From contig JAGWOI010000003.1 in assembly GCA_028870995.1 (NCBI GenBank), forward strand, positions 39,955 to 103,954: 64,000 bases of DNA, written 5' to 3'. The position numbers were made by a program, and so were the translations under genes. Origin of the DNA: Candidatus Omnitrophota bacterium (GTDB lineage Bacteria > Omnitrophota > Gorgyraeia > Zapsychrales > Fredricksoniimonadaceae). Under the pieces are notes generated by a model, which was not told the origin of the DNA, did not search any database, and saw nothing but the letters and a program-made list of their open reading frames with translations. Positions 1 to 64,000 of the stretch are shown piece by piece. Position 1 is the first letter of the stretch. The number at the start of each line of letters is the position of its first letter.

Positions 1-1226
1 GCCAAGGCCAAAATCCCGTCCTTGCTCCAAAAACCGCTCAAGGGCCAGATGCCGCTCAAGGCCAGGGTGCCGATAAAAAAAGTCCAGCCGGTGATGGGCA
101 TCTTTTTCCACAAGCCCTGCATCTTCCAAATGTTTTGCTCGTGATGAAGGGCGTAAATAACACTGCCGGAACCCAAGAACAAGAGGGCCTTAAAAAAGGC
201 GTGGGTGGTCAGGTGATACATGCCTTGCGTCGGACCGCCTAATCCCAGTGCCATGACCATCAGTCCCAACTGGCTGAGGGTCGAATAGGCCAAAATCCTT
301 TTAATATCATTCTCCGCTACGGCCAAAATCGCGGCCATCAGCGATGTAATGGCGCCGACATAGGCAATGATGATAAGCGCTGTCGGTGCCGGCGCAAAGA
401 TGAAAAAGACACGGCTTAAAAGATAAATACCTGCCGCCACCATCGTGGCCGCATGGATGAGGGCGCTGACCGGTGTGGGGCCTTCCATGGCGTCGATAAG
501 CCAGACGTGCAGCGGGATTTGGGCGGATTTGCCGATGACCCCGCAGAAAAGCAGCAATGCGATGGTGGTCAACAAGCCCGTATTTAAATGGGGGATGACC
601 GCCGTTAAATCGGTGAATTGAAAACTGCGGCCGGCGCCGATATCAGAGACGCCCCACAATAAAAGGATGCCGCAGAAGAAACCGAAGTCGGAGAGGCGGT
701 TGACCAGGAAGGCCTTGACCCCGGCATCGGCCGCCGAGGGCTTGGCGTACCAGAAACCGATGAGCAGATAGGAGCTTAAACCTACCAGTTCCCAGAAAAT
801 GAACAGCTGGATAAAATTATTGGACAGCACAATCCCGATCATGGAAAAGGCGAACAGGCTCAACTCCGCGAAAAACCGTGGGCTGCCGGGGTCTTCATTC
901 ATGTAGGCCCTGGAATAAATGAAGATGGCGCTGCTGACACCCGTGACGATCAAGAGCATGACAATGGCCAAGGGATTGATGAGAAAGCCGAAATTGACCG
1001 TCAAGTTATCGAAATGGATCCACGGCAGGGACTGCTGTAACGCATAAGGCGGATTGGCATGGAATATCTGGCCAAAGACCAGGCAACTGCAAATAAATGA
1101 AAGCAGGATGCCGGCAATGGCGATCAGGCTGCTGGTGTTCTTGTTGCTTAAAAAGAAAAGCGTGATCAAGACGCAGGCCGCAAGCGGCGCGAAAAAAGCG
1201 GTCCAAACTAAACAAGGATTTATCAT
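1..1226 (-). CDS. nuoL: NADH-quinone oxidoreductase subunit L (partial; the C-terminal part runs off the window start)
   Basis: The minus-strand frame is open from the ATG at 1226..1224 to the window edge. My translation starts MINPCLVWTAFFAPLAACVLITLFF and continues as a multi-TM antiporter-like sequence (…HAATMVAAGIYLL…, …HAFFKALLFLGSGSVI…) typical of NuoL/ND5. It lies immediately downstream of nuoK in the canonical J-K-L order. It is absent from the ORF track, presumably because the window edge truncates it. Confidence 0.75.
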   Translation of the reverse strand, partial: MINPCLVWTAFFAPLAACVLITLFFLSNKNTSSLIAIAGILLSFICSCLVFGQIFHANPPYALQQSLPWIHFDNLTVNFGFLINPLAIVMLLIVTGVSSAIFIYSRAYMNEDPGSPRFFAELSLFAFSMIGIVLSNNFIQLFIFWELVGLSSYLLIGFWYAKPSAADAGVKAFLVNRLSDFGFFCGILLLWGVSDIGAGRSFQFTDLTAVIPHLNTGLLTTIALLLFCGVIGKSAQIPLHVWLIDAMEGPTPVSALIHAATMVAAGIYLLSRVFFIFAPAPTALIIIAYVGAITSLMAAILAVAENDIKRILAYSTLSQLGLMVMALGLGGPTQGMYHLTTHAFFKALLFLGSGSVIYALHHEQNIWKMQGLWKKMPITGWTFFIGTLALSGIWPLSGFWSKDGILAL

Positions 1227-1231
1227 AACCC

Positions 1232-1534
1232 CTACCACTTCATCTCTTTTAATTCGTCCGCCTGAATCGTTGACAGGCGGCGGTACATCAAAACGATAAT
1301 GGCAAGCCCGATGGCGACTTCGGCGGCAGCCACCAGGATGACGAAAAACACGATCAGCTGACCGGCATAATCGCCGTTGAATTTGGAAAAAGCCACAAAG
1401 GAAAGGTTGGAGGCGGCCAGCAGGAGCTCCAGCGACAGCAGCACCTTAAGTACGTTGCGGCTGGTGGTCACCCCAATGAGGCCTATGGAAAAAACGATAC
1501 CGCTTAAAATTAAATAATGGCCCAGGCTGATCAT
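1232..1534 (-). CDS. nuoK: NADH-quinone oxidoreductase subunit K
   Basis: 100 aa with 3 TM helices and an ND4L/NuoK-like sequence (MISLGHYLILSGIVFSIGLIG…AAAEVAIGLAIIV). It overlaps nuoJ by 4 bp. Confidence 0.85.
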   Translation of the reverse strand: MISLGHYLILSGIVFSIGLIGVTTSRNVLKVLLSLELLLAASNLSFVAFSKFNGDYAGQLIVFFVILVAAAEVAIGLAIIVLMYRRLSTIQADELKEMKW

Positions 1535-2049
1535 AAGGCCTCGTCCTTACCTGTACTTAAGGCGCCCTGGGCGAGGGAGACGATCCCGAAGACAGCGACC
1601 AGCAAAAGAAGAGACGTCATTTCAAAGGGCAGCAGATAATCCGTAAACAGGATTTTCCCTACGGCTTCTATGGTGCCGCGAAGGTTCGAGGCAGGTATGG
1701 CCTGCGCCTTGAAGAAACTCATCAGGGCCAAGGCAAATGAGCCGGCAAACAGCATGCCGGCCAGGGTGCCTAAGCCTTGGAACAGCCACGGGCTTGCCTG
1801 TTGCCGGCCGGCGGTATTCAGGTTCAGGCAAATGACAACGAACAAAAAGAAGACCAGCACGGCACCGGCATAGACCAACAGCAGGATCATCCCTACAAAA
1901 AAGGCCTCCAGCGTGACAAAAAGGCAGGAAAGGGCAAAGATGGTCACAACCAGGGCCAACACATTATATAAAGGATTACGGGCGTAGACCACTGCAAGGC
2001 TGGCGGCGATCAAAATGGCGGCAAAAAGAAAAAAGAAAAAAAAAGACAT
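1531..2049 (-). CDS. nuoJ: NADH-quinone oxidoreductase subunit J
   Basis: 172 aa, hydrophobic, with a poly-Phe N-terminus (MSFFFFFLFAAILIAASLAVVYA), ND6/NuoJ-like. Operon position is upstream of nuoK. Confidence 0.75.
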   Translation of the reverse strand: MSFFFFFLFAAILIAASLAVVYARNPLYNVLALVVTIFALSCLFVTLEAFFVGMILLLVYAGAVLVFFLFVVICLNLNTAGRQQASPWLFQGLGTLAGMLFAGSFALALMSFFKAQAIPASNLRGTIEAVGKILFTDYLLPFEMTSLLLLVAVFGIVSLAQGALSTGKDEAL

Positions 2050-2150
2050 GGCTTCCCCTTCCTACCTGAAGTTTCGTATATCCCATCATAGAAATAAACA
2101 CAGTATTGTCAAGAGGATACTAAAAAAATGATATCCGTCAAGGACTTTAA

Positions 2151-3443
2151 ATGCAACAAGAAGCTAATAAACACTTGAGGCAGCCTTGCGATTATGTTAT
2201 CTTAGTAAACCTTATGGCACAACGAATGAGAAATAAAAAATTAAGCGTGACCGCTGCCCAGGAACTGCAGATCCTGCGCAATATCGTCGATATCGCCTCC
2301 TCGGAACTTGACCTGAGCCTGACTTTGCAGCTGATTGTCAAGATCGTCACGGAAATGACGGACGCGGACTCCGTTTTTATCTACCTTTTCGATGAGAGCA
2401 AGCATAATTTAGTGCTCATGGCGTCCAAAACCCCCCACAAAAAGGAACTGGGGAACGTGGTCTTGAAAGCCGGTGAGGGCATCACCGGATGGGTGGCCCG
2501 TGAAAACAAGACCGTGGCCATCAAGGCGCGCGCTTATAAGGACCCCCGCTTTAAGAATTTCGATGTCCTGCCGGAAGACCGTTACGAGGCTTTTTTGTCC
2601 GTGCCCATCATTTATAAGGGAAGGGCGGTGGGTGTGGTCAATGTGCAGCACAAGAGCCAGCAGGATTATTCCGCCGAAACCGTCAATTTGATCGAAATGA
2701 TCGCCAAGCAGGTCGGCGGCATCATCGAGCATGCCCGGCTTTTCGAGGAAACCAAGAAAAAAGCCCTGCAATTCGACTCCCTGATCAAGGTCAGCCATTC
2801 CATTACCAGTGAAAATTACCTGGACGAGATCCTCAACTTGATCGTGGTGGTCACCGCGGAGATGCTTAATTCCAAAATCTGCTCCATTATGCTTTTGGAT
2901 GAGAAGGGTGAGGAGCTGTCCATCAAGGCCACCCAGTCTTTGAGTTCGGAATACAAATTGAAGCCCAATATCAAGGTGGACAACAGCCTGACCGGCTCGG
3001 TCATCAGGACAAAGAAGCCTGCCATTGTTTATGATGTGAGCAAGGATGAAAAATATTTTTACCGCGACCTGGCCCTCAAGGAAGGGTTGACCTCCATGGT
3101 GGCCGTGCCGATGATCGTCAAAGATCTGGCCATCGGTGTCATCAATGTGTACACCAAACAGCACCATGATTTTACCGGGGAAGAGGTGGGTGTTTTACAG
3201 ATGATCGCCAACCAGGCGGCGGTGGCCGTGGAAAATACCAAATTGATGCAGGAGGCCTTGAAAGCCAAGGAAGCCCTGGAGACCCGAAAGCTGATCGAGA
3301 GGGCCAAAGGGATCCTCATGAAAATGAACAATCTTTCGGAAGACGCTGCCTACCGCCTCATCCACAAGAAGAGCATGGACACCTGCCGGTCCATGAAAGA
3401 AATTGCCGAATCCGTCATCCTGATGTCGGAACTCCAGAAGTGA
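2151..3443 (+). CDS. GAF-GAF-ANTAR RNA-binding transcription antitermination regulator
   Basis: The C-terminal about 60 aa (…ALETRKLIERAKGILMKMNNLSEDAAYRLIHKKSMDTCRSMKEIAESVIL) match the ANTAR domain (AmiR/NasR/NasT family). Two preceding GAF-like modules are present (…FIYLFDESKHNLVLMASK…, …SIMLLDEKGEELSIKA…VAVPMIVKDLAIGVINVY). There is no receiver domain. The ATG at 2214 (MAQRMRN…) is an alternative and perhaps more likely start. Confidence 0.8.
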   Translation: MQQEANKHLRQPCDYVILVNLMAQRMRNKKLSVTAAQELQILRNIVDIASSELDLSLTLQLIVKIVTEMTDADSVFIYLFDESKHNLVLMASKTPHKKELGNVVLKAGEGITGWVARENKTVAIKARAYKDPRFKNFDVLPEDRYEAFLSVPIIYKGRAVGVVNVQHKSQQDYSAETVNLIEMIAKQVGGIIEHARLFEETKKKALQFDSLIKVSHSITSENYLDEILNLIVVVTAEMLNSKICSIMLLDEKGEELSIKATQSLSSEYKLKPNIKVDNSLTGSVIRTKKPAIVYDVSKDEKYFYRDLALKEGLTSMVAVPMIVKDLAIGVINVYTKQHHDFTGEEVGVLQMIANQAAVAVENTKLMQEALKAKEALETRKLIERAKGILMKMNNLSEDAAYRLIHKKSMDTCRSMKEIAESVILMSELQK

Positions 3444-3543
3444 AAACCCTTTAGGAAAAATTTTCTATTGACAAAATCCTTCAAGCAGGTGTAGGATGCA
3501 ATCCCTATAACAGGAACAGCAAAAGATTTTTAGGGAGGGGTCT

Positions 3544-3762
3544 ATGATACAAGCCAACAGGGTCAAAAGAACAGCAATCAAATCGAGCGCGGCCAAGGGC
3601 AGGACGGAAGAAGTTTCAAGCCCAAAATCCGGCGGCAATGGTGATTTGCATCAGAAAATTTCCGAAAAGGCCTATGAGCTTTATTTGGAGCGTGGCTGTG
3701 AGCATGGCCATGACGCGGAAGATTGGGCCCATGCGGAAAAGATTGTCAAAGGCCAGCTCTAA
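3544..3762 (+). CDS. small DUF2934-like protein
   Basis: 72 aa. The C-terminal motif ISEKAYELYLERGCEHGHDAEDWAHAE resembles the DUF2934 signature (…AYELWEARGRPHGHDLEDWLQAE…), recalled from memory. A GGGAGGGG RBS lies upstream. Confidence 0.5.
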   Translation: MIQANRVKRTAIKSSAAKGRTEEVSSPKSGGNGDLHQKISEKAYELYLERGCEHGHDAEDWAHAEKIVKGQL

Positions 3763-3771
3763 ATTTTTTTC

Positions 3772-3799
3772 TTGACAAATATTTTTTAGCAGCTATACT
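3772..3799 (+). promoter_or_regulatory. sigma70-like promoter for the amtB-glnK leader (TTGACA-16nt-TATACT)
   Basis: TTGACA at 3772-3777 and TATACT at 3794-3799, upstream of a structured leader. A very similar cTTGACAAA lies at about 3466 upstream of the DUF2934 gene. Confidence 0.4.
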
Positions 3800-3912
3800 T
3801 TCCATAGTTGCAGTATAGATATGTCTGGGGCGTTGACGTTCCGGATTGAAACACGGGCAATGAAGGTCCTCTTGGTGAACATAAGTAACTGAGGGGATTT
3901 TTTTATTTTATA

Positions 3913-3995
3913 GCCGCCTTGAACAGGCGGCGGGCATTGGAGTCCGGTTTTTTTAAGCAACGGCAGCTTAGCTTAAAGAAACCGGACTTTTTTTG
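3913..3995 (+). promoter_or_regulatory. amtB leader attenuator: two hairpins (hexaloop AUUGGA) overlapping an intrinsic terminator
   Basis: P1 is GCCGCCU-UGAAC-AGGCGGC (3913-3931). P2 is (C)GGGC-AUUGGA-GUCC(G) (3931-3946). The 3' strand of P2 is the start of the terminator stem AGUCCGGUUU (3941-3950) pairing with AAACCGGACU (3979-3988), followed by UUUUUUU (3989-3995). P2 and the terminator are mutually exclusive. Confidence 0.5.
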
Positions 3996-4018
3996 TCCTT
4001 AAAACAGGGAGGTTGGTT

Positions 4019-4144
4019 ATGAAAGCGACCCACACAAGCACCAAGAAATTGAGGCATGCCGAATTGATTGCCGGGATGTTCGCCTTTTTGCAGATTTTCC
4101 TGGCTTTCGGGTTGTTTTTCGCGTTGAAAGAGCATCTTGTCTAA
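4019..4144 (+). CDS. small hydrophobic ORF (41 aa) between the attenuator and amtB
   Basis: ATG at 4019 preceded by GGGAGG. It encodes MKATHTSTKKLRHAELIAGMFAFLQIFLAFGLFFALKEHLV, a basic N-terminus plus one TM-like helix. It is below the ORF-track size cutoff. Whether it is coding is uncertain. Confidence 0.3.
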   Translation: MKATHTSTKKLRHAELIAGMFAFLQIFLAFGLFFALKEHLV

Positions 4145-4172
4145 CCAGTCATAAAACAGGAGGAAAAAAGTA

Positions 4173-5435
4173 ATGGGAACAACACCAGCAAATCCCCTCA
4201 ATAACGGGGACATCGCATGGGTCCTGACTTCAGCCGCCTTGGTTTTGGCGATGACGGCTCCGGGCCTGGCCTTCTTTTATGGAGGCATGGTAAGGCGTAA
4301 GAATATCAACAGCATTTTGATGCAATGTTTCATGTGTTTGGCCATTGTCAGCGTTTTGTGGGTGGTCGTCGGCTACAGCCTGGCCTTCGGTCCCGGCGCC
4401 CCGGGTTTCTTGAAGGGGTTGATCGGCGGCTTCAACTGGGCCATGCTCAAGAATGTGTCCATGAGCGCGCCTGATCCGTATGCGCCGACCATTCCTCATC
4501 AGGCCTATATGATCTTCCAGTTGATGTTCGCGGTCATCACACCGGCCCTGGCCATCGGTTCTTTCGCCGAAAGGGTCAAGTTTTCCGGATGGGTCTGGTG
4601 GACGGTTTTATGGCTGCTGATCGTTTACTGTCCGGTGGCCCACATGGTCTGGTCCCATGACGGGATCGAAGGCCAGTGGGGCGTTCTGGACTTCGCCGGC
4701 GGTACCGTCGTGCACATGAATGCCGGTATCGCAGGTTTGGCCAGCTGCCTTTATTTAGGCAAGCGCATCGGCACAAACAAGCCCGGCATGCATAACGTGC
4801 CCTTTGTTATGCTGGGGGCTTCCTTATTGTGGTTCGGATGGTTTGGTTTCAACGCCGGTTCGGCGGTCTCGGCCGGCGCCCTGGCGACCAGCGCTTTCGT
4901 TGTCACCAACACCGCGACCGCGGCCGCGGCCATCAGCTGGGTGGTCATGGAGTGGGTCTTCGCAGGCGCTCCCACCATTGTCGGTGCCTGTTCGGGTGCG
5001 GTGGCCGGTTTAGTTGCCATCACCCCGGCCTCTGGTTTCGTGGATGCCGGCGGTTCCTTGTGGATCGGTTTCCTGGTCAGCGTGTTCTGCTACTGCATGG
5101 TGGCCTTCGTGAAACCGAAATTCGGCTATGACGATACTCTGGATGCCTTCGGCGTGCATTATATCGGCGGGCTTTGGGGTGCCTTGGCCACCGGTCTGTT
5201 TGCCGTCAAAGCCGTCAACTCGGCCGGTTCAGGTGTGTTTGATGGCAACCCGGGCCAGTTTTTGACCCAGGCCAAAGGCTGCTTGTTGACCACGGTCTAC
5301 ACCTTTATAATGACCCTGGTCATCTGCTTCATCGTCGATAAGGTTCTCGGCGGCTTCCGCGCCACACCGGAAGATGAGGCCATTGGCATCGATTTAAGCC
5401 AGCACCATGAGCGTGCTTACACCATCTTGGACTAA
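4173..5435 (+). CDS. amtB: ammonium transporter
   Basis: 420 aa polytopic protein with Amt family motifs (…[14 protein letters not shown]…, the twin-His region …[13 protein letters not shown]…). Confidence 0.9.
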
Positions 5436-5457
5436 AAATAAAGGAGGAGTGTTTACC

Positions 5458-5799
5458 ATGAAATTAGTCATCGCTATCATTCAGCCTTATAAGCTCGAAG
5501 ATGTCAAGCAAGAGCTCTATGCGGCGAATGTGAACCTGATCACCGTCTCCGAAGTCCTGGGGCACGGCCGCCAGGTAGGGGTTGATGAGTACTACCGCGG
5601 GGTCAAGGAAACAGGCAATTTGCTGCGCAAAATAAGGCTCGAAATCGCAGTCAACGAGGATTTCGTTGAACCCACGATCAAGGCCATCATTAAAGGCGCC
5701 CGCACCGGCAAAATAGGTGACGGTAAGATCTTTGTCGTCGACCTGCCCAGATGCATCCGCATCCGTACAGGCGAGGAGGGGTCCAAAGCCATCGGTTAA
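5458..5799 (+). CDS. glnK: nitrogen regulatory protein P-II
   Basis: 113 aa starting [18 protein letters not shown], with a T-loop [14 protein letters not shown] that conserves the Tyr and a B-loop [12 protein letters not shown] strong AAAGGAGG RBS is present. The ORF-track start at 5407 overlaps amtB and is unlikely. The position immediately after amtB is canonical for glnK. Confidence 0.85.
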
Positions 5800-5830
5800 G
5801 GACTGTTTTTGAAGAGTGGTAAAGCGATAA

Positions 5831-5875
5831 AGTGGTAGAGTGGTAGGCGGGCTTTATTCCTATCACTCTACCACT
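5831..5875 (+). other. 17-bp near-perfect hairpin after glnK, preceded by GTGGTA direct repeats
   Basis: AGTGGTAGAGTGGTAGG (5831-5847) pairs with CCTATCACTCTACCACT (5859-5875) with one G·U pair and an 11-nt loop. There is no U-tract. Upstream are the direct repeats AGTGGTAaagcgataaAGTGGTAgAGTGGTAgg. It could be a factor-independent or Rho-assisted terminator, or a protein-binding site. Confidence 0.4.
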
Positions 5876-5895
5876 TTCCGCAGGCATAAAAAGCC

Positions 5896-5924
5896 TTGAC
5901 AACATTTGCCTTAGAGAGTAGTAT
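5896..5924 (+). promoter_or_regulatory. sigma70-like promoter for glnA (TTGACA-17nt-TAGTAT)
   Basis: TTGACA at 5896-5901 and TAGTAT at 5919-5924. Confidence 0.45.
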
Positions 5925-5939
5925 TCACCATATTTTCCT

Positions 5940-5990
5940 GAGGGCATTGGCGTCCTCCTTGAAAGATATTTCAGGGAGGACTTTGTGTTT
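5940..5990 (+). promoter_or_regulatory. glnA leader: hexaloop hairpin (AUUGGC) overlapping an intrinsic terminator
   Basis: GAGGGC-AUUGGC-GUCCUC (5940-5957). The terminator stem GUCCUCCUUGAAA (5952-5964) pairs with UUUCAGGGAGGAC (5970-5981), followed by UUUGUGUUUU. The motif GGGCATTGGnGTCC is shared with the amtB leader in the same position relative to the terminator. Confidence 0.5.
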
Positions 5991-6017
5991 TAGAAACAAT
6001 TTATATCAGGAGGTTTT

Positions 6018-8156
6018 ATGAGTCAAACCCGCGAAGAAGTCATCCAGGCGGCGGAGGAATGCTGCTGCAACGGTTCGTTCAGCGAGCATCTGCCCGAACA
6101 TTTCGGCGAAAACGTCTTTAGTCTCAAGGTGATGAAAGAAATGCTTTCACCCAAAGCGTACGCTTCCATCGAAAAAACGATGAAGGAAGGCGGCAAGCTG
6201 GACGCTTCCATTGCCGATGAAGTGGCTGAAGCCATGAAGAAATGGGCTGTGGCCAAAGGCGCCACCCACTATACGCACTGGTTTCAGCCCATGACCGGTG
6301 TTACCGCTGAAAAGCATGATTCCTTTATCGATTGGGACGGCGACGGCGGGGTCATCCTGAGTTTTTCCGGCAAGAACCTGATCCAGGGTGAACCGGATGC
6401 TTCTTCGTTCCCTTCCGGAGGTTTGCGCGCGACCTTCGAAGCCCGCGGCTATACCGGCTGGGATCCGACGTCTCCGGCCTTTATTAAAGAAGGCCCTGAA
6501 GCCACCACCCTGTGCATCCCGACCTTTTATATCGGGTATCACGGCGAGGCATTGGACAAGAAAACACCTCTGCTGCGTTCCATGGTGGCCTTGAGCAAGC
6601 AGATCTGCCGCCTGGCCAACCTATTCGGCATTGATACCAAGGGCAAGCGTGCCTACTGCACCTTGGGTCCTGAGCAGGAATATTTCCTTATCGACAAGGC
6701 CCATTATCAGGCCCGTCCTGACCTGGTGCAGACCGGTCGCACCCTGTTCGGCAAGAAACCGGCCAAGCATCAGCAGCAGGAAGACCAATACTTTGGTGCC
6801 ATTAAACCGCGCATCATGGGCTTCATGGAAGATCTGGACCGCACCCTCTGGGGCTTAGGCATGCCGTCCAAGACCCGTCATAATGAAGTGGCTCCGGCCC
6901 AGTATGAAATCGCGCCGATCTATGAAGATTTGAATACCGGTGTTGACCATAACATGATGGCCATGGAGATCATGCGCCAGATCGCTGACAAGCATGGGTT
7001 GGCCTGCCTGCTGCATGAGAAGCCTTTTGCCGGCATCAACGGTTCCGGCAAACACAACAACTGGTCCGTGGTCGGCCCCGACGGCAAGAATTGGCTGTAT
7101 CCGGGCAAGACCCCGCATGAAAATGCCAAATTTGTGACCACCCTGTGCGCGGTCATCAAGGCGGTTGATACCTATGCCGACCTGCTGCGCGTGGCGGTGG
7201 CTTCCGCCGGCAATGATCACCGTTTGGGCGCCAACGAAGCGCCTCCGGCCATCATCTCCATTTTCTTAGGAGACCAGCTGACCGATATCATCGAGCAGAT
7301 CGAAAAAGGCGGCGCCAAGACATCCAGGGAAGGCAGCACCATCCATGTGGGCGTCGATTCTCTGCCCATCCTGGCCAAGGACACGACCGACCGCAACCGC
7401 ACCTCGCCGTTCGCTTTCACCGGCGCCAAGTTTGAGTTCCGCGCCGTCGGTTCCAACCAGAACCCTTCAGCCGCCAACATGGTGCTTAACACTATCGTTG
7501 CTGAAGCGATTTCCGATATTTGTGACCAGCTGGAAGCCGACAAGAAAGCCGGCAAGGATTTCAATGCCAGCCTGCAAAAAGTTCTCCAGGATATCGTCAA
7601 GAAGCACAAGAAGGTGCTTTTTAACGGCGATGGTTACACCGATGCCTGGCATAAGGAAGCCAAGAAGCGCGGCCTTCCCAATATGAAAACCACGCCGGAA
7701 GCCTTGGAAGTGTTGAAAGAAAAGAAGAACATCAATGTCTTTACCAAGCACGGTGTGTTGACGGAGGTGGAAGTGGCCTCCCGTTATGAGATCAATAAAC
7801 ATGCCTATGTGACGGTACAGGTGCTGGAAGGTGACTGCGCCCTGCAAATGGCCAAAACGCAGCTTATCCCTGCGGCCATCGAATACCAGAAGCAGTTGGC
7901 GGACAACATCAAGGCTGTCGGCTCAGCCGGCAAGACCACGGCGCAGAAAAAACTTCTCAAGGAAGTCTCTGCCTTGATCGACGAGGCCTTGGGGGATTGC
8001 GACGGCCTGGAAGCGGCGTTGGCCAAGCATGACGGCTTGAAGATTAGCGCCGCCATGGCCAAGCTGCGCGGCCCCATCGACGAATTGGAAGGCCTGGTGC
8101 CGGCCCAGTTGTGGCCTGTCCCAAGCTACGCCGAGATGTTGTTGATGAACTATTAA
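6018..8156 (+). CDS. glnN: glutamine synthetase, type III
   Basis: 712 aa, the size class of GS-III. GS catalytic-region motifs are present (…[11 protein letters not shown]…, …[10 protein letters not shown]…) together with a long C-terminal extension. It is next to amtB-glnK and upstream of gltBD. Confidence 0.85.
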
Positions 8157-8182
8157 GGCGGGCTGAAATCAGCCTAAGAAAA

Positions 8183-8210
8183 GGGGACACTTTAGCAGTG
8201 TCCCCTTTTT
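8183..8210 (+). terminator. rho-independent terminator after glnN
   Basis: GGGGACAC-uuuagca-GUGUCCCC followed by UUUUUGUUUUU. Confidence 0.6.
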
Positions 8211-8232
8211 GTTTTTATAGTATAATCCTTCA

Positions 8233-8955
8233 ATGATTTTAATTATCAAGCACATCGACATCGAGGGGCCTGGGACCCTGGGAGATTTTTTTAAGTCCCA
8301 GGGGCAAGAATTTCAAATTGTTGAGCTGGGCGCCGGTGATCCTTTGCCTGCAGATCCTCACGCGTATAAGGCCGTGGTTGTCCTGGGCGGTCCCATGAAT
8401 GTCGATGAAGAGGACAAGTACCCTTTTTTGAAGCCGGAAAATGAATTCATCCGTAAAGTCCTTGAAGCTGAAATCCCTTTTTTGGGGATTTGTTTAGGGA
8501 GCCAGCTCTTGGCCAAGGCCGCCGGGGCCAAGGTCATTCAATCGCCTGTTAAAGAGATTGGTTGGTACCATATCCGGTTGACCCCGGAAGGCCAAAGAGA
8601 TCCGCTGTTTAAAGGATTCAACGCGCAGGACCCTGTCTATCACTGGCACGGAGACATGTTCCAAATTCCGGACCGGGGACAATTACTGGCCACGGCGCAA
8701 GGCTGTCCCCATCAGGCGCTGAAGGTGGGGCCTAACGCCTATGGTTTGCAGTTTCACGTCGAGGTGACGGACCGCAGCATCAAAGAATGGTGCGGGGAGT
8801 ATTGCCGGACCGATTTGCCCGGCCGCGCCGGACATGCCCAGAGCATGCTGGACGATTATTGGAAATATAAAAAAGCCTTCGATCTTCAAGCCCAGGGGCT
8901 GTACCGCAATTTTTTAGAGATCATTCATGATAAAGCTGGCGCTCGCTCAAATTAA
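8233..8955 (+). CDS. class-I glutamine amidotransferase-like protein (standalone GATase1 domain)
   Basis: 240 aa with a nucleophile-elbow GICLGSQLL and a downstream His (…YHWHGDMF…/…GLQFHVE…), typical of the GATase1/GuaA-N family. It overlaps the nadE start by 29 nt. Confidence 0.7.
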   Translation: MILIIKHIDIEGPGTLGDFFKSQGQEFQIVELGAGDPLPADPHAYKAVVVLGGPMNVDEEDKYPFLKPENEFIRKVLEAEIPFLGICLGSQLLAKAAGAKVIQSPVKEIGWYHIRLTPEGQRDPLFKGFNAQDPVYHWHGDMFQIPDRGQLLATAQGCPHQALKVGPNAYGLQFHVEVTDRSIKEWCGEYCRTDLPGRAGHAQSMLDDYWKYKKAFDLQAQGLYRNFLEIIHDKAGARSN

Positions 8956-10531
8956 TCCTACCGTCGGGGATTTAAGCGGGAACACCCGTAAGATCTTGGA
9001 ATACGCCGCTCAAGCTTCCAAAGCCGGTGTCGCCCTAGCGGTGTTTCCCGAACTGGCCGTGTGCGGCTACCCTCCGGAAGACCTTTTGTTAAAGAAACAT
9101 TTCGTGGCGAATAATTTGAAGGCCCTGGATGCGCTGGCCAAAAAGGTCCGCGGCATCACCCTTATAGCCGGCTTCGTAGACAGCGATTCATCAGGCAAAA
9201 TTTATAATGCCGCCGCCATCATCAGCGAAGGCAAGGTGCAGCAGGTTTACCATAAGCAGGAATTGCCGAATTACGGCGTTTTTGACGAGAAGCGTTATTT
9301 TGCCGCTGGGCATGAGCCTTGTGTTTTCACCCTGGAGGGCGTTAAAATAGGGCTTAACATTTGCGAGGATATTTGGATCGACGGGGCTGTTTATCAATGG
9401 GAGGTCAAGGGCGGCGCTCAAATCCTAATCAACATTTCCTCGTCGCCTTATCAGGCCGGCAAGGTCAAAGAGCGCGAGGAACTCCTGAGGCGCCGTGTTA
9501 AGGAAACCCGGGTGCCGTTGGCCTATATCAACTGTGTCGGCGGCCAGGATGAGCTTGTCTTTGACGGGGGCAGCATGGTGGTGGGGGCTGGCGGCCGGCT
9601 GCTGGCACGGGCCGCGCAATTCAACGAAGAGCTTTTGACGGTTGATCTCAACCGGAAGGACAATCCGGTGGCGCCGGTCTTAGACAACAACGAGGAGATC
9701 TACAAGGCCTTGGTGACGGGTACGCGGGATTATGCGTTAAAGAATGGTTTTAAAAAAGTGGCGTTAGGCTTAAGCGGCGGCATCGACTCGGCCCTGGTGG
9801 CTTGCATTGCCTGCGATGCCTTTGGGCCTGAAAATGTGACTGCGATTTCCATGCCCAGCACCTTCAGCAGCCGCGGCACCCGCCAGGATGCCCGGATGCT
9901 GGCCAAGAATTTGCGCATGGAACTCAAAGAGATCCCTATCAAAAAAGTCTTCGCCTCTTATTTAAAAACCATGCAGAAACTTTTTGCCCGACTGCCCTGG
10001 AGCATTGCCGAGGAAAACATCCAGGCGCGCATCCGCGGCAATATTTTGATGGCCATGTCGAATAAATTCGGCTGGCTTATTTTGACCACAGGCAACAAAA
10101 GTGAAATGGCCGTGGGATACTGCACGCTGTACGGCGACATGTCAGGCGGGTATGCGGTCATCAAGGATGTTTTCAAAACCAAGGTGTATGAATTGTCCAG
10201 GTACCGTAACAGCCTAGGGTCCCAGCCGGTTATTCCCAAAAGCATTTTGCTTAGGAGCCCCACCGCTGAGTTGAGATTGAATCAGACCGACGAGGAGACT
10301 CTGGGGGCTTACGAAGACCTCGATAAGATATTGATGGCCTACATTGAGGGGCACGCTTCGCCGTCCGACATCGTCGCGTCAGGGATCGACGAAAAGCACG
10401 TTCTTCAGACCGTGCGCCTGGTTGACATGAATGAATATAAAAGGCGCCAGGCCCCGCCGGGCGTCAAGATAACGCCCTGTGCTTTCGGCAAGGATTGGCG
10501 CCTACCCATCACCAACAAGTATAAGGAGTAA
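8927..10531 (+). CDS. nadE: glutamine-dependent NAD+ synthetase
   Basis: 534 aa. An N-terminal carbon-nitrogen hydrolase domain (MIKLALAQINPTVGD…FPELAVCGYPPEDL…) is joined to a C-terminal NAD synthetase with the PP-loop GLSGGIDSALVA. Confidence 0.9.
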   Translation: MIKLALAQINPTVGDLSGNTRKILEYAAQASKAGVALAVFPELAVCGYPPEDLLLKKHFVANNLKALDALAKKVRGITLIAGFVDSDSSGKIYNAAAIISEGKVQQVYHKQELPNYGVFDEKRYFAAGHEPCVFTLEGVKIGLNICEDIWIDGAVYQWEVKGGAQILINISSSPYQAGKVKEREELLRRRVKETRVPLAYINCVGGQDELVFDGGSMVVGAGGRLLARAAQFNEELLTVDLNRKDNPVAPVLDNNEEIYKALVTGTRDYALKNGFKKVALGLSGGIDSALVACIACDAFGPENVTAISMPSTFSSRGTRQDARMLAKNLRMELKEIPIKKVFASYLKTMQKLFARLPWSIAEENIQARIRGNILMAMSNKFGWLILTTGNKSEMAVGYCTLYGDMSGGYAVIKDVFKTKVYELSRYRNSLGSQPVIPKSILLRSPTAELRLNQTDEETLGAYEDLDKILMAYIEGHASPSDIVASGIDEKHVLQTVRLVDMNEYKRRQAPPGVKITPCAFGKDWRLPITNKYKE

Positions 10532-10532
10532 C

Positions 10533-11222
10533 TTGAAACTATCCATCGTCATTCCAGCTTATAATGAAGAGGCGACCATCGAAGAGATCATTGCTAAGGT
10601 GCGCGCCGCGCCCCTGCCGGCCGGACTGATGCGGGAGATCGTGGTTGTCAACGACGGGTCAAAGGACCGGACAGGGGACATCCTTAGGCGCTTCGAGGGG
10701 CAGCCGGACATAGCCATCGTCCACCAGGCCAATCAGGGCAAGACCGCGGCGCTGCTGACCGGATTCAAAAAGGCCACAGGAGAGATCCTGCTCGTCCAGG
10801 ACGCTGACCTGGAATATGATCCGAATCAATACCCGCGCCTGGTACAGCCCATTTTGGACCGCACCACGGATGTGGTCTATGGTTCGCGTTTTTTGGGGGT
10901 CATCGAGGGTATGGAACCCGTCAACCGCTGGGCGAATCTCATTTCCAATTGGACCTTCCGTCTTTTATACGGCGTCAAGATCACAGACATCAATACGTGT
11001 TACAAGGTCTTTACCTACCGGGCGTGGGCAGACATGGTCATTACATCCAGGAATTTTGCCTTTGAAACAGAGTTTACCGTGAGGCTGCTTAGGCAGGGGT
11101 TTGGCATCAAGGAAGTTCCCATTGAGTATAAGGCCCGTTCCCGGCAAGCCGGCAAAAAGATCAATTGGTCCACAGCCATGGAGATGTTCTGGCCGATCAT
11201 CAAGTACCGGTTTATGCGATAA
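10533..11222 (+). CDS. family-2 glycosyltransferase, polyprenyl-phosphate sugar synthase type (DPM1/ArnC-like)
   Basis: LKLSIVIPAYNEEATIEEII…VVNDGSKDRT…QDADLEYDP is the classic GT2 DxD fold. The probable start is the TTG at 10533, 5 nt after AAGGAG. The ORF-track start at 10479 overlaps nadE. Confidence 0.8.
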   Translation: MKLSIVIPAYNEEATIEEIIAKVRAAPLPAGLMREIVVVNDGSKDRTGDILRRFEGQPDIAIVHQANQGKTAALLTGFKKATGEILLVQDADLEYDPNQYPRLVQPILDRTTDVVYGSRFLGVIEGMEPVNRWANLISNWTFRLLYGVKITDINTCYKVFTYRAWADMVITSRNFAFETEFTVRLLRQGFGIKEVPIEYKARSRQAGKKINWSTAMEMFWPIIKYRFMR

Positions 11223-11228
11223 AATTTA

Positions 11229-13097
11229 ATGTTCCTGTTTCTCCCCGTACTGTTTTTATTTTTCTGTACCCTCGTTGCCCTTCGGTATGTGCCGGGCTGG
11301 AGGGAGTCCTTTCTTATCGCCGCCGTACTGGCGGGGACCTTGTTGACGGCGATCACGGAAATTTTAAGTTTGATGAAGTCCTTTAGTTTTTATCCGCTGA
11401 TGGCCGCCTGGTTGTTCCTGACGGGCGGCGCGGTATGTTTTGTCTGGAATGTCAGGCGCAGCATTCCGAGACCACAGATTAATGTCGGGGATTGGTCCCT
11501 GAGTGAGAAAATACTTTTAGGCTTTATTGTTTTTATCGGTTTCATCACGGCCATCACTGCTTACGTCGGGGCTCCCAATACCTGGGACTCAATGACCTAC
11601 CATCTTTCTAGAGTGGCCCATTGGATACAGGATAAAACCGTCAGCTTTTACCCCACCCATATTCTCCGGCAATTGTACTCGAGCCCTTGGGCCGAATATG
11701 CGGTTGCCCATTTACGCATTTTGGGCGGCGGCCAGACCAGTCCCAATTTTGTCCAGTGGACGTCCATGGCAGGCAGCCTGGTGGCGGCATCGCTTATTGC
11801 CCAGCAACTGGGAGCCGGACGCAGAGGACAGTTATTGGCCGCGGCCCTTGCCGCTTGTCTGCCCATGGGCATTTTGCAATCGGTCAGCACTCAGACGGAT
11901 TATGCCGCAAGTTTTTGGTTGATCGGTTTTGTATATTTCCTGATAGAAGGTATCCGCAAGTTTTCTCTTGTCCGCTGCATTGCCATTGGCTTGAGTTTGG
12001 GGCTGGCCTTTTTAACCAAAGGTTATGAGTATGTTCTTGTCCTGCCTTTTTTAGCATGGTTTTTGACAGGATGCCTTAAGCAGAGTTTTTCCCGAAGCCT
12101 AACGGCCTTAGCGCTGGTCATGCTTTGTGTTCTTGGTTTGAATATGGGCCAATATTGGCGTAATGCCAGGGCCTTCGGTTCCCCGCAGTGGACGGATGTG
12201 TCGCTGACCAATGCGTCCTTCGGCCCCAGAGTTTTGTGGGTCAATGTGTTGCGCAATGCGGCGATTCAATTGGCAACTCCTTTTGAGGATGCCGATGAAA
12301 GCATCCAACAAGGCATGACCAGGGCGGCCCAATGGCTGGGGGCGGACATCAATGACCCCCGCGCGAGTTTCACTAGCAATTTTTCCGTTCCGGGCTTGAG
12401 CTTTGATGAAGATTACGCCGGTAATTTCCTTCATTCCATTTTGTTTATAATAATTTTTGTTGCCTGTTGGTTTTACCGGGAAAACAAAAACAGGGTTCGC
12501 TCTTATGTGCTGTGTGTTTTGACGTCGTTTCTTTTGTTTTGTTTGATCGTGCGGTTTTCTCCCTGGAACGTCCGTTTTCATCTGCCGCTTTATATTTTAT
12601 TTTGTCCCGTCGCTGGAACGGTAACCGAATATTTTTTAAAACAGAAGAGCATCGCTGTCGCGGCTTTGTTCTTTTTGGCGGCAGGGCCGTGGATGTTTTT
12701 GGATCATGAGCATCCGTGGTTTGGTCACCGCAGCATTTGGAGGGTGCCTCAGCCGGCCCAGTATTTTTATAAGCACGCGGACCTGGCCCTGCCGTACGCG
12801 CAAAGCGCAGGGTATATAAAATCCACAGGCTGCCGCAGGGTGGGGCTGCTGTTGGGAGCAGACTCATGGGAGTATCCTTGGTGGGTGCTCCTTGGGCCGG
12901 GAGTCCGTATAGAGCATGTGGGGGTAAAAAACCGTTCAATGGGCTTAAGGTATCCGGCGGGTGATTTTGATGCCTGCGTTATTATTGCCGAAGGCACAGG
13001 TGTTCCTGTCATTATGGAGGGTTCTTCCCTTTATGGTTTGGCAGGGCGGACACCCGGCGGCTTGGTAAGTATTTATAAGAAGATGGAGAGTATATAA
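11229..13097 (+). CDS. GT-C fold membrane glycosyltransferase (ArnT/PMT_2-like)
   Basis: 622 aa polytopic. The first periplasmic loop has a D-S-x-x-Y-x-x-x-R motif (TWDSMTYHLSRV) resembling the DE/DS..Y...R signature of ArnT and PMT-type transferases. A GT2 partner lies upstream. Confidence 0.55.
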   Translation: MFLFLPVLFLFFCTLVALRYVPGWRESFLIAAVLAGTLLTAITEILSLMKSFSFYPLMAAWLFLTGGAVCFVWNVRRSIPRPQINVGDWSLSEKILLGFIVFIGFITAITAYVGAPNTWDSMTYHLSRVAHWIQDKTVSFYPTHILRQLYSSPWAEYAVAHLRILGGGQTSPNFVQWTSMAGSLVAASLIAQQLGAGRRGQLLAAALAACLPMGILQSVSTQTDYAASFWLIGFVYFLIEGIRKFSLVRCIAIGLSLGLAFLTKGYEYVLVLPFLAWFLTGCLKQSFSRSLTALALVMLCVLGLNMGQYWRNARAFGSPQWTDVSLTNASFGPRVLWVNVLRNAAIQLATPFEDADESIQQGMTRAAQWLGADINDPRASFTSNFSVPGLSFDEDYAGNFLHSILFIIIFVACWFYRENKNRVRSYVLCVLTSFLLFCLIVRFSPWNVRFHLPLYILFCPVAGTVTEYFLKQKSIAVAALFFLAAGPWMFLDHEHPWFGHRSIWRVPQPAQYFYKHADLALPYAQSAGYIKSTGCRRVGLLLGADSWEYPWWVLLGPGVRIEHVGVKNRSMGLRYPAGDFDACVIIAEGTGVPVIMEGSSLYGLAGRTPGGLVSIYKKMESI

Positions 13098-13099
13098 AC

Positions 13100-14503
13100 A
13101 TGGCCAGATGGGCTAAGGCGGTTTTGGTTCTTTGTGTGCTGTGGTGGGTTTATTTGTTTTTTGTCACCCAAATCGTCGTGGTTTTTGATTCCACCGGATA
13201 TGAGAGCGCGGGGCGGTTGATTGCCCAGCACGGGTTTGCCGAATTCCTGAGGGAGGGGCCGCAGCGCGAGCCGATGTTCGCCTGCCTGATCGCCTTGTCC
13301 ATGCACCTGGGGCATTGGTGGGGGATCTCCTATTATTATCCTTTAAAAATGATAGGAATTCTCTTTCTGTTTCTGACCATGGTCTTCTCTTACCAGCTGA
13401 TGAAGCTTTTATCCATCCGGCCTTGGCTTGCGGCCTTGACCCTTCTTTACATGGGTCTCTCGCCGGTGATGACCAATTCCAGCATGCGTTTATGGTCGGA
13501 ATTCGCTGCGTATCCCTGGGTGGTCCTGGCTGTGCTCTGGACCATAAAATCGTGGAAAGCCCTTGAAGATGCGGCGCCGGAGGGTCGGGAAGATTTTAAG
13601 ATGGTCCGGCATGGCGCCTTGGTGGCCCTGGCGTTTTTGCTCATCATGTCGGTCAAGGCGGTGGCTGAAGGAGTGATCTTGTGTTATTTGTGGCCTTTTT
13701 ACGGACGGATTTTTTCTTATTGGCGTCAAAAGAATTTTATCAAGGCGCGGCAGGCGGCCTTGTTTGTCCTGACGGCGCTTATGATTTTTGAGGGTGCGGT
13801 AGTTGCGTATAAATGGGCCAATTACCATTATAACAGGCAGTTCACCTTCACCACGCGTGGGGACTATGCCTTCTATGGCAACACGGCGCGCCGCATGCAG
13901 CCCTTGACCGCCAAAAGCCTGGGGGCGGCGGTGACCTTTGTGGCCGGAGGGAACCTGTGCCCGTCGTTGTTTGGACAGGAAGCTTGCGATTTCTGGTCCG
14001 CCCGCCATTCGGATGACATCATCGGCCAGAAGCAAAAAGAACTGGCCCAAAAGAAACTTACGGCTGACGAAGCCTCACGATATTATATCAAGAATTCCAT
14101 TCAGATAATTCTCTCCAATCCCTTGCAGGCTCTGCTGTTGATGGTTGTTGAGGCCCATAAAATGTTTTTTTGGGAATCGGCCATTGCCTTTGTGGCTTAT
14201 CCGGACTGGTTGGAAAAGATTTTTTATAATCCCTCGTTTATCGCCTTGACCAAGAATGTCATGGCTTTTTTGTCTTGGTCGGCGATGCTGTTCGGGTTGA
14301 TTTACCTTTGCCGCCCTCGTCGGCAGGAGGAGGACCGAGGTCAGAGGGAAGCCCTGCTTTGGGTTGTTAATTTTCTTTTTTGGTACATGGGGATGTACTC
14401 ATTGTTTTTTATCCTGGACCGCTATTCCTTTCCCTTAATATCGTTGTATCTGGTTTTGGTCGCGTTTATGGTACAGAAAACATTAAAGGCTTTCGTCAAA
14501 TGA
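13100..14503 (+). CDS. second GT-C fold membrane glycosyltransferase (ArnT/PMT_2-like)
   Basis: 467 aa polytopic, with loop motif FDSTGYESAGRLIAQHG (D-S-x-x-Y-x-x-x-x-R). Confidence 0.55.
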   Translation: MARWAKAVLVLCVLWWVYLFFVTQIVVVFDSTGYESAGRLIAQHGFAEFLREGPQREPMFACLIALSMHLGHWWGISYYYPLKMIGILFLFLTMVFSYQLMKLLSIRPWLAALTLLYMGLSPVMTNSSMRLWSEFAAYPWVVLAVLWTIKSWKALEDAAPEGREDFKMVRHGALVALAFLLIMSVKAVAEGVILCYLWPFYGRIFSYWRQKNFIKARQAALFVLTALMIFEGAVVAYKWANYHYNRQFTFTTRGDYAFYGNTARRMQPLTAKSLGAAVTFVAGGNLCPSLFGQEACDFWSARHSDDIIGQKQKELAQKKLTADEASRYYIKNSIQIILSNPLQALLLMVVEAHKMFFWESAIAFVAYPDWLEKIFYNPSFIALTKNVMAFLSWSAMLFGLIYLCRPRRQEEDRGQREALLWVVNFLFWYMGMYSLFFILDRYSFPLISLYLVLVAFMVQKTLKAFVK

Positions 14504-15342
14504 GGCTGCGCTTTCTAAAAAGACACCCTTTCTATGTCCTGATGGGACTCTTGGTCGCCATTCAGCTGGTCTGGTTTTGGATCTCTCCCACAGGGTTTAA
14601 GGCCGCCTGGAGCCGGAATCCGCTGGTGGCTGAAATCATCAAAGAACATTCCCTGGCCAACCAAAAGGCCAAGATCATGGCCATCAGTTACTATTTTCCG
14701 GACTTTTCTTATTTTTCCGATATCGTTGCGGGCCGTGCCCAGCCAAGAGCCGAACTGATGGACGGCTATCATTTCGGCAAACCGTACATTTTTCATATGT
14801 ATTATCAACTGACGGCCAATTATTTCCCTGATAATGACGTGGCCCAGTACTTGCTGGGGTTTTGTGATTATTACATGGAGCATATGGATAAGGCCAAGAG
14901 GCATTATGAAAAGTCACTGGCCATAAATCCCTATTTTTTTTGGACATATTATAATCTCGGCGTCATTTATTTCCGCCAGCGGGATTATTACCACAGCGCC
15001 GTCTTTCTGAACAAAGCCTTGTCGGTCAGAAAAGAAATAGCGCTAGCCATGTTAAGCCAGAGCCCTTTTTACCGCCAGATTTGGCATAATTTGAACGATC
15101 CCCCCCAAATATTGGAAGGTAACCTGATGACGGCTCAGCAGGATGCCTTGCTTCTGATGGCAGCCTGTTTTGTCAAAGCAGGGGCCTATGACCAGGCGCT
15201 GCGGGTCGTTCAATCCGTTCCAGGCAACGGTTGGCACCAGGGCCTGCGGCGACAAATCAGGCAGCAGGCACTAAGCAGACAACCTCTGGGGGGAGTGCTG
15301 GAAGGTTTGCTGCAAAAGAAGATTGTGGTAAGATTATTCTAA
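14500..15342 (+). CDS. membrane-anchored TPR-repeat protein
   Basis: Start MRLRFLKRHPFYVLMGLLVAIQLVWF (one TM), followed by TPR-like repeats (…AKRHYEKSLAINPYFFWTYYNLGVIYFRQRDYYHSAVFLNKAL…). The ORF-track start at 14380 overlaps the previous gene. The ATG at 14500 gives a 4-bp ATGA overlap. Confidence 0.55.
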   Translation: MRLRFLKRHPFYVLMGLLVAIQLVWFWISPTGFKAAWSRNPLVAEIIKEHSLANQKAKIMAISYYFPDFSYFSDIVAGRAQPRAELMDGYHFGKPYIFHMYYQLTANYFPDNDVAQYLLGFCDYYMEHMDKAKRHYEKSLAINPYFFWTYYNLGVIYFRQRDYYHSAVFLNKALSVRKEIALAMLSQSPFYRQIWHNLNDPPQILEGNLMTAQQDALLLMAACFVKAGAYDQALRVVQSVPGNGWHQGLRRQIRQQALSRQPLGGVLEGLLQKKIVVRLF

Positions 15343-15348
15343 TCATTT

Positions 15349-16053
15349 ATGAAAATATCGATCATTATTCCGGCCAAGGATGAGGCCAAGCGTCTGCCTT
15401 CCTTTCTAAGAGGGGTCATCGATTATTGCCGCCGGTCTTCCCAGAATTATGAGATCATCGTGGTGGACGACGGCAGCCGGGACCAAACCACCCAAGCTGC
15501 GCTGGCTTTCCAGAAAGAATTCCCGGCGTTGAAGGTGATCAGCCTTAAACGCAATCATGGCAAAGGCTACGCCATCAAACAGGGGTTTATGGCCGCACGG
15601 GGGGATATCCTGCTGTTTATGGATGCCGATGGATCGACCCTCCCCGATGAAATCGAACGCCACCTGAAGATTTTTGAGGAAGGTTATGACATCGTCATCG
15701 GCTCCAGGGTGCTTCAGGACGGGCAGTCCCAGGTCAAAACCAAGGTCCATCGCAAATGGATGGGTACGGTCTTTAATTTTCTGGTTGCACAGATGCTCCT
15801 GAAAGGGATCAGGGACACCCAATGCGGTTTCAAAATGTTCCGGGCGGCGGTGGTACCCAAACTGTTCGGCAAAATGCGCCTGGAAGGCTACGGCTTTGAC
15901 CTGGAAATCTTATATTTGGCCCAAAAAAGCGGGCTGCGCATCAAGGAAACAGCGGTCAATTGGACCCATGTGGATGGCAGCAAGGTTGATCTTTTCAAGG
16001 ATTCCCTGCACATGTTCCTCAATATCATCCAAATCAAGAATTGGCACGGTTAA
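15349..16053 (+). CDS. family-2 glycosyltransferase (dolichyl/undecaprenyl-phosphate glycosyltransferase-like)
   Basis: MKISIIIPAKDEAKRLP…VVDDGSRDQT…MDADGST is the GT2 signature. Confidence 0.8.
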   Translation: MKISIIIPAKDEAKRLPSFLRGVIDYCRRSSQNYEIIVVDDGSRDQTTQAALAFQKEFPALKVISLKRNHGKGYAIKQGFMAARGDILLFMDADGSTLPDEIERHLKIFEEGYDIVIGSRVLQDGQSQVKTKVHRKWMGTVFNFLVAQMLLKGIRDTQCGFKMFRAAVVPKLFGKMRLEGYGFDLEILYLAQKSGLRIKETAVNWTHVDGSKVDLFKDSLHMFLNIIQIKNWHG

Positions 16054-16182
16054 GTGCTAAATTAAGTTGCAATTTTTGACCAATAATAATACAATAACCC
16101 CTTCTGACACAACTGCATTTGGTCTTTAAAAACCCTATTGCTTGAAGTGGCGGTAGGGTTAAATTATGAGGCAGGTTAGAGC

Positions 16183-19100
16183 ATGGGTTTTCCGCCAAAA
16201 CAAGGGTTATACGATCCGCAATTCGAGCATGATTCCTGCGGTGTGGGATTTATCGCGCACATCAAGGGCCACAAGTCCCATGACATCATCCGCAGCGGCA
16301 TCCAGATTTTAGAAAATTTGACGCACCGCGGCGCCTGCGGCTGTGATCCCGAGACCGGAGACGGGGCCGGTATCCTGATGCAGATGCCGGACGCGTTTTT
16401 CCGCAAGGAATTGGTTTCGCTTCATCTGGAACTTCCGCCGCCCGGCGACTATGCGGCGGGGCTGGTATTCCTGCCAACCTCGCTGGATGACTGTAACGTC
16501 ATTGAGGAGTGGACCGAGCACATCATCCATGAGGAAGGGCAGAAATTGATCGGCTGGCGCCAGGTGCCGCATGAGCCCAACAAGGTTGGACGGGTGGCCC
16601 GTTCCGTGATGCCGGCTTTCAAGCAACTGTTCATTGCGCGCGGCCCCAAGACGCCCCGGGAAGATTTTGACCGCAAGCTTTATGTGATCCGCAAGCGTTT
16701 GTGGAACAAGGTGTACCATTCCACCCTGCCGCAAAAGAATTATTATTATTTCTGTTCGCTCAATAGCCATACCCTGGTCTATAAGGGGCAGTTGATGAGC
16801 GAGCAGGTGGACCGTTTCTTCCCGGATTTAAGCGATCCTGCCATGGTGTCGGCTATTGCCTTGGTACATTCGCGGTATTCGACGAACACCTTTCCCAGCT
16901 GGGCCCTGGCGCATCCGTACCGCTATATCGCCCATAACGGCGAGATCAATACCCTGCGCGGCAACATCAACTGGATCCAGACGCGGGAAAAGCAGTTCGT
17001 GTCCAAGGCCTTCGGCAGCGATCTGGCCAAGGTGCTGCCTATCGTCGTGCCGCATGGCTCGGACACCGCCACCTTTGATAATGTGCTGGAGATGCTAGTG
17101 CTGTGCGGGCGTTCGCTGCCACATGCCATGATGATGATGATCCCGGAAGCCTGGAGCAATCACCAGGAGATGGACCGCGCCAAAAGGGCGTTCTATGAAT
17201 ACCATTCCTGCCTGATGGAGCCCTGGGACGGCCCGGCGGCCATGGCTTTCTCCGACGGACGGTATGTGGGGGCGCTGCTGGACCGCAACGGGCTTCGTCC
17301 TTCCCGTTATGTGGTGACCAGCGATGATATCGTGATCATGGCCTCGGAAGCCGGTGTTTTGCCGGTGCCCGACGATAAAATAGTGTCCAAAGGCCGCCTG
17401 CAGCCGGGCAAGATGTTCCTGGTAGATATCGCCGAAGGTCGCATCATCGACGACCGCGAGGTCAAGGAAACCTATGCCAAGCAAAAGCCTTATGAAAAGT
17501 GGCTGCGCGAGAACATTGTCGATATCCGCAATCTGCCGGCGCCTAAAAAGGTGCAGGGCCTGGAGGAGGCCACCTTGCTGGAGCGTCAGAGGGCCTTTGG
17601 GTATACCATCGAAGACCTTAAGATCATTTTGCAGCCCATGGCCAAGGGCGAAGAGGCCATCGGCTCCATGGGCAACGACACGCCGTTGGCGGTATTGTCC
17701 GACCGGCCCAAGCTTCTTTTTGAATATTTTAAACAGCTTTTCGCCCAGGTGACCAATCCGCCCATCGATGCCATCCGCGAAGAGATCATCATGGCGGAGG
17801 ACATGATGCTGGGCCCCGAGAGCAACCTGCTTGAGGAAGGGCCGCAGCATTGCCATCGCCTGTGGATCCAGCATCCGGTCGTGACCAATGAGGAATTGGA
17901 AAAGATCCGTCATATCGATCACTCCACCCTGAAGACGCTGACCTTGTCCACGCTCTTTGATAAGAAGGCCGGCGCCGCGGGGCTTAAGAAGTCCTTTGAG
18001 ACCTTGTGTGCCGAGGCGGACCGGGCCATTAAGAAAGGCTACAGCATCCTGGTGCTTTCGGACCGCGGCATTTCGGCCAAGGATGCGCCCATACCGTCGC
18101 TGTTGGCCTGCGCGGGACTGCACCATCATTTGATCCGACGGGGCACCCGCACCAAGGTGAGCCTGGTGGTTGAGACCGGTGAAGCCCGGGAATTGCACCA
18201 TTTTGCTGTTTTGATCGGCTATGGTGCCAACGCGGTTAATCCATACCTGGCCCTGGAAACCATCGAGGCCATGACCAGGGACTCCAAATATGAGCTGGGC
18301 ATTTCTTTCAAGGACGCCCAGAAGAATTTTCAGAAAGCCTGCCATAAAGGTTTGTATAAGATCATCTCGAAAATGGGCATCTCCACGATCCAGTCCTATT
18401 GCGGGGCGCAGATCTTCGAGGCTGTGGGCCTGAGCCAGGAACTGATTGAAAAATATTTTACTGCCACACCTTCGCGCATCGGCGGCATTGACATCGACAT
18501 CGTGGCCAAGGAGGCTTTGATGCGCCATGAGAAGGGGTATCCTCAATGGCCGTCATTAGACCACATGTTGGAAGAGGGTGGAGAGTATGCCTGGCGCAAG
18601 GAGGCGGAGTACCATCAGCTTAACCCGACGACGATTGCCCTGCTGCAGCATGCCACCCGTTCGGGCAATTTCCAGGTGTTCAAACAATATTCCAAGGCGG
18701 TCAATGAGCACAGCCGCCTGGCCGCCAACATCCGCGGTCTTTTGAAATTTAAGCCCGGCAAACCTGTCCCCATCGAAGAGGTGGAACCGGCGTCTGAGAT
18801 CGTCAAGCGCTTTGCCACGGGCGCCATGAGCTACGGTTCCATTTCCAAGGAAGCGCACGAGACCCTGGCCATTGCCATGAACCGTCTGGGCGGCTTCTCC
18901 AATACCGGTGAGGGCGGCGAGGATGCGGTGCGTTTCAAGAAAGACCCTAACGGCGACTGGCGCCGCAGCCGCATCAAGCAGGTGGCTCAGGGCCGTTTCG
19001 GCGTCACTATCGAATACCTGGTCAATGCGGACCAGCTGCAGATCAAGATGGCGCAGGGCGCCAAGCCCGGCGAGGGCGGTCAGCTGCCGGGGCACAAGGT

Positions 19101-20721
19101 GTCGCAGGAGATCGCTTTTACCCGTCACACGACGCCGGGCGTCCAGCTGATTTCTCCGCCGCCGCATCATGACATTTATTCCATTGAGGATTTGGCGCAG
19201 CTGATCCATGATTTGAAGAACGCCAACCCAAAGGCCATGGTTTCAGTCAAGCTCGTTTCTGAAATCGGCGTAGGGACGGTGGCCGCCGGCGTTTCCAAGG
19301 GCAAATCCGATCATGTGCTCATCTCCGGTTACGAAGGCGGAACCGGCGCCTCACCGCAGACGTCCATCAAGCATGCCGGCCTGCCCATGGAATTGGGCAT
19401 TGCCGAGACCCAGCAGGTGCTGGTCATGAACGACCTGCGCGGCCGCATCCGCGTGCAGGCCGACGGGCAGTTGAAGACCGGCAGGGACGTGGCGATCGCC
19501 GCCATGCTCGGTGCAGATGAATTTGGGTTCTCCACCACGGCGTTGGTCACGGTGGGCTGCATTTTACTGCGCAAGTGCCATTTGAACACTTGTTCGGTGG
19601 GCGTGGCCACCCAGGACCCGGAACTGCGCAAGAAATTCGACGGGAAGCCGGAGTATGTGGTCAATTTCTTTACCTTTATCGCCGAGGAAGTGCGCCAGAT
19701 CATGGCGGAACTGGGCTTTAGGAAATTTGAGGACATGGTCGGCCGCGTAGATATGCTGGATACCAAGGAGACGGTCGACCACTGGAAGGCCAAGGGTGTC
19801 GACCTGACCAATATTTTGCACCGGCCTGACGTGCCCAAGGGAGTGGCCATCCGCCATTGCGCCACCCAGGATCACGGCCTGGAGAAAGCCCTGGACAATG
19901 AATTGATCGCCAAGGCGCAGCCGGCCATCGAACAACTTAAAGCCGTAACCATTGAAAGCAAGATCCGCAATATCAACCGCACGGTGGGCACCATGCTTTC
20001 CAGCCAGGTGGCCCGCCGTTACGGGTTCGACGGCCTGCCCAATGATACGATTCAAATCCACTTCAAGGGATCGGCAGGGCAGAGCTTCGGCGCTTTTTTG
20101 GCTCACGGCATCAGCCTCACCCTGGAAGGCGAGGCCAATGATTATGTGGGCAAGGGGCTTTCCGGCGGGCGCATCGTCATTTATCCCCCGCGCGGATGCA
20201 AATATGTTCCTGAAGAGAATATGATCGCCGGCAATGTGGTGTTGTACGGTGCCATTAAAGGTGAAGCGTTCTTCAGGGGGCTGGCCGGCGAACGTTTTGC
20301 AGTGCGCAACTCGGGCGCCCTGACGGTCGTCGAAGGCGTGGGCGACCACGGCTGCGAGTATATGACCGGCGGCCGGGTGGTGGTTATAGGGCCTACGGGC
20401 CGCAATTTCGCCGCGGGCATGTCCGGCGGGATCGCCTATGTCTGGGACCGTGACAAGCTTTTCCACAAAAATTGCAATCTCGGCATGGTCGATCTTTTTC
20501 CCGTGACGGAGGAGAATGACGTCAGCTTGTTGAAAGAGATGATAGAAAAGCATTTCAAGTATACCCAGTCCACCGTGGCCCGGGGCATTTTGGATGACTG
20601 GAAAACGGCACTGGGCCAATTCGTCAAGGTTTATCCGAGGGATTACCGCCGGGTCTTGGAAGAGGCTATAAGCCTCAAGAATGGGGTCCAACCGGACATA
20701 AAGGCAGGAGCAAGCAGGTAA
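16183..20721 (+). CDS. gltB: glutamate synthase large subunit
   Basis: 1512 aa. An N-terminal Ntn amidotransferase ([25 protein letters not shown]) is followed by the FMN/3Fe-4S central domain and the GXGXG C-terminal domain. Confidence 0.95.
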   Translation: [1512 protein letters not shown]

Positions 20722-20723
20722 AC

Positions 20724-22211
20724 ATGGGCGACATCAAAGGTTTCATGAAATACGACCGACAGGATTACAAGAAGGACGAGGTGTCCCGCCGGATCAAAAG
20801 CCATAAGGAATTCACGCATCTTCCATCGGACAAGGATCTGAAGAACCAGGGTGCCCGCTGCATGGATTGCGGCGTGCCCTTCTGCCAATCCGGGTGCCCG
20901 ATCGGCAATATTATTCCTGACTGGAATGATTTGGTCTACCGCGACCACTGGCAGGAGGCCATGGAGCGGCTGGCCAAGACCAATAATTTTCCTGAATTTA
21001 CCGGACGCGTTTGTCCGGCCCCTTGCGAGAATGCCTGTGTCCTTGGTATCAACGAACCAGCGGTGACGATCAAAAATATCGAGCTGGCCATCGTTGAGCA
21101 CGCCTACACGAGCGGCTGGCTCAAACCCCAGAAACCCGCCCACCGCACGGGGATGAAGGTGGCGGTCATCGGTTCAGGCCCCGCGGGCCTGGCCTGCGCG
21201 GATGAGCTTAATAAAAATGGACATAAGGTCACGGTCTATGAAAAAAATGAAGTCCTTGGCGGACTTTTAGCCTTAGGCATACCGGATTTCAAATTGGAAA
21301 AGCAGGTGATCACCCGCCGCCTTGACCGCATGCGCGCAGAGGGTGTTGTTTTTAAGACCAATGCCCATGTCGGCGTCGATGTCAGCGTCCAGGAATTGCG
21401 GGACAAATATGATGCCCTTGTGCTGTGCGGCGGGGCCGAGGCCGGCCGTGAACTGCCGGTGCCTGGACGTGAATTGAAAGGCGTTTATCAGGCCATGTAT
21501 TATCTGCCCCAACAGAATTTGTTGAACGACAAACTGGCGACCGATCATTTTAAGGCCAGGTCCAGGGAACATATCCTGCAGGTGGCGCCGCCTTCCGGAG
21601 AAGATATCAGCGCTAAAGGCAAACGCGTGATCGTCCTGGGCGGGGGAGATACGGGATCGGATTGCGTGGGAACGTCCATCCGTCAAGGCGCCCTCAGTGT
21701 TCAGCAGCTGGAATTGCTGCCACAACCTCCGGTCAAACGCGCGGCCGAAAATCCCTGGCCGAACTGGGCGTTTGTTTTACGCACCTCCAGTTCACATGAA
21801 GAAGGGTGTACACGCGATTACAATATCCTGACCAAGCGTTTGAGCGGAGAGAACGGCCAACTGAAGAAATTGCATGCGGTGCGCCTTAATTGGAGCAAAG
21901 ACCCTGCCACAGGGCAGATGAAAATGGCTGAGATCCCCGGAACGGAATTCGAAATGGATTGCGATCTGTTGCTGTTGGCATTAGGCTTCACAGGTCCGGT
22001 TAAAAAGGGTATGATTGAGCAGTTGGGTGTGGCCCTGGATGCCCGCGGCAACGTGGCGGCCGGTGCCGACAAAATGACTTCGGTGCCGGGGGTATTCACC
22101 GCCGGGGACATGACCCGCGGCCAGTCCTTGGTCGTATGGGCCATCCATGAAGGCCGTGCTGCGGCCCAAGGGGTGCACCGGTATTTGAGCCAATTAAGCG
22201 TCAAAAAATAG
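20724..22211 (+). CDS. gltD: glutamate synthase small subunit (NADPH)
   Basis: 495 aa. Cys clusters (CMDCGVPFCQSGCPIGN…CPAPCENAC) and Rossmann motifs VAVIGSGPAGLACA and VIVLGGGDTGSDC. Confidence 0.9.
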   Translation: MGDIKGFMKYDRQDYKKDEVSRRIKSHKEFTHLPSDKDLKNQGARCMDCGVPFCQSGCPIGNIIPDWNDLVYRDHWQEAMERLAKTNNFPEFTGRVCPAPCENACVLGINEPAVTIKNIELAIVEHAYTSGWLKPQKPAHRTGMKVAVIGSGPAGLACADELNKNGHKVTVYEKNEVLGGLLALGIPDFKLEKQVITRRLDRMRAEGVVFKTNAHVGVDVSVQELRDKYDALVLCGGAEAGRELPVPGRELKGVYQAMYYLPQQNLLNDKLATDHFKARSREHILQVAPPSGEDISAKGKRVIVLGGGDTGSDCVGTSIRQGALSVQQLELLPQPPVKRAAENPWPNWAFVLRTSSSHEEGCTRDYNILTKRLSGENGQLKKLHAVRLNWSKDPATGQMKMAEIPGTEFEMDCDLLLLALGFTGPVKKGMIEQLGVALDARGNVAAGADKMTSVPGVFTAGDMTRGQSLVVWAIHEGRAAAQGVHRYLSQLSVKK

Positions 22212-22236
22212 ATACAAAATTAAAGAAAGGGATTTT

Positions 22237-22776
22237 ATGAAAAAACCCGTACTTCTCCTGATCATTTTACTGGCCCTGGCCGGTTGCCAAAAACCGCAAG
22301 AGCAGCAGCCCTCTCTGGACCAGCGCAAAGACATCGGTCATAAATTGATCGTCAAAAGCTTGCAGGATCTGCAAAACAAGGACCTTAAGGGCTCCATTGT
22401 TGATCTGGAAACCTCCATTAAGGTCAATCCTTCGGAGCCGGAGGCGTATTTGCTGTTGGGCCAGATCCTTTTGAAGGTGCAGCAATACGACCAGGCCGCA
22501 CAATTTTTGGACATGACTGCCAAGGCCTTTCCGGATAATGGGACCGTTTTTTATATGCTCAGCATCGCCAATAAAATGGCAGGCAAGAAATTGCCCGCCG
22601 TACTGGCGGCCCGCCGCAGCGTTGAGATCTTCCAGGCCCAACAGGACAGGGACAATATGCTTAAAAGCGCGGCATTGCTGCATGACCTGATCGGTATGCC
22701 GGAAAACCCGGCAGCAGCGGCTTCAGCAAAAACCGTTCCTGCATCCGAAAAATCCGGCACAGGAACCAAGGACTGA
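22237..22776 (+). CDS. TPR-like lipoprotein
   Basis: Lipobox LLALAGC↓QKP, followed by TPR-like helices (…PEAYLLLGQILLKVQQYDQAAQFLDMTAKAFPDNGTVFYMLSIAN…). Confidence 0.55.
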   Translation: MKKPVLLLIILLALAGCQKPQEQQPSLDQRKDIGHKLIVKSLQDLQNKDLKGSIVDLETSIKVNPSEPEAYLLLGQILLKVQQYDQAAQFLDMTAKAFPDNGTVFYMLSIANKMAGKKLPAVLAARRSVEIFQAQQDRDNMLKSAALLHDLIGMPENPAAAASAKTVPASEKSGTGTKD

Positions 22777-22965
22777 TAAGCGCGCATAATTTTTATAGAA
22801 TTTTTATAAAAAGCCCTTTCTGCAATTTTCATTCCGTCGGTGTTTTATTCGGAAAACGCTTTCCCATTTTCCTCATTCCCCCCTTATTTTCCTTAACTTA
22901 TATTACATACTTTAATTAAGTGGATTTACGGCAGGCCCCTTATTTAAGAAGAAAGATGACTTGGG

Positions 22966-25900
22966 ATGATAAAGGCCAATAAAACGCCCCTTGTTTGGTT
23001 GGTAATCTTGGCATTCTCGGTCAATACCTTGATCACCGGACCGGTCTTTGCCGACGTTCCTTTTTTACCTGCCCCGGGCAGGCTGGTTCCCTTAACACCT
23101 TCGTTTTCCCCACCGATCATTCTTGGCCTGAAGGTATTCAAAAACAACCCGTTCAAGTTTGAGTTTGTCATGTCCGAGGGGGACCGGGCGCCCGGCCCTG
23201 ACTCGGTGGCCCGCAGGGCCTTTCTTAAAGCTGAGGGCGACAAGCTGGTCAAATATTTTCTGGCCTCCCTGACCATTCCGCAGAAAGACATGTGGGTCAA
23301 CCTCTCACCCTATGAGCATGACCGCATCATTGCACCTGAGTTCGGTATCACCGAAATGGGCAAACAAATGCTGGCTCAGGATTATCTGCTCAAGCAGGTC
23401 ACCGCGTCCGTCATGTACCCCAACGGGGCCGTAGGCCGGGAATTTTGGGGCAAGATTTACCGGGAAGCCTATAAACGCTTTGGCACCACCAATATTCCGG
23501 TCAGCACTTTTAATAAGGTGTGGATTTTGCCGGATAAGGCCGAGGTTTACGAGAACCAGGTTGATAACACGGCAGTGATCATCAAGAGCAGTTTAAAGGT
23601 AATGCTGGAGGAGGATTATCTGGCCCTGCGCAAATCGTCCCTGCCCGGGGAAGTCCATAAAGATTCCAGCGCCGACCGGCAGCTGTCCAATGAACTTATC
23701 CGCCAGATCATCCTGCCTTTGATCGAGAAGGAAGTCAATACGGGGAAGAATTTTGCCGGCTTGCGGCAGGTCTATAATTCCCTGATCCTGGCTTTTTGGT
23801 ATAAGAACAAATTAAAAGAGAGTTTGATCAGTAAAGGATATGTCAACCGCAAGAAAATACACGGGGTGGAGGTCAAGGACAAGAACATTGATGAGGAAAT
23901 TTACCGGCAATATTTGAAATCCTATAAAAAGGGGGTTTACAATTTCATCAAGGAAGAAGTCGACCCTTCCACCCAGGAGACCATTCCGCGTAAATATTTC
24001 TCCGGCGGTATCGTCTGGGACAATCTCGGCCGCCAAATGAGCACGGTCTTTGGCAGGGATTCCGCCCAGGCGGCGTCCCTGATCTTGAAATCAGCCAAGA
24101 CCTTTGAGCTGACCGTCGGCTTGGAAGAAATCCAGCATGCTTCGAGTGGCAATCCGCTTTATTTGGACCTGAACAGCATCACCAGCTCCAAGCCCCTCTT
24201 TTCGGCCCAAGATATTACAAGGCTTAATGAGGCCATTACCGATACTCGGAATTTTTTGGAGCCGGAGCCGGTGGAAGATGCCGCCATGCTGGGCACAACC
24301 ACCCGACGCTGGGCTGCCGCGCTGGTCGGGCTCGCCCTGCTGGCTGGGGCCAATACGGTTTACGCCAAAGGGGCATACGACCCCATGCCGCAACAACCGG
24401 CTGCAACAAACGGGCTTTCAGCAACCTCTGCTCCTTCTACAGCTCCTTCAACGGCGGCCGACTTAAATCATTTATTGAGCAATACGGTTACGAATGCGGT
24501 GAATCCGTTACAAATGCCTGGACCTCAGGCGCTGACGAATACCACGGCAAACGCAAACCCGACCAACCAGATGAGTGCGAATGACCGAGATAAATTCGCC
24601 TTAGACCTTCGAAACGACCAAAACTGGACAAAGCTGCAGGATACGCTTTTATCACCGGATGCACCGTATTTTGTTATTGTAAATACATCTAAGACCAACA
24701 CGTACAGCATCATCCGTTCCTTTGATAAATGGCTGGGTGACGGTTCTGGCCATGACCCCCAATCCTATATCGATTTTGTCTATGGCAGCGGCTCGTCACC
24801 TGATAATCAACCGAATGTTACTTTTAAGATCCGCGTACCCCCACCGGCCAGTCAGGGTAAGGTCGATATTTCAACCATCGATTCCTGGACACAAATCGTC
24901 AATCCGGATCAGATCAAGCAAATCCAGTTGGACCGAAAGACGATCTATGTACAGGTCTTTTGGAAGGACAAGGATGGCCATGCCCAAAGCGGAGTCGTTT
25001 ATGCCGGCCCCAAGGCGGCGCTGACCGTCCAACATATGATGAATGATGCTCAGCTGGACAATGATTTGACACAAAAAATTTTAAAGATCACCAGCATCCC
25101 TGATTATGAAGAGCAGATCAATACCATCCTGAAAACCAGCGGGCTCCCCGAGGCAGGGACTAATGATGTTTCGAAGGAGGGGGGAATCATCGTCGGAGCC
25201 TATGTCCAAAGAGACCAATTTGGTTCCATTACTAGTGTTACCGGTTGGATACATGCCAGGGACATCGATACTCAAATCGTCAAAGGAACCGACGATAAAC
25301 CACACTTGGTCCTTTATAACAACGGCAAGGATCCGCAGATCCTCAAATACTGGCCCTATGGGCAGGACATTGATGTTTTCAGTGTACTGACGCCGGCAGA
25401 ATTAAATATGCTGCACGACCCCCAAACGGCCGATCTGGCTTTGAATAAGTATTTATACAATCTCGGCGGCAGTCCTTTGGAAAGAGGCGGTATTGTTTTC
25501 GGGAAGAATAAGTATATCAAGAAAATGATGGAAGTTGAGGCACAAAAGGCCATTGCCGAACATGACAAGCAGGCCACCAAGGAATATCTGCATTATTTGA
25601 AGGTCAGCGAAAAGGCCGATTTGTTATTTTCCGCGGCCAGCGGGGGACTCTCCGCCGTTGGGATCAATGCACCTGTGAATGCCGTAGGGGACATCTTAGT
25701 TGATATGAAATACCAGCCGGAGAAAATAGGCCAATATGTCCCAACCGCAGAAGAATTGCAGCAGTTATTCAATGAATATAATGCACAACAACCGAAGGAA
25801 GATCAGGTTGTACTGAAAAACGGCAGATTTGAAACCGTCAAAGGCTTTTATACCCAACGGGATATTGAATTACTCGATGGCTGGCTGGTCAAAAGAAATA

Positions 25901-28900
25901 AGGAGAAGACGGCTGCCTTCATTCTCCAACAGGTTTCCAGGATGGCGGTCATTGCCAGCTATTATACGCCTACGAAGACGAAATCCAGCGGTGCCTACCG
26001 ATTTCAAGTGCCTGAAAATGATGCCCTCTATCATTTCTTGGCGCAGGATGTCGGCTCCTTCCTGGGTGAGTTTAATGTGGCGGGACTTTATAATACGGTG
26101 AGCAGTCATGGGTTGCAGTACGTTTCGCTGGGGAATCTTCTTAACAAAGGTTCCTTCTTAAACAAACTTACAAGCGTTCTCGGCGTGACCATTAACGGCC
26201 AGTCCCTGATCAATGAAATCACCGGACGCAAGGTATTCGAGCTGGCTCCCTCAAAAACAAGGATTAATTTTTACGTGCTGGGTTTTCCTATTTCTCATTT
26301 TTTTGAAGAGGATTTGGTGGCCAATATCGATAAGATCCTCAATGACAGAGACTCCTATGCCTTTATCGTCAAAGACGGCCATTTCAGAAGCGTTGCGGTG
26401 GCTTTCACCAAGGATCAATTCCAGGCTTTATATAAGTCCGCCGTGCCCATTGGGAAGATCAGCAATATTTCTCCGGTTGATGGCCGTCCCATGTCCGTGC
26501 CGGTTTATGAAGTTGAGACGATCAGCCCCAGCGGTGAGCATATTCATCAGACCATGGTTTTTACGTTAAAGGCGCTTGAGCAGGCCGGGTTGGATGTCCG
26601 CCGGGATTTGGAGCGGTATGATAATTTTACCAAAATGCTGAATGAAGGCGGCGCCGTCTTCCATTACGGTTCCGACGGCGGGACCCTGTCCCAAAACATC
26701 TATACGGGATTATTCAAATCTTTCAGCCAACAAGGCATGGATGATTTTCCCAGCGCCTATACCTTTGACCAGGCAGGCGCAGATCGTTTCTTTATTGAAA
26801 TGGGGAATTTTCAGTCGGCTAAATGGAATTTGGATTTCTTTTTTGATGTCATGAAGGCGCAGCTGAAGTTGAGCGGCCAATTTCAGGGCTTAAGCAAATC
26901 ATATAATGCTTATAATGGGGCTGATGCTTCCGACCAGCCGGATATCGGGGGAACGTCCATGATGGCCCAAACCATCATGGCTTATGAAAAGTCAACCGGG
27001 GATAAGAAATACCATCTACTGCTGACAGAGTCCATCAAATGGCTCCTGAAAGTCCAGAAAGAAAATGGCGGCAAAGCCTTGCCTGACACCCCCGGCGGGC
27101 ATCTTTTTAATCCTGAACCCAATGCCATTGCTTTCGCGGCCTTGCATAATTTTGGGACTATTTATAACGACAAGGACGCTTTGCTTGCCGCCGATCAGAT
27201 CCGGCAATGGGCGGCTGGTTTGTGGGACAAAGAAAATTTTCTTATCAAATCTCCCAACGGCAATTATCCGGCGGACAACAACACGCGTTGGTTGCAGGCC
27301 CTGGGGCCTAAGGCCTTCATGGAGACCTTCCTTGATAATGATCCGGTGAAGCTGGGCAAATTCTTGCGGGCCATGGAGAAGACCTTCGGCGTTACCGTCA
27401 TCAACTATCATACCGGGCAAACGGTTCACCTGCTTGACCTGGCTGACCAGCAAAAGGCCGACGGACGCCTGACCAACGATCAGCATACACCCAATCACAG
27501 GATAGGATTCCCGGAAGTCACCGCTGAGTTTCTTCAAGGGCTCATTGACTCCCGGCCCTATTTAACGCGTGAGGATGCCGCCTTTGCGGATCAGTTGATC
27601 GCCAAGTACAGCGGGCAATTACAAGCCATGACAGACAGGAACGGGAATCTGCCTCAAGCGACCGATAAAGGCAAAGACAGCGGCTACAACGGCTTGACCA
27701 TTCTGGGCAATCACAGCCTAGCTTCCGGTGTGCAGTATCAATTCATGGTTTTGGGGCTTGATCCTCTTCATTTGGACGGTCCCCGGGGCAACGCCCTTGG
27801 GCTGAAACCTGACAAGATCGAGATCCCGCCGGTCCTGAGTTTTAACACTTTAAATCAGGGAGCCGTCATCAAGCCCGGGGAAACGAATTATTTACAAATG
27901 AGCCGGTATTTTAATCAGCTTATCATTGATGAGCATGCGCATCACAACCGCAATCTTATTTATCATGATCCTATTAACAATTTGCACTTTGTTTATATCA
28001 ATACCGCAGACCATATAGTTGATGCCAGGTTGATCCCCTCACCCAAAGAAATCCAGAAGCAGGTGGTTTTGGCCGGTGAAGATGCACAGATGACCGCTTT
28101 GAAGAGTCAGGCCCTTAACGGGCAGGGGGCTTTCCCGCATGGCGGTGTCATCTTCCAGACACCAGACGGGAAACGTTTAGGAATGCTTAGAGGCGTGGAA
28201 GGCCAGAGTGATGCTGTCGAGGATGTGCTTAGCGCCGTTGGCCAGCTCCCCGTTCAGGAGCAATCTTTCATCAATTACAAAGGTTTCAGTAATTTTATGC
28301 TTCATAATTACAAGGTTGACGGGGTCCATCAGGATGTTATGGTAACGGTTGTTTTTCCGCTTCATAAATCCATTGTACATGATGTGAAGGATGATCATAA
28401 CGTGATAACGACCAGTATTTATGAAGGCGGCCGTTTGCGTTTTATCATCAATGACAACACCACAACCGTAATGAATTATGACGACGCCACAGGAGTTGAG
28501 AGCACCACCACAAGTTATCATAATTTTGCCGGCGGCAGGGAGGCCATGGTTAAGATGTTGTCAGACTCCTCAAAGCCGCTGGCAGAGCGGCAAGCTCTAT
28601 TTAACGGCCAGCATCCCTCGAATAAAACCACGACGGTTTGGGCCGGTTACATCGATCCCACCCTGTCCATGGACCGGGTAGATCCTAACGAGGTTTGGAT
28701 CATCAAGCGATCGACCAACCTCGATACGGGACATGTGACGACCCAGGGCTATGGCTTGTTTACCCGTCCTGTCTGGGAAGCGGACCAGTTTACGGTGACG
28801 GAAAATCATTTTGACCAGTCCGGCAGCTTTACCCATGCCGAACAGTTTCAAAATACAGGCACATTGCAAACCCCTCAAAAAGGCCAAGAGCTTTTTGAGA

Positions 28901-31900
28901 TAAAGGTGCTTGATCCAAATGAGATCAAAGGCTTACCGCAGCAGTTCACAGAAAAGCAGCAACAAGCCCATCAAAGCCTCGTTTATAAAAAGGACGTCAT
29001 CCACGGCACAGAGTCATTGATGGTCATGGATAACGAAAACTACGGCCGTTATACCGCCAAATATACGGCGGATCAATTTACCAATCCTGAAGGCCAGACC
29101 TCAAAATTAAGCACGGTCTTAATTCCTGAATACCGCCCCGATTTTATGGGAGGGCAGGTGCCGTATGTGACACGCGAGTACAGCGGTGCCGGCAAACTAA
29201 TGAAGGAAAGCCTGACCATTTCCATTGATGCCGTCACCCAGGTGACAACCGTTCAAGAGAAGAACATGCGCACCGGTGAGGTGATTGAGAAGAATATTGA
29301 GCCTCTTTTCGGTAATTCGCTGACGGAATCCAAGATGGATTCTTTGGGCCGACAAGAGATTGTGAGCAATGTTTACAGCAACGACTACTTGCACGTCTCT
29401 TCCACCACGGTCATAGGCGGAACCTTGGCTGTCGAGACCAAGGGCACCTATAATCAAGCCGCTCAGCAATGGACCCTGGAACAAACCCGCTGGAATTACA
29501 GCAGGAATGCTCAACAGGAAAAAGTCCCTGTCAAATATGAGACAGTTCGCAGCGTCTTAAGTGCCGGCGGGCATTTGATCTATGAAGATACCATGTTTCC
29601 CCAAAATGTTTATGAAATAAACGGGCATACGTACACCGAAAACGACCGCAGGTTTATCCCGGAATACGACGTAAACGGTAATATCAGCCGCAGTACGGAA
29701 GGAATCATTGCCAATGGAGTTTTTACTCCCAAAGAGATTATGGAATACAGCGATTACGGTGATTTCTTTGCGGCGCGGCAATCGTTCACCAAGCGCATCA
29801 TCAATGGTAAGGAAATCATCTATTCGACCTCCCGGCTGCTGACAACGCCGGCGGAATATCAAAAAAGCGGCAAATTACGTTTCGAGGTCACGAGCAAGGT
29901 CTATGACAAGGCCGATGATCCTGCCACATGGATTGAGACGACTGACAGGGACGGGCATTTGGTCGAGAAATCCCTGCAGGTTTATGACGGCCAAAATCTG
30001 GTCGGTGAACAGGTCACGAGTTTCAGTAATTTCAATGTCCAGAATATTCCTGCTCAATCCACCACCTTTATCCGCCAGGGCGCTGCGAATGAGGTGCTTT
30101 CCACATCTATCGATAAGACTTCCCTTGAGGAGGCCAGGCTTGGCCTGGAGAGAACAGAGATCACCAATCAATTCAACGGCCTGGTCCGCCAGGAATTAAG
30201 AGACCGGCGCGGCCGGGTCATCGAAAACGACATTGAAGGCGTCGATCCGGTGACCGGACGGCAGGAGGTCCAGCGAAAGACTGTTTTTTATAATTTTAAC
30301 GAGTTCGATATTGCGGTTGATTCCGTTACAAAGTCCTTGCTGGAAGGGACCTTCACGCCGTACACGACATCCAAACTTTTGTCGGACTACAACGATATCC
30401 TGACCAATCACAGCATCCGTTTTCATGTGCATAATGATTTCTTAAGCAGCACGGCTAACAGCGTGGACTGGCAGGAAGTCAAGGACTATCACGGACACGT
30501 CATCGAATTGGACAAGGGGCATATGAATCCCAACGGCCAATTTGAGGCAACTCGCAAAATCACGTCAACCTATCAAGGGATCCCGGGTCTGATCGATGTG
30601 GCCAACAGCACCAGGACAGTCATGGTCATTGACGGCAAACCCGGGTTGCTGACCGATCAGAGCCATTTGATCACGGCGCATGGGGTGACCATTGACGCGC
30701 ATAATATCAACACCATTCCGGCCCAGGATATTTTTAACGGGGTGCACAAGGTCCGTTACCAAGGCATCAGCTATTTTACCGAATTGGAGGGTATGACGTC
30801 AACGGACCGCGATTATCAGGAGATAAGAAACAGCCTCGGTAATGTGGAGGTTACCCTGTTCGGAACAGTTGACCCGCAGGGCCATTTTAACAAGAACCGC
30901 AGCTTATACCGTGTTTATGGGACGACGGAAAATAATTTCAGCAACTTTGATATTGCAAAAGCCACTGTGACGACAGTGGGTGATAAAGGGCATGAAGAAG
31001 TGGTTTCTTATTCCAACAACACCCACATCACGGACGATGACCGGTACCTAATTTATAAGACTAAAAAGGGGCTAGGGGCGCAAGGACTTGTCCTGACCAA
31101 TGACGTGTTCGCTAATCTTGGCGCCATCACCGCCCAGGTCTCAGGACCGGAACACCAGTTGGATTTGACCCATCTGACAGAGACCATCAGCCAGGTCAAG
31201 GATTCCGAAGGAAGGGTTATATTTACCTTTTCAGGTTTTCCTTCCCTTAATATCAACGGATTCGGAACTGGCAATCCCGTCTTTGTGACGGTCAACCAGT
31301 ACCAGGAAAACAGGATCAGCCAGCCGGTGGCAGCCCACAGCCAGACTTATTTTTGGAAGAAAGCCATGGGGGATTATGACCCCACGGATAATTTCAATCA
31401 ATTGAAGAACTATATTCATAACAACCATCCGACGGTGATTGCCTCGCTCGACAACCTTATGTTTGACAAAGGCGTTGCCACCTATAAAACCGATGATATG
31501 AGGGAAGTCGGCTTGCGCACCGTGTCCATGCGTCTGGACGGGACCATGTACCGTAATTCTTATCAAGGCTCCGGTGTGGACGGCCCGGCCTTGTTTAATT
31601 TGTATTTTGACGAGCATGAATTACCCAGTTACGGCATGGAAATAGGCCCGAGCGGGATCGAAAAACCGTTCTCTATCTATAGACCGACCTTGTTTAACTA
31701 CGGCACCAATCTTGTACCGTATGTCTTGATCGATGAATTCCGTTCCCCGGAAAAAGGCGCTAATAATGAATTTGATTTTCAAAATCAGAAACCTCACGCT
31801 TCCATCCTGATGCATAACGGTACCATCCAGTTGGTACGCACAGGCTCAGCCGTGCGCACAACGCCGTTCTCTTCCATGTTCAGTTTGGGTGATTTGGAAA

Positions 31901-34900
31901 GGAACGGCGTATTCGGCAAGGCAGTGCGCCTTATTCATGAAACCGACCCTGAGAAAATTATGGACGCTGGCCATCAACAAGCCCAAAGCGGAACAGCCCA
32001 GAGCTATGTTTCTTCGTCAGCTAAGAAAATAACCTTTGAGCAAGAAACCTGGGGACAGAAGGCGGCATGGCTGGGACAACAGGCAGGCTTTTTGTTAGGG
32101 TCATTAGGATTCATGTACGCCGTTGTGCTGGCTGCCCGTATCTTCGGTTTTTCAACCAGCTCGCTTCGTTCATTACGGAAAAAAGACATCAATTCCGCCT
32201 CCCAGCAAAACTTCGAAGATCTTGGCTTCACCAAAGAGCAAAGCCAAATTATTCTGGACGAACGTTTCAGGAACGGCGCATTTTTAAGCCATCAGGATTT
32301 CAAAGACCGCCTGGGGGTAAAATTAAGCAGTGCCCACAAGCTTTCCGAGAAATGGCTGCCCAAAATGATTGCCAAGGCCCGCTTCTGGCTTGCCATGCAA
32401 GAGGTCTCATGGGCCAATGGAGAGGTGCCAGCGGAAAAAAGATTCAATACTCAAGACAGCCTGAGGCTGGCTGCCGCAGCCGATGACTCCGTCGTTGATT
32501 TCATGGCTGAACTTAAAGGCCTGTACGGTCTTAAGCCCGAACAGCAGGCGTCTTATGAAAGCGCCCTAAGGATGTTTGGGAAATACCTCAAGGCCGAACA
32601 ATTGCGCGATATTGTCAATACACCGCATTTCCGGTCTCTGGTCGATCATTACAGCAAACAGCGCGCAGCGGAAGTCATCTTGAAATTGATGTTTGAGAAG
32701 ATCCGCGACAATCAGGATTATAAGAATGCCGTCAGGCAGCGCGTTGACGATATTATCAGCAGCACAGGGATGGGCCGTGAATTCCCTGACCAGATTTTTG
32801 CCCTTAAGGACACCTTCCTTAAGAATATCGAGAATGCGCGGCTGCTTCCGGAAGGCCTGCGTTTCCATGATTTCGATATCAGCACGGATTTGCTGGCTTA
32901 TTCCTGGGATGACTTGCGCAAAGGCCCGGACATGGAGCGTCAGGTAAGAAGCGACCTTGTGTCCATCGAGAAATTGTTTGTCTTCCAGGTGATCTTCCAA
33001 AGGGCCCTCTTCGGCCTGGCAGGCCAGGGCAGGGCGGAAGAATATTTATGGGCCAAGTATGTTTGGCCTTCCATAAACAAGCGTCAAGCCCTGAACGACC
33101 CTGATATTCTCCAGAAGATCAAAGCCTTCAAACAGGTCTTTCATGCCTTGCTGCTGGATGAAGTCAATAAACGCCTGGAAGGCAACCGCGATCCCAAAGG
33201 CAAGGTGCTTTATTTTCAGAATATCGTTAATGAAGAGGTGTATAACGATGCCTTCCGTTATTTGTTAGGCCAGAAAGATCCCACCCTGGCTGATGCGGGT
33301 TGGACTCTGTCCGATGATGTCAAAAAGAAGACAGCGCCTATTAGAGAAAAATTGGAAAAGGCCCTGGCCGACATTAATGAGGTCATCGAACTGCCTTCAG
33401 AACAAAGGGCTGAAGAAGTCAAAACGAAAGCGGAAAAGATTAAGCCCCTGGTCCTTGCCTATGTCGGCGCGGTTGATCAACAGATCGGTATGCCGGTGCT
33501 CAAAGGACGCCTGTCTTATTGGCAGCTGACCGTCAACCCCTTGCTTAAGATACTGGGTAATAAAAAGATGCGCCAGCGGATTTTTTCCAAAGGCGGCCCC
33601 TACAACCAAAGCGCGCATGACCTGGTGCGGCGCCTCAATCATTATATTATTTTTGGATCGGTTGCCGTGATGTTTGCCGGCCTGACCCTTAACCTGTTCA
33701 GCGTCTTTCCCTTCATGGTCCCGCCGAGCTTTATTATGGCACCATGGTCCCCTTTGTTGGCAGGCGCGGCCGCCACAGTCACCTCCTTTGTCGGTTCATG
33801 GCTGGTCAAAAAAAGATTGATCAGTTCCTTAAATAAGAAATTAAAGAACGTGAACGAAGAACAAAATAAGGGGAAGAATAAAGAACAGCAGGAAAAGGTC
33901 ATTAAATCGTTCGGCTCCAAGGTAAAGTATCTATACCTTGCTCAAGCCGGTCTTGTCTTAGGCTCCTTGCTGTTGATGCCCACGCTGGCACCGGCGCTGA
34001 CGGCGTGGCTGGGCATTGCTCCTCAAATGTTACCGGTAGCTCCCTTCATTCGTTTTGCCATCCATCTGATACCGGTCATGATCTTCATCGATACCTGGCG
34101 GTTGTCCTTCTATGCCATGAACCATCTGGTTTCAGCCATGGCCTTGCAGCAATATTATGCCACCAATAATGTTTACGAAATCAACAATAAGTCCAGGACA
34201 GACAAAATAACCGGACGTTTAATGGCCCTTTTTAAAGATACCGCTCCGGCACTGGGGACTGTTTATAAAACGCGCGGCCAGGAACGCCTGGCCTCCTTTG
34301 TCAATGTGGTGGATGAAATGACCAGCGAAAAGGACAATTATTTCTTCGCAAAAAATATCGATAAGCAAGGGAAATCTTCTTTGACCGCTAAGCTTTCTCA
34401 ACTGGCAGGGGAACTGGTGGATGCTCAAGGCAAGCCTGATGCAGACAAGATAAGAGATCTGCAGGAAGAAATCGAAACATTTGTGGAAAAAGTAGCAATA
34501 CCTATCAATGTGGAAGGGAAAACAGCTGCCAAATCAGAGAAGCTTGGGCTGCAGAAGCTGGTTGATTTTGTTAATCATAACTACCGCCTGGATAAGGGGG
34601 CGAATCCTTCAACCTGGGGCCATGTGATTCCCACGACCGTGGCCATTATCGGCTACAGTGAAGACTGGTACTTTACCAACGGCGAGCTGCTGGATATCAA
34701 CCGCGGAACGTTCGAAGAGTCGACGATCATTGGAAAATTTGAAAACAGTACGACTGGCCATGACGTCCTGGATAAATTGCTTAAGCACGGCATTCTGCTT
34801 CAAGAAGGCTTAATGTCCAGGAAGGAAGAATTTAAGCGTAAGGTGCGCGTCAACGTGGATTTAAGCGACAAGGAGATCAAACAAATAGCATTGAATGCGG

Positions 34901-37900
34901 GCATAGATGAAAGCGATTTTAATAAAATCGCGCCTCTCCTGAAGGAATGGCGCGACGCCCAGAATGAAGCACAAGAATTTACCCATCGCCTGGGCATGCT
35001 GGCCAAATATAAAACAGAATTGTTCTTGCTCATGGTCAACCGCTTGACCAAGCCAGACTCCCTTGAACGCACAGAGCTTTTGAAAATGATCGATGATCCG
35101 ACCCATGTCCCTGAAGGCATCCTGGACTGGGAGATCTGGCCGCAGATACAGGAATGGGCCAACCTGCAGTTGCCAACGGGCTATGCCAATGCAGTGACCC
35201 AAAAACGTACCCTGATGCGTTTATATACGCATTATGCCAGAATATTCGGCGTAGCTAATCCCGAGGCCGCTGCTGAAGAGAAGATCCGTGTCATTGACCG
35301 CAATCTTATGGCCATGGATGCTTTGAATAAGGTGCTGATTCACGCCGTTGCCAAGACCACCTTTATTAAAGAATTCACGCAAGGGGAGCAGATTTTTAAT
35401 TGGTTGATGGGAAAAGGGTATTTTTATAATGAAGGCAAGAAACAAAATCCGCCCGTGCCTCCGGTTGATGGTCTTCCCAAACCATTGACAGCAGATTCTA
35501 AGAAAAAATTAAAGGAGCAATTCCCCGGGGACTATGAACGTATTGTTCCCATCCTGGAAGAAGCCGGCAGGGGCAGATTAAGAGAGATGCTGGATGTTTT
35601 GATTGAAACAGGGTATCAAGATACTTATAAAGTTTATCCGGATGGGACAAGCAGAGGTGTAAAGGATCCCTATAAGCTTATTAAGGACAATCAAGACAGG
35701 ATCATGGGGGGGATTGATAAAATTAGATACGATATCGATATGTTGACAAAGTTGATGGATTCCATCAAGTATGACCGGCTGTTCCCGGCCAGGTTAAAAG
35801 GCGGAGGGGTAGACACCGCCGATTTATTAACGGGAGAAAATTACCATGGCGCGAAATGGAACCAGAAAACAGCTATCCTGCCTTTCCTGGTGGGACCGGT
35901 TATCCTTAACCTTGATGCCGACCACCGTGCCAATTATGTGGATTACGAATCCCTTCCCAACCATTTGCTGGATTACAATTATTGGCCCGGCCTGGCTGTT
36001 TCAACGCCCATCGTCAAGCACACCTTGACCAAGGGCTTGGGTGTTTTCGGGAACATCCTGCCGGTCTCGGAGAATGCATTTTATTATCATGCCCAGCAGG
36101 CCAAGGAACTTTTCGGCGGCTTGACCGCGACGGGAAAGCTCTTCGAAAGGGTCTCAGCCCTCCGGCATTCCGAGGGAGTTACGGATTCTTATGTCGCCGA
36201 GGATGCGTTGTCGGCAATCAATTACCGGCGGTTCGGTTATGTCACCGGCCGCGCAGGCGCAGTAAAGGTGGAAAAGGGCTGGCCGTTCTCTTTCGCCGCG
36301 GCATCAACCCCGACGAGGAAGTGGTCTTATGACTCGGTGGAATCCGTCAGCGGCAGGACCGCCATGAAGGTGTACATGTCTCCGCTGGTTGACTGGCCAT
36401 TCCTGGTCAACAATTTCTGGCTGGACGGTTTTGGGTTTTATTTCAAGAAACCGGGGATCGTCCGCTATCTGCGCTGGCTGGTGGCGTTCTACCTGGTCAT
36501 GGATTGGAACCTTTTTTCCAACATTCCCCTCTCCATGTGGGTCGGCAGCATGATGCTTTCCCAGTCCATCAGCCAGGGCTTGTTTTTTTATAAGATATTC
36601 GACGAATCGCGGGGCTATGTAAAAGGCACGCTCAGCGCTTTGGGCAGCATTGCGGCCAGGATGTACAGTTATTTTGTGCATCAGGTCTTTGTTTTTGAGG
36701 AAACGGTGGGCAAACTTGCGCCCAACCGTTTGGGTAAATTCCTTTCAACGGCCTCCAAAGGGTCCAACCAGACCCGCATACAGAACAAGGACCTGATGTA
36801 TGTGCGCAGCAATTATGCCATCAAATCAGCCTCTGTTATGGCGGGGGTGACCTTGACCTTGATAGGTTTGTCCCTCAAAAAGTCCGGTTTATGGGCTCTT
36901 ACCCTGGGCATGGGTTTTGCCGGGGTGGCTGCACCGTTTTTGTTAAATCCGGTGCGGATCAGGAAACGTGTAAAAGATAATTTCAGCAATGGGAAGGATA
37001 TTGGAGGCGCTTTTGTCTGGGGCCTGACGGACAATGTGGAAATGCTGATGTATTATCTCAGCGGGTTATTGGCGCGCGTAGGGATAAAATCTTTTCGTTC
37101 AACAGAAGATGACCTGCAGATCAAGGTCTTAGACATGGTCCAGGCCAGAGTATCTCAGCCGTTGGACAAAATCCCTACCGGAAAATGGGGAACGACCTTT
37201 AAGGAAGCCTTTGGTCAGCAGGCCGAAGCCGCGGCTGAATTGGCCGAATACATATATTTATTCCATCAAAAGCCCAGCCATTATCGCAGCATGTATGGCC
37301 GTTCCGTCCTGCCTGCCGTTAACGGACTGTTAAAGATCCTGGCCAATAATCCCGGAAAAGAAGGAACGGATTATTCAAAGAAAATATTAGGGGATGAATT
37401 GGGGGCCTATAAGGAAGCCTTGGGGGTCCGCTTTAAGGAAGTTAAACAATATTTGGAGGTTTTTAAGCATGCCAAGGGGTATGAAAAAATGGTCAGAGAC
37501 GCCGAAAAACAGCTCGCTAAGGCGGATGAAATTTTAAAAAAGACTTCACCGTCAGCAAAGCAGCTGAACCGTGCCGATTGGTTGTTGACCCAGCTTTCCT
37601 GGATCCCGATGCGTATTCAGCGTCAACCTGGAACAATATCAAAACTGAGAGACCAATTTTTAAACACCATGATCGGCGTTGATGCCGTCTCTCAATTAGT
37701 GGCTTTTGCTTGGCTGCCTCTGCGATTATTCTTGGACAGGATAACAAGGACCCCTAAAACTGTTGAGAATGAAAAGAAGGCCTTGGAAATACCGAAATCC
37801 ACCGTTGTTCCTTTGGCGCCCAAAGCCGCGGAAGATAAGGCCATGGCAAGTTCTCCCAAACCCGCAGGAGTCAATAGGATTGCCAAGATTACCAATCCCG

Positions 37901-38085
37901 GCGGTATTGACCTTTCCAAAACAAGGGTCAAAGTCAGTGCCAGGAGTACACCCATTAAAATCAGCTACGATGATCCCGCTTTATTGCGTTTGTTGTTGAA
38001 TGCCGATGGGCTTGCCCCTATAATTTATAGCGTAAGAACAATGACCCCATCCATGGCTGATCATTTTGTAGGTTTGGACTATTGA
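22966..38085 (+). CDS. giant (5,039 aa) secreted / polytopic membrane protein of unknown function
   Basis: A single uninterrupted 15,120-nt ORF in the ORF track. It has an N-terminal signal peptide (MIKANKTPLVWLVILAFSVNTLITGPVFA). There are no internal stops, and none of the ORFs on the other frames or strand exceeds 173 aa. The amino-acid composition is ordinary along its whole length. Domain hints are given in the findings. An RBS-like AAGAAAG lies upstream. Confidence 0.7.
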   Translation: MIKANKTPLVWLVILAFSVNTLITGPVFADVPFLPAPGRLVPLTPSFSPPIILGLKVFKNNPFKFEFVMSEGDRAPGPDSVARRAFLKAEGDKLVKYFLASLTIPQKDMWVNLSPYEHDRIIAPEFGITEMGKQMLAQDYLLKQVTASVMYPNGAVGREFWGKIYREAYKRFGTTNIPVSTFNKVWILPDKAEVYENQVDNTAVIIKSSLKVMLEEDYLALRKSSLPGEVHKDSSADRQLSNELIRQIILPLIEKEVNTGKNFAGLRQVYNSLILAFWYKNKLKESLISKGYVNRKKIHGVEVKDKNIDEEIYRQYLKSYKKGVYNFIKEEVDPSTQETIPRKYFSGGIVWDNLGRQMSTVFGRDSAQAASLILKSAKTFELTVGLEEIQHASSGNPLYLDLNSITSSKPLFSAQDITRLNEAITDTRNFLEPEPVEDAAMLGTTTRRWAAALVGLALLAGANTVYAKGAYDPMPQQPAATNGLSATSAPSTAPSTAADLNHLLSNTVTNAVNPLQMPGPQALTNTTANANPTNQMSANDRDKFALDLRNDQNWTKLQDTLLSPDAPYFVIVNTSKTNTYSIIRSFDKWLGDGSGHDPQSYIDFVYGSGSSPDNQPNVTFKIRVPPPASQGKVDISTIDSWTQIVNPDQIKQIQLDRKTIYVQVFWKDKDGHAQSGVVYAGPKAALTVQHMMNDAQLDNDLTQKILKITSIPDYEEQINTILKTSGLPEAGTNDVSKEGGIIVGAYVQRDQFGSITSVTGWIHARDIDTQIVKGTDDKPHLVLYNNGKDPQILKYWPYGQDIDVFSVLTPAELNMLHDPQTADLALNKYLYNLGGSPLERGGIVFGKNKYIKKMMEVEAQKAIAEHDKQATKEYLHYLKVSEKADLLFSAASGGLSAVGINAPVNAVGDILVDMKYQPEKIGQYVPTAEELQQLFNEYNAQQPKEDQVVLKNGRFETVKGFYTQRDIELLDGWLVKRNKEKTAAFILQQVSRMAVIASYYTPTKTKSSGAYRFQVPENDALYHFLAQDVGSFLGEFNVAGLYNTVSSHGLQYVSLGNLLNKGSFLNKLTSVLGVTINGQSLINEITGRKVFELAPSKTRINFYVLGFPISHFFEEDLVANIDKILNDRDSYAFIVKDGHFRSVAVAFTKDQFQALYKSAVPIGKISNISPVDGRPMSVPVYEVETISPSGEHIHQTMVFTLKALEQAGLDVRRDLERYDNFTKMLNEGGAVFHYGSDGGTLSQNIYTGLFKSFSQQGMDDFPSAYTFDQAGADRFFIEMGNFQSAKWNLDFFFDVMKAQLKLSGQFQGLSKSYNAYNGADASDQPDIGGTSMMAQTIMAYEKSTGDKKYHLLLTESIKWLLKVQKENGGKALPDTPGGHLFNPEPNAIAFAALHNFGTIYNDKDALLAADQIRQWAAGLWDKENFLIKSPNGNYPADNNTRWLQALGPKAFMETFLDNDPVKLGKFLRAMEKTFGVTVINYHTGQTVHLLDLADQQKADGRLTNDQHTPNHRIGFPEVTAEFLQGLIDSRPYLTREDAAFADQLIAKYSGQLQAMTDRNGNLPQATDKGKDSGYNGLTILGNHSLASGVQYQFMVLGLDPLHLDGPRGNALGLKPDKIEIPPVLSFNTLNQGAVIKPGETNYLQMSRYFNQLIIDEHAHHNRNLIYHDPINNLHFVYINTADHIVDARLIPSPKEIQKQVVLAGEDAQMTALKSQALNGQGAFPHGGVIFQTPDGKRLGMLRGVEGQSDAVEDVLSAVGQLPVQEQSFINYKGFSNFMLHNYKVDGVHQDVMVTVVFPLHKSIVHDVKDDHNVITTSIYEGGRLRFIINDNTTTVMNYDDATGVESTTTSYHNFAGGREAMVKMLSDSSKPLAERQALFNGQHPSNKTTTVWAGYIDPTLSMDRVDPNEVWIIKRSTNLDTGHVTTQGYGLFTRPVWEADQFTVTENHFDQSGSFTHAEQFQNTGTLQTPQKGQELFEIKVLDPNEIKGLPQQFTEKQQQAHQSLVYKKDVIHGTESLMVMDNENYGRYTAKYTADQFTNPEGQTSKLSTVLIPEYRPDFMGGQVPYVTREYSGAGKLMKESLTISIDAVTQVTTVQEKNMRTGEVIEKNIEPLFGNSLTESKMDSLGRQEIVSNVYSNDYLHVSSTTVIGGTLAVETKGTYNQAAQQWTLEQTRWNYSRNAQQEKVPVKYETVRSVLSAGGHLIYEDTMFPQNVYEINGHTYTENDRRFIPEYDVNGNISRSTEGIIANGVFTPKEIMEYSDYGDFFAARQSFTKRIINGKEIIYSTSRLLTTPAEYQKSGKLRFEVTSKVYDKADDPATWIETTDRDGHLVEKSLQVYDGQNLVGEQVTSFSNFNVQNIPAQSTTFIRQGAANEVLSTSIDKTSLEEARLGLERTEITNQFNGLVRQELRDRRGRVIENDIEGVDPVTGRQEVQRKTVFYNFNEFDIAVDSVTKSLLEGTFTPYTTSKLLSDYNDILTNHSIRFHVHNDFLSSTANSVDWQEVKDYHGHVIELDKGHMNPNGQFEATRKITSTYQGIPGLIDVANSTRTVMVIDGKPGLLTDQSHLITAHGVTIDAHNINTIPAQDIFNGVHKVRYQGISYFTELEGMTSTDRDYQEIRNSLGNVEVTLFGTVDPQGHFNKNRSLYRVYGTTENNFSNFDIAKATVTTVGDKGHEEVVSYSNNTHITDDDRYLIYKTKKGLGAQGLVLTNDVFANLGAITAQVSGPEHQLDLTHLTETISQVKDSEGRVIFTFSGFPSLNINGFGTGNPVFVTVNQYQENRISQPVAAHSQTYFWKKAMGDYDPTDNFNQLKNYIHNNHPTVIASLDNLMFDKGVATYKTDDMREVGLRTVSMRLDGTMYRNSYQGSGVDGPALFNLYFDEHELPSYGMEIGPSGIEKPFSIYRPTLFNYGTNLVPYVLIDEFRSPEKGANNEFDFQNQKPHASILMHNGTIQLVRTGSAVRTTPFSSMFSLGDLERNGVFGKAVRLIHETDPEKIMDAGHQQAQSGTAQSYVSSSAKKITFEQETWGQKAAWLGQQAGFLLGSLGFMYAVVLAARIFGFSTSSLRSLRKKDINSASQQNFEDLGFTKEQSQIILDERFRNGAFLSHQDFKDRLGVKLSSAHKLSEKWLPKMIAKARFWLAMQEVSWANGEVPAEKRFNTQDSLRLAAAADDSVVDFMAELKGLYGLKPEQQASYESALRMFGKYLKAEQLRDIVNTPHFRSLVDHYSKQRAAEVILKLMFEKIRDNQDYKNAVRQRVDDIISSTGMGREFPDQIFALKDTFLKNIENARLLPEGLRFHDFDISTDLLAYSWDDLRKGPDMERQVRSDLVSIEKLFVFQVIFQRALFGLAGQGRAEEYLWAKYVWPSINKRQALNDPDILQKIKAFKQVFHALLLDEVNKRLEGNRDPKGKVLYFQNIVNEEVYNDAFRYLLGQKDPTLADAGWTLSDDVKKKTAPIREKLEKALADINEVIELPSEQRAEEVKTKAEKIKPLVLAYVGAVDQQIGMPVLKGRLSYWQLTVNPLLKILGNKKMRQRIFSKGGPYNQSAHDLVRRLNHYIIFGSVAVMFAGLTLNLFSVFPFMVPPSFIMAPWSPLLAGAAATVTSFVGSWLVKKRLISSLNKKLKNVNEEQNKGKNKEQQEKVIKSFGSKVKYLYLAQAGLVLGSLLLMPTLAPALTAWLGIAPQMLPVAPFIRFAIHLIPVMIFIDTWRLSFYAMNHLVSAMALQQYYATNNVYEINNKSRTDKITGRLMALFKDTAPALGTVYKTRGQERLASFVNVVDEMTSEKDNYFFAKNIDKQGKSSLTAKLSQLAGELVDAQGKPDADKIRDLQEEIETFVEKVAIPINVEGKTAAKSEKLGLQKLVDFVNHNYRLDKGANPSTWGHVIPTTVAIIGYSEDWYFTNGELLDINRGTFEESTIIGKFENSTTGHDVLDKLLKHGILLQEGLMSRKEEFKRKVRVNVDLSDKEIKQIALNAGIDESDFNKIAPLLKEWRDAQNEAQEFTHRLGMLAKYKTELFLLMVNRLTKPDSLERTELLKMIDDPTHVPEGILDWEIWPQIQEWANLQLPTGYANAVTQKRTLMRLYTHYARIFGVANPEAAAEEKIRVIDRNLMAMDALNKVLIHAVAKTTFIKEFTQGEQIFNWLMGKGYFYNEGKKQNPPVPPVDGLPKPLTADSKKKLKEQFPGDYERIVPILEEAGRGRLREMLDVLIETGYQDTYKVYPDGTSRGVKDPYKLIKDNQDRIMGGIDKIRYDIDMLTKLMDSIKYDRLFPARLKGGGVDTADLLTGENYHGAKWNQKTAILPFLVGPVILNLDADHRANYVDYESLPNHLLDYNYWPGLAVSTPIVKHTLTKGLGVFGNILPVSENAFYYHAQQAKELFGGLTATGKLFERVSALRHSEGVTDSYVAEDALSAINYRRFGYVTGRAGAVKVEKGWPFSFAAASTPTRKWSYDSVESVSGRTAMKVYMSPLVDWPFLVNNFWLDGFGFYFKKPGIVRYLRWLVAFYLVMDWNLFSNIPLSMWVGSMMLSQSISQGLFFYKIFDESRGYVKGTLSALGSIAARMYSYFVHQVFVFEETVGKLAPNRLGKFLSTASKGSNQTRIQNKDLMYVRSNYAIKSASVMAGVTLTLIGLSLKKSGLWALTLGMGFAGVAAPFLLNPVRIRKRVKDNFSNGKDIGGAFVWGLTDNVEMLMYYLSGLLARVGIKSFRSTEDDLQIKVLDMVQARVSQPLDKIPTGKWGTTFKEAFGQQAEAAAELAEYIYLFHQKPSHYRSMYGRSVLPAVNGLLKILANNPGKEGTDYSKKILGDELGAYKEALGVRFKEVKQYLEVFKHAKGYEKMVRDAEKQLAKADEILKKTSPSAKQLNRADWLLTQLSWIPMRIQRQPGTISKLRDQFLNTMIGVDAVSQLVAFAWLPLRLFLDRITRTPKTVENEKKALEIPKSTVVPLAPKAAEDKAMASSPKPAGVNRIAKITNPGGIDLSKTRVKVSARSTPIKISYDDPALLRLLLNADGLAPIIYSVRTMTPSMADHFVGLDY

Positions 38086-38121
38086 GAGGCCGTTTATTAA
38101 TTTAAATAAGGAAGGAGTCCC

Positions 38122-38430
38122 ATGAAATTGACATTAAAGAAGATATCCATAAAATCGTTTACCGTTATTTTCGCTTCCATCAATGTCATTGCCGGCTTTA
38201 TTTTAGGGACCATCGTTACCATCGTCTCCCTTGTGTCGCCGCCTGAACAGGGGGCAAGCCAGGCTGGTGTCTGGGCCATCCTTCTTTTCCCTATCTTCAA
38301 CGGTCTTTTGGGTTTGGCCACGAGTGCCTTTTTGGCCGGGCTTTATAACCTGCTGGCCGGCTGGATAGGTGGTGTGGAAATGGAATACGAGGCCAAAGAG
38401 ACTCCTTCGACGCAGGAACAAGTTAAATAA
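38122..38430 (+). CDS. small 2-TM membrane protein
   Basis: 102 aa with RBS AAGGAAGGAG. There are two hydrophobic helices (FTVIFASINVIAGFILGTIVTIVSLV and VWAILLFPIFNGLLGLATSAFLAGL) and an acidic C-tail. Confidence 0.5.
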   Translation: MKLTLKKISIKSFTVIFASINVIAGFILGTIVTIVSLVSPPEQGASQAGVWAILLFPIFNGLLGLATSAFLAGLYNLLAGWIGGVEMEYEAKETPSTQEQVK

Positions 38431-38468
38431 AATCAGTGAATCTGACTCCTAAATATCCGCAGGATAAA

Positions 38469-39221
38469 ATGGTGCCTTTAAATCGATGTTTGCCGGGTGT
38501 TCTTTTCCTGTTTGTCTTCAGCGCGGCGCCGGCCCATGCCATGATGATCATGAAGGTCCAGCAGATGAAGGCCATGAGGGAGCGTCAAGCCCAGCAGGCC
38601 CGGTACCAGCAGTACCAGGAATATCAGCAGGGTATGTCCCAAGGTCAGCAGCAGGCCCAGGCCATGAATGCCGAGCAGGCCTATCAACAGCAGATCGATA
38701 ACCGCAATCAGGCCATAGCCCAGGCCATTATCGGTGCACACAACAAAGTCGTTTCAGAGCCAAGCCCGCCGGTAAGATACGCCCAGGCCCAGCAGGCACC
38801 TGCTTACGCGCCCGGGCCGACGCCTTCACCGGCCGTCTCCGGCGAAGCAGCGGGGCCTCAAGAGACCGTCGATCTGGCCGAGGTGTGGAAAAAGCTTGAT
38901 CAGAGATCGACCATATGGACCGCCATCCTCGACGATAACGCCAAGCTTCTGACGGTTTCGGAATACATCGGCCGTTTCCAGAAAGAAGGCGTCAAGATCA
39001 GCGCGCCCCCGGAACACTACGTGAAGCTGTTGGACCAGTTGGCCCAGCAAAACCCCCAAATGTTGGACAAGCCTTTCGGCGAGTTGATCCAGATCCTGGC
39101 CATCATTGATTATGATTTCGATAACGGGATGGACAAGGACGCCCTGGCCAAGGCGGTGCTGGGGCCCCAGGGTTATGAACAGAACAAGAAACGATTCGCC
39201 CAGGCCCAACAGTCTTCATGA
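38469..39221 (+). CDS. secreted Gln-rich low-complexity protein
   Basis: Signal peptide MVPLNRCLPGVLFLFVFSAAPAHA↓MM, then a Q/A/M-rich tract (…RERQAQQARYQQYQEYQQGMSQGQQQAQAMNAEQAYQQQIDNRNQ…) and a globular C-terminal half. The track's 38436 start is a GTG immediately after the previous stop. The ATG at 38469 is preferred. Confidence 0.5.
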   Translation: MVPLNRCLPGVLFLFVFSAAPAHAMMIMKVQQMKAMRERQAQQARYQQYQEYQQGMSQGQQQAQAMNAEQAYQQQIDNRNQAIAQAIIGAHNKVVSEPSPPVRYAQAQQAPAYAPGPTPSPAVSGEAAGPQETVDLAEVWKKLDQRSTIWTAILDDNAKLLTVSEYIGRFQKEGVKISAPPEHYVKLLDQLAQQNPQMLDKPFGELIQILAIIDYDFDNGMDKDALAKAVLGPQGYEQNKKRFAQAQQSS

Positions 39222-40696
39222 AAAAATACATCCTATCGATTGATCAGGGAACGACCGGCTCCAGGGCCTTTGTTTTTGATGCCCGGGGCCGTGTCCTGCA
39301 AAGCGCCTACCAGGAGTTCAGGCAATATTATCCCAAACCCGGCTGGGTGGAGCACGATGCCTTGGAGATCTGGCACAGCGTTGAGGCTGTCATCCGGCGG
39401 GCGGTAGCCAAGGCACGCATTGATCCCAGGGCCGTTGCCGCCATCGGCATCACCAATCAGCGGGAGACCACCGTTCTTTGGGACCGCCGTTCCTCCGAGC
39501 CTTGTTACCAGGCCATTGTCTGGCAGTGCCGGCGCACGGCCGAAGCCTGTGCCCGGCTTAAGAAGCAGGAGTCCTTGATCCGCCGGACAACAGGACTGGT
39601 GGCGGATGCCTATTTTTCCGGCACTAAAATCCAATGGATCCTGGACCATGTGCCTGGTTTGCGGCGTAAGGCCCTGCGCGGCCGGATCGCCTTCGGTACC
39701 GTCGACAGCTGGCTTATCTATAAATTGACCAAGGGGGCTGCCCACGTCACGGACCTGACCAATGCCAGCCGGACGCTGATTTTTGACATCAACACCAAGT
39801 CCTGGAGCAAGCCCCTGTTAAAACTGATGGACGTTCCGGAACAGATTTTGCCCAAGGTGCTTCCATCATCATCGGTATTTGGATATACCACCCAGGGGGT
39901 GGCCGGATTGCCGGCCGGTATTCCCATCGCCGCGGTGATGGGGGACCAGCAGGCGGCGCTATACGGGCAGGGATGCTTTGCGCCGGGCTCCGTCAAGAAC
40001 ACCTACGGCACGGGTTGTTTCATGCTGCTTAATTGCGGTGCCAAGCGCACTTTTTCAAGGAATGGGCTTTTGACGACGCTGGGCTGCGATGCCGTAGGTA
40101 AGCCCGTGTATGTGCTGGAAGGGGCGGTATTCATCGCCGGCGCTGTGATCCAGTGGCTGCGGGATGAATTAAAGGTGATCAAAGATTCAGCGTCGAGCGA
40201 GAAGGCTGTTGCAGGGCTTGAAGGGACCCAGGGCGTGTATTTGGTGCCGGCCTTTGTGGGATTGGGCGCGCCTTATTGGAATGCCGATGCCCGGGGAATC
40301 ATCACCGGCCTTACCCGGGGGACAAACACGTCTCACATCATAAGGGCGGCGCTGGAATCCATGGCGTATCAGACCAAGGACGTCTTTGATGTGATGAGCA
40401 AGGAATCAGGCCTGCGGATAAAATCGCTGGCCGTGGACGGAGGCGCCTGCCGCAACAATTTCCTCATGCAATTCCAAGCCGATATGCTGAGCGTTCCCCT
40501 GATGAGGCCGGCCATGGTCGATTCCACTGCTGCCGGGGCCGCCTATCTGGCCGGGGTCACCATCGGTCTATGGGACCCCAAGCAGGTGCTTAAGATCAAG
40601 GCCATCGAACGCACGTTCAAGCCGCGCATGCCTCGCAAAGAAACGGCAGCCAAGTATGCCGGCTGGCAGCATGCGGTGCGGCAAGCCTTAGCATAA
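39218..40696 (+). CDS. glpK: glycerol kinase
   Basis: 492 aa, MKKYILSIDQGTTGSRAFVFD… FGGY sugar-kinase signature. Confidence 0.9.
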   Translation: MKKYILSIDQGTTGSRAFVFDARGRVLQSAYQEFRQYYPKPGWVEHDALEIWHSVEAVIRRAVAKARIDPRAVAAIGITNQRETTVLWDRRSSEPCYQAIVWQCRRTAEACARLKKQESLIRRTTGLVADAYFSGTKIQWILDHVPGLRRKALRGRIAFGTVDSWLIYKLTKGAAHVTDLTNASRTLIFDINTKSWSKPLLKLMDVPEQILPKVLPSSSVFGYTTQGVAGLPAGIPIAAVMGDQQAALYGQGCFAPGSVKNTYGTGCFMLLNCGAKRTFSRNGLLTTLGCDAVGKPVYVLEGAVFIAGAVIQWLRDELKVIKDSASSEKAVAGLEGTQGVYLVPAFVGLGAPYWNADARGIITGLTRGTNTSHIIRAALESMAYQTKDVFDVMSKESGLRIKSLAVDGGACRNNFLMQFQADMLSVPLMRPAMVDSTAAGAAYLAGVTIGLWDPKQVLKIKAIERTFKPRMPRKETAAKYAGWQHAVRQALA

Positions 40697-40716
40697 TACC
40701 TGTGTAATCCTTAATT

Positions 40717-42219
40717 ATGATCCGTGATATAGCGCGTCTAACTAAAAACAAATTCGATCTGCTTGTTGTCGGGGGAGGGATCAACGGGGCGGCTGCGGCG
40801 CACCTGGCAGCGGCCAGCGGTGCCAGTGTTGCGCTGTTGGAAAAAGGCGACTGGGCCAGCGGCACTTCATCCAAGTCAACCAAGCTTTTACACGGCGGCA
40901 TCCGTTACCTGGAACATTTCGAATTCGACCTGGTGGCCGAATCCCTTAAGGAGCGCTTTATCCAATGGCAGGCGGCGCCTCATCTGGTCAAGCCCCTGCC
41001 CTTCGTGGTCCCCGTCTATAAAGGCGATCCCCGGCCTTTGTGGATGATGCAAGCCGGAGTTCGGCTGTATGACTTCTTAAGCGGCGAACGGCGGATCGGC
41101 GATCACCGCTTCCTGTCCGCGGCAGATGTCATGGCTTTGGCGCCGGGCATCAATCCCGACGGGCTCTGCGGCGCGGTTGAATACATGGACGCGCAGATGG
41201 ACGATGCCAGGATCTGCCTGGAGAATGTCTTGATGGCGGACCTGCGCGGGGCCGTGGCCGCCAATTATGTCGAGGTCGAGAGCTTCATCAAGAATGAGCG
41301 CCGCCAGGCCACGGGAGTGCATGCCCGGGATATTTTAAGCGGCGCCCAATTGCAAATTTTTGCTTCCACGATCATCGTGACCGCGGGCCCCTGGACGGAT
41401 CAAATTACGGCCAAGGATGTGCCCCACGCGGTCCGGCGGCTGCGCCCCACCAAGGGGGTCCACCTGGTTTACCGGGGCGAGATCTCTTCCCATGCTTTTT
41501 TGCTGCAGAGCCGGAGGGACCGGCGCATTTTTTTTGTGATCCCCTTTAAAGGCAATACCCTGATCGGCACGACGGACACGGATTTCAATCAAAGTCCGGA
41601 CAAGGTGGAAGTTCAAGACAGCGACATTCAATATTTGCTGCAGGAGGCCGGCCGGGTTTTTCCCCACATCAGTTTTGACCGCTCCCAAATCATCACCACC
41701 TTTGCCGGCATCCGGCCGCTGGTGGCGGACAAAGGCAACCCCTCCCGTATTTCCAGGAAACACGTCATTGAGAAACACGCCTCCGGCATTTATTATGTCA
41801 TGGGCGGCAAGTACACCACCTACCGGGCCATCGCCCGGGAGGCCGTTTTAAAGGCCATGCCCCAGCTGGCGCCGAAGATACCGTACGGCGGTCAATATGT
41901 GCTCTACGGCAGCGGCGGCAACGAAGAACTTAAGATCTTAAGCCAGCGCCTGGAGGTGCCTTTGGAGCTGGCCAAATATTTACAGGGCATCTACGGCAGC
42001 CGCTGGGTGGATGTTTGGGAGATGGCGCGGGGCAATCCGGCGCTAAAACAACGGATCTGTTCCTGTTCACAGGCCATCGCCGCCCAGGTTGTTTACAGCC
42101 GCCAGGTGGAAATGGCGCAGAACACCGGCGATATTATCGAACGAAGGCTGGGCCTGACCTACCTGGATTGCCCCACCAAGGCCTGCCGGCGGGCCATTGA
42201 AGAAATTTTCAAAGCATGA
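40717..42219 (+). CDS. glpD: FAD-dependent glycerol-3-phosphate dehydrogenase
   Basis: 500 aa. FAD-binding DLLVVGGGINGAAAAHLAA…GTSSKSTKLLHGGIRYLE. Confidence 0.85.
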   Translation: MIRDIARLTKNKFDLLVVGGGINGAAAAHLAAASGASVALLEKGDWASGTSSKSTKLLHGGIRYLEHFEFDLVAESLKERFIQWQAAPHLVKPLPFVVPVYKGDPRPLWMMQAGVRLYDFLSGERRIGDHRFLSAADVMALAPGINPDGLCGAVEYMDAQMDDARICLENVLMADLRGAVAANYVEVESFIKNERRQATGVHARDILSGAQLQIFASTIIVTAGPWTDQITAKDVPHAVRRLRPTKGVHLVYRGEISSHAFLLQSRRDRRIFFVIPFKGNTLIGTTDTDFNQSPDKVEVQDSDIQYLLQEAGRVFPHISFDRSQIITTFAGIRPLVADKGNPSRISRKHVIEKHASGIYYVMGGKYTTYRAIAREAVLKAMPQLAPKIPYGGQYVLYGSGGNEELKILSQRLEVPLELAKYLQGIYGSRWVDVWEMARGNPALKQRICSCSQAIAAQVVYSRQVEMAQNTGDIIERRLGLTYLDCPTKACRRAIEEIFKA

Positions 42220-43142
42220 AAGACTTGGGCCCCCTCATCCATAAAGCCATCCGCCGGCGAGACAGGTTGTCATCCGTCACCAATGCCCTGCGTCTGGTCA
42301 ACGGCCGGGGGGATGGATTGGACGGGTTATTGATCGACCGGTATCACAAGCACCTGCATGTTCAGGTTCTGAATGATCAGTGGCACAAGCAAATCCTTCT
42401 CATCCAAGAGGCCCTGACCGCCGCCTTGGCCGTAGATTATCTGGTAGTCAAAATCCGCCGGGGGCTGCATTTTGAGGCCAAGGAACTGATCACGGGCCCA
42501 TCCCAGACAACGGTCGAGGAGTATGGCGTTAAATTCAAGGTCGATTTAAACGACGGGCTTAATTGCGGTCTTTTTTTGGACATGCGGCACAACCGCCGGC
42601 TGGCCGCCGGGTTTGCCGCAGGCAAAAAGATGCTCAACTGTTTTGCCTACACCTGCTCCTTCGGCGTTCATGCCCGCAAGGCCGGGGCCGCTCAGGTCAT
42701 TAATACGGATATCAGCCGTAAGGTTTTGGAGCGGGGCAAGGACAATTACCGGCTTAACGGCCTGCCGTTTTCCGGCGCAGAATTCTTAAGGGCGGACTCG
42801 GTCTCATTTTTACAGAGGGCAATTAAAAAAGGGCAAACCTATGACCTGGTGATCCTTGATCCTCCTTCCTTTGCCCGCCATGAAGGCAAGGTATTTCAGG
42901 TCAAGCGTGACCTGCCTAAGGCCGTGGCCTTGAGTGCGGCGGTGCTCGAGCCCGGCGGTGCGCTGCTGGTGACGACCAACTACAGCGATCTGAACCATGC
43001 CGGCCTGGAACGCATTCTCTCCCGCGGTCTCAATGGCCGACGGGTGGACGGTATTGAACGGGTGGGGCAGGACGAGGATTTTGTCGGCACCAACAGTTTT
43101 AAGGAAAGTTACATGGTGGGGTTATGGGTCAGGTTCCTTTAG
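42216..43142 (+). CDS. class-I SAM-dependent rRNA methyltransferase, RlmI-like
   Basis: …NALRLVNGRGDGLDGLLIDRYHKHLHVQV… resembles the RlmI N-terminal region (…GEADGLPGLTIDRFGNFLV…). A Rossmann MTase core (LNCFAYTCSFGVHA…YDLVILDPPSFAR) follows. Confidence 0.65.
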   Translation: MKDLGPLIHKAIRRRDRLSSVTNALRLVNGRGDGLDGLLIDRYHKHLHVQVLNDQWHKQILLIQEALTAALAVDYLVVKIRRGLHFEAKELITGPSQTTVEEYGVKFKVDLNDGLNCGLFLDMRHNRRLAAGFAAGKKMLNCFAYTCSFGVHARKAGAAQVINTDISRKVLERGKDNYRLNGLPFSGAEFLRADSVSFLQRAIKKGQTYDLVILDPPSFARHEGKVFQVKRDLPKAVALSAAVLEPGGALLVTTNYSDLNHAGLERILSRGLNGRRVDGIERVGQDEDFVGTNSFKESYMVGLWVRFL

Positions 43143-43825
43143 AGCGCGCCCTCTCCAAGCTGGGCGTGATGTCCCGCGCCGAGACGAGGCGGATGATCGA
43201 AGCCGGCCGCCTGTCGGTCAACGGCAGGGTCATCAAGGACCCGTCATTCTTGGTGATCCCGGAAAAGGTCCGTATCGCCGTCGACAGTAAGCCGGTGGGA
43301 CGGGCCGAGGCCTGCACCATCATGTTGTATAAGCCCAAAGGCCTGGTCACCACCCGGTCGGACGAAAAGGGCCGAAAGACGGTTTATGAGCTTCTGCCGC
43401 CCCGCCTGCAGCACCTCCATCCGGTGGGAAGATTGGACATGGCCACCACCGGTCTTCTGCTGATGACGACCGACACGCAGCTGTCCAATTTTTTGACCGA
43501 CCCCGGCAACGGCATCCCCCGCGTCTATGCCGTTACGGCAAGGGGCAGGATCAGCGGCAACGATATCCGGCGGATGACCAAGGGCATTCCGGACAAGGGG
43601 GAGCTGCTAAAGGCGGCTAAAGCCTCTGTGCGCAAGGCCAGCGGCAAGGAAACTCATCTAATATTGGAATTGAACGAGGGCAAGAACCGGGAGATCCGGC
43701 GCATGATCGAAGCTGTCGGTTCTCAAGTGACCAGCCTCAAGCGCATCGCCTTTGGCAAGCTGACCTTGGGCACGCTTGAGCCGGGCGGATTTAGAGAAGT
43801 TGCCAAGCGGGACATTTTATCTTAA
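43124..43825 (+). CDS. pseudouridine synthase, RsuA/RluB family with S4 domain
   Basis: N-terminal S4 (LERALSKLGVMSRAETRRMIEAGRLSVNGRVI). Catalytic motif HPVGRLDMATTGLLLMTTD. Confidence 0.8.
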   Translation: MGQVPLERALSKLGVMSRAETRRMIEAGRLSVNGRVIKDPSFLVIPEKVRIAVDSKPVGRAEACTIMLYKPKGLVTTRSDEKGRKTVYELLPPRLQHLHPVGRLDMATTGLLLMTTDTQLSNFLTDPGNGIPRVYAVTARGRISGNDIRRMTKGIPDKGELLKAAKASVRKASGKETHLILELNEGKNREIRRMIEAVGSQVTSLKRIAFGKLTLGTLEPGGFREVAKRDILS

Positions 43826-43851
43826 AATGAACATTGAAGGAAGGAGACATC

Positions 43852-44232
43852 ATGAGCAAAACGATCATTAAAACGGACAAAGCGGCCTTGCCGGTAGGCC
43901 CGTACAATCAGGCGGTTGCCGTCGGCAATTTGATCTATACCGCCGGACAGATCCCCTTGGACAAGCAGGGCCATATGGTTGCCGGCGGGGTCAAGGAACA
44001 GACCGAACAGGTGATTCAGAACCTTATCGCCGTTTTGGGCCAGGCGGGGTCTTCCTTGGACAAGGTGGTCAAATCCACCGTTTTTTTGAAGGACCTGAAT
44101 GATTTCGCCGGGATGAATGAAGTGTACGGCAAATATTTCAAAAACGAAACGGCGCCGGCCCGCAGCACCCTGCAGGTGGCCCGCATCCCCAAGGACTCGC
44201 TGGTCGAGATAGAGGTAGTGGCCTATATTTGA
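43852..44232 (+). CDS. ridA: RidA/YjgF family reactive-intermediate deaminase
   Basis: MSKTIIKTDKAALPVGPYNQAVAVGNLIYTAGQIP… ARSTLQVARIPKDSLVEIEVVA. Confidence 0.8.
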   Translation: MSKTIIKTDKAALPVGPYNQAVAVGNLIYTAGQIPLDKQGHMVAGGVKEQTEQVIQNLIAVLGQAGSSLDKVVKSTVFLKDLNDFAGMNEVYGKYFKNETAPARSTLQVARIPKDSLVEIEVVAYI

Positions 44233-44233
44233 T

Positions 44234-44806
44234 ATGAAATTGCCGGCGGTTTTGTTGACAGGTATTTTTATTTTTGTGCCCCTGTTGCAGGCGCAGCAGC
44301 TGCCGGAGGCGGCCAACGCCATGCCAAGCATCTATGATTTCAAGGTCAAGACGATCGACGGCCGCGACGAGAACCTGGGCGATTATAAGGGCAAGGTGCT
44401 GTTGATCGTCAACACGGCCAGCCGCTGCGGCTTTACGCCCCAGTATGCGGGGCTCGAAAAATTGTACGAGCGTTATAAAGACCGGGGGTTTGTGGTGCTG
44501 GCCTTTCCTTCCAATGATTTCCTGGGCCAGGAGCCGGGAGATGATGCGGCCATTAAGCAATTTTGTGCGTTGAAATACAAAACCACCTTCCCGCTGTTTT
44601 CCAAAATAAGCGTCAAGGGACCGCATATCGCCCCGCTCTACCGCTATTTGACCACGGCTTCCGGTTTTAACGGGGGCATCACCTGGAACTTTAATAAATT
44701 TCTCGTTGACCGTCAAGGCCATGTCATCGGCCGCTTCGGTTCGCGCACCGCTCCCATGGATCCCGGCTTGGAAGAGGATGTGCTCGTGGCCTTGTCCCGT
44801 CAATAA
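44234..44806 (+). CDS. gpx: glutathione peroxidase (secreted)
   Basis: A signal peptide, then VNTASRCGFTPQYAGLEKLYERYKDRGFVVLAFPSNDFLGQEPG. Confidence 0.85.
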   Translation: MKLPAVLLTGIFIFVPLLQAQQLPEAANAMPSIYDFKVKTIDGRDENLGDYKGKVLLIVNTASRCGFTPQYAGLEKLYERYKDRGFVVLAFPSNDFLGQEPGDDAAIKQFCALKYKTTFPLFSKISVKGPHIAPLYRYLTTASGFNGGITWNFNKFLVDRQGHVIGRFGSRTAPMDPGLEEDVLVALSRQ

Positions 44807-44815
44807 GGGAGGGGA

Positions 44816-45434
44816 TATGACTTTCGAAAGCATCGTTAAAAGTCTTTCCTTGGCGGACCAAAAAATTATTCAAGAGGTGATGGCCTTATTCGAAACCGTC
44901 GACCGTCGGACCCAGGCCTTTTGCCGGCAGACGGGGCTTAAATGCAAGGAGGGCTGCGGGGCCTGTTGTGAAAACCCCCAGGTGGAAAGCACGGTCACTG
45001 AAGTCCTGCCCTTGGCCGTGTACCTTTGGTCGCAGGGCCAGGCTCTGGATACCTTGAAAGAGATCCGGGCCAGGGAGTCCCAAGGCCCCTGCGTCCTGTA
45101 TGAGCCGCACGCTTTTAATCACCACCGAGGCCGCTGCACCATTTACGTCTACCGGCCGGGCCTATGCCGGCTGTTTGGCTTTGCCGTCCGTAAAAACAAA
45201 TACGGCGAGCAGGAATTGATGACTTGCAAGGTCATCAAGGAGGAGCAGCCCGGCATTTGTGAGCGCACCGAGGAGAAATTGCGTAAAGGTTTGGAGGGGC
45301 CCCTGCTGACGTCCCATGCCTTTGATGTGGCCAATATCGATCCCGCCCATGGACGCGCCTTTTTGCCCATCAATGAGGCGCTGGCTCAGGCCATCGAAAG
45401 AATAGGATACGCGCTGGAAAAAGCAAAACAATAG
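44816..45434 (+). CDS. YkgJ-family (UPF0153) putative Fe-S/zinc-cluster protein
   Basis: CxxCxxCC motif (CKEGCGACCEN) and a downstream CTIYVYRPGLCRLFG, characteristic of the YkgJ family. The probable start is MTFESIV at 44816 after GGGAGGGG. Confidence 0.6.
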
Positions 45435-45473
45435 TTGCCGACCCTATCGCAAAGGTTGTATACTCGAAGCATC

Positions 45474-45845
45474 ATGGCTGCGAAAAAGACAATCCTATTT
45501 ATCGATGACAATCCTGTGGATAGGACCCTGATCAGCAGGCTTCTGGCCAAGCATGATTTTAAGGTTTTGCTGGCCGAGGACGGTCCGACGGGCCTGCGCA
45601 TGGCCAAGGAGCAGCCGCTGGACCTGATCCTGCTCGACATCCTGCTGCCGCAGATTTCAGGGATAGAGCTGTGCAAGAAGCTGAAGGCCGACGTGACCAC
45701 CTTTGATATCCCTGTCATTTTTTATACGTCCATCGATACTCCCAAACACCTGATCGACTACAGCTCTTACGGCGCTTGCGATTACATCCAAAAGACGACG
45801 CCGCCCGAAGAGCTGATTGCTTCCATCAAGGCCATCCTGGAATAA
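45474..45845 (+). CDS. single-domain response regulator (CheY-like receiver)
   Basis: KTILFIDDNPVDRTLISRLL…LDLILLDILLPQISGIELCKKLK…, with the receiver Asp pocket. The preferred start is the ATG at 45474 (MAAKK). TTGCCG-18-TATACT sits immediately upstream. Confidence 0.7.
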   Translation: MAAKKTILFIDDNPVDRTLISRLLAKHDFKVLLAEDGPTGLRMAKEQPLDLILLDILLPQISGIELCKKLKADVTTFDIPVIFYTSIDTPKHLIDYSSYGACDYIQKTTPPEELIASIKAILE

Positions 45846-45847
45846 GT

Positions 45848-45876
45848 TGACAAGGGCCGCTCCTTGCCTTATATTG
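45848..45876 (+). promoter_or_regulatory. sigma70-like promoter upstream of carA (TTGACA-17-TATATT)
   Basis: TTGACA at 45848-45853 and TATATT at 45871-45876. Confidence 0.4.
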
Positions 45877-45945
45877 TATAAGGCACGGAGATAATTCTTC
45901 CCGCCACAAGTCATTTCCACATCATTTTTCGACGAAAAGCAGGGC

Positions 45946-47032
45946 ATGAAAGAGGCCATTCTATATTTGCAGGACGCCGCGAGTTTTCGCGGCCGTACGT
46001 TAAAAGAAGCAGGGGAGACCGCAGGCGAGGTTGTCTTCAATACAGCCATGACCGGTTACCAGGAAGTCCTCACGGATCCCTCCTATACCGGCCAGATCGT
46101 CGTGATGACCTATCCGCTGATCGGCAATTACGGCGTCAACGAAGAGGACATCGAATCCGACCGGGTGCATGTCAAGGGCTTCGTAGTCAAGGAATTCTGC
46201 CGCCGTCCTTCCAATTGGCGCGCCAAGAAAAGCCTCACCGAATATTTAAATGAAAATAAGATCATTGCCATGGAAGGCGTGGACACCCGCGCCCTGACCC
46301 GTCATTTGCGCATTTCCGGGGCCATGAAGGCCATTATCTCCACGGAAGATTTCGACCCTAAAAGTTTACAGCGTAAACTGGATGCCATGCCGTCGATGGA
46401 GGGAATGGATTTCGTCAAGGACGTCAGCACGGCCAAAAAATACGTGTGGAAGCATTCCGGTCCCCGCCGCTACAAGATCGCGGCCATCGATTGCGGCATC
46501 AAATACAATATCTTGCGCATTTTGGCGGACTTAGGCTGCGAGATCCATGTGTTCCCGGCCAAGACGAGGCCCGCGGAGATCATGGCCATCAAGCCGGACG
46601 GCTTATTCCTGTCCAACGGTCCCGGCGATCCGGCCGTGGTCAACTATGTCATTGATACGGTGCGGGAATGCTTAGGGAAGCTGCCCATCTTCGGCATCTG
46701 CCTGGGCAACCAGATCTTGGGGCTGGCCCTGGGCGGCAAGACCTATAAATTGAAGTTCGGCCACCATGGCGCCAACCATCCTGTCAAAGATTTTGAAGGC
46801 AACCGTATTGCGGTCACCAGCCAAAACCACGGCTTTTGCGTGGATCTTAAAAGCCTTAATAGCGACGATGTTGAAGTGATCCACACCAATTTGAACGACC
46901 AAAGTGTGGAGGGCATCCGGCACAAGCATTTTCCGGCTTTTTCCATCCAATACCATCCGGAATCGGCGCCGGGACCGCATGATGCCCATTATTTGTTCAA
47001 CCATTTTATCGCCATGATCGAGAAGCATAAAA

Positions 47033-47040
<8 letters not shown>
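45946..47040 (+). CDS. carA: carbamoyl-phosphate synthase small subunit
   Basis: 364 aa. CPSase small-subunit N-domain plus GATase1 ([31 protein letters not shown]). Confidence 0.9.
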
Positions 47041-50347
<3,307 letters not shown>

Positions 50348-50353
50348 GGTTTT

Positions 50354-51727
50354 ATGTGCGGGATCGTAGGCCTAAGTCATCATAAAGAAGCGGGCAAGAT
50401 AGCCTTTTTGGGCTTGTACGCCCTGCAGCATCGCGGCGAAGAGGCCGCGGGCATCGTTTCCTACGACGGCCAACAGATGCACGTCGTCAAAAAGGACGGA
50501 TTGGCCGTCGATAATTTCGATGAGGAGAACATCTCCAGGCTGAAAGGCCACATGGCCATCGCCCACACCCGTTATTCCACCACCGGCAGCTCTCAAAGCA
50601 AGAACATCCAGCCCCTGGTGGTCAACCACCGCAAGAAAACCATGGCCCTGGCGCATAACGGCAATCTGGTCAACACCGAGGAGCTTTGTACAAAACTTGA
50701 GGGGGAAGGCTCGATTTTTCAGACCTCCATGGACTCCGAGGTTTTTATGCACCTGCTGGCCAAGACACCCAACGGCAACATGGCCGAATGGCTGACCAAG
50801 GTCTTTGTCCAGGTTAAGGGGGCGTATTCCGTGGTGATGCTGTTGAATGACTGCCTGGTCGGCGCCCGCGATCCCCAAGGGTTCAGGCCTTTGTGTTTAG
50901 GAAAACTTGGCGACGGCTATATTTTGGCCTCGGAGAGCTGTGCCTTTGATCTGATGAACGCGGAATTTGTGCGGGAGATAGATCCCGGTGAAATTGTCAT
51001 CATTAAAGGCAATAAACTGGAATCCATTTATCTGCCCGGAAGCCGTGAAGCCCAAAAGGCCTTTTGCATTTTCGAGAACATTTATTTCGCGCGTCCGGAC
51101 AGTACTATTTTCGGGGACAATATTTACCAGGTCCGCAAACGGCTGGGGGCCAGGCTCGCCATCGAGCACCCGGCAAGCGCCGATTTTGTCTTAGGCATTC
51201 CCGATTCCGGCAATTATGCCGCCCTGGGGTATGCCCAACAATTGAACATGCCTTTCGAACAGGGGATCATCCGCAACCACTATATCGGCCGCACCTTTAT
51301 CCAGCCGACACAATTTTTGCGGGAATTCCGGGTGCGGGTAAAACTTAATCCCATCCGCGATCTTATCAAAGGCAAAAGGGTGGTGGTGATCGAAGATTCC
51401 ATCGTGCGCGGCACCACGTCCCGCAGCCGCATTGAAGGCATCCGCGAGGCCGGCGCCAAGGAGATCCATATGCGGATCTCCTGCCCGCCCATCAAGTCCC
51501 CGTGCTTTTACGGGATCGATTTCCCGTCGACGGGTGAATTGATCGCGCACAACAAGACCATCGCACAAATCGCAGATTTTATCAAGGTCGATTCTTTGGG
51601 TTTTTTAAGCTTGGGAGGCATGCTGTCCGTGATGAAGGAGAAGGGCAATTTCTGCTCCGCCTGTTTCACCGGCCAATACCCCACCGATATCCCGAAGAAC
51701 ACCGATAAATTAAAGTTGGAAAAATGA
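50354..51727 (+). CDS. purF: amidophosphoribosyltransferase
   Basis: MCGIVGL Ntn start, a PRTase domain, and C-terminal cysteines for a 4Fe-4S cluster. Confidence 0.9.
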
Positions 51728-53337
51728 GCAAATACATATTTGTGACAGGCGGTGTGGTTTCAAGTCTTGGTAAAGGCATTGCGGCGGCCTCGATCGGCAA
51801 GCTGCTGGAGGCCCGCGGCCTTAAGACGGCCATCATCAAGTGTGACCCTTATCTGAACGTGGACCCCGGCACCATGAACCCCTTTCAGCACGGCGAGGTG
51901 TATGTCACCGACGACGGCGCGGAAACCGACCTGGACCTGGGGCATTACGAGCGCTTCACCCACACCCAGCTTTCCAAAGACAGCAGCATCACGGCCGGCA
52001 AGGTGTACTATTCCGTGATCACCAAGGAACGCCGCGGCGATTACCTGGGCAAGACCGTGCAGATCATTCCGCACATCACCGACGAGATCAAGGAGCGCAT
52101 CAAGAAGGTGGCCAGGGCCAATGATGTGGATGTGACGATCGTTGAGATCGGCGGAACGGTGGGCGACATCGAAAGCCTGCCCTTTTTGGAAGCCATCCGC
52201 CAGCTGCGCTGGGAACTCGGCGAGTCCTACGCGCTTAACATTCATGTGACCCTTTTGCCGTATATCAAGTCCGCAGGCGAAATGAAGACCAAGCCCACCC
52301 AGCACAGCGTCGGGCGTCTGCGTGAAATAGGCATTATCCCGCAGATCCTCATGTGCCGCACCGAACGGGAGATCACCCAGGAGCAGCGCGAAAAAATCGC
52401 CTTGTTCTGCAATGTGGACGTGGAGGCGGTCATCGAAGCGCCTGACGTCAAGCACATCTATGAAGTGCCTGCCGTTTTCAAAGAAGAAGGCCTGGATGAC
52501 CTGATTCTAAAGAAGCTCAACATCAAACTGCCGGACCGCGGCATCAAGAGCTGGGAAGACGGCGTTTTAAAACGCTTGAGGGCGCCGGCCAGGGAAGTCA
52601 AAATTGCGGTGGTCGGCAAATACATCACCCTGCAGGACGCTTATAAATCCATTTACGAGGCTCTGGTGCACGGGGGCATTGCCAATAATGCCCGGGTCAA
52701 TATCGTGAAAATAGATTCGGAAGAGGTGGAGGCCCACGGCCTCAAAAAATATTTGAAAGATGCCCAGGGGATTTTGATCCCCGGCGGGTTCGGCTCCCGC
52801 GGCATCGAGGGCAAGATCGCGGCGGTCAGGTTTGCCCGGGAAAACAACATTCCGTTCTTCGGGATTTGTTTAGGCATGCAGATCGCCACCATCGAATTCG
52901 CCCGGCATGTGGCCGGCCTTAAGGACGCCAATTCGACCGAATTCGACAAAGAGACGCCATGCCCTGTCATCAGCCTGATCGAGGAGCAAAAAGAGGTCAA
53001 GGACATGGGCGCCTCCATGCGCCTGGGGGCTTTTGCCTGCCTTTTGGACAAGGGCTCCAAAAGTTTTGAGGTTTATAAGTCCGATAAAATTTCGGAACGT
53101 CATCGCCACCGCTATGAGTTCAATAACGCGTTCCGTCAGCAGTTGACCGCCAAGGGTTTGTCCATTGCCGGGATCAATCCCGACCAGGACCTGGTGGAAA
53201 TTGTCGAGATCAAGGACCATCCGTGGTTTGTGGGCTGTCAATTCCATCCGGAATTCAAGTCCAAGCCTGACAGCGCCCATCCTCTCTTTAGGGGCTTTAT
53301 CGCTGCGGCGGCAAATAAAGTGGTGAGTGTGCATTGA
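51724..53337 (+). CDS. pyrG: CTP synthase
   Basis: [25 protein letters not shown]… and C-terminal GATase GICLGMQ. Confidence 0.95.
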
Positions 53338-53351
53338 TAAAATAGGTTCAA

Positions 53352-53436
<85 letters not shown>

Positions 53437-53458
53437 TTAATAGTTGAAAACAGCAATT

Positions 53459-54163
53459 ATGGGAAGACCCATTGAAGTATCGGCCAGTATCCTGGCTGCT
53501 GATTTTGCCAACCTGGAACGCGACATCAAGCGCTGCGAGGCCGCCGGAGTGGCACGTTTTCATATCGATTGCATGGACGGCCATTTTGTCCCCAACCTGA
53601 CCATCGGCCCCGTCATCGTGGAGGCCATTCGCAGGCATACCAAGCTTCCCCTCGAGGCCCATTTGATGATCGAGCATCCCGGGGATTATATCGGGCACTA
53701 TGCCAAGGCCGGAGCGGACATCATCCAACTCCAGGCGGAATGTTACGGCCGGCGCCGGGCTGCCTGCGGCCTATGGAACCAATGGCCCAAAGAAACCGAC
53801 CATGTGGATGCCGCCGCCCTGTGTGCGGATTTAAAGAAGATCCGGGGACTCGGGAAAAAAGCCTTCGTGGTTTTTAATCCCGGTACACCCCTGGCCGAGG
53901 ATGTGCTTGGCACGTGTGACGGCGTCCTTATCATGTCGGTCAATCCCGGGTTTGCCGGCCAGAAATTCATGCCCGAAGCCCTGCCTAAACTAAAACGCCT
54001 GAAGGAAATTTTTAAGGGCGATATTGCCATTGACGGAGGAGTCAATGCCCAAACCGCGCCATCTGCGGTGGGGGCGGGGGCCCGTGTCCTTATCACCGCC
54101 AGTTATCTTTTCGGCGCCCCGGATCTTTCAGCCGTGGTCGAGACCCTTAAATCCTTGGGTTGA
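53459..54163 (+). CDS. rpe: ribulose-phosphate 3-epimerase
   Basis: …SILAADFANLERDI…HIDCMDGHFVPNLTIGP…MSVNPGFAGQKF…. It contains a ~19-aa in-frame insertion relative to E. coli Rpe (see findings). The track start is a TTG 8 nt after the tRNA. The ATG at 53459 is preferred. Confidence 0.85.
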   Translation: MGRPIEVSASILAADFANLERDIKRCEAAGVARFHIDCMDGHFVPNLTIGPVIVEAIRRHTKLPLEAHLMIEHPGDYIGHYAKAGADIIQLQAECYGRRRAACGLWNQWPKETDHVDAAALCADLKKIRGLGKKAFVVFNPGTPLAEDVLGTCDGVLIMSVNPGFAGQKFMPEALPKLKRLKEIFKGDIAIDGGVNAQTAPSAVGAGARVLITASYLFGAPDLSAVVETLKSLG

Positions 54164-54235
54164 TTTTGCTCTTCCCGTTTTTATATGTTATATTTGTATT
54201 ATCTCGCGCTTTAGAAAACCTGTCTCAAGGAGAGT

Positions 54236-55999
54236 ATGAGGATATCTGTCAATCATAGCTCTTTCAGAGGCCAGACCTCCATAGAATACCTTTTGCTTTT
54301 GGCGGTGGTGGCGGTGGTCGTGATAACCGCTTTCAGCCGCGGGGGCTTGATCGACAAGGTGCGCAACACGGCAGGGGATTATTATAATACCGTCACCCGC
54401 GTTATCATGGATAGTGACGACGGCACCCGGACCCTTCCCAACGGTAAGACAGCTTCCGTAGATACGCCCAATCCCATCGACGGCGGCTGGTGCCCGGTCG
54501 TTTGTCCGACCGGCAGCGGCCCTACTACCATTTACGGCGCCTGTGAATGCCCGGCGCCTGCCTTCGGCGGGCAAGGCTGTCCCAGCCTCACGGTTTCCTG
54601 TCTGGAGGGCAAGGAGACGGCCGGCCCCAATACGGGAGGGGCTTGCAAAGGCCAGGTCATATACTGCGGCGGGACGACAAGCTGCGGTCCTTGTCCGGCT
54701 GGTCAATCTTGCGGCGCGCCGCCTCCGGTGGTTACGAATACACCAGGATGCGGCTGTGCCGATGGCCTGACCTGTGATCCCAATCAACGTTGTACCCCGG
54801 GCCTTTACGGGTGCCCGGACAGCTGCACTCCCAGTTGCACCAGGCAAACCTGTCCTCAATGCTATCCTCCGACCGGCTCCATTCCAGATGCGCAGTGCAG
54901 CAGCTGTGAATGCCCGTCGGGCTCATTTTACGATCAAGCCAGCAACAGCTGTCTCAGTTATTGCCCGAAACCGCCAGGGGCTGTTTCTTCATGTAATACT
55001 TGGAACGGGACATCCTGCGTGCCGGTCAACTGCGGCACCAATCAATATTGCGATACGTCCAAACCTCCCGCCTGTCAATGCCAGTGTGATCAGTATTCCT
55101 ATTGGAATGGTTATGCCTGTGTTTATTGCACTGCAGATACTCAGGGCCATTGTACCCTGCCTGTGTCGACGGGCGGCAGCGGCCCATGTAATACAGGGGC
55201 GACGACGACGTGCCAGTCGATCACTTGCCCGAATAATATGTATTGCAACACAGCGCAGAATGCCTGCCAGTGTATCGCTGGGACTTCCTGGAACGGCACG
55301 GCCTGCGTTACGACCAAGATCAATGGGGCCTGTGGAACAACAGAGGGTTCTTGTACGGCAGGCACCGCCGGGAGCATTACTACGACCAATTCTACCTATA
55401 CGTGGACCTGTCAAGGCAGTGGCGGCGGCTCCAACGCCTCTTGCTGCGCGCCTGTTGTGGCCTGTCCTACGTCTGGGACCATTTGCGGCAAAGATGCGTG
55501 CGGCAATACCTGCCCCGGCGCAACCACATGTGGGGCAGGATATCAATGCAGCAATAATATTTGCCAGGATTGCTGCACGGGATTCTGTGGGGGAACCAGA
55601 TGCGGCAAAACTTGCCCTAATACCTGTGGATATACCAATGGGACGGGGACGCAAGACGAGTGCTGTTCGACGAGTACGCCGCCATACACGCGGTGCCTGG
55701 GAGCAGAAACGATTACGACATATCCCAAGCCTTCCGCCTGCAAGAGTGTGCAAATTCCCAATACATCACCGACGTCGAATTATTACTATACCTGTGCTCT
55801 AAAAGTAACCGGCGGCTGGGTAACGCCTTCATGCAGTAATTATAATGGCGCCAGTTGCAAGAAAAATACCGGCGGGGCGGCCTGGCCGGGTGTCTGCTTC
55901 TCCAATAATAGTTCTACGACCAGCGCCGTGTCGATGTATTATAACAAGGCCGTCACCATCGAGTGCTCCCAGGTTTACATCCCCGGCGGGGGCGCGTAA
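54236..55999 (+). CDS. Cys-rich secreted protein with a Flp/TadE-type (class III) prepilin N-terminus
   Basis: N-terminus MRISVNHSSFRG↓QTSIEYLLLLAVVAVVVITAF carries the G/xxxxEY prepilin-peptidase motif plus a hydrophobic helix. The remaining ~550 aa are about 12% Cys with repeated C-x-C motifs and two copies of the module C..N.YC[DN]T....ACQC......WNG.AC. An AAGGAGAG RBS is present. The long overlapping ORFs on other frames and the opposite strand are Arg/Ala/Pro-rich shadows. Confidence 0.6.
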   Translation: MRISVNHSSFRGQTSIEYLLLLAVVAVVVITAFSRGGLIDKVRNTAGDYYNTVTRVIMDSDDGTRTLPNGKTASVDTPNPIDGGWCPVVCPTGSGPTTIYGACECPAPAFGGQGCPSLTVSCLEGKETAGPNTGGACKGQVIYCGGTTSCGPCPAGQSCGAPPPVVTNTPGCGCADGLTCDPNQRCTPGLYGCPDSCTPSCTRQTCPQCYPPTGSIPDAQCSSCECPSGSFYDQASNSCLSYCPKPPGAVSSCNTWNGTSCVPVNCGTNQYCDTSKPPACQCQCDQYSYWNGYACVYCTADTQGHCTLPVSTGGSGPCNTGATTTCQSITCPNNMYCNTAQNACQCIAGTSWNGTACVTTKINGACGTTEGSCTAGTAGSITTTNSTYTWTCQGSGGGSNASCCAPVVACPTSGTICGKDACGNTCPGATTCGAGYQCSNNICQDCCTGFCGGTRCGKTCPNTCGYTNGTGTQDECCSTSTPPYTRCLGAETITTYPKPSACKSVQIPNTSPTSNYYYTCALKVTGGWVTPSCSNYNGASCKKNTGGAAWPGVCFSNNSSTTSAVSMYYNKAVTIECSQVYIPGGGA

Positions 56000-56003
56000 C
56001 TTT

Positions 56004-56933
56004 CTAACCTTTTCTCTGATCCCTCTGAAAATTACTTTTGCCCATGGACTTGGCGAATTTTTTTAACTCCGCGCCGATTTCGCCGATCTGGGCCACATGG
56101 GTGATTCTTTGGTTGGCATTGCTGACAATACCGATGGAGACTGAGACCAAGCCTGCCTTGATGGGGTTGCCCTGGCGGTCAACACCGCTTATAAAACCAG
56201 CCTGCCGGTCATCGTCTTTATAAAAGCTGGGAGATAGTTTATCAAAGGCGTCGATGACGGACTGGCTGACCCGGTCGGCTTTGTCATCGTCGCAGATAAA
56301 GACAAAGTCGTCCCCGCCGATATGCCCCACAAAAGCTTCCGCGCCGCAGAATTGCTGGCTGGCCTCAACCAGGATACGGGCTAGGGCCCGGATGACCTCA
56401 TCGCCGTGTTCAAACCCGTACTTGTCGTTGTAGACCTTGAATTTGTCGAGGTCCACATAGCCGACCGCAAAGGGTTTGTCGCTGTCGATACGGCCCTGAA
56501 GCTCGTCCATGATGGAGGTATTGCCGGGCAGGTGCGAGAGGGGATTGGCGTCCAGCGATCGGCTGGTGCGCTTGAGGATCATCTTGATGCGCGCCACCAG
56601 GGTCTCGGGCTCGAAAGGTTTGACCAAGTAATCGTCGGCGCCGGATTCTATGCCGGTGACCATGTCCCTGGTCTCTCCCTTGCCGGTCAGCATGATGACC
56701 GGCAGATGGCGCAGCAAGATGTCCCGCCGCAGCTGCCGGCAGAATTCCGCGCCGTTCATGACCGGCATGTTATAGTCGGTGATGATCAGGTCCGGGTTTT
56801 TGGCCTTGACCATTTCCAGCCCTTCCTTGCCGTTGCTGGCAGCCAGGACGGTATAATGTTCCGACAGGCTCAAGTCCAGGACATCACGGATGTCCGGGTC
56901 GTCATCGATGATCAGTATCCGTTCACGCCGCAT
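56004..56933 (-). CDS. response regulator with GGDEF output (diguanylate cyclase, PleD-like)
   Basis: Receiver (ILIIDDDPDIRDVL…LITDYNMPVMNGAEF…LTGKGETRD) followed by GGDEF (…YVDLDKFKVYNDKYGFEHGDEVI…GHIGGDDFVFI). Confidence 0.85.
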   Translation of the reverse strand: MRRERILIIDDDPDIRDVLDLSLSEHYTVLAASNGKEGLEMVKAKNPDLIITDYNMPVMNGAEFCRQLRRDILLRHLPVIMLTGKGETRDMVTGIESGADDYLVKPFEPETLVARIKMILKRTSRSLDANPLSHLPGNTSIMDELQGRIDSDKPFAVGYVDLDKFKVYNDKYGFEHGDEVIRALARILVEASQQFCGAEAFVGHIGGDDFVFICDDDKADRVSQSVIDAFDKLSPSFYKDDDRQAGFISGVDRQGNPIKAGLVSVSIGIVSNANQRITHVAQIGEIGAELKKFAKSMGKSNFQRDQRKG

Positions 56934-58461
56934 AATTTTTCTCTAGGTTGATGCGTTCCTCGAATGCCTTTTGGGAAGCAGGCAGGGTGAAATAAAAAAT
57001 GGTCCCCGTGCCTACCGTGCTCTCCACCCATATTTTACCATGATGGGCCGCCACAATGTTCTTAGCCAGGACCAATCCCAAGCCGGTGCCTTTAACGTTC
57101 TGGTTGATCTCGTTGTCCACCCGGAAGAATTCGTTGAACAATTTCTGGATCTCCGCCGCCGGGATGCCGATGCCCGTGTCGGACACGCTTAAAACCGCGA
57201 ACCCTTCATCGAGAGCAGGGGAAACCCCGATGGTGACAGTGCCCTGCGCGGGGGTAAATTTAATGGCATTGCCTAAGAGATTGATGAAGACGCGTTCCAC
57301 CTGGGAGGCGTCCACGTAGATGTTTTCAACCTCAGTGCAGAGGCGCTGCTGTAATTTGATGCCCTTGGCCGTCATTTGGGGCGCTAAAAGATCGGCCACA
57401 TTGTCCACCATGCTCTTGATTTTGTACAGTGCAAACTTCATTTCCTGGCGGTTGGACTCGATGCGGGCGATGTCCAGCAGATTATTGATGAGACTCACCA
57501 GGTTGTCCGAATGGGTGTTGATTTTGGACAGGCGTTCCTTGACGGCAGCAGGCACATCCCCGATCTTGCCGGCGATCAGGATGGAGGCATAGCCTTTGAT
57601 GGAGGTCAGGGGCGTGCGCAGTTCATGCGAGACGGCGGAGATGAACTCCGATTTCTTTCGGCTGATCTCATTGACCTTTTGCAGCGCCGTGGCCAGCTGT
57701 TTGGTGCGTTCGGCCACCTTAAGTTCCAGATGCTGGCTGGAAAGGAACACCTTTTCGAACAGCCGGGCATTCTCGATGGACTGGCCGATCTGGCCGGCCA
57801 GGATGGTGATCAGTTCCTCGTCGCCCTGGGTCATGGCCGGCGCGTTGAACCCGTAGCCGGCAAAGACGAAGCCGATGGCCCCGGTTTGGGCGGTGACAGG
57901 GGCCAGGATAAAGTGGTCGGATTCGAAGATCTGGATGATGCGTTCCCTGGTTTTGGTGGGGCAATTATTGAGGGATAGGGCAGCGGTCAGTCCTTTAAGG
58001 GTCTCTTCGCTTTCGAATTCTTTCAGGATAGCGTCGGCCCGACTGTCCTTGTAACCGATGTTAAGGCGTACTTTAAGCAAGTTGTTATCATTGATGCAGG
58101 CAATGAGGATGCGGGAAAACCCCAGGTCTCCAAAAAGTGAGGGCGAAATTTTTTGGAAGATTTCGCTTTCATTGAGCGCCTGGCTCATTTGCCGGGATGT
58201 CCGCTGGAGGGCATTGAGGCCGTTGAGGCGCTTGTCCATTTCCTCGCGGGTTTTATGCAGCTCCAGGTCCGTGCGGACAATGAGCTTGGCCTGCTCATCC
58301 AATTCGTTGAAAGAACTCAGCAGTTTGTCCTGTTGGGCTTTCATACGGGCGATAGTTTCTTCCCGGGAGACGAAGGAATAAACAAGATAGACGATGATGC
58401 AGATCAGGATAAAAATAAAAACAACGAGCGCATGGAGCATGAGGGGAGGCGTCACATCCAT
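56923..58461 (-). CDS. membrane-anchored GAF sensor histidine kinase
   Basis: One N-terminal TM, a coiled coil, a GAF-like module, HisKA (FISAVSHELRTPLTSIKGY) and HATPase_c (…GTGLGLVLAKNIVAAHHGKIWVEST). Confidence 0.85.
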   Translation of the reverse strand: MDVTPPLMLHALVVFIFILICIIVYLVYSFVSREETIARMKAQQDKLLSSFNELDEQAKLIVRTDLELHKTREEMDKRLNGLNALQRTSRQMSQALNESEIFQKISPSLFGDLGFSRILIACINDNNLLKVRLNIGYKDSRADAILKEFESEETLKGLTAALSLNNCPTKTRERIIQIFESDHFILAPVTAQTGAIGFVFAGYGFNAPAMTQGDEELITILAGQIGQSIENARLFEKVFLSSQHLELKVAERTKQLATALQKVNEISRKKSEFISAVSHELRTPLTSIKGYASILIAGKIGDVPAAVKERLSKINTHSDNLVSLINNLLDIARIESNRQEMKFALYKIKSMVDNVADLLAPQMTAKGIKLQQRLCTEVENIYVDASQVERVFINLLGNAIKFTPAQGTVTIGVSPALDEGFAVLSVSDTGIGIPAAEIQKLFNEFFRVDNEINQNVKGTGLGLVLAKNIVAAHHGKIWVESTVGTGTIFYFTLPASQKAFEERINLEKNYAA

Positions 58462-58464
58462 ATT

Positions 58465-59652
58465 TTATGAAATGGCCATGATGAGAATGCTCTCATTGTG
58501 CAAATGGGTGCTCTTTATATCATTAATGCCCAGGGGACCGATCTCCCCGTAGGAACACATGCCTATCAGGGGGACGGTGTGGCCTATAACGTCCCGGATC
58601 ATTTGGGTCTCCCTGAAGGCGTCCCGCCCCAGCAATTTATGACGGGCCAGCGATTCGATGACCATGATCAGGTGGGGCGGCCTTTGTTCCAAGGAAGCCT
58701 TGACTGTCTGGGCCGCTTGCACGGCCGAATCAAGGCAGGAATCCACATTACTGATCATCAAATGCACCTGCGCGCCTTGAGGGATGCCTTCATGACATAC
58801 GATACTACCGTCCGTAAGGATGTCAATGGGGTTGCGCAACAAATATTGGCGCGGCTCTTCCAGGAGAATGCCCAAGGGATAGAGCGCCGCGTAAGAATTC
58901 AGCGGCGAGCTTTTCATGCCATCCGCTTCCGTCCCCAAGAAATGCCGGTAGATATCGACGGCGGGTTTATCGTCAATGCTGCGGATGATGTGGCCTTCCA
59001 CCTGGGTGATGGTGCGCGGTTTACCCAGCGGCTTAAAACCGTGCCTGCAGCCGACGCCGACCTTCAACGGCCCGCCCAGCATGAGGCCGACGGCCCCGTT
59101 ATATAGGATCTGGTCCTGGAAAAATTGAGAGATGTTTTTGTAGGCAAAGGCATCACTGGCAAGGGCGCCAATGATGGGAAAACCGGCGCCCACCGATTCC
59201 CGGGCGCCCCGGATGAATTGTGAGAAGTCCCGTTCGATACCTTGAGAAAATGTGATGAAAACCTCACGCTGGTGGAACTCATAGAGGTTTTGGGCCGCCC
59301 GGTAGGCGAGGTCGACGCCGGTCAAGTAGGTGTCCCGTTTATCGGCACTGGTGACGGCTGAAATTCCGCAGCTCATGTCCGTGGAATTAAGTCCCATCAT
59401 GACGATCCCGCGGTTGACCATGCCGTTGGCCAGGATGATGCCGCCGGTGGAACAGCCCACCAGGTGCTTCGGCCGCAGCGTGCGGGTGATGGTGGTTGGC
59501 ATATCGCCCGTGACACAGTCGGGGGAGGCGAAAACAACGACCAGATCGGTGTTCGTTGTGTTGAGCTGGTTTTTGAGCTGTACGCAGGCCTGCAGGACGG
59601 CTTTTTGCGGATCAGGATGCTGACTGAAGCCGATGCTGATACTGGTCGACAA
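58465..59652 (-). CDS. FIST-domain sensory protein
   Basis: 395 aa with the FIST_N pattern (…LVVVFASPD…GCSTGGII) and a FIST_C region. It is the first gene of a FIST-HK-REC/GGDEF operon. Confidence 0.7.
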   Translation of the reverse strand: MSTSISIGFSQHPDPQKAVLQACVQLKNQLNTTNTDLVVVFASPDCVTGDMPTTITRTLRPKHLVGCSTGGIILANGMVNRGIVMMGLNSTDMSCGISAVTSADKRDTYLTGVDLAYRAAQNLYEFHQREVFITFSQGIERDFSQFIRGARESVGAGFPIIGALASDAFAYKNISQFFQDQILYNGAVGLMLGGPLKVGVGCRHGFKPLGKPRTITQVEGHIIRSIDDKPAVDIYRHFLGTEADGMKSSPLNSYAALYPLGILLEEPRQYLLRNPIDILTDGSIVCHEGIPQGAQVHLMISNVDSCLDSAVQAAQTVKASLEQRPPHLIMVIESLARHKLLGRDAFRETQMIRDVIGHTVPLIGMCSYGEIGPLGINDIKSTHLHNESILIMAIS

Positions 59653-59842
59653 CTTGTGGCTCCTTTTGGGCTTTACGATGCTTTCTTCGATTATAAATTG
59701 AAGGGCAGGGGTGTCAACCTTAAATAATAAACCTGCTTTTAGAGATGTGCCGCTACCAAATATATATTTATTAGATAGGCGGCCAACGATATTTGTTGAC
59801 GGCTATCAAGCTTTGAGATATCCTTACATCTTCTTAGATATC

Positions 59843-59920
59843 GGCCCCATCGTCTAGCCTGGTCCAGGACGTCTGCTTCTCAGGCAGAAAACACCGGTTC
59901 AAATCCGGTTGGGGCTACCA
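59843..59920 (+). tRNA. tRNA-Glu (anticodon CUC)
   Basis: Hand-folded. Acceptor GGCCCCA/TGGGGCT (G·U at 1-72), D-arm GTCT…AGGAC, anticodon stem TCTGC/GCAGA with loop TTCTCAG, T-arm ACCGG-TTCAAAT-CCGGT, discriminator A and CCA. Confidence 0.8.
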
Positions 59921-59929
59921 AAAATATAA

Positions 59930-59959
59930 GGGACACGTTTGCGTGTCCCTTTTTATTTT
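59930..59959 (+). terminator. rho-independent terminator after tRNA-Glu
   Basis: GGGACACG-uuug-CGUGUCCC followed by UUUUUAUUUUU. Confidence 0.6.
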
Positions 59960-60029
59960 TGAGGCTTCCTTCCTTAAAATAGAATAGCCGGCAAGCCGGC
60001 GCTTTTGATGATCCGCCTTTCTTCTTCGA

Positions 60030-60120
60030 TTTTTAATTCTTTTTTAATCTCTTCTTTAGGAAACTTCAGTTAAAAAGGAACTAACCGGGCGAAATAGAGG
60101 TATAGGCAGTGTTGGAAAGG
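60030..60120 (+). repeat. conserved ~90-bp intergenic element, copy A
   Basis: tttttaattcttttttaatctcttctttaggaaacttcagttaaaaaggaactaaccgggcgaaatagaggtataggcagtgttggaaagg. It is about 80% identical to copy B at 63376-63470. Confidence 0.45.
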
Positions 60121-60134
60121 GATAAACATTTAAG

Positions 60135-60203
60135 TTGCATTATTGACCTTCAAGGGCTTTTGGTCATGGATTTCACGGCTGAAGTGCTTGCTGCCTTTCT
60201 AAG
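60135..60203 (+). pseudogene. decayed 5' fragment homologous to the start of the CDS at 63818
   Basis: gaccttcaagggcttttggtcatggatttcacggctgaag… translates in one frame to LQGLLVMDFTAEVLAAFLSPPE. Compare PDLQGLLVSDFTADPLAAFLNLPE at 63827-63895. DNA identity is about 70% over 69 nt. There is no start codon, and the fragment ends at the RBS of the 60228 gene. Confidence 0.4.
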
Positions 60204-60227
60204 CCCTCCTGAGAGGAGGATTAGGCA

Positions 60228-63200
60228 ATGTTAAAACTTCTATTTTTCCTAGTGATGTCATTTGGTGTAAGTTCGGCAGCTTTTGCCACGAATTATTATA
60301 TCGATTGCCAAGGGAATGATTCCAACAACGGTTTAAGTGCTACGACCGCTTGGGCTAGTTTCAAGCCGACGGAATCGACTAATTTTTTGAAACCTGGCGA
60401 TGTGGTCAACGTTAAGGCAGGCTGCACTTTCACCGGAAGCGCTTCGGAGGCTTTCATTTATTCTGCCGGGACCGCCGCCAATCCTATTACGATCCAACCC
60501 TATGGGACGGGTGCCAATCCGGTATTTGACGCCACCGTCGATCCTTCCACGGTGCCGGGCTGGTCGGGCTGGACCGTATCCGATTCGACCAATGGCGTTT
60601 ATGTTTCCAATGTGCCTGTGCCGTGGTCGGTAAATTCCATCATCGTAGACGGAACGTATAGTTTAAGGAAATTAGATAGCTATCAATGTTCGCAGGGGGT
60701 CATAAGCAAGGAGCCCTACAGTGAATGCCAAAATGGCGCCGGCTCGCAGATTTATATTCATTTGGCCCAGGAGGCGAATCCATCAGGGCATAAGATAGCC
60801 TTCAGTAAATACGGCAATGGCGATGGGGATGGGCATACCCGCGGTCAATTCGGCGTGCACGACTCCACGGAACAATATGTTAACATCAACAATATCAGCA
60901 TTGTCGGATCGAATTCCCAGGGCTTCTCTTCCGGCGCGCCCTATGTTAATTTTAACGGTGTCAGCAGCTTGGGAGCGGCACGGGAAGGGATCTACATTAT
61001 ATCCCATGCCGTTCAGAATGGCACAGGGGCCGCCTATAATACGATCAACCAATCCACTTTTTCATGGTCTAACTCCAATTTCGGACAGCAGGTGACCATA
61101 GAGTCGCCCCATGTGGATCTGGTCGATGTGATCTCTAAGAATGGCTGGATGGCCGGCATCGATTGGCTGGATTATACCTCGGATACGAACGCCTCTTTTG
61201 GCCGGTGTATCCGTTGCATAGCGCATGACAATGGCCAGAGAAGCTGGTCTTCGGATTATAACGGCTATGATCCCGTGGGTATTTATGTTGACGGGGGGCA
61301 TGACATTCAAATCATCGATTCAGTAGTTTACCAGAGCCCCTTGCCGGCGGGCATCACCAGCCAGAACGCGATTTATGGGATCGCCTTCCAAACGGAACAT
61401 CCCAGCATAAAACCTGAATCCAATAACTTTATCATCAATAGTTTGGTTTACGGCATCAATTACCAGGATGTGCTTTTGTCAGGGGCCATTAATTGCACCG
61501 GGACCGCGTGTAATGTCAATGACAACATGGGCATGATAGGCACGACCCTCATCCGGGGAGGCTATCAGTTAATGTCCATGAATTCGCTCATACCCAATAA
61601 AAGTCTGAAAGGCGTATTTTTATACAACAACGTTTATTATAACGGCAGCAACACTGTCGGGGCAGAGCCGCTTATTAACTCTTATAATGTAACTTCCGAT
61701 TACAATGTTTATTATACCTCTCCTTCGGGGCAGTACATTTGGGATCCCAGCATAACCCTGTCGGCATGGCAAGGGGCCTCGGGCCAGGATGCCCATTCGC
61801 AATATGCCAATCCCTTATTTGCTGGATCAGGGATCACCGGCGAAATCGACCAATCCTATCATTTATCATCGGTCGCAGCCGGCCAGAATGCCAATTCGCC
61901 CGCTATAGGCGCAGCCACCCATGCACAACCGGGAAGCGCTTATGTTTATTCAAGTATTGGGACGGTACGCACGGATAACGTGGTAGACAGTTCCTCCACA
62001 CCGGCGGCGGGGTATCACTATTTGGCCAAATATTCACTTCCAACGACTGGGACCGGCGGCGGAACGCCTCCCAGCGGCGGCACCACCCCTCCCACTCCCA
62101 CTGTCTATAGTTTAACCATCTCAACTTCCGGCAGCGGTTTTGGGATGATCTTTGATGCGACCAATCTCATCAACTGCGGCGTAAACCCCGGTGCGACACA
62201 ATGCAGCGCATCCATTAACGGCGGCACTGCTGTCAGTTTAACGGCAACACCGGCGAGCGGATCGTCTTTTAACGGCTGGACCATTACAGGCTCTCAGGCA
62301 GGGACCTGCACATCAACGACCAGCCCGTGCACATTGACGGTCACCGGAAATACTACGGTAACCGCTAATTTTGGGCCAACGACGACTACGAACACGGGGC
62401 TTTCCATAACCACACAACCGGCAAACCAAACCGTGACTGTGGGGCAGACAGCGGCCTTCAGCGTAGTTGCGTCCGGGGCCCAACCCTTGTACTACCAATG
62501 GCAAAAGGACGGGGTCAACATTACAGGGGCCAACAGCTCAACGTACACAACGCCTCCCACTACAGCAGCTGATGACTGGCGCACGTTTAAAGTTGTCATC
62601 AATAATGGTACGGGTGTTCTCATCAGCAACATGGCCACGTTAAGGGTCAATGCCGCCGCTGCCACGACTCCCCCAACCGGGGGTACGACTCCTCCCACCG
62701 GAGGCACTACAGGCGGCACAGGAGCGCCTTCCATCACCACACAACCGGCAGACCAAACCGTCGCTGTGGGACAAGCAGCGACCTTCAGCGTAGCTGCGTC
62801 CGGGGCCCAACCCTTGTACTACCAATGGCAAAAGGACGGGGTCAACATTACAGGAGCCAACAGTCCGACGTATACAACGGCACCCACCACAACCGCTGAT
62901 GACTGGCGCACGTTTAAAGTCGTCGTCAATAACAGCGCGGGTGTTGCCATCAGCAACCTGGCCACGTTAAGGGTCAATGCAGCTGCTGCCACTGGGGGCA
63001 CTACAGGCGGCACAGGAGCGCCCTCCATAACCACACAACCGGCGAACAAAACAGTGACGGCAGGGCAAACGGCGACCTTCAGCGTAGTGGCCACCGGCGG
63101 CCAACCCTTGTACTACCAATGGCAAAAGGACGGTGTCAATATTGCAGGGGCCAACAGCCCGACGTACACAACGCCGCCCACCACAACGGCGGATAATTGG

Positions 63201-63281
63201 CGCACATTCAAAGTTGTCGTCAGTAATACCAAGGGCGTCGCCATTAGCAATATGGTTGTATTGATGGTCAATCAAGGGTAA
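60228..63281 (+). CDS. secreted right-handed beta-helix (pectate-lyase-like) protein with three C-terminal Ig-like (I-set type) repeats
   Basis: Signal peptide MLKLLFFLVMSFGVSSAAFA. Then NYYIDCQGNDSNNGLSATTAWASFKPT…PGDVVNVKAGCTF, the typical start of parallel beta-helix proteins. G/T/P-rich linkers follow, then three ~85-aa repeats (ITTQPANQTVTVGQTAAFSVVASGAQPLYYQWQKDGVNITGANS.TYTT.PTT.AD.WRTFKVV…LRVN). RBS GAGGAGGA. Confidence 0.75.
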   Translation: MLKLLFFLVMSFGVSSAAFATNYYIDCQGNDSNNGLSATTAWASFKPTESTNFLKPGDVVNVKAGCTFTGSASEAFIYSAGTAANPITIQPYGTGANPVFDATVDPSTVPGWSGWTVSDSTNGVYVSNVPVPWSVNSIIVDGTYSLRKLDSYQCSQGVISKEPYSECQNGAGSQIYIHLAQEANPSGHKIAFSKYGNGDGDGHTRGQFGVHDSTEQYVNINNISIVGSNSQGFSSGAPYVNFNGVSSLGAAREGIYIISHAVQNGTGAAYNTINQSTFSWSNSNFGQQVTIESPHVDLVDVISKNGWMAGIDWLDYTSDTNASFGRCIRCIAHDNGQRSWSSDYNGYDPVGIYVDGGHDIQIIDSVVYQSPLPAGITSQNAIYGIAFQTEHPSIKPESNNFIINSLVYGINYQDVLLSGAINCTGTACNVNDNMGMIGTTLIRGGYQLMSMNSLIPNKSLKGVFLYNNVYYNGSNTVGAEPLINSYNVTSDYNVYYTSPSGQYIWDPSITLSAWQGASGQDAHSQYANPLFAGSGITGEIDQSYHLSSVAAGQNANSPAIGAATHAQPGSAYVYSSIGTVRTDNVVDSSSTPAAGYHYLAKYSLPTTGTGGGTPPSGGTTPPTPTVYSLTISTSGSGFGMIFDATNLINCGVNPGATQCSASINGGTAVSLTATPASGSSFNGWTITGSQAGTCTSTTSPCTLTVTGNTTVTANFGPTTTTNTGLSITTQPANQTVTVGQTAAFSVVASGAQPLYYQWQKDGVNITGANSSTYTTPPTTAADDWRTFKVVINNGTGVLISNMATLRVNAAAATTPPTGGTTPPTGGTTGGTGAPSITTQPADQTVAVGQAATFSVAASGAQPLYYQWQKDGVNITGANSPTYTTAPTTTADDWRTFKVVVNNSAGVAISNLATLRVNAAAATGGTTGGTGAPSITTQPANKTVTAGQTATFSVVATGGQPLYYQWQKDGVNIAGANSPTYTTPPTTTADNWRTFKVVVSNTKGVAISNMVVLMVNQG
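62400..63281 (+). repeat. three tandem near-identical ~300-bp coding repeats (Ig-like modules)
   Basis: For example 62461 agcgtagttgcgtccggggcccaacccttgtactaccaatggcaaaaggacggggtcaacattacagg, 62779 agcgtagctgcgtccggggcccaacccttgtactaccaatggcaaaaggacggggtcaacattacagg, 63079 agcgtagtggccaccggcggccaacccttgtactaccaatggcaaaaggacggtgtcaatattgcagg. The minus-strand ORFs 62313-63275 are shadows of the repeats. Confidence 0.75.
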
Positions 63282-63318
63282 CGCTATGGCTCAATCTATT
63301 TTAATTGGTTTTGGAGGT

Positions 63319-63345
63319 GAAGAGGAGACACCCTGTCTCCTCTTC
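63319..63345 (+). terminator. terminator-like hairpin after the Ig-repeat gene
   Basis: GAAGAGGAGACA-ccc-TGTCTCCTCTTC, an 11-12 bp stem. The U-tract is weak (followed by aaattg). Confidence 0.4.
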
Positions 63346-63375
63346 AAATTGCCGTTAACAAAACTCTAATCCTTA

Positions 63376-63470
63376 ATTTTTAATGCTTTTTTAATCTTTT
63401 CTTCATGAATTTTCCATTAAAAAGGGAGTAACCGGGCGAAATAAAGGTGTGCAGGTTGGAAACCAGGAAA
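63376..63470 (+). repeat. conserved ~90-bp intergenic element, copy B
   Basis: tttttaatgcttttttaatcttttcttcatgaattttccattaaaaagggagtaaccgggcgaaataaaggtgtgcaggttggaaacc. Confidence 0.45.
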
Positions 63471-63507
63471 GAGCCACTTTAAGTTATTTTTTTAGGAGGA
63501 TTCTGTC

Positions 63508-63828
63508 ATGAGTTTATCCGAAGATGTGACTAAAGAGGTGTTTGCGGCCATCGATGAATTCAACTTGAGTGAACCGCAACAATGGCACATCGAAAAGGAT
63601 TTAAGCGCCGTCCTGCTTGGTGATAATGGGACGCTGGATTCCCTGGGATTTGTCATGCTCATTGTTGCCCTGGAGCGCAGGCTTGAAGAAAAGCTTGGGC
63701 AAAACGTATCTTTGACGGATGAGAAGGCCATATCCCAACAGGACAAGGTCTTCAGGACAGTGGGAGACCTGATCGCTTACATTTGCACATTGATCGACAA
63801 TGAAAGGACCTGCGAATATGCCGCCTGA
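63508..63828 (+). CDS. acyl-carrier-protein-like small protein
   Basis: 106 aa. DSLGFVMLIVALERRLEEKLG resembles the ACP phosphopantetheine-attachment region (DSL + helix II). RBS AGGAGGA. Confidence 0.5.
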   Translation: MSLSEDVTKEVFAAIDEFNLSEPQQWHIEKDLSAVLLGDNGTLDSLGFVMLIVALERRLEEKLGQNVSLTDEKAISQQDKVFRTVGDLIAYICTLIDNERTCEYAA

Positions 63829-64000
63829 CCTTCAAGGACTTTTGGTTTCCGATTTTACCGCTGATCCGCTGGCCGCGTTTTTGAACCTTCCTGAGTGGCC
63901 GTCCTGCCGGATGCAGACGCTTCGTTTCGGTGAGCCCTGCGTTCACGAAACACCGGTTGATTTTTCGGTCATCTGGACACAGGCCGCCGGCACCATGCCC
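63818..64000 (+). CDS. unknown protein, partial (N-terminus only; continues beyond the window)
   Basis: ATG at 63818 overlapping the ACP-like stop. MPPDLQGLLVSDFTADPLAAFLNLPEWPSCRMQTLRFGEPCVHETPVDFSVIWTQAAGTMP. It is homologous to the fragment at 60135-60203. Confidence 0.4.
   Translation, partial: MPPDLQGLLVSDFTADPLAAFLNLPEWPSCRMQTLRFGEPCVHETPVDFSVIWTQAAGTMP

Follow-up and report, generated by a model that had tools for sequence, protein, structure and literature searches.

The 64,000-nucleotide stretch of Omnitrophota DNA that was analysed (the window) contains a gene whose product, as we show here, joins an Flp-type prepilin N-terminus to a long Cys-rich tail that includes modules homologous to thrombospondin type-1 repeats (TSRs) and EGF domains. 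The gene is the positional orthologue of bare Flp-like pilin genes in other members of the phylum. The best explanation, to which we assign a probability of about 0.6, is that the protein is a modular Flp-type pilin that displays a hypervariable, presumably disulfide-bonded, array of adhesin modules.

The Cys-rich, prepilin-like open reading frame is real and is far beyond what chance would produce. Its position and that of its ribosome-binding site are as follows:

54236..55999, + strand: putative pilin-adhesin ORF, 587 aa, with an ATG start and a stop codon at its end
54227..54232, + strand: Shine-Dalgarno-like AAGGAG, 3 nt before the ATG, identified from the sequence

Cysteine accounts for 69 of the 587 residues (11.8%), whereas 25 other genes of the window average 1.35% Cys and none of them exceeds 2.51%. 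The first 85 residues contain no Cys, and aa 81-587 are 13.6% Cys, with the motifs CxC, CxxC and CC occurring six, five and three times, respectively, in the protein. Thr (13.6%), Gly (12.6%), Ser (9.2%), Pro (8%) and Asn (6.1%) are abundant, and aromatic residues are few (Tyr 4.6, Trp 1.2 and Phe 1.0%). These counts agree with the earlier note on this DNA, which had estimated about 70 Cys (~12%) in an extension rich in Gly, Thr, Pro and Asn and without an aromatic-rich core. The note had also judged the overlapping alternative ORFs unlikely to be the coding frame. It could be argued that the several long overlapping ORFs on both strands leave room for such an error, or that the ORF is an assembly artefact; however, the N-terminus and the Cys columns are conserved in 34 protein homologues, an identical protein (KGK03_01805) is known, with a copy in a second assembly (GCA_028865175.1), the position of the gene is retained in 34 of 35 loci, and the ribosome-binding site is a good one. 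The proposal that this is not a gene is already effectively refuted. No family was matched when the 587-aa protein was scanned against NCBIfam, and a promoter and terminator scan revealed no consensus promoter on the + strand 5' of the gene.

The N-terminal portion of the protein comprises two elements:

54236..54271, + strand: leader peptide, aa 1-12 MRISVNHSSFRG, with the invariant Gly-1 at its end and predicted cleavage at G12/Q13
54272..54409, + strand: pilin module, aa 13-58, consisting of the hydrophobic alpha1-N segment QTSIEYLLLLAVVAVVVITAF and an amphipathic helix ending YYNTVTRVIM

The predicted prepilin site, MRISVNHSSFRG|QTSIEYLLLLAVVAVVVITAF, displays Gly-1, Gln+1, Thr+2, Glu+5 and Tyr+6. 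It thus contains each element by which type IV prepilin signals are defined, namely a short hydrophilic leader ending in Gly or Ala, ~21 hydrophobic residues and Glu at +5, together with the Tyr at +6 and Thr or Ser at +2 that are additionally required of Tad pilins (PMC8179133, PMC10710030). Residues 13-33, with a mean Kyte-Doolittle value of 2.04, form the sole hydrophobic segment of the protein. In an alignment of 32 homologues G12, Q13, E17 and Y18 are invariant, and the leader Gly lies at position 10-12 in most homologues. The class III signal family PF04021 matches all 32 N-termini of the family; in the window protein the match spans aa 11-30, scoring 26.0 bits for the first 118 aa, above the gathering score of 23.7, and 23.3 bits, just under that cutoff, for the full-length protein. 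About half of the homologues carry a precomputed PF04021 assignment, and relatives are annotated in their source records as Flp pilins or class III signal peptide proteins. The Flp_Fap family PF04964, which has a cutoff of 32.2 bits, stayed below it (13.7 bits full-length, 16.7 bits for the N-terminus) and gave weak matches only, in 12 of the 32 family members. In a profile search of the PDB the pilin helix was weakly similar to the Flp type IVb pilins 8u2b and 8u1k, and AlphaFold2 (AF2) predicts helices at aa 15-32 and 38-57. The module displays a mean identity of 66% to its homologues and is homologous to stand-alone pilins of 60-90 aa; judged by these features, aa 13-58 constitute a complete mature pilin of Flp size.

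A class III or Flp-type signal was indeed what the earlier note had claimed, and the invariant residues, the PF04021 matches and the Flp-like positional orthologues described below all support it. The TadE affinity that the note had offered as an alternative, and for which it had suggested a check of the N-terminus against PF07811, has to be abandoned. PF07811 was absent at E <= 10 from the full protein and at E <= 1 from the 32 N-termini, and a TadE/TadF-like pseudopilin was therefore ruled out. It is also very improbable that the N-terminus is a conventional signal anchor or Sec signal peptide that resembles a prepilin by coincidence. Short N-terminal hydrophobic segments are common among exported proteins, and the full-length PF04021 score does fall just short of the cutoff, but the invariance of Gly-1, Gln+1, the charged Glu+5 and the adjacent Tyr, which are retained even in distant bare pilins, the matching of PF04021 to every family N-terminus, the lack of an AxA-type cleavage motif after the hydrophobic stretch and the annotation of the relatives all argue against this view. 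The evidence thus supports the assignment of the N-terminus as a class III (Flp-like) prepilin signal, and not a generic Sec signal.

The gene occupies a conserved slot, bounded in the window by the following neighbours:

53444..54163, + strand: rpe (ribulose-phosphate 3-epimerase), conserved upstream neighbour, by synteny
56004..56933, - strand: response regulator-GGDEF, convergent conserved neighbour
56923..58461, - strand: histidine kinase, convergent conserved neighbour
58465..59652, - strand: FIST sensor protein, convergent conserved neighbour

By tblastn this order, in which rpe precedes the pilin gene and the convergent GGDEF response regulator, histidine kinase and FIST genes follow it, was found in 34 of 35 Omnitrophota loci, and two further loci that were looked up have the same slot. 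Wherever a locus extends far enough, the GGDEF, kinase and FIST genes are almost always found beside the pilin gene. The ORF within the slot ranges from 65 aa, corresponding to a bare Flp-like pilin, to 1366 aa, and the positional orthologues in other Omnitrophota include Flp-like pilins of 60-90 aa. Long versions are also found in complete Omnitrophota genomes, for example on contigs CAVYLG010000003.1 and CAZNDZ010000001.1. Among genomes in which the length of the slot ORF varies, the pyrG neighbours are 74-95% identical to that of the window. In one such locus (L007) PyrG and the response regulator-GGDEF protein are 95% and 87% identical to their counterparts in the window, whereas the N-terminus of the pilin is 65% and its tail ~30% identical, the protein being 421 rather than 587 aa long. 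The tail is thus fast evolving, indeed hypervariable, relative to its neighbours.

The tail can be divided into seven regions:

54410..54475, + strand: variable linker, aa 59-80 DSDDGTRTLPNGKTASVDTPNP, missing or shorter in many homologues
54476..54601, + strand: degenerate TSR-like repeat, aa 81-122 IDGGWCPVVCPTGSGPTTIYGACECPAPAFGGQGCPS, assigned by profile homology
54602..54961, + strand: Cys-rich region, aa 123-242, ~22 Cys, with predicted beta-hairpin modules partly confident from ~aa 150
54962..55126, + strand: EGF-like repeat 1, aa 243-297 (HMM envelope 252-297), pLDDT 83-90
55157..55312, + strand: EGF-like repeat 2, aa 308-359 (HMM envelope 317-359), pLDDT 85-92
55313..55675, + strand: further Cys-rich modules, aa 360-480, from a motif scan, with low AF2 confidence
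55676..55999, + strand: lineage-specific C-terminal region less rich in Cys, aa 481-587

The Cys-rich extension can be classified in part: it begins, after a linker that shares 16% identity with homologues at a gap fraction of 55%, with a degenerate TSR that is followed by EGF-like repeats. By profile methods aa 81-122 are homologous to bona fide TSRs. In the PDB the profile matched the TSRs of thrombospondin-1 (E=2e-3 to 6e-3), and also UNC5 and ADAMTS13; when searched against 1.8 billion proteins it retrieved multi-TSR proteins, with PF00090 present in all eight that were checked; and hhalign against canonical TSRs gave 97% with an E value of 7.8e-11. Although the pattern PI[ND]GGW...C.V.C...C.CP.PAFGG..C.G aligns with eukaryotic TSRs, the Omnitrophota repeat lacks their Trp and Arg ladders, retaining a single Trp (W85) and containing IYGAC in place of the RxR ladder, and lies below the Pfam cutoff. 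PF00090 (gathering score 21.6 bits) had no match in the 587-aa protein and matched just one of the 32 family N-termini, at E = 0.26. Distant members of the family keep WC[ED]WS.C and R.C (the WxxWSxC motif), and in one relative (L028) a canonical TSR directly follows the degenerate one. An AF2 model of the first 118 aa was of low confidence past the helices, the TSR-like region included.

In the full-length AF2 model, confidence is restricted to aa ~150-360. Within the Cys-rich region, the Cys positions of which are nearly invariant in the family, aa ~150-240 are predicted with a pLDDT of 78-90. The two EGF-like repeats that follow contain the internal Cys-motif copies that had been placed at nt ~54970-55100 and ~55200-55320; the copies are real and slightly shifted, lying at aa 252-297 (nt 54989-55126) and aa 317-359 (nt 55184-55312), and, aligned locally under BLOSUM62, they score 109. 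At the DNA level the two copies retain little similarity (29 nt at 76%), indicating an old duplication, and as the DNA repeats within the gene are short and weak, neither a recent duplication nor a cassette mechanism is suggested. The second repeat has the canonical six-Cys spacing, CQSITCPNNMYCNTAQNACQCIAGTSWNGTAC, and aa 326-357 fit the EGF pattern C-x-C-x(n)-G-aromatic-x-G-x-x-C. At E <= 10 the 587-aa protein matched none of the Pfam EGF families; the profile of the repeat matched the MSP1-19 EGF domain (E=1e-4), thrombomodulin (0.04) and the factor VII EGF domain (0.09), and Foldseek returned weak matches to Pvs25/Pfs25 and to the Cys-rich domains of TNFR. The features that align with eukaryotic EGF domains, such as those of Plasmodium MSP1-19 and Pfs25, are the spacing of the six Cys and a C.C..G..WNG..C signature. 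The repeat is conserved in the family, with 57 domain matches in 30 of the 35 proteins. Further downstream, aa 360-480 contain one NGxCG...YTWTCxGxGGGxxAxC unit and two CGxDxCGxxC units, and units of this type are also found in homologues, for example P0016 and P0025. A homologue search with aa 360-587 returned no matches, which were probably lost to composition filters, and aa 481-587 share 12% identity with homologues at 56% gaps.

The Cys content itself, with its CxC, CxxC and CC motifs, might suggest a metallothionein-like or redox-active protein in which the cysteines act as ligands and are not paired in disulfides. We consider this most unlikely because TSR and EGF domains are disulfide-bonded extracellular folds. 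In addition, the protein bears an export signal, AF2 builds beta-hairpin modules and no metal clusters, and 27 of the 35 members of the family contain an even number of Cys, which is consistent with full disulfide pairing. The comparison of Cys patterns proposed in the earlier note likewise led to EGF and TSR folds and to no Pfam metal-binding family. Of the disulfide-knotted or metal-binding adhesin envisaged there, it is therefore the disulfide-type folds, as judged by Cys pattern, that stand.

If the protein is indeed a modular Flp-type pilin, an A24-family prepilin peptidase would remove the 12-residue leader after Gly12, leaving the ~45-residue helical pilin module, with its Thr2, Glu5 and Tyr6, in the inner membrane. 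A Tad or type IV filament-like machine encoded elsewhere would then extract the module into a filament or a short pseudopilus-like stalk. The ~530-residue tail, comprising the linker, the degenerate TSR, the EGF-like repeats and the Cys-rich units, would project outward, since the C-terminus of Tad pilins, in which Thr2, Glu5 and Tyr6 are conserved, forms the filament surface (PMC10710030), and could act as a disulfide-stabilised adhesin. A secretin would not easily accommodate subunits that each carry a 55 kDa appendage, which makes a role as major subunit doubtful, and the bulk of the tail points to a low-abundance or tip subunit. The adjacent FIST, kinase and GGDEF module may control the system through c-di-GMP. 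Both processing and assembly are proposed on indirect grounds, as genes for a prepilin peptidase, ATPase, platform or secretin were found neither in the 64 kb window nor in the ~20 kb syntenic loci, and the window contains no other ORF with a class III motif. The suggestion of the earlier note that the protein is an adhesin at the tip of a Tad-type pilus thus draws support from the Flp-type signal and the adhesin-type modules, but not from any Tad genes in the window.

Some class III-signal proteins never enter a filament; archaeal sugar-binding surface proteins of this type are processed and are not filament subunits. By analogy, the signal of the Omnitrophota protein might serve export and anchoring only, with the processed product remaining at the surface or in the periplasm and its Cys-rich array serving as a fixed adhesin on the surface or as a component of the cell envelope. 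The very large appendage, in a slot whose ORF reaches 1366 aa, would be awkward for filament packing, and pilus assembly genes never adjoin the gene in the syntenic loci examined. We nevertheless consider this reading rather unlikely. The same-slot orthologues include bare 60-90 aa pilins, which are plausible only as filament subunits, and the 66% identity of the pilin helix extends to its surface-facing C-terminal half (YYNTVT.VIMG), a degree of conservation that suggests packing constraints beyond those on a simple membrane anchor.

To our knowledge, no filament subunits are smaller than Flp/Tad pilins, and the pili that these form had been regarded as bare helices. Modular pilins carry grafted adhesion modules, with multi-domain examples of up to 860 aa (PMC8179133); Streptococcus sanguinis provides two cases, the grafted part being a vWA module in PilB and a lectin module in PilC (Raynaud et al. 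2021, PMC8179133). The window protein has the same layout, in that a class III signal and a small pilin module (aa 13-58) are followed by a short linker (aa 59-80) and then by grafted extracellular modules, here TSR-like, EGF-like and Cys-rich. The published modular pilins, however, were catalogued through IPR012902, are of the type IVa (N-methylation) class and possess a globular pilin head, whereas the Omnitrophota carrier is a headless Flp/PF04021-type helix, its signal by sequence being G|QTSIEY and not G|F/MxxxE; its cargo is a TSR-like and EGF-like Cys-rich array; and its hypervariable gene is orthologous by position to one for a bare Flp pilin. The impression recorded in the earlier note that the architecture is undescribed consequently needs qualification: we found no published description of a Cys-rich Flp-type pilin family, but grafted modules as such are known for pilins of the IPR012902 type (PMC8179133). 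If the proposed function is correct, this would be the first modular pilin family of the Flp/Tad type, extending the module-on-pilin strategy to subunits whose gene ranges from a 65 aa bare pilin to a 1366 aa array, a series that offers natural material for asking how much cargo an Flp filament tolerates.

Comparison with canonical Tad proteins leads to the same Flp-like assignment. Caulobacter PilA (Flp, PDB 8u1k/8u2b; PMC10710030) shares the short leader ending in Gly, Thr2, Glu5 and Tyr6 and a headless helix of ~45 residues, and the slot orthologues of other Omnitrophota are of its size, but PF04021 fits the window protein better than PF04964, which is below cutoff, the protein is ~530 residues longer and its gene lies outside a tad operon. 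Pilin-like tad genes may sit apart from the tad locus, and TadG, a pilus tip protein, can be encoded away from it (bioRxiv 10.64898/2026.07.08.737194). TadG, TadE and TadF resemble the window protein in carrying a prepilin-like N-terminus on a larger protein, but its Q-T-S-I-E-Y motif is Flp-like, PF07811 does not match and no similarity to TadG-type domains was found. Eukaryotic TSR/EGF adhesion proteins such as thrombospondin-1, UNC5 and ADAMTS13 are likewise exported and built from tandem small modules of predicted disulfide type, although the Omnitrophota context is bacterial and pilin-anchored. The protein is a well-supported additional case of TSR-like and EGF-like modules in bacteria and, if it functions as proposed, would be a bacterial counterpart of the adhesins that apicomplexan parasites build from TSR and EGF domains.

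Members of the Omnitrophota are ultra-small and uncultured, and most are presumed to depend on hosts or to be predators. An exported, hypervariable protein with TSR/EGF-like modules, encoded at a conserved locus, is a concrete candidate determinant of attachment and host range in this phylum, one that can be tracked in metagenomes and may provide a handle for labelling or enrichment. A wider and distinctly tentative reading is that a single dedicated Flp-type pilin gene is retained across the phylum in the slot next to the FIST, kinase and GGDEF genes and that in one clade this pilin has become a fast-diversifying, c-di-GMP-coupled carrier, its C-terminus acquiring eukaryote-like TSR and EGF-like modules that, displayed on a pilus, would select and grip partner or prey cells. 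Tad and T2SS/T4P-like loci are present in Omnitrophota, accompanied by numerous small class III signal genes (PMC10066038; bioRxiv 10.1101/2023.11.21.568195). These small genes, which adjoin a conserved secretion/pilus locus and giant genes (West-Roberts et al., 10.1101/2023.11.21.568195), share their phylum and N-terminal signal type with the gene described here and indicate that machinery able to handle such proteins is present, but the window gene differs in being long, Cys-rich and located in the rpe/FIST-kinase-GGDEF slot. Near the gene for P0246, a short and divergent class III protein, only a ParA/CbiA-like ATPase and glycosyltransferases are encoded.

The ORF at 54236-55999 on the forward strand starts with ATG, 3 nt downstream of an AAGGAG motif, and encodes 587 aa, of which 69 (11.8%) are cysteine. 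Every cysteine lies beyond residue 85, the proportion in residues 81-587 reaching 13.6%, while in 25 other genes of the window cysteine averages 1.35% (maximum 2.51%). The protein is rich in Thr, Gly, Ser, Pro and Asn and poor in aromatic residues. The ORF and the unusual composition described in an earlier note are thus confirmed. A wrong reading frame is unlikely: 34 homologues confirm the frame. An identical protein, annotated as hypothetical, is on record for a Candidatus Omnitrophica MAG, and it occurs in a second assembly too.

The N-terminus reads MRISVNHSSFRG up to the predicted cleavage site and QTSIEYLLLLAVVAVVVITAF after it. It is the sole hydrophobic segment of the protein and is unlikely to be a plain Sec signal; the only Pfam family assigned is PF04021 (Class III signal peptide), which scores 23.3 bits with the full-length protein and 26.0 bits with the first 118 aa against a cutoff of 23.7 bits. 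The claim in the earlier note of a class III/Flp-type signal holds, as PF04021 was matched by 32/32 family N-termini, and G12, E17 and Y18, together with Q13, are invariant in the family alignment, where the helix through YYNTVT.VIMG shows a mean identity of 66%. AlphaFold2 places helices at residues 15-32 and 38-57, and over the helix an N-terminal profile gave weak matches to two Flp type IVb pilins of solved structure, 8u2b and 8u1k; the match to PF04964 (Flp_Fap) was sub-threshold. With numbering from the predicted cleavage site, Thr2, Glu5 and Tyr6 are present; the published Caulobacter Tad pilus structure reports these three as the residues conserved at the N-terminus of Tad pilins (PMC10710030). 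The proposed likeness to TadE was not borne out, Pfam scans giving no TadE match in the window protein or the 32 family N-termini.

The tail is not unclassifiable; profile matches identify TSR-like (thrombospondin type-1 repeat) and EGF-like modules. In the PDB, a profile of the conserved N-terminal 118 aa matched TSRs of thrombospondin-1 (E 2e-3 to 6e-3) and, after these, of UNC5 and ADAMTS13; it retrieved 353 proteins at E <= 1e-3 from 1.84 billion representative proteins. One class of these carries the entire pilin and TSR module at the N-terminus; a second comprises multi-repeat proteins with 7-25 matches each, at profile positions ~57-103, and all eight that were tested are bona fide PF00090 (TSP_1) proteins. 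In profile-profile comparison residues 81-122 matched canonical TSRs with 97% probability (E 7.8e-11). The window copy is degenerate, having one Trp and lacking the Arg ladder, and the Pfam scan found no PF00090 match in the window protein; the motif WC[ED]WS.C is kept in more distant family members. In the only non-syntenic family member, a paralogue of 357 aa (L028, 9971-11044), the pilin module leads into a degenerate TSR with a canonical one (NGGWGPWSACDPPCGPGHRTRTC) directly behind it, then CGD-type cysteine units and a cysteine-poor C-terminal domain.

The two internal copies that had been noticed are real (aa 252-297 and 317-359; BLOSUM62 local score 109). Their DNA has only short weak matches in common, and the duplication is therefore old. 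The repeat unit within aa 243-359 contains seven invariant cysteines, the final six with EGF spacing, and its profile matched the first EGF domain of Plasmodium MSP1-19 (E 1e-4) as well as EGF domains of thrombomodulin and factor VII. These repeats are the only part confidently modelled by AlphaFold2 (pLDDT about 80-92), as beta-hairpin modules. Residues 360-587 contain an NGxCG...YTWTC unit and CGxDxCG units, which recur in homologues, and the C-terminal end is a lineage-specific stretch. The number of cysteines is even in 27/35 family members, which is consistent with full disulfide pairing; metal binding, a role also proposed in the earlier note, is unlikely. Five long homologues (P0008, P0013, P0018, P0022 and P0024) have in common a conserved C-terminal domain, ...TF.L.[IL].D[YF]A.C..CA..C....L.G.CG...Y.V.CNP, which is absent from the window protein.

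Homologues of 323-979 aa have the N-terminal ~115 aa in common and widely different tails. At all loci looked up, the gene occupies one slot: carA-carB-purF-pyrG-rpe-[gene], then convergent genes for a response regulator-GGDEF protein (RR-GGDEF), a histidine kinase (HK) and a FIST protein. The window features around the slot are:

53352-53436: tRNA-Leu(GAG), between pyrG and rpe, just 5' of the pilin block
56004-59652, reverse strand: triad of FIST, HK and RR-GGDEF, oriented convergently with the pilin gene at virtually all loci (L001-L039)
59843-59920: tRNA-Glu(CTC), after the FIST gene

With the pilin module alone as query, ~90 short proteins (43-127 aa) were recovered. Most come from Omnitrophota, and for some the source annotation is Flp pilin or class III signal peptide protein. 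The identical slot houses five of the six looked up (P0179, 60 aa; P0202, 77 aa; P0195, 85 aa; P0231, 75 aa; P0239, 102 aa). At locus L039 the genes 5' of rpe differ and the block rpe-pilin-RR-HK-FIST is kept. Scanning the GTDB species representatives yielded 30 loci. Most are Omnitrophota MAGs by title, with a dozen TPA 'uncultured Planctomycetales' and one 'bacterium'. With the earlier loci included, synteny was evident in 34/35, the slot ORF ranging from 65 to 1366 aa. The TPA binchicken/SRP assemblies titled 'uncultured Planctomycetales bacterium' (L008, L010, L012, L014, L018-L020, L023, L027, L030, L032, L033 and L035) have the same locus as the Omnitrophota MAGs, and their titles are probably placeholder taxonomy. 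The slot takes the following forms:

bare pilin
pilin with a six-Cys mini-module (RCGDGxC...)
pilin with a single TSR, about 104-122 aa
pilin with TSR and long Cys-rich arrays

The six-Cys end, G.PPRCGDGxC...E.C..C..DCG.C, occurs in same-slot pilins of 78-98 aa (P0195, P0203, P0204, P0206, P0212, P0227, P0230 and P0237; loci L006 and L036), and is different from, and much smaller than, the TSR/EGF array. In P0031 (L015, 3337-4947) a ~400-aa domain with 3% Cys, rather than Cys-rich repeats, follows the pilin and TSR module, so that cargo of an unrelated kind is also accepted at this slot.

The pilin gene diverges much faster than its neighbours. Between L007 and the window, pyrG is 95% and RR-GGDEF 87% identical, whereas the pilin gene retains 65% identity at the N-terminus and about 30% in the tail (421 versus 587 aa). 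In genomes whose pyrG is 88-90% identical to that of the window, the slot ORF spans 251-1366 aa; bare pilins occur in more distant genomes (pyrG about 74-75%).

By position, the window gene is orthologous to a short Flp-type pilin, which in one Omnitrophota clade has acquired, and keeps remodelling, a disulfide-type extracellular array. A modular pilin is the best-supported mechanism, for which we infer processing, assembly and disulfide bonding. A prepilin peptidase would cut after Gly12, the helix would enter a Tad/type-IV-like filament, and the TSR/EGF-like array would jut out from the surface-exposed C-terminus and serve as an adhesin. The bulk of the array suggests a minor or tip subunit. 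The main rival is that the protein is processed but acts as a non-polymerised surface anchor. Genes for a prepilin peptidase, pilus ATPase, platform protein or secretin are absent from the 64-kb window, and none of its other ORFs has a class III motif. Systems capable of handling such proteins have been reported in Omnitrophota: Tad complexes together with T4aP (PMC10066038), a T2SS/T4P-like locus that is conserved and has numerous small class III signal genes in the vicinity of giant genes (bioRxiv 10.1101/2023.11.21.568195), and, in complete genomes, a Tad cassette (bioRxiv 10.64898/2026.06.07.730766). In Bdellovibrio, pilin-like tad genes can sit apart from the tad locus (bioRxiv 10.64898/2026.07.08.737194). 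Modular pilins are an established concept for IPR012902-type pilins (PMC8179133), and no comparable Flp-type family was described in the literature searched; what would be new here is a hypervariable modular pilin on an Flp-type carrier at a phylum-conserved locus. The interpretation in the earlier note is partly supported: the class III/Flp-type signal stands, the TadE-likeness does not, the tail consists of TSR-like and EGF-like modules, and metal binding is unlikely.

In the window, the stop codons of the pilin gene and the convergent triad are 4 nt apart, and the triad is retained in L039 despite the different genes 5' of rpe. The arrangement may mean that c-di-GMP signalling is functionally tied to the pilin, or it may be no more than conservation of gene order; a regulatory tie, like a ligand for the tail, is putative. 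The window, which comes from an Omnitrophota MAG, also encodes housekeeping and nitrogen-assimilation genes and two large ORFs:

2151-22211: large cluster for nitrogen assimilation (GAF-GAF-ANTAR regulator, ammonium transporter, type III glutamine synthetase, GATase, NAD synthase, large and small GOGAT subunits)
22966-38085, forward strand: 5039-aa ORF with a signal-like hydrophobic N-terminal segment
60228-63281, forward strand: secreted protein of 1017 aa that combines Ig_3/I-set domains with an InlB B-repeat-like domain

Very long ORFs are a known feature of Omnitrophota. Neither half of the 5039-aa ORF matched a Pfam family, and gltB/gltD and a TPR lipoprotein gene, rather than a secretion locus, lie 5' of it. 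The 1017-aa protein, encoded close to the pilin locus, is a further candidate for a surface protein, and the GT2 and PMT_2-type glycosyltransferases interspersed in the nitrogen-assimilation cluster could glycosylate surface proteins.

Follow-up and report, generated by a model that had tools for sequence, protein, structure and literature searches.

Two AT-rich non-coding stretches lie on either side of a surface-protein gene in the 64-kb stretch of Omnitrophota DNA analysed here (the window). They probably (at roughly 60%) represent the non-coding front of a partly duplicated gene-start module, retained as promoter/operator and leader for both units, a function assigned from position only. 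The duplication, and the coding relic or "ghost" that accompanies it, are seen directly in the DNA. It is the kind of result that genome rearrangement ordinarily produces, and it is not a new RNA element.

A repeated element and a coding relic

Copy A (60029-60136, GC 0.31) and copy B (63376-63485, GC 0.33) are both on the + strand, one on each side of the gene for a 1017-aa Ig protein (60228-63281), and share 86% identity over aligned bases. Their GC of 31–33% compares with 53% for the window. By blastn the pair aligns over 113 columns at 79.6% identity (E 3e-19), far above chance, and a repeat scan of the window matches 60029-60101 to 63376-63448 at 85% ungapped. A sequence-only reading had described a same-orientation pair bracketing the Ig gene, which is borne out, although its length of ~90 bp becomes ~108–115 nt when measured. 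In the best global alignment, 90 columns match, 15 mismatch, and 8 are gaps, which form 5 events. The first 75 nt of the alignment are identical at 63/75 positions with no gap, and all five indels fall in the 3' third of the element.

Six + strand blocks are invariant between the copies: ATTTTTAAT (A 60029-37, B 63376-84), CTTTTTTAATCT (A 60039-50, B 63386-97), TTAAAAAGG (A 60070-78, B 63417-25), TAACCGGGCGAAATA (A 60082-96, B 63429-43), GTTGGAAA (A 60111-18, B 63455-62), and TTTAAGTT (A 60129-36, B 63478-85). Copy A consists of two tandem 11-nt T-tract units (ATTTTTAATTC and TTTTTTAATCT), a variable stretch, and a two-block core, TTAAAAAGG-N3-TAACCGGGCGAAATA, followed by GTTGGAAA and TTTAAGTT. 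The block order is the same in copy B.

Each copy is located after hairpins and ahead of a strong Shine-Dalgarno (SD) sequence and ATG. Upstream of copy A is a tRNA-Glu gene (anticodon CTC; 59843-59920, + strand), identified by ARAGORN and by Rfam (tRNA, 58.1 bits). The terminator scan places two terminator-like + strand hairpins between them, at 59928-59951, followed by a T-run, and at 59987-60000, which shield copy A from transcription of the tRNA. Ahead of copy B, the sequence contains a + strand hairpin 3' of the Ig gene (63319-63345) with an 11-bp stem (GAAGAGGAGAC/GTCTCCTCTTC) and a 5-nt loop. The earlier placement of both copies directly 3' of terminators thus stands for copy A; at copy B the hairpin is present but lacks a T-run and is not flagged as a terminator by the scan. 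As the T-run is missing, read-through from the Ig gene could still occur. The core ends 132 nt ahead of the ATG in copy A and 65 nt ahead of it in copy B; the similar 90–110 nt to the RBS previously proposed for both does not hold. The longer spacing in copy A is due to a second block of homology that had been missed.

This second block matches 60144-60216 downstream of copy A to 63826-63898 downstream of copy B, with 75% nucleotide identity (E 7e-11). The latter interval encodes the N-terminus of a gene termed gene X here, and at the protein level 18/23 residues are shared (tblastn E 2.4e-7). The nucleotide match, tblastn, and codon comparison define a + strand ghost that corresponds to the opening ~24 codons of gene X and reads in frame from position 60145 (DLQGLLVMDFTAEVLAAFLSPPE). 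This ghost sits within a 42-codon ORF, 60109 (GTG)-60234, which extends into the beginning of the Ig gene. Homology to gene X stops inside GAGAGGAGG, the SD of the Ig gene (60211-60219, + strand; assigned from sequence and codon comparison), and the junction is therefore placed there. What is missing from copy A is exactly the SD and the carrier-gene coding sequence, ~340 nt.

Both homology blocks are collinear, in the same order and on the same strand, running from non-coding into coding DNA; together with the significant protein match, this is the pattern of a segmental duplication with a gene relic. Because homology resumes in the start of gene X, copy A is, on this sequence comparison, a relic of a "leader - ACP - gene X" module: it has no ACP gene, and its X is truncated at ~codon 24, where it joins the SD of the beta-helix/Ig gene. 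The codon-position bias in the ghost/X pair gives p 0.043 against a flat expectation, and p 0.19 against an expectation in which only the B lineage is constrained.

The number of copies is consistent with a local event. A blastn search finds two in the window and no more, and nhmmer, blastn at word size 7, and mismatch patterns find no further degenerate copies there. Beyond the window, exact-pattern scans covered GTDB genomes, metagenomes, and viral contigs. The DNA pattern AAAAGGNNNTAACCGGGCGAAA matches 5 times among GTDB genomes and once among metagenomes. All of these matches are attributed to chance because no similarity extends beyond the pattern and one match lies inside a coding region; two patterns give zero matches in viral contigs. 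As the copies are collinear with a duplicated coding piece, they are homologous through local duplication and probably not members of a dispersed family. The sequence-only reading had itself named two copies arising from local duplication alone as the outcome that would count against a functional element, and this largely describes the case: two copies within the searches made, collinear with duplicated coding sequence.

The genes beside the two copies differ. The 1017-aa secreted protein has a signal-peptide-like N-terminus, a right-handed beta-helix, an InlB B-repeat, and three Ig repeats, according to Pfam, homologues, gene contexts, and a structure model with fold search. The beta-helix (residues ~20–420) is confidently modelled in the predicted structure. 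Residues 1–602 are 52–58% identical to proteins of phage structural modules, and by this homology the nearest relatives of the surface protein are in phage tail modules. A PHROGs search with the beta-helix domain returns no family, and the flanks of the phage homologues have no similarity to those in the window.

Copy B is followed by an SD (AGGAGG, 63494-63499) and a + strand gene for a 106-aa carrier-protein-like product (63508-63828), which together (63494-63828) have no counterpart in copy A. NCBI names this protein, MDE2221789.1, an acyl carrier protein; its carrier-family matches are all sub-threshold (DltC 7.6e-4, PP-binding 0.047). A homologue search returns only the protein itself, and a protein-guided locus search of GTDB genomes with it as query finds no relative. 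Exact-protein look-ups with it, the Ig protein, and the response regulator give no record of a sister strain, and the searches as a whole yield no orthologous locus in another genome. Gene X (63818-64000, + strand) begins with an ATG at 63818, inside the last codons of the carrier gene, and runs past the window end. Domain and profile searches assign it no family, a homologue search with its 60-aa N-terminus is empty, and an exhaustive HMMER search gives 6 multi-stretch matches in long proteins, judged uninformative.

Probable constraint and candidate transcription signals

Were the similarity only a trace of the duplication, copy A would be functionless, perhaps together with copy B, and the Ig gene would be expressed from another signal. 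This is a possible but distinctly less probable explanation. It is consistent with the presence of two copies only, across the window and the public collections scanned, and with the contiguity of the element and a plainly decayed coding ghost. Identity of the element and of the whole ghost (86% vs 75%) is also not significantly different, with p 0.08, or 0.27 when indel events are counted.

Comparison with neighbouring third codon positions argues against a neutral relic. The element has substitutions at 15/105 positions (14%), versus 10/24 (42%) when third codon positions are compared in the neighbouring ghost/X pair (Fisher p 0.0075; 0.021 with the ungapped 75 nt only). Conserved positions cluster into blocks, the identical runs being 9, 12, 9, and 15 nt long, and the first 75 nt are free of indels versus the five in the 3' third. 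These observations suggest that the non-coding part is probably under constraint, a comparison of two copies over ~100 nt in which the counts are low. The same signal could arise if gene conversion had acted between them. Codon comparison finds no + strand reading frame common to A and B, and no shared minus-strand frame is found by eye.

A sigma-70 promoter was taken as a TTGACA-N16-18-TATAAT site that scores 9/12 or better, carries both A at -11 and T at -7, and occupies corresponding places in the two copies; no such + strand site lies inside either copy. The absence of a recognisable promoter inside the element is a further point in favour of a neutral relic. The best match in region A is 8/12. 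In region B it is TTAACA-N18-TTTAAT at 10/12, which lacks the key A at -11 and has its -35 outside the repeat. Near-consensus sites do occur in other operon-upstream regions of the window (12/12 at 59717-59690 on the - strand, 11/12 at 45847, and 10/12 at 5896), indicating that the organism uses canonical promoters elsewhere. Against the neutral explanation, no alternative promoter lies in the 307 nt that separate the Ig gene from the terminators.

Pattern scans and reading of the sequence show that none of sigma-70, -28, -54, -32, -E, and -H fits both copies. The sigma-28 (FliA) consensus is TAAA-N15-GCCGATAA. In the pattern search the core offers TAAA-N13/14 followed by GGCGAAAT or GCGAAATA, with 4–5/8 matches in the -10 block and a short, off-consensus spacing. 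No flagellar genes were seen among the annotated ORFs, a set that covers the window except for roughly a dozen ORFs in the 22966-53337 interval. Read against the known consensus sequences, the GG-N10-GC frame of sigma-54 is absent from the element and a sigma-E-like GGAAC is found only in copy A. A literature search found no description of promoter motifs for this uncultured phylum. Of the three functions suggested by the sequence-only reading, a shared promoter and 5'-UTR is the best fit given the position, AT-richness, and conservation of the element, but neither copy contains a sigma-70 promoter.

Recombination repeat and structured RNA as unlikely alternatives

The copies might instead be a recombination or mobile repeat, serving either as attL/attR-like termini of an island beside the tRNA or as sites for loop-out of the Ig gene. 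Direct repeats do enclose a single gene with phage relatives, copy A starts 108 nt past the end of the tRNA gene, and the GC3 of the Ig and carrier genes is 0.58 versus 0.70–0.73 for core genes. However, at ~86% identity the longest identical run is 15 nt, which makes the recombination repeat suggested earlier very improbable. The element does not overlap the tRNA 3' end, no integrase or transposase ORF lies between the copies, and no terminal inverted repeats are found. Unlike att sites and MITEs, the homology extends into the coding sequence of the neighbouring operon. A tRNA-adjacent integrative element was rejected on the identity, the distance from the tRNA, and the Ig gene being the only gene-size ORF in the interval.

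A riboswitch-like cis-regulatory leader is just as improbable. In this model ATTTTTAAT pairs with GTTGGAAA and CTTTTTTAAT with TTAAAAAGG, leaving the CCGGGCGAAA core unpaired as a ligand or protein site. The invariant blocks do pair in RNAalifold, the most variable stretch forms the loop of the inner helix, and G-U pairs restrict the fold to the + strand. Nevertheless, the Rfam check proposed earlier yields no family for either copy, at gathering score or at E ≤ 10. Across the whole window Rfam finds two tRNAs and nothing else at gathering score, and in sensitive scans of the two surrounding regions (59900-60300 and 63250-63600) no match falls below E 0.1 and no family is common to both copies.

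Thermodynamic data likewise leave the small structured RNA or riboswitch of the sequence-only reading unsupported. Fold energies are weaker than those of dinucleotide shuffles on both strands of both copies (z +1.2 to +1.9), with 183–198 of 200 shuffles (91–99%, either strand) folding at least as well. The RNAalifold consensus is only -7.6 to -8.6 kcal/mol, with a column-shuffle z of -0.88 on the + strand, where 20% of column shuffles match its energy, and +0.43 on the - strand. Compensatory double changes occur in 0/24 predicted pairs, a count from two sequences only in which the paired blocks are invariant. The helices are purely A-U/G-U in a 53% GC genome, pairing of T-runs with A-runs is expected from composition, and the distance from core to start codon differs two-fold between copies. 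It is very doubtful that Omnitrophota use a lineage-specific RNA leader, with two AU-rich helices of four invariant blocks presenting unpaired CCGGGCGAAA to a ligand or protein, to co-regulate a pathway that depends on a carrier protein and a secreted glycanase/Ig protein derived from phage.

Proposed origin and comparison with known systems

Under the preferred reading of a retained gene-start module, copy B is the intact version, in which the AT-rich regulatory/leader region precedes the carrier-protein (ACP-like) gene and gene X. The version at copy A retains the regulatory/leader region and the initial ~24 codons of X, with the carrier gene absent and X joined to the RBS of the beta-helix/Ig gene. 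The non-coding part may still be selected because it carries transcription signals for the downstream genes. Besides the first part of the leader, these signals could be a regulator-binding site, a promoter outside the sigma-70 consensus, or both. As recognition sequences, the strongest candidates are the TTAAAAAGG-N3-TAACCGGGCGAAATA core and, upstream of it, the pair of phased 11-nt T-tract units. If the element does carry such signals, the surface-protein gene and the carrier-protein operon would be switched on together. As for the order of events, the sequence is compatible either with a tandem duplication and a later insertion or with a pair of ancient paralogous operons, one of which was mostly replaced.

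If correct, this is a small, clear case in which rearrangement has put a horizontally related gene downstream of a resident regulatory region. The coding fossil would record the event, and the captured gene would be a beta-helix glycanase-like gene of a type shared with phage tail modules. The TTAAAAAGG-N3-TAACCGGGCGAAATA core after phased T-tracts would in turn be a candidate non-housekeeping promoter/operator in Omnitrophota.

Several known systems share features with this locus. Riboswitches and leader RNAs in Rfam are also conserved non-coding 5' stretches of genes with an invariant purine-rich core, but the element differs in its lack of a family match, thermodynamic signal, or covariation and in its variable distance to the start codon. 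Dispersed repeats (REP/BIME, ERIC, MITEs) are likewise short non-coding sequences in more than one copy. In contrast, the element has two copies in 64 kb with no palindromic structure or inverted termini, always lies beside the same coding homology, and is absent from the public collections scanned. Activator- or alternative-sigma-dependent promoters with phased A/T tracts (UP-element-like) are closer, sharing the AT-rich upstream half with its two 11-nt phased T-tract units, two invariant blocks ~20 bp apart centre to centre, and the lack of a housekeeping -35/-10, although the element matches no named sigma consensus. Partial segmental duplication with promoter capture by an adjacent or acquired gene differs in that the promoter activity of both copies here is only putative. 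It otherwise corresponds to this locus, with two collinear same-orientation blocks of which one copy is intact and the other has a truncated coding part that is joined to another gene with its own RBS.

Two copies of a non-coding element and their setting

Two plus-strand copies of an AT-rich non-coding element bracket the gene for a 1017-aa beta-helix/Ig surface protein (the Ig gene, 60228-63281, +). A repeat search of the window aligned copy A with copy B (60029-60101 vs. 63376-63448) on the same strand at 85% identity without gaps, and blastn returned 113 columns (E 3e-19). Global alignment of 60029-60136 with 63376-63485 gives, at its best, 90 matches, 15 mismatches, and 5 indel events, with every indel in the final third. 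These alignments confirm the two-copy non-coding repeat proposed in a sequence-only reading of this DNA, with the element being real but somewhat longer than stated there. Conserved positions fall into blocks, with identical stretches of 9, 12, 9, and 15 nt; in order, the blocks are ATTTTTAAT, CTTTTTTAATCT, TTAAAAAGG, TAACCGGGCGAAATA, GTTGGAAA, and TTTAAGTT. Even with ≤3 mismatches allowed, the window has just two occurrences of the 15-mer core, and no third copy was found there by profile search, word-7 blastn, or looser sub-motif searches. Each copy has a GC content of 31-33%, compared with 53% for the window. Outside each copy the intergenic regions are unrelated, leaving the element as the sole conserved sequence there.

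Copy A lies 3' of a tRNA-Glu(CTC) followed by two terminator-like hairpins, and copy B is preceded by an 11-bp hairpin without a T-run, 38 nt past the stop of the Ig gene. Presumed transcript-ending hairpins precede each copy, and the gene after each has a strong Shine-Dalgarno site; after copy B this is a 106-aa acyl-carrier-protein-like gene (the carrier gene, 63508-63828, +). The similar distance to a ribosome binding site described earlier does not hold, as core-to-ATG spacing is 132 nt in A vs. 65 nt in B. A 15-nt near-copy (14/15) of the tRNA-Glu 3' end and flank (59752-59766 vs. 59914-59928) is found 162 nt 5' of the tRNA and is probably not meaningful, since chance would give an estimated ~0.4 such pairs in the region.

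A relic of gene X beside copy A

Homology continues right after copy A, where 60144-60216 matches 63826-63898 at 75% identity without gaps (E 7e-11), a second block which the sequence-only reading overlooked. Its counterpart on the B side is the beginning of gene X, the gene downstream of the carrier gene, which has its ATG at 63818 and an N-terminus reading MPPDLQGLLVSDFTADPLAAFLNLPEW... before running off the window. In the X frame the A-side segment (the ghost) translates as DLQGLLVMDFTAEVLAAFLSPPE, with 18 of 23 residues identical to X (tblastn E 2.4e-7). The ~340 nt present in B and absent from A are exactly the Shine-Dalgarno site and coding sequence of the carrier gene, and X homology in A stops within GAGAGGAGG, the Shine-Dalgarno site of the Ig gene. 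This collinear homology and the gap in A show copy A to be the relic of a module of regulatory/leader region, carrier gene, and X, one that lacks the carrier gene and whose X breaks off at ~codon 24, fused to a different gene. The NCBI accessions of the two flanking genes are consecutive (MDE2221788.1 and MDE2221789.1, Candidatus Omnitrophota MAG).

The start codon of X lies 8 nt before the carrier-gene stop (TGA, 63826-63828), an overlap of the type typical of translational coupling. No family could be identified for X from its 60 visible residues. The ghost is contained in a 42-codon ORF (60109-60234) with a GTG start and a GAGG 8 nt upstream, which terminates 4 nt past the Ig-gene ATG and has no counterpart in copy B. 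If translated, this ORF could allow translational coupling to the Ig gene.

Probable constraint and possible function of the element

Third codon positions of the ghost/X pair, taken as a proxy for neutral divergence since the duplication under either history, show 10 differences in 24 sites. With only 15 differences in 105 aligned positions (Fisher p 0.0075; p 0.021 for the ungapped first 75 nt only), the element has diverged far less than expected of neutral DNA. Selection or gene conversion would account for this low divergence, which argues against the element being a functionless relic of the duplication, a possible but rather doubtful reading. The ghost differences cluster at third positions (10/18), with p 0.043 against a flat expectation and p 0.19 against one in which only the B lineage was still coding. 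Conservation at first and second positions is slightly above that expected of a fully neutral A lineage (p 0.037), a hint that the A-side X copy was once a working paralogue.

Near-consensus sigma-70 promoters are found at other operon-upstream regions in the window: TTGACA-N16-TATAAT (12/12; 59717-59690, -) upstream of a FIST/histidine-kinase/GGDEF operon, and TTGACA-N17-TATATT (11/12; 45847-45875, +) and TTGACA-N17-TAGTAT (10/12; 5896-5924, +), each upstream of a plus-strand operon. These three sites show that canonical housekeeping promoters are in use in this Omnitrophota MAG. No sigma-70 promoter is common to both element regions; the best match in region A scores 8/12, and the best in region B, TTAACA-N18-TTTAAT, has no A at -11, and its -35 falls beyond the repeat. 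A housekeeping promoter in the element was thus rejected, as was a sigma-28 promoter, and none of the sigma-28, -54, -32, -E, and -H consensus sequences fits both copies.

Taking the duplication, the ghost, and their positions as facts of the DNA, the simplest reading, to which we give a probability of roughly 0.6, is that the element is a promoter/leader through which the surface-protein gene and the carrier operon would be regulated together. This retains the shared promoter/5'-UTR suggested earlier and is inferred from the position of the copies between hairpins and genes with strong Shine-Dalgarno sites, their status as sole conserved intergenic sequence, and their low GC. The element would carry a promoter for an alternative sigma factor, or an activator-dependent one, together with the first part of the leader. 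Two phased 11-nt T-tract units (ATTTTTAATnC / TTTTTTAATCT) and, downstream of them, the two-block core TTAAAAAGG-N3-TAACCGGGCGAAATA are the candidate signals.

A small structured RNA or riboswitch, also proposed earlier, is very improbable. Rfam at gathering score matched two tRNAs only and neither copy, and no credible match was found around either copy at E up to 10. Whichever strand is folded, each copy is less stable than its dinucleotide shuffles (z +1.2 to +1.9). RNAalifold does pair invariant T-rich with invariant A/G-rich blocks (-7.6 kcal/mol), but from two sequences only and with 0 compensatory pairs, and 20% of column shuffles do equally well (z -0.88). The helices consist entirely of A-U/G-U pairs, such as T-runs and A-runs form through their composition. 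Nor do the copies share a conserved reading frame. On this evidence the RNA reading was dropped as the main explanation.

A recombination or mobile repeat is just as improbable, given that the copies have no terminal inverted repeats, no integrase between them, no contact with the tRNA, and no identical run above 15 nt; the last three also led to the rejection of att sites. The pattern AAAAGGNNNTAACCGGGCGAAA has 5 matches in 185,579 representative genomes vs. an estimated ~4 expected by chance, none from Omnitrophota and none with similarity beyond the pattern itself. Metagenome contigs yielded a single match to it, which falls within coding sequence, and two patterns gave none in viral contigs.

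The bracketed gene and comparison with known systems

The Ig protein has a signal-peptide-like N-terminus, a following domain without Pfam, NCBIfam, or PHROGs matches, and an InlB B-repeat and three Ig repeats (Pfam). The three C-terminal Ig domains are encoded by tandem ~270-nt DNA repeats (62399-63286) of 77-88% identity; compared with the first, the other two score 88% and 77%, at spacings of 327 and 294 nt. Residues 1-602 (about 1-604; 60228-62040) share 52-58% identity, from the first residue, with 620-650-aa proteins encoded within phage structural modules, alongside SU10 adaptor, Dit-like, sheath initiator, baseplate wedge, Mu-gpT-like capsid, and DNA polymerase A genes. The flanks of these phage homologues have nothing in common with those in the window. 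A more distant homologue (41% identity), also with Ig domains, is cellular and lies in a polysaccharide-synthesis locus. The AlphaFold model (mean pLDDT 68, pTM 0.72) is confident at residues ~20-420, predicted to be a right-handed beta-helix, which in a fold search matches glycoside hydrolases, polysaccharide lyases, and phage tail fibre/depolymerase proteins. GC3 is 0.58 for the Ig and carrier genes vs. 0.70-0.73 for core genes. The phage-module homologues, modelled beta-helix, and low GC3 fit an accessory phage-related gene having come to lie downstream of a duplicated resident regulatory region.

Elsewhere in the window, a single 5039-codon ORF (22966-38085) has a GC3 of 0.58, lower than neighbouring core genes. 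A nitrogen-assimilation cluster interleaved with glycosyltransferases (2151-22211) encodes a GAF-ANTAR regulator, ammonium transporter, P-II, type III glutamine synthetase, NAD synthase, and the large and small subunits of glutamate synthase.

Set against MITE/REP-type repeats, the element has two copies within the 64-kb window and no terminal inverted repeats there. Collinear homology passes from non-coding into coding sequence, and on this ground the feature is classed as a partial segmental duplication, a familiar type of event, that left behind a putative promoter/leader copy and the relic of a gene.

Follow-up and report, generated by a model that had tools for sequence, protein, structure and literature searches.

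A probable 24-codon gene remnant between a repeated non-coding module and a secreted glycanase-like gene in an Omnitrophota genome

A 73-nt segment lying between a repeated non-coding module, here called module E, and the gene for a 1,017-aa secreted protein is homologous to the 5' end of ORF X, a reading frame that follows an acyl carrier protein (ACP)-like gene further along the same DNA. The best reading of the sequence comparisons is that this segment, the relic, is a remnant of an old, diverged paralogue or xenologue of X, designated X', and not a recent copy of the resident X. In the history that we consider probable, the locus would have held two units headed by module E and carrying diverged forms of X, X' would have been truncated when a glycanase/Ig gene joined behind its stump, and the relic would now be non-functional. 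The window referred to throughout is the whole 64,000-nucleotide stretch of DNA that was analysed. The copy of module E next to the relic (E_A) and its surroundings are termed copy A, and those next to the ACP-like gene (E_B) copy B. The features on which the argument draws are as follows.

59843-59920, plus strand: tRNA-Glu(CTC), found by ARAGORN and Rfam; the final core feature conserved ahead of the variable DNA.
59928-59951, plus strand: terminator hairpin of the tRNA, in a native flank (59921-59973) that is 85% identical to related locus L001 (blastn).
59987-60000, plus strand: second short GC hairpin with a T-run, just before E_A, from the terminator scan.
60029-60136, plus strand: module E_A, AT-rich non-coding DNA of ~108 nt that is repeated upstream of the ACP-like gene.
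60109-60234, plus strand: 41-aa ORF with a GTG start that encloses the relic; probably fortuitous.
60137-60143, plus strand: junction of 7 nt, GCATTAT, in place of the 340 nt of copy B (RBS and ACP-like CDS).
60144-60216, plus strand: the relic, 24 codons (60145-60216) from the beginning of an X-like gene, with the T of TGA in front.
60205-60219, plus strand: hairpin CCUCCU-GAG-AGGAGG, in which the final codons of the relic pair with the Shine-Dalgarno sequence that serves the 1,017-aa gene.
60228-63281, plus strand: gene for the 1,017-aa secreted protein; after the signal peptide come a phage-related putative glycanase domain of ~600 aa, one InlB-B-like repeat and three repeats of the Ig type.
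63319-63345, plus strand: 11-bp hairpin GAAGAGGAGAC-ACCCT-GTCTCCTCTTC after the 1,017-aa gene, read from the sequence.
63376-63485, plus strand: module E_B, the repeat of E_A that precedes the ACP-like gene.
63494-63828, plus strand: RBS AGGAGGATT-N5-ATG and 106-aa ACP-like gene (CDS 63508-63828), named acyl carrier protein by NCBI.
63818-64000, plus strand: ORF X, 61 codons to the window edge; the counterpart of the relic.

Pairwise alignment within the window matched positions 60144-60216 to positions 63826-63898 over 73 nt without a gap, and 55 of the 73 positions (75%) were identical. An initial annotation, made from the sequence alone, had described a similarity between this stretch and the coding sequence that follows the ACP-like gene; the similarity is real, and its bounds have been adjusted to those given here. 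A blastn comparison of the relic with the remaining window returned a single strong hit (51.8 bits, E 1.2e-9). This is far better than chance, the best scores of 300 dinucleotide-preserving shuffles of the fragment having a mean of 24.1 bits (sd 1.9) and a maximum of 33.7, which places the observed score at a z of ~15. At the protein level (tblastn, E 1e-7) the relic peptide DLQGLLVMDFTAEVLAAFLSPPER and the ORF X peptide DLQGLLVSDFTADPLAAFLNLPEW are identical at 18 of 24 residues, the same match as in the initial annotation with one further D at the front. The two remaining frames of the alignment gave 10 of 23 and 12 of 23 identical residues, and both contain stop codons. Homology in copy B begins precisely at the TGA stop of the ACP-like gene and covers codons 4-27 of X, and in copy A the relic begins 7 nt after the end of E_A, so that the E repeat and the relic match are collinear. 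It is true that the source is a MAG and that MAG contigs can be chimeric at repeats, but repeats that are 75-85% identical are too diverged to mislead an assembler, and an E value of 1e-9, the separation from the shuffled sequences and the collinearity with a second repeat all stand against a fortuitous match. We therefore find a chance similarity or an assembly artefact scarcely credible.

The relic is truncated and has no ACP gene, and it runs into the RBS of the 1,017-aa gene, as had been described: its 3' end leads directly into AGGAGG (60214-60219) and the ATG at 60228. The native ATGCCGCC start region is missing, and 24 codons are left. The earlier remark that the fragment has no start codon holds in so far as the homologous position lacks an ATG; further upstream, however, the reading frame remains open as far back as a GTG at 60109. 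NCBI annotates no protein at the relic; the accessions of the FIST protein encoded upstream of the tRNA, of the Ig-domain protein of 1,017 aa and of the ACP-like protein are consecutive (MDE2221787 to MDE2221789), and each of the three is a singleton at 90% identity among ~15 billion proteins.

Laid side by side, copy A reads E_A, 7 nt, 24 codons of X', AGGAGGATT-N5-ATG and the 1,017-aa gene, and copy B reads E_B, AGGAGGATT-N5-ATG, the ACP-like gene and X. The RBS and its N5 spacing are identical for the 1,017-aa gene (60214-60230) and the ACP-like gene (63494-63510), and the nine-mer AGGAGGATT occurs three times in the 64-kb window. This identity hints that the RBS may belong to the shared module, and coincidence is also possible. 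Neither a simple truncation nor any other simple model accounts for the shared RBS.

In order to date the relic, the 18 nucleotide differences between it and X were assigned to codon positions, where they fall as 4, 4 and 10 at positions 1, 2 and 3. By the Nei-Gojobori method there are 9.5 synonymous differences over 17.3 sites (pS 0.55, dS ~1) and 8.5 non-synonymous differences over 54.7 sites (pN 0.155), with a dN/dS of ~0.18. We then simulated the placement of the 18 differences under three histories and scored the probability that at least 18 of the 24 residues would be identical. With both copies neutral this probability was 0.003, and with X constrained and the fragment neutral since the split it was 0.013-0.037, as against 0.18-0.83 with both copies constrained (ω from 0.3 to 0.1). 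Constraint on both copies thus makes the observed amino-acid identity 5-60 times likelier than does a fragment evolving neutrally ever since the split. The 73-nt relic contains no indels, in contrast to the four in the adjoining 35 nt of non-coding DNA in E. Since divergence is structured by codons and synonymous sites are near saturation, the copies appear to have split long ago, and the relic would have been coding for most of that time. The evidence that it belonged to a working gene for most of the divergence is moderately strong, not decisive, the signal from 24 codons being modest.

These values do not agree with the initial view of the fragment as a decayed copy of the downstream gene, for which the neutral-fragment probabilities are 0.003-0.037 beside a pS of 0.55, a dS of ~1 and a dN/dS of ~0.18. 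Nor does the description of this segment as recently rearranged fit synonymous sites that are near saturation, which indicate that the copies separated long ago. Recent segmental duplication would go with near-identical copies whose divergence ignores codons; the copies here are 75-85% identical, and their differences follow codon structure.

Put as a mechanism, this initial view amounts in essence to a partial duplication that brought about promoter capture, which we judge unlikely: the stretch that runs from E_B into X for ~80 nt would have been copied to a place before the large gene, the ACP copy would later have been deleted, and the fragment would have been non-coding ever since and decaying in place. 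Such an event would be consistent with E, the relic and perhaps the RBS standing in the same order in both copies, and tandem paralogues with a duplicated promoter and leader do exist in a related locus, L009. It is disfavoured by the probability of 0.013-0.037 that it assigns to the observed amino-acid identity, by a dS of ~1 where the non-coding E is merely 15% diverged, and by a relic that is free of indels next to non-coding DNA that has four.

The same comparison bears on module E. E_A and E_B are 85% identical over their first 73 nt, and their last ~35 nt require four indels to align. A divergence of 15% over those 73 nt compares with a 55% difference at the synonymous sites of the adjoining relic. 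Because E is far less diverged than the neighbouring synonymous sites, either selection has maintained it or gene conversion has homogenised it, and the relic thereby points to module E as a candidate functional regulatory sequence. Module E is probably a promoter or 5' leader. It occurs twice in the window, and no further copy was found elsewhere in the window, in metagenome contigs or in any fetched locus. As an RNA element it matched no Rfam family and folded no better than its shuffles, and a promoter scan found no match in it to the sigma-70 consensus. Sigma-54, ECF and sigma-28 motifs were also considered in E and were dropped as unconvincing on comparison by eye.

In copy B, with which the relic is compared, the ACP-like protein has an LDSLG motif, and its matches to PF00550 (E 0.047) and to the ACP/DltC models of NCBIfam (14-19 bits) are all below the cut-offs. 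It is an orphan: a search with the protein returned itself alone, and a genome scan with it gave no relatives. The ATG of ORF X (63818) overlaps the 3' end of the ACP-like gene. A word-based search found no homologue of X, and the hits from a full HMMER search of 1.84 billion representative proteins were all spurious, to repeat proteins of the Ig, cadherin and LRR types. Comparison of X with Pfam and NCBIfam at E values up to 10 yielded no family, and metagenome contigs scanned with a pattern based on the X-relic alignment gave no match. The X protein was not found in the protein collection that contains its three upstream neighbours; X may have been annotated there with another start or as a pseudogene. 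The N-terminus of X (LLVSDFT..L..FL) may resemble those of FkbH-like/HAD-IIIC proteins, which are often encoded after ACP genes; we do not claim a relationship.

The boundaries in copy B allow the events to be read in the opposite direction, with E-X' as the older 'empty site' and the RBS and ACP-like gene as a cassette of 340 nt inserted between E_B and X. The relic would then preserve the original junction, with the upstream GTG start included. This model would explain why homology resumes exactly at the TGA of the ACP-like ORF. It is also in keeping with the position of the X ATG inside the last codons of the ACP-like gene, with the orphan status of the ACP-like protein, and with a frame in copy A that is open back to a GTG preceded by GAGG. 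The 7 junction nucleotides can be aligned with neither side, however, and a separate event would still be required to truncate X'. Overlapping stop and start codons are, moreover, a common operon architecture for pairs formed by an ACP gene and a partner gene, which counts against giving the overlap any special meaning. We consider this order of events quite unlikely.

The open frame in copy A also raises the question of whether the relic has acquired a role. The GTG at 60109 has GAGG 8 nt upstream, the relic frame is open back to it, and the TAA of the 41-aa ORF (60232-60234) overlaps the ATG (60228) of the 1,017-aa gene (…CAATGTTAA). The CCUCCU/AGGAGG hairpin is present in both the minimum-free-energy and the centroid predicted folds, and the anti-Shine-Dalgarno hexamer is complete in the relic through a single CTT-to-CCT replacement. 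It is conceivable on these grounds that the 41-aa ORF was co-opted, and that its translation as a leader peptide, beginning inside module E_A, would open the hairpin, which sequesters the Shine-Dalgarno sequence, and couple to initiation of the large gene, with ribosomes re-initiating at the overlapping ATG. If this were true, the level at which a newly arrived gene is translated would be set by the remains of a dead one. Against it, the hairpin in its 36-nt context has a free energy of -9.1 kcal/mol with a z of -1.3, and 20 of 200 shuffles fold equally well, so that it is not significant alone; an open frame is expected by chance in ~58% of simulations. Moreover, E_B does not preserve the upstream part of this ORF: its indels put the frame out of register, and the equivalent ORF there ends after ~11 codons. 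The 41-aa ORF has no homologue and no family match in Pfam or NCBIfam. Co-option of the relic is, in our opinion, very unlikely.

The relic lies close to a boundary between two kinds of DNA. Upstream of 59.8 kb the window is core genome, with gltB, gltD, glpK, glpD, carA, carB, purF, pyrG and rpe together with genes for a histidine kinase, a response-regulator diguanylate cyclase and the FIST protein. Two reading frames in this upstream part are of separate interest. The first 2,500 residues of a 5,039-aa ORF at 22966-38085 match no Pfam family; a preprint (bioRxiv 10.64898/2026.06.07.730766) reports very long proteins as a trait of the Omnitrophota. A 587-aa ORF at 54236-55999, flanked by rpe and the response-regulator gene, is without a Pfam match at E 1e-5.

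We used the FIST protein to retrieve four related loci from Omnitrophota MAGs (65-71% identity). The pair formed by the FIST gene and tRNA-Glu(CTC) is kept in three of them (L001-L003), and the content after the tRNA differs in each, L002 having a D5-type primase/helicase and L003 a nucleotidyltransferase/HEPN pair (toxin-antitoxin). None of E, the ACP-like gene, X and the Ig gene was found in L001-L003. In L002 and L003 the tRNA passes straight into GTACTTTT, after which foreign genes begin, and L001 has a partial second tRNA 3' end (AAATCGGTTGGGGCTACCAGTACTTTT) with the same GTACTTTT, ~220 nt downstream of the tRNA. These sites are at L001 160-480, L002 9740-9840 and L003 5600-5700 (reverse strand, locus coordinates). 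The rebuilt tRNA 3' end of the relatives reads …GGGGCTACCA|GTACTTTT. This pattern bears the signature of elements integrating into the tRNA, and tRNA-Glu(CTC) is an integration hotspot in related Omnitrophota.

In the window itself there is no copy of the tRNA 3' end besides the tRNA, and no integrase ORF in the 4 kb visible after it (59.9-64 kb). Since the native terminator flank is kept and no copy of the tRNA end occurs in these 4 kb, the relic is not an integration (att) scar. The initial annotation had also taken the fragment to mark a rearranged accessory segment, with a synteny comparison as its check, and on this point the relatives bear it out: content after the tRNA differs across L001-L003, the Ig gene is absent from all three related Omnitrophota genomes, and relatives of the N-terminal part of the Ig gene occur in phage tail modules. 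The region after tRNA-Glu, one of the surface-polysaccharide kind, is therefore variable accessory-type DNA. In the collections searched we found no genome close enough to show an alternative state of the locus, and no intact E-(ACP')-X'.

In the 1,017-aa protein encoded behind the relic, Pfam recognizes only an InlB-B-like repeat and three Ig domains, all in the C-terminal 400 residues. The Ig domains are encoded by tandem units (62399-63286) in three copies of 267 nt, the second and third being 88% and 77% identical to the first; the units are spaced 327 and 294 nt apart, with T/P/G-rich linkers between the Ig domains. These repeats reflect recent internal duplication and expansion. A hairpin follows the gene at 63319-63345, and it is likely a terminator without a T-run that was missed by the terminator scan.

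The N-terminal ~600 aa (window 60228-62050) are 45-59% identical to homologues, among the matches listed. Homologues of ~620-650 aa are encoded in phage loci L005 (10001-11887), L006 (10001-11860), L007 (7627-9516) and L010 (4388-6337), where proteins P0010, P0011, P0012 and P0014 lie on contigs of 28-51 kb with phage genes for capsid, SU10-type adaptor, Dit, sheath-initiator, baseplate-wedge, lysozyme and DNA polymerase A. The genes for P0010, P0011 and P0012 are directly 3' of a tail-fibre gene (phrog_9942). These contigs belong to uncultivated phages and are absent from INPHARED and IMG/VR. In locus L009 (6746-13249), which is cellular and has Wzy-type, glycosyltransferase, WecG and acyltransferase genes, P0016 and P0020 form an Ig-tailed tandem pair that is ~50% identical to the N-terminal domain. 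All family members, including those of phages, share a signal-peptide-like N-terminus ending in …A-x-A before T-x-YYI-x-C. Such an N-terminus is unusual for a tail protein. None of E, the ACP-like gene and X was found in the fetched loci of these homologues.

The N-terminal family has no match in Pfam, PHROG, INPHARED or IMG/VR. The AlphaFold model of the domain has a mean pLDDT of 45.6, too poor for a fold search. The sole structural lead, a profile match to the GH136 lacto-N-biosidase/beta-helix structure 6kqs, was weak (E 8e-4 over 80 residues), and two distant hits, P0022 and P0023, carry PF13229. An identity as a beta-helix glycanase is plausible for the domain.

The tandem paralogues of L009 have a feature of their own. 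A near-consensus sigma-70 promoter (TTGACA-N17-TATAAT or TATATT) stands before each glycanase/Ig paralogue, at 6540-6600 and at 9915-9960, and their leaders begin alike (TTTATTTA.A..(G)GCAAAACC-like). In this gene family it is the second example of promoter and leader duplication.

The homology, the truncation, the codon structure of the divergence and the variability among relatives are observed. The history that we favour can be set out in steps, whose order and mechanism we infer, as we do the loss of function. The locus would once have carried two units, both headed by module E, which came from an old duplication or from the acquisition of a diverged allele. Both copies of X would have stayed coding until their synonymous sites neared saturation. 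Illegitimate recombination or deletion would then have removed the remainder of X', together with ACP' if it was present, and the same event would have left the 1,017-aa gene, complete with its RBS, immediately after E_A and the X' stump. This stump would now simply belong to the 5' untranslated leader that precedes the 1,017-aa coding sequence. Two routes had been proposed originally, namely that one copy of a duplicated unit was overwritten by the secreted gene, or that this gene arrived by recombination between the two elements, and the two are indistinguishable from present data.

On the proposed history the relic would serve as a historical marker, indicating that a second, diverged unit of the ACP/X type once stood at the start of the region, in a place behind module E that is now occupied by the gene for a secreted glycanase-like protein whose family also occurs in phages. 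For a phylum that has been little sampled, it helps to tell where core DNA gives way to accessory DNA. The chief by-products of the analysis are the sharing of a signal-peptide-bearing, glycanase-like family between phages and hosts, and the strong conservation of module E.

Several known systems resemble parts of this locus. As in tRNA-linked islands, variable DNA begins right after a tRNA, here tRNA-Glu(CTC); unlike them, the window keeps the native terminator flank and has neither an att copy nor an integrase in 4 kb. The 1,017-aa protein may be compared with phage tail polysaccharide depolymerases and with host exopolysaccharide glycanases, in that the family of its N-terminal ~600 aa is found beside tail-fibre genes or in a Wzy locus; it differs from the tail depolymerases in that the members of its family all have a signal-peptide-like N-terminus. 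JUMPStart/ops elements are leader modules shared upstream of polysaccharide operons, and module E is likewise non-coding and repeated before two transcription units of one locus, although it has no sequence resemblance to ops and no Rfam family. The closest parallel to the relic itself is found in the gene remnants that occur at cassette junctions of O-antigen and capsule clusters in enterobacteria and streptococci. There, as here, a truncated piece of a biosynthesis gene lies beside a gene of different origin in a variable locus, and the remnant is diverged from the resident copy, as after allele exchange. The present case differs in its host, an uncultivated member of the Omnitrophota, and in that the replacement is deduced from the locus itself, where a sister genome would show the alternative cassette. 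The relic is thus an ordinary gene-remnant scar in a variable region of the polysaccharide type, and not a new kind of system.
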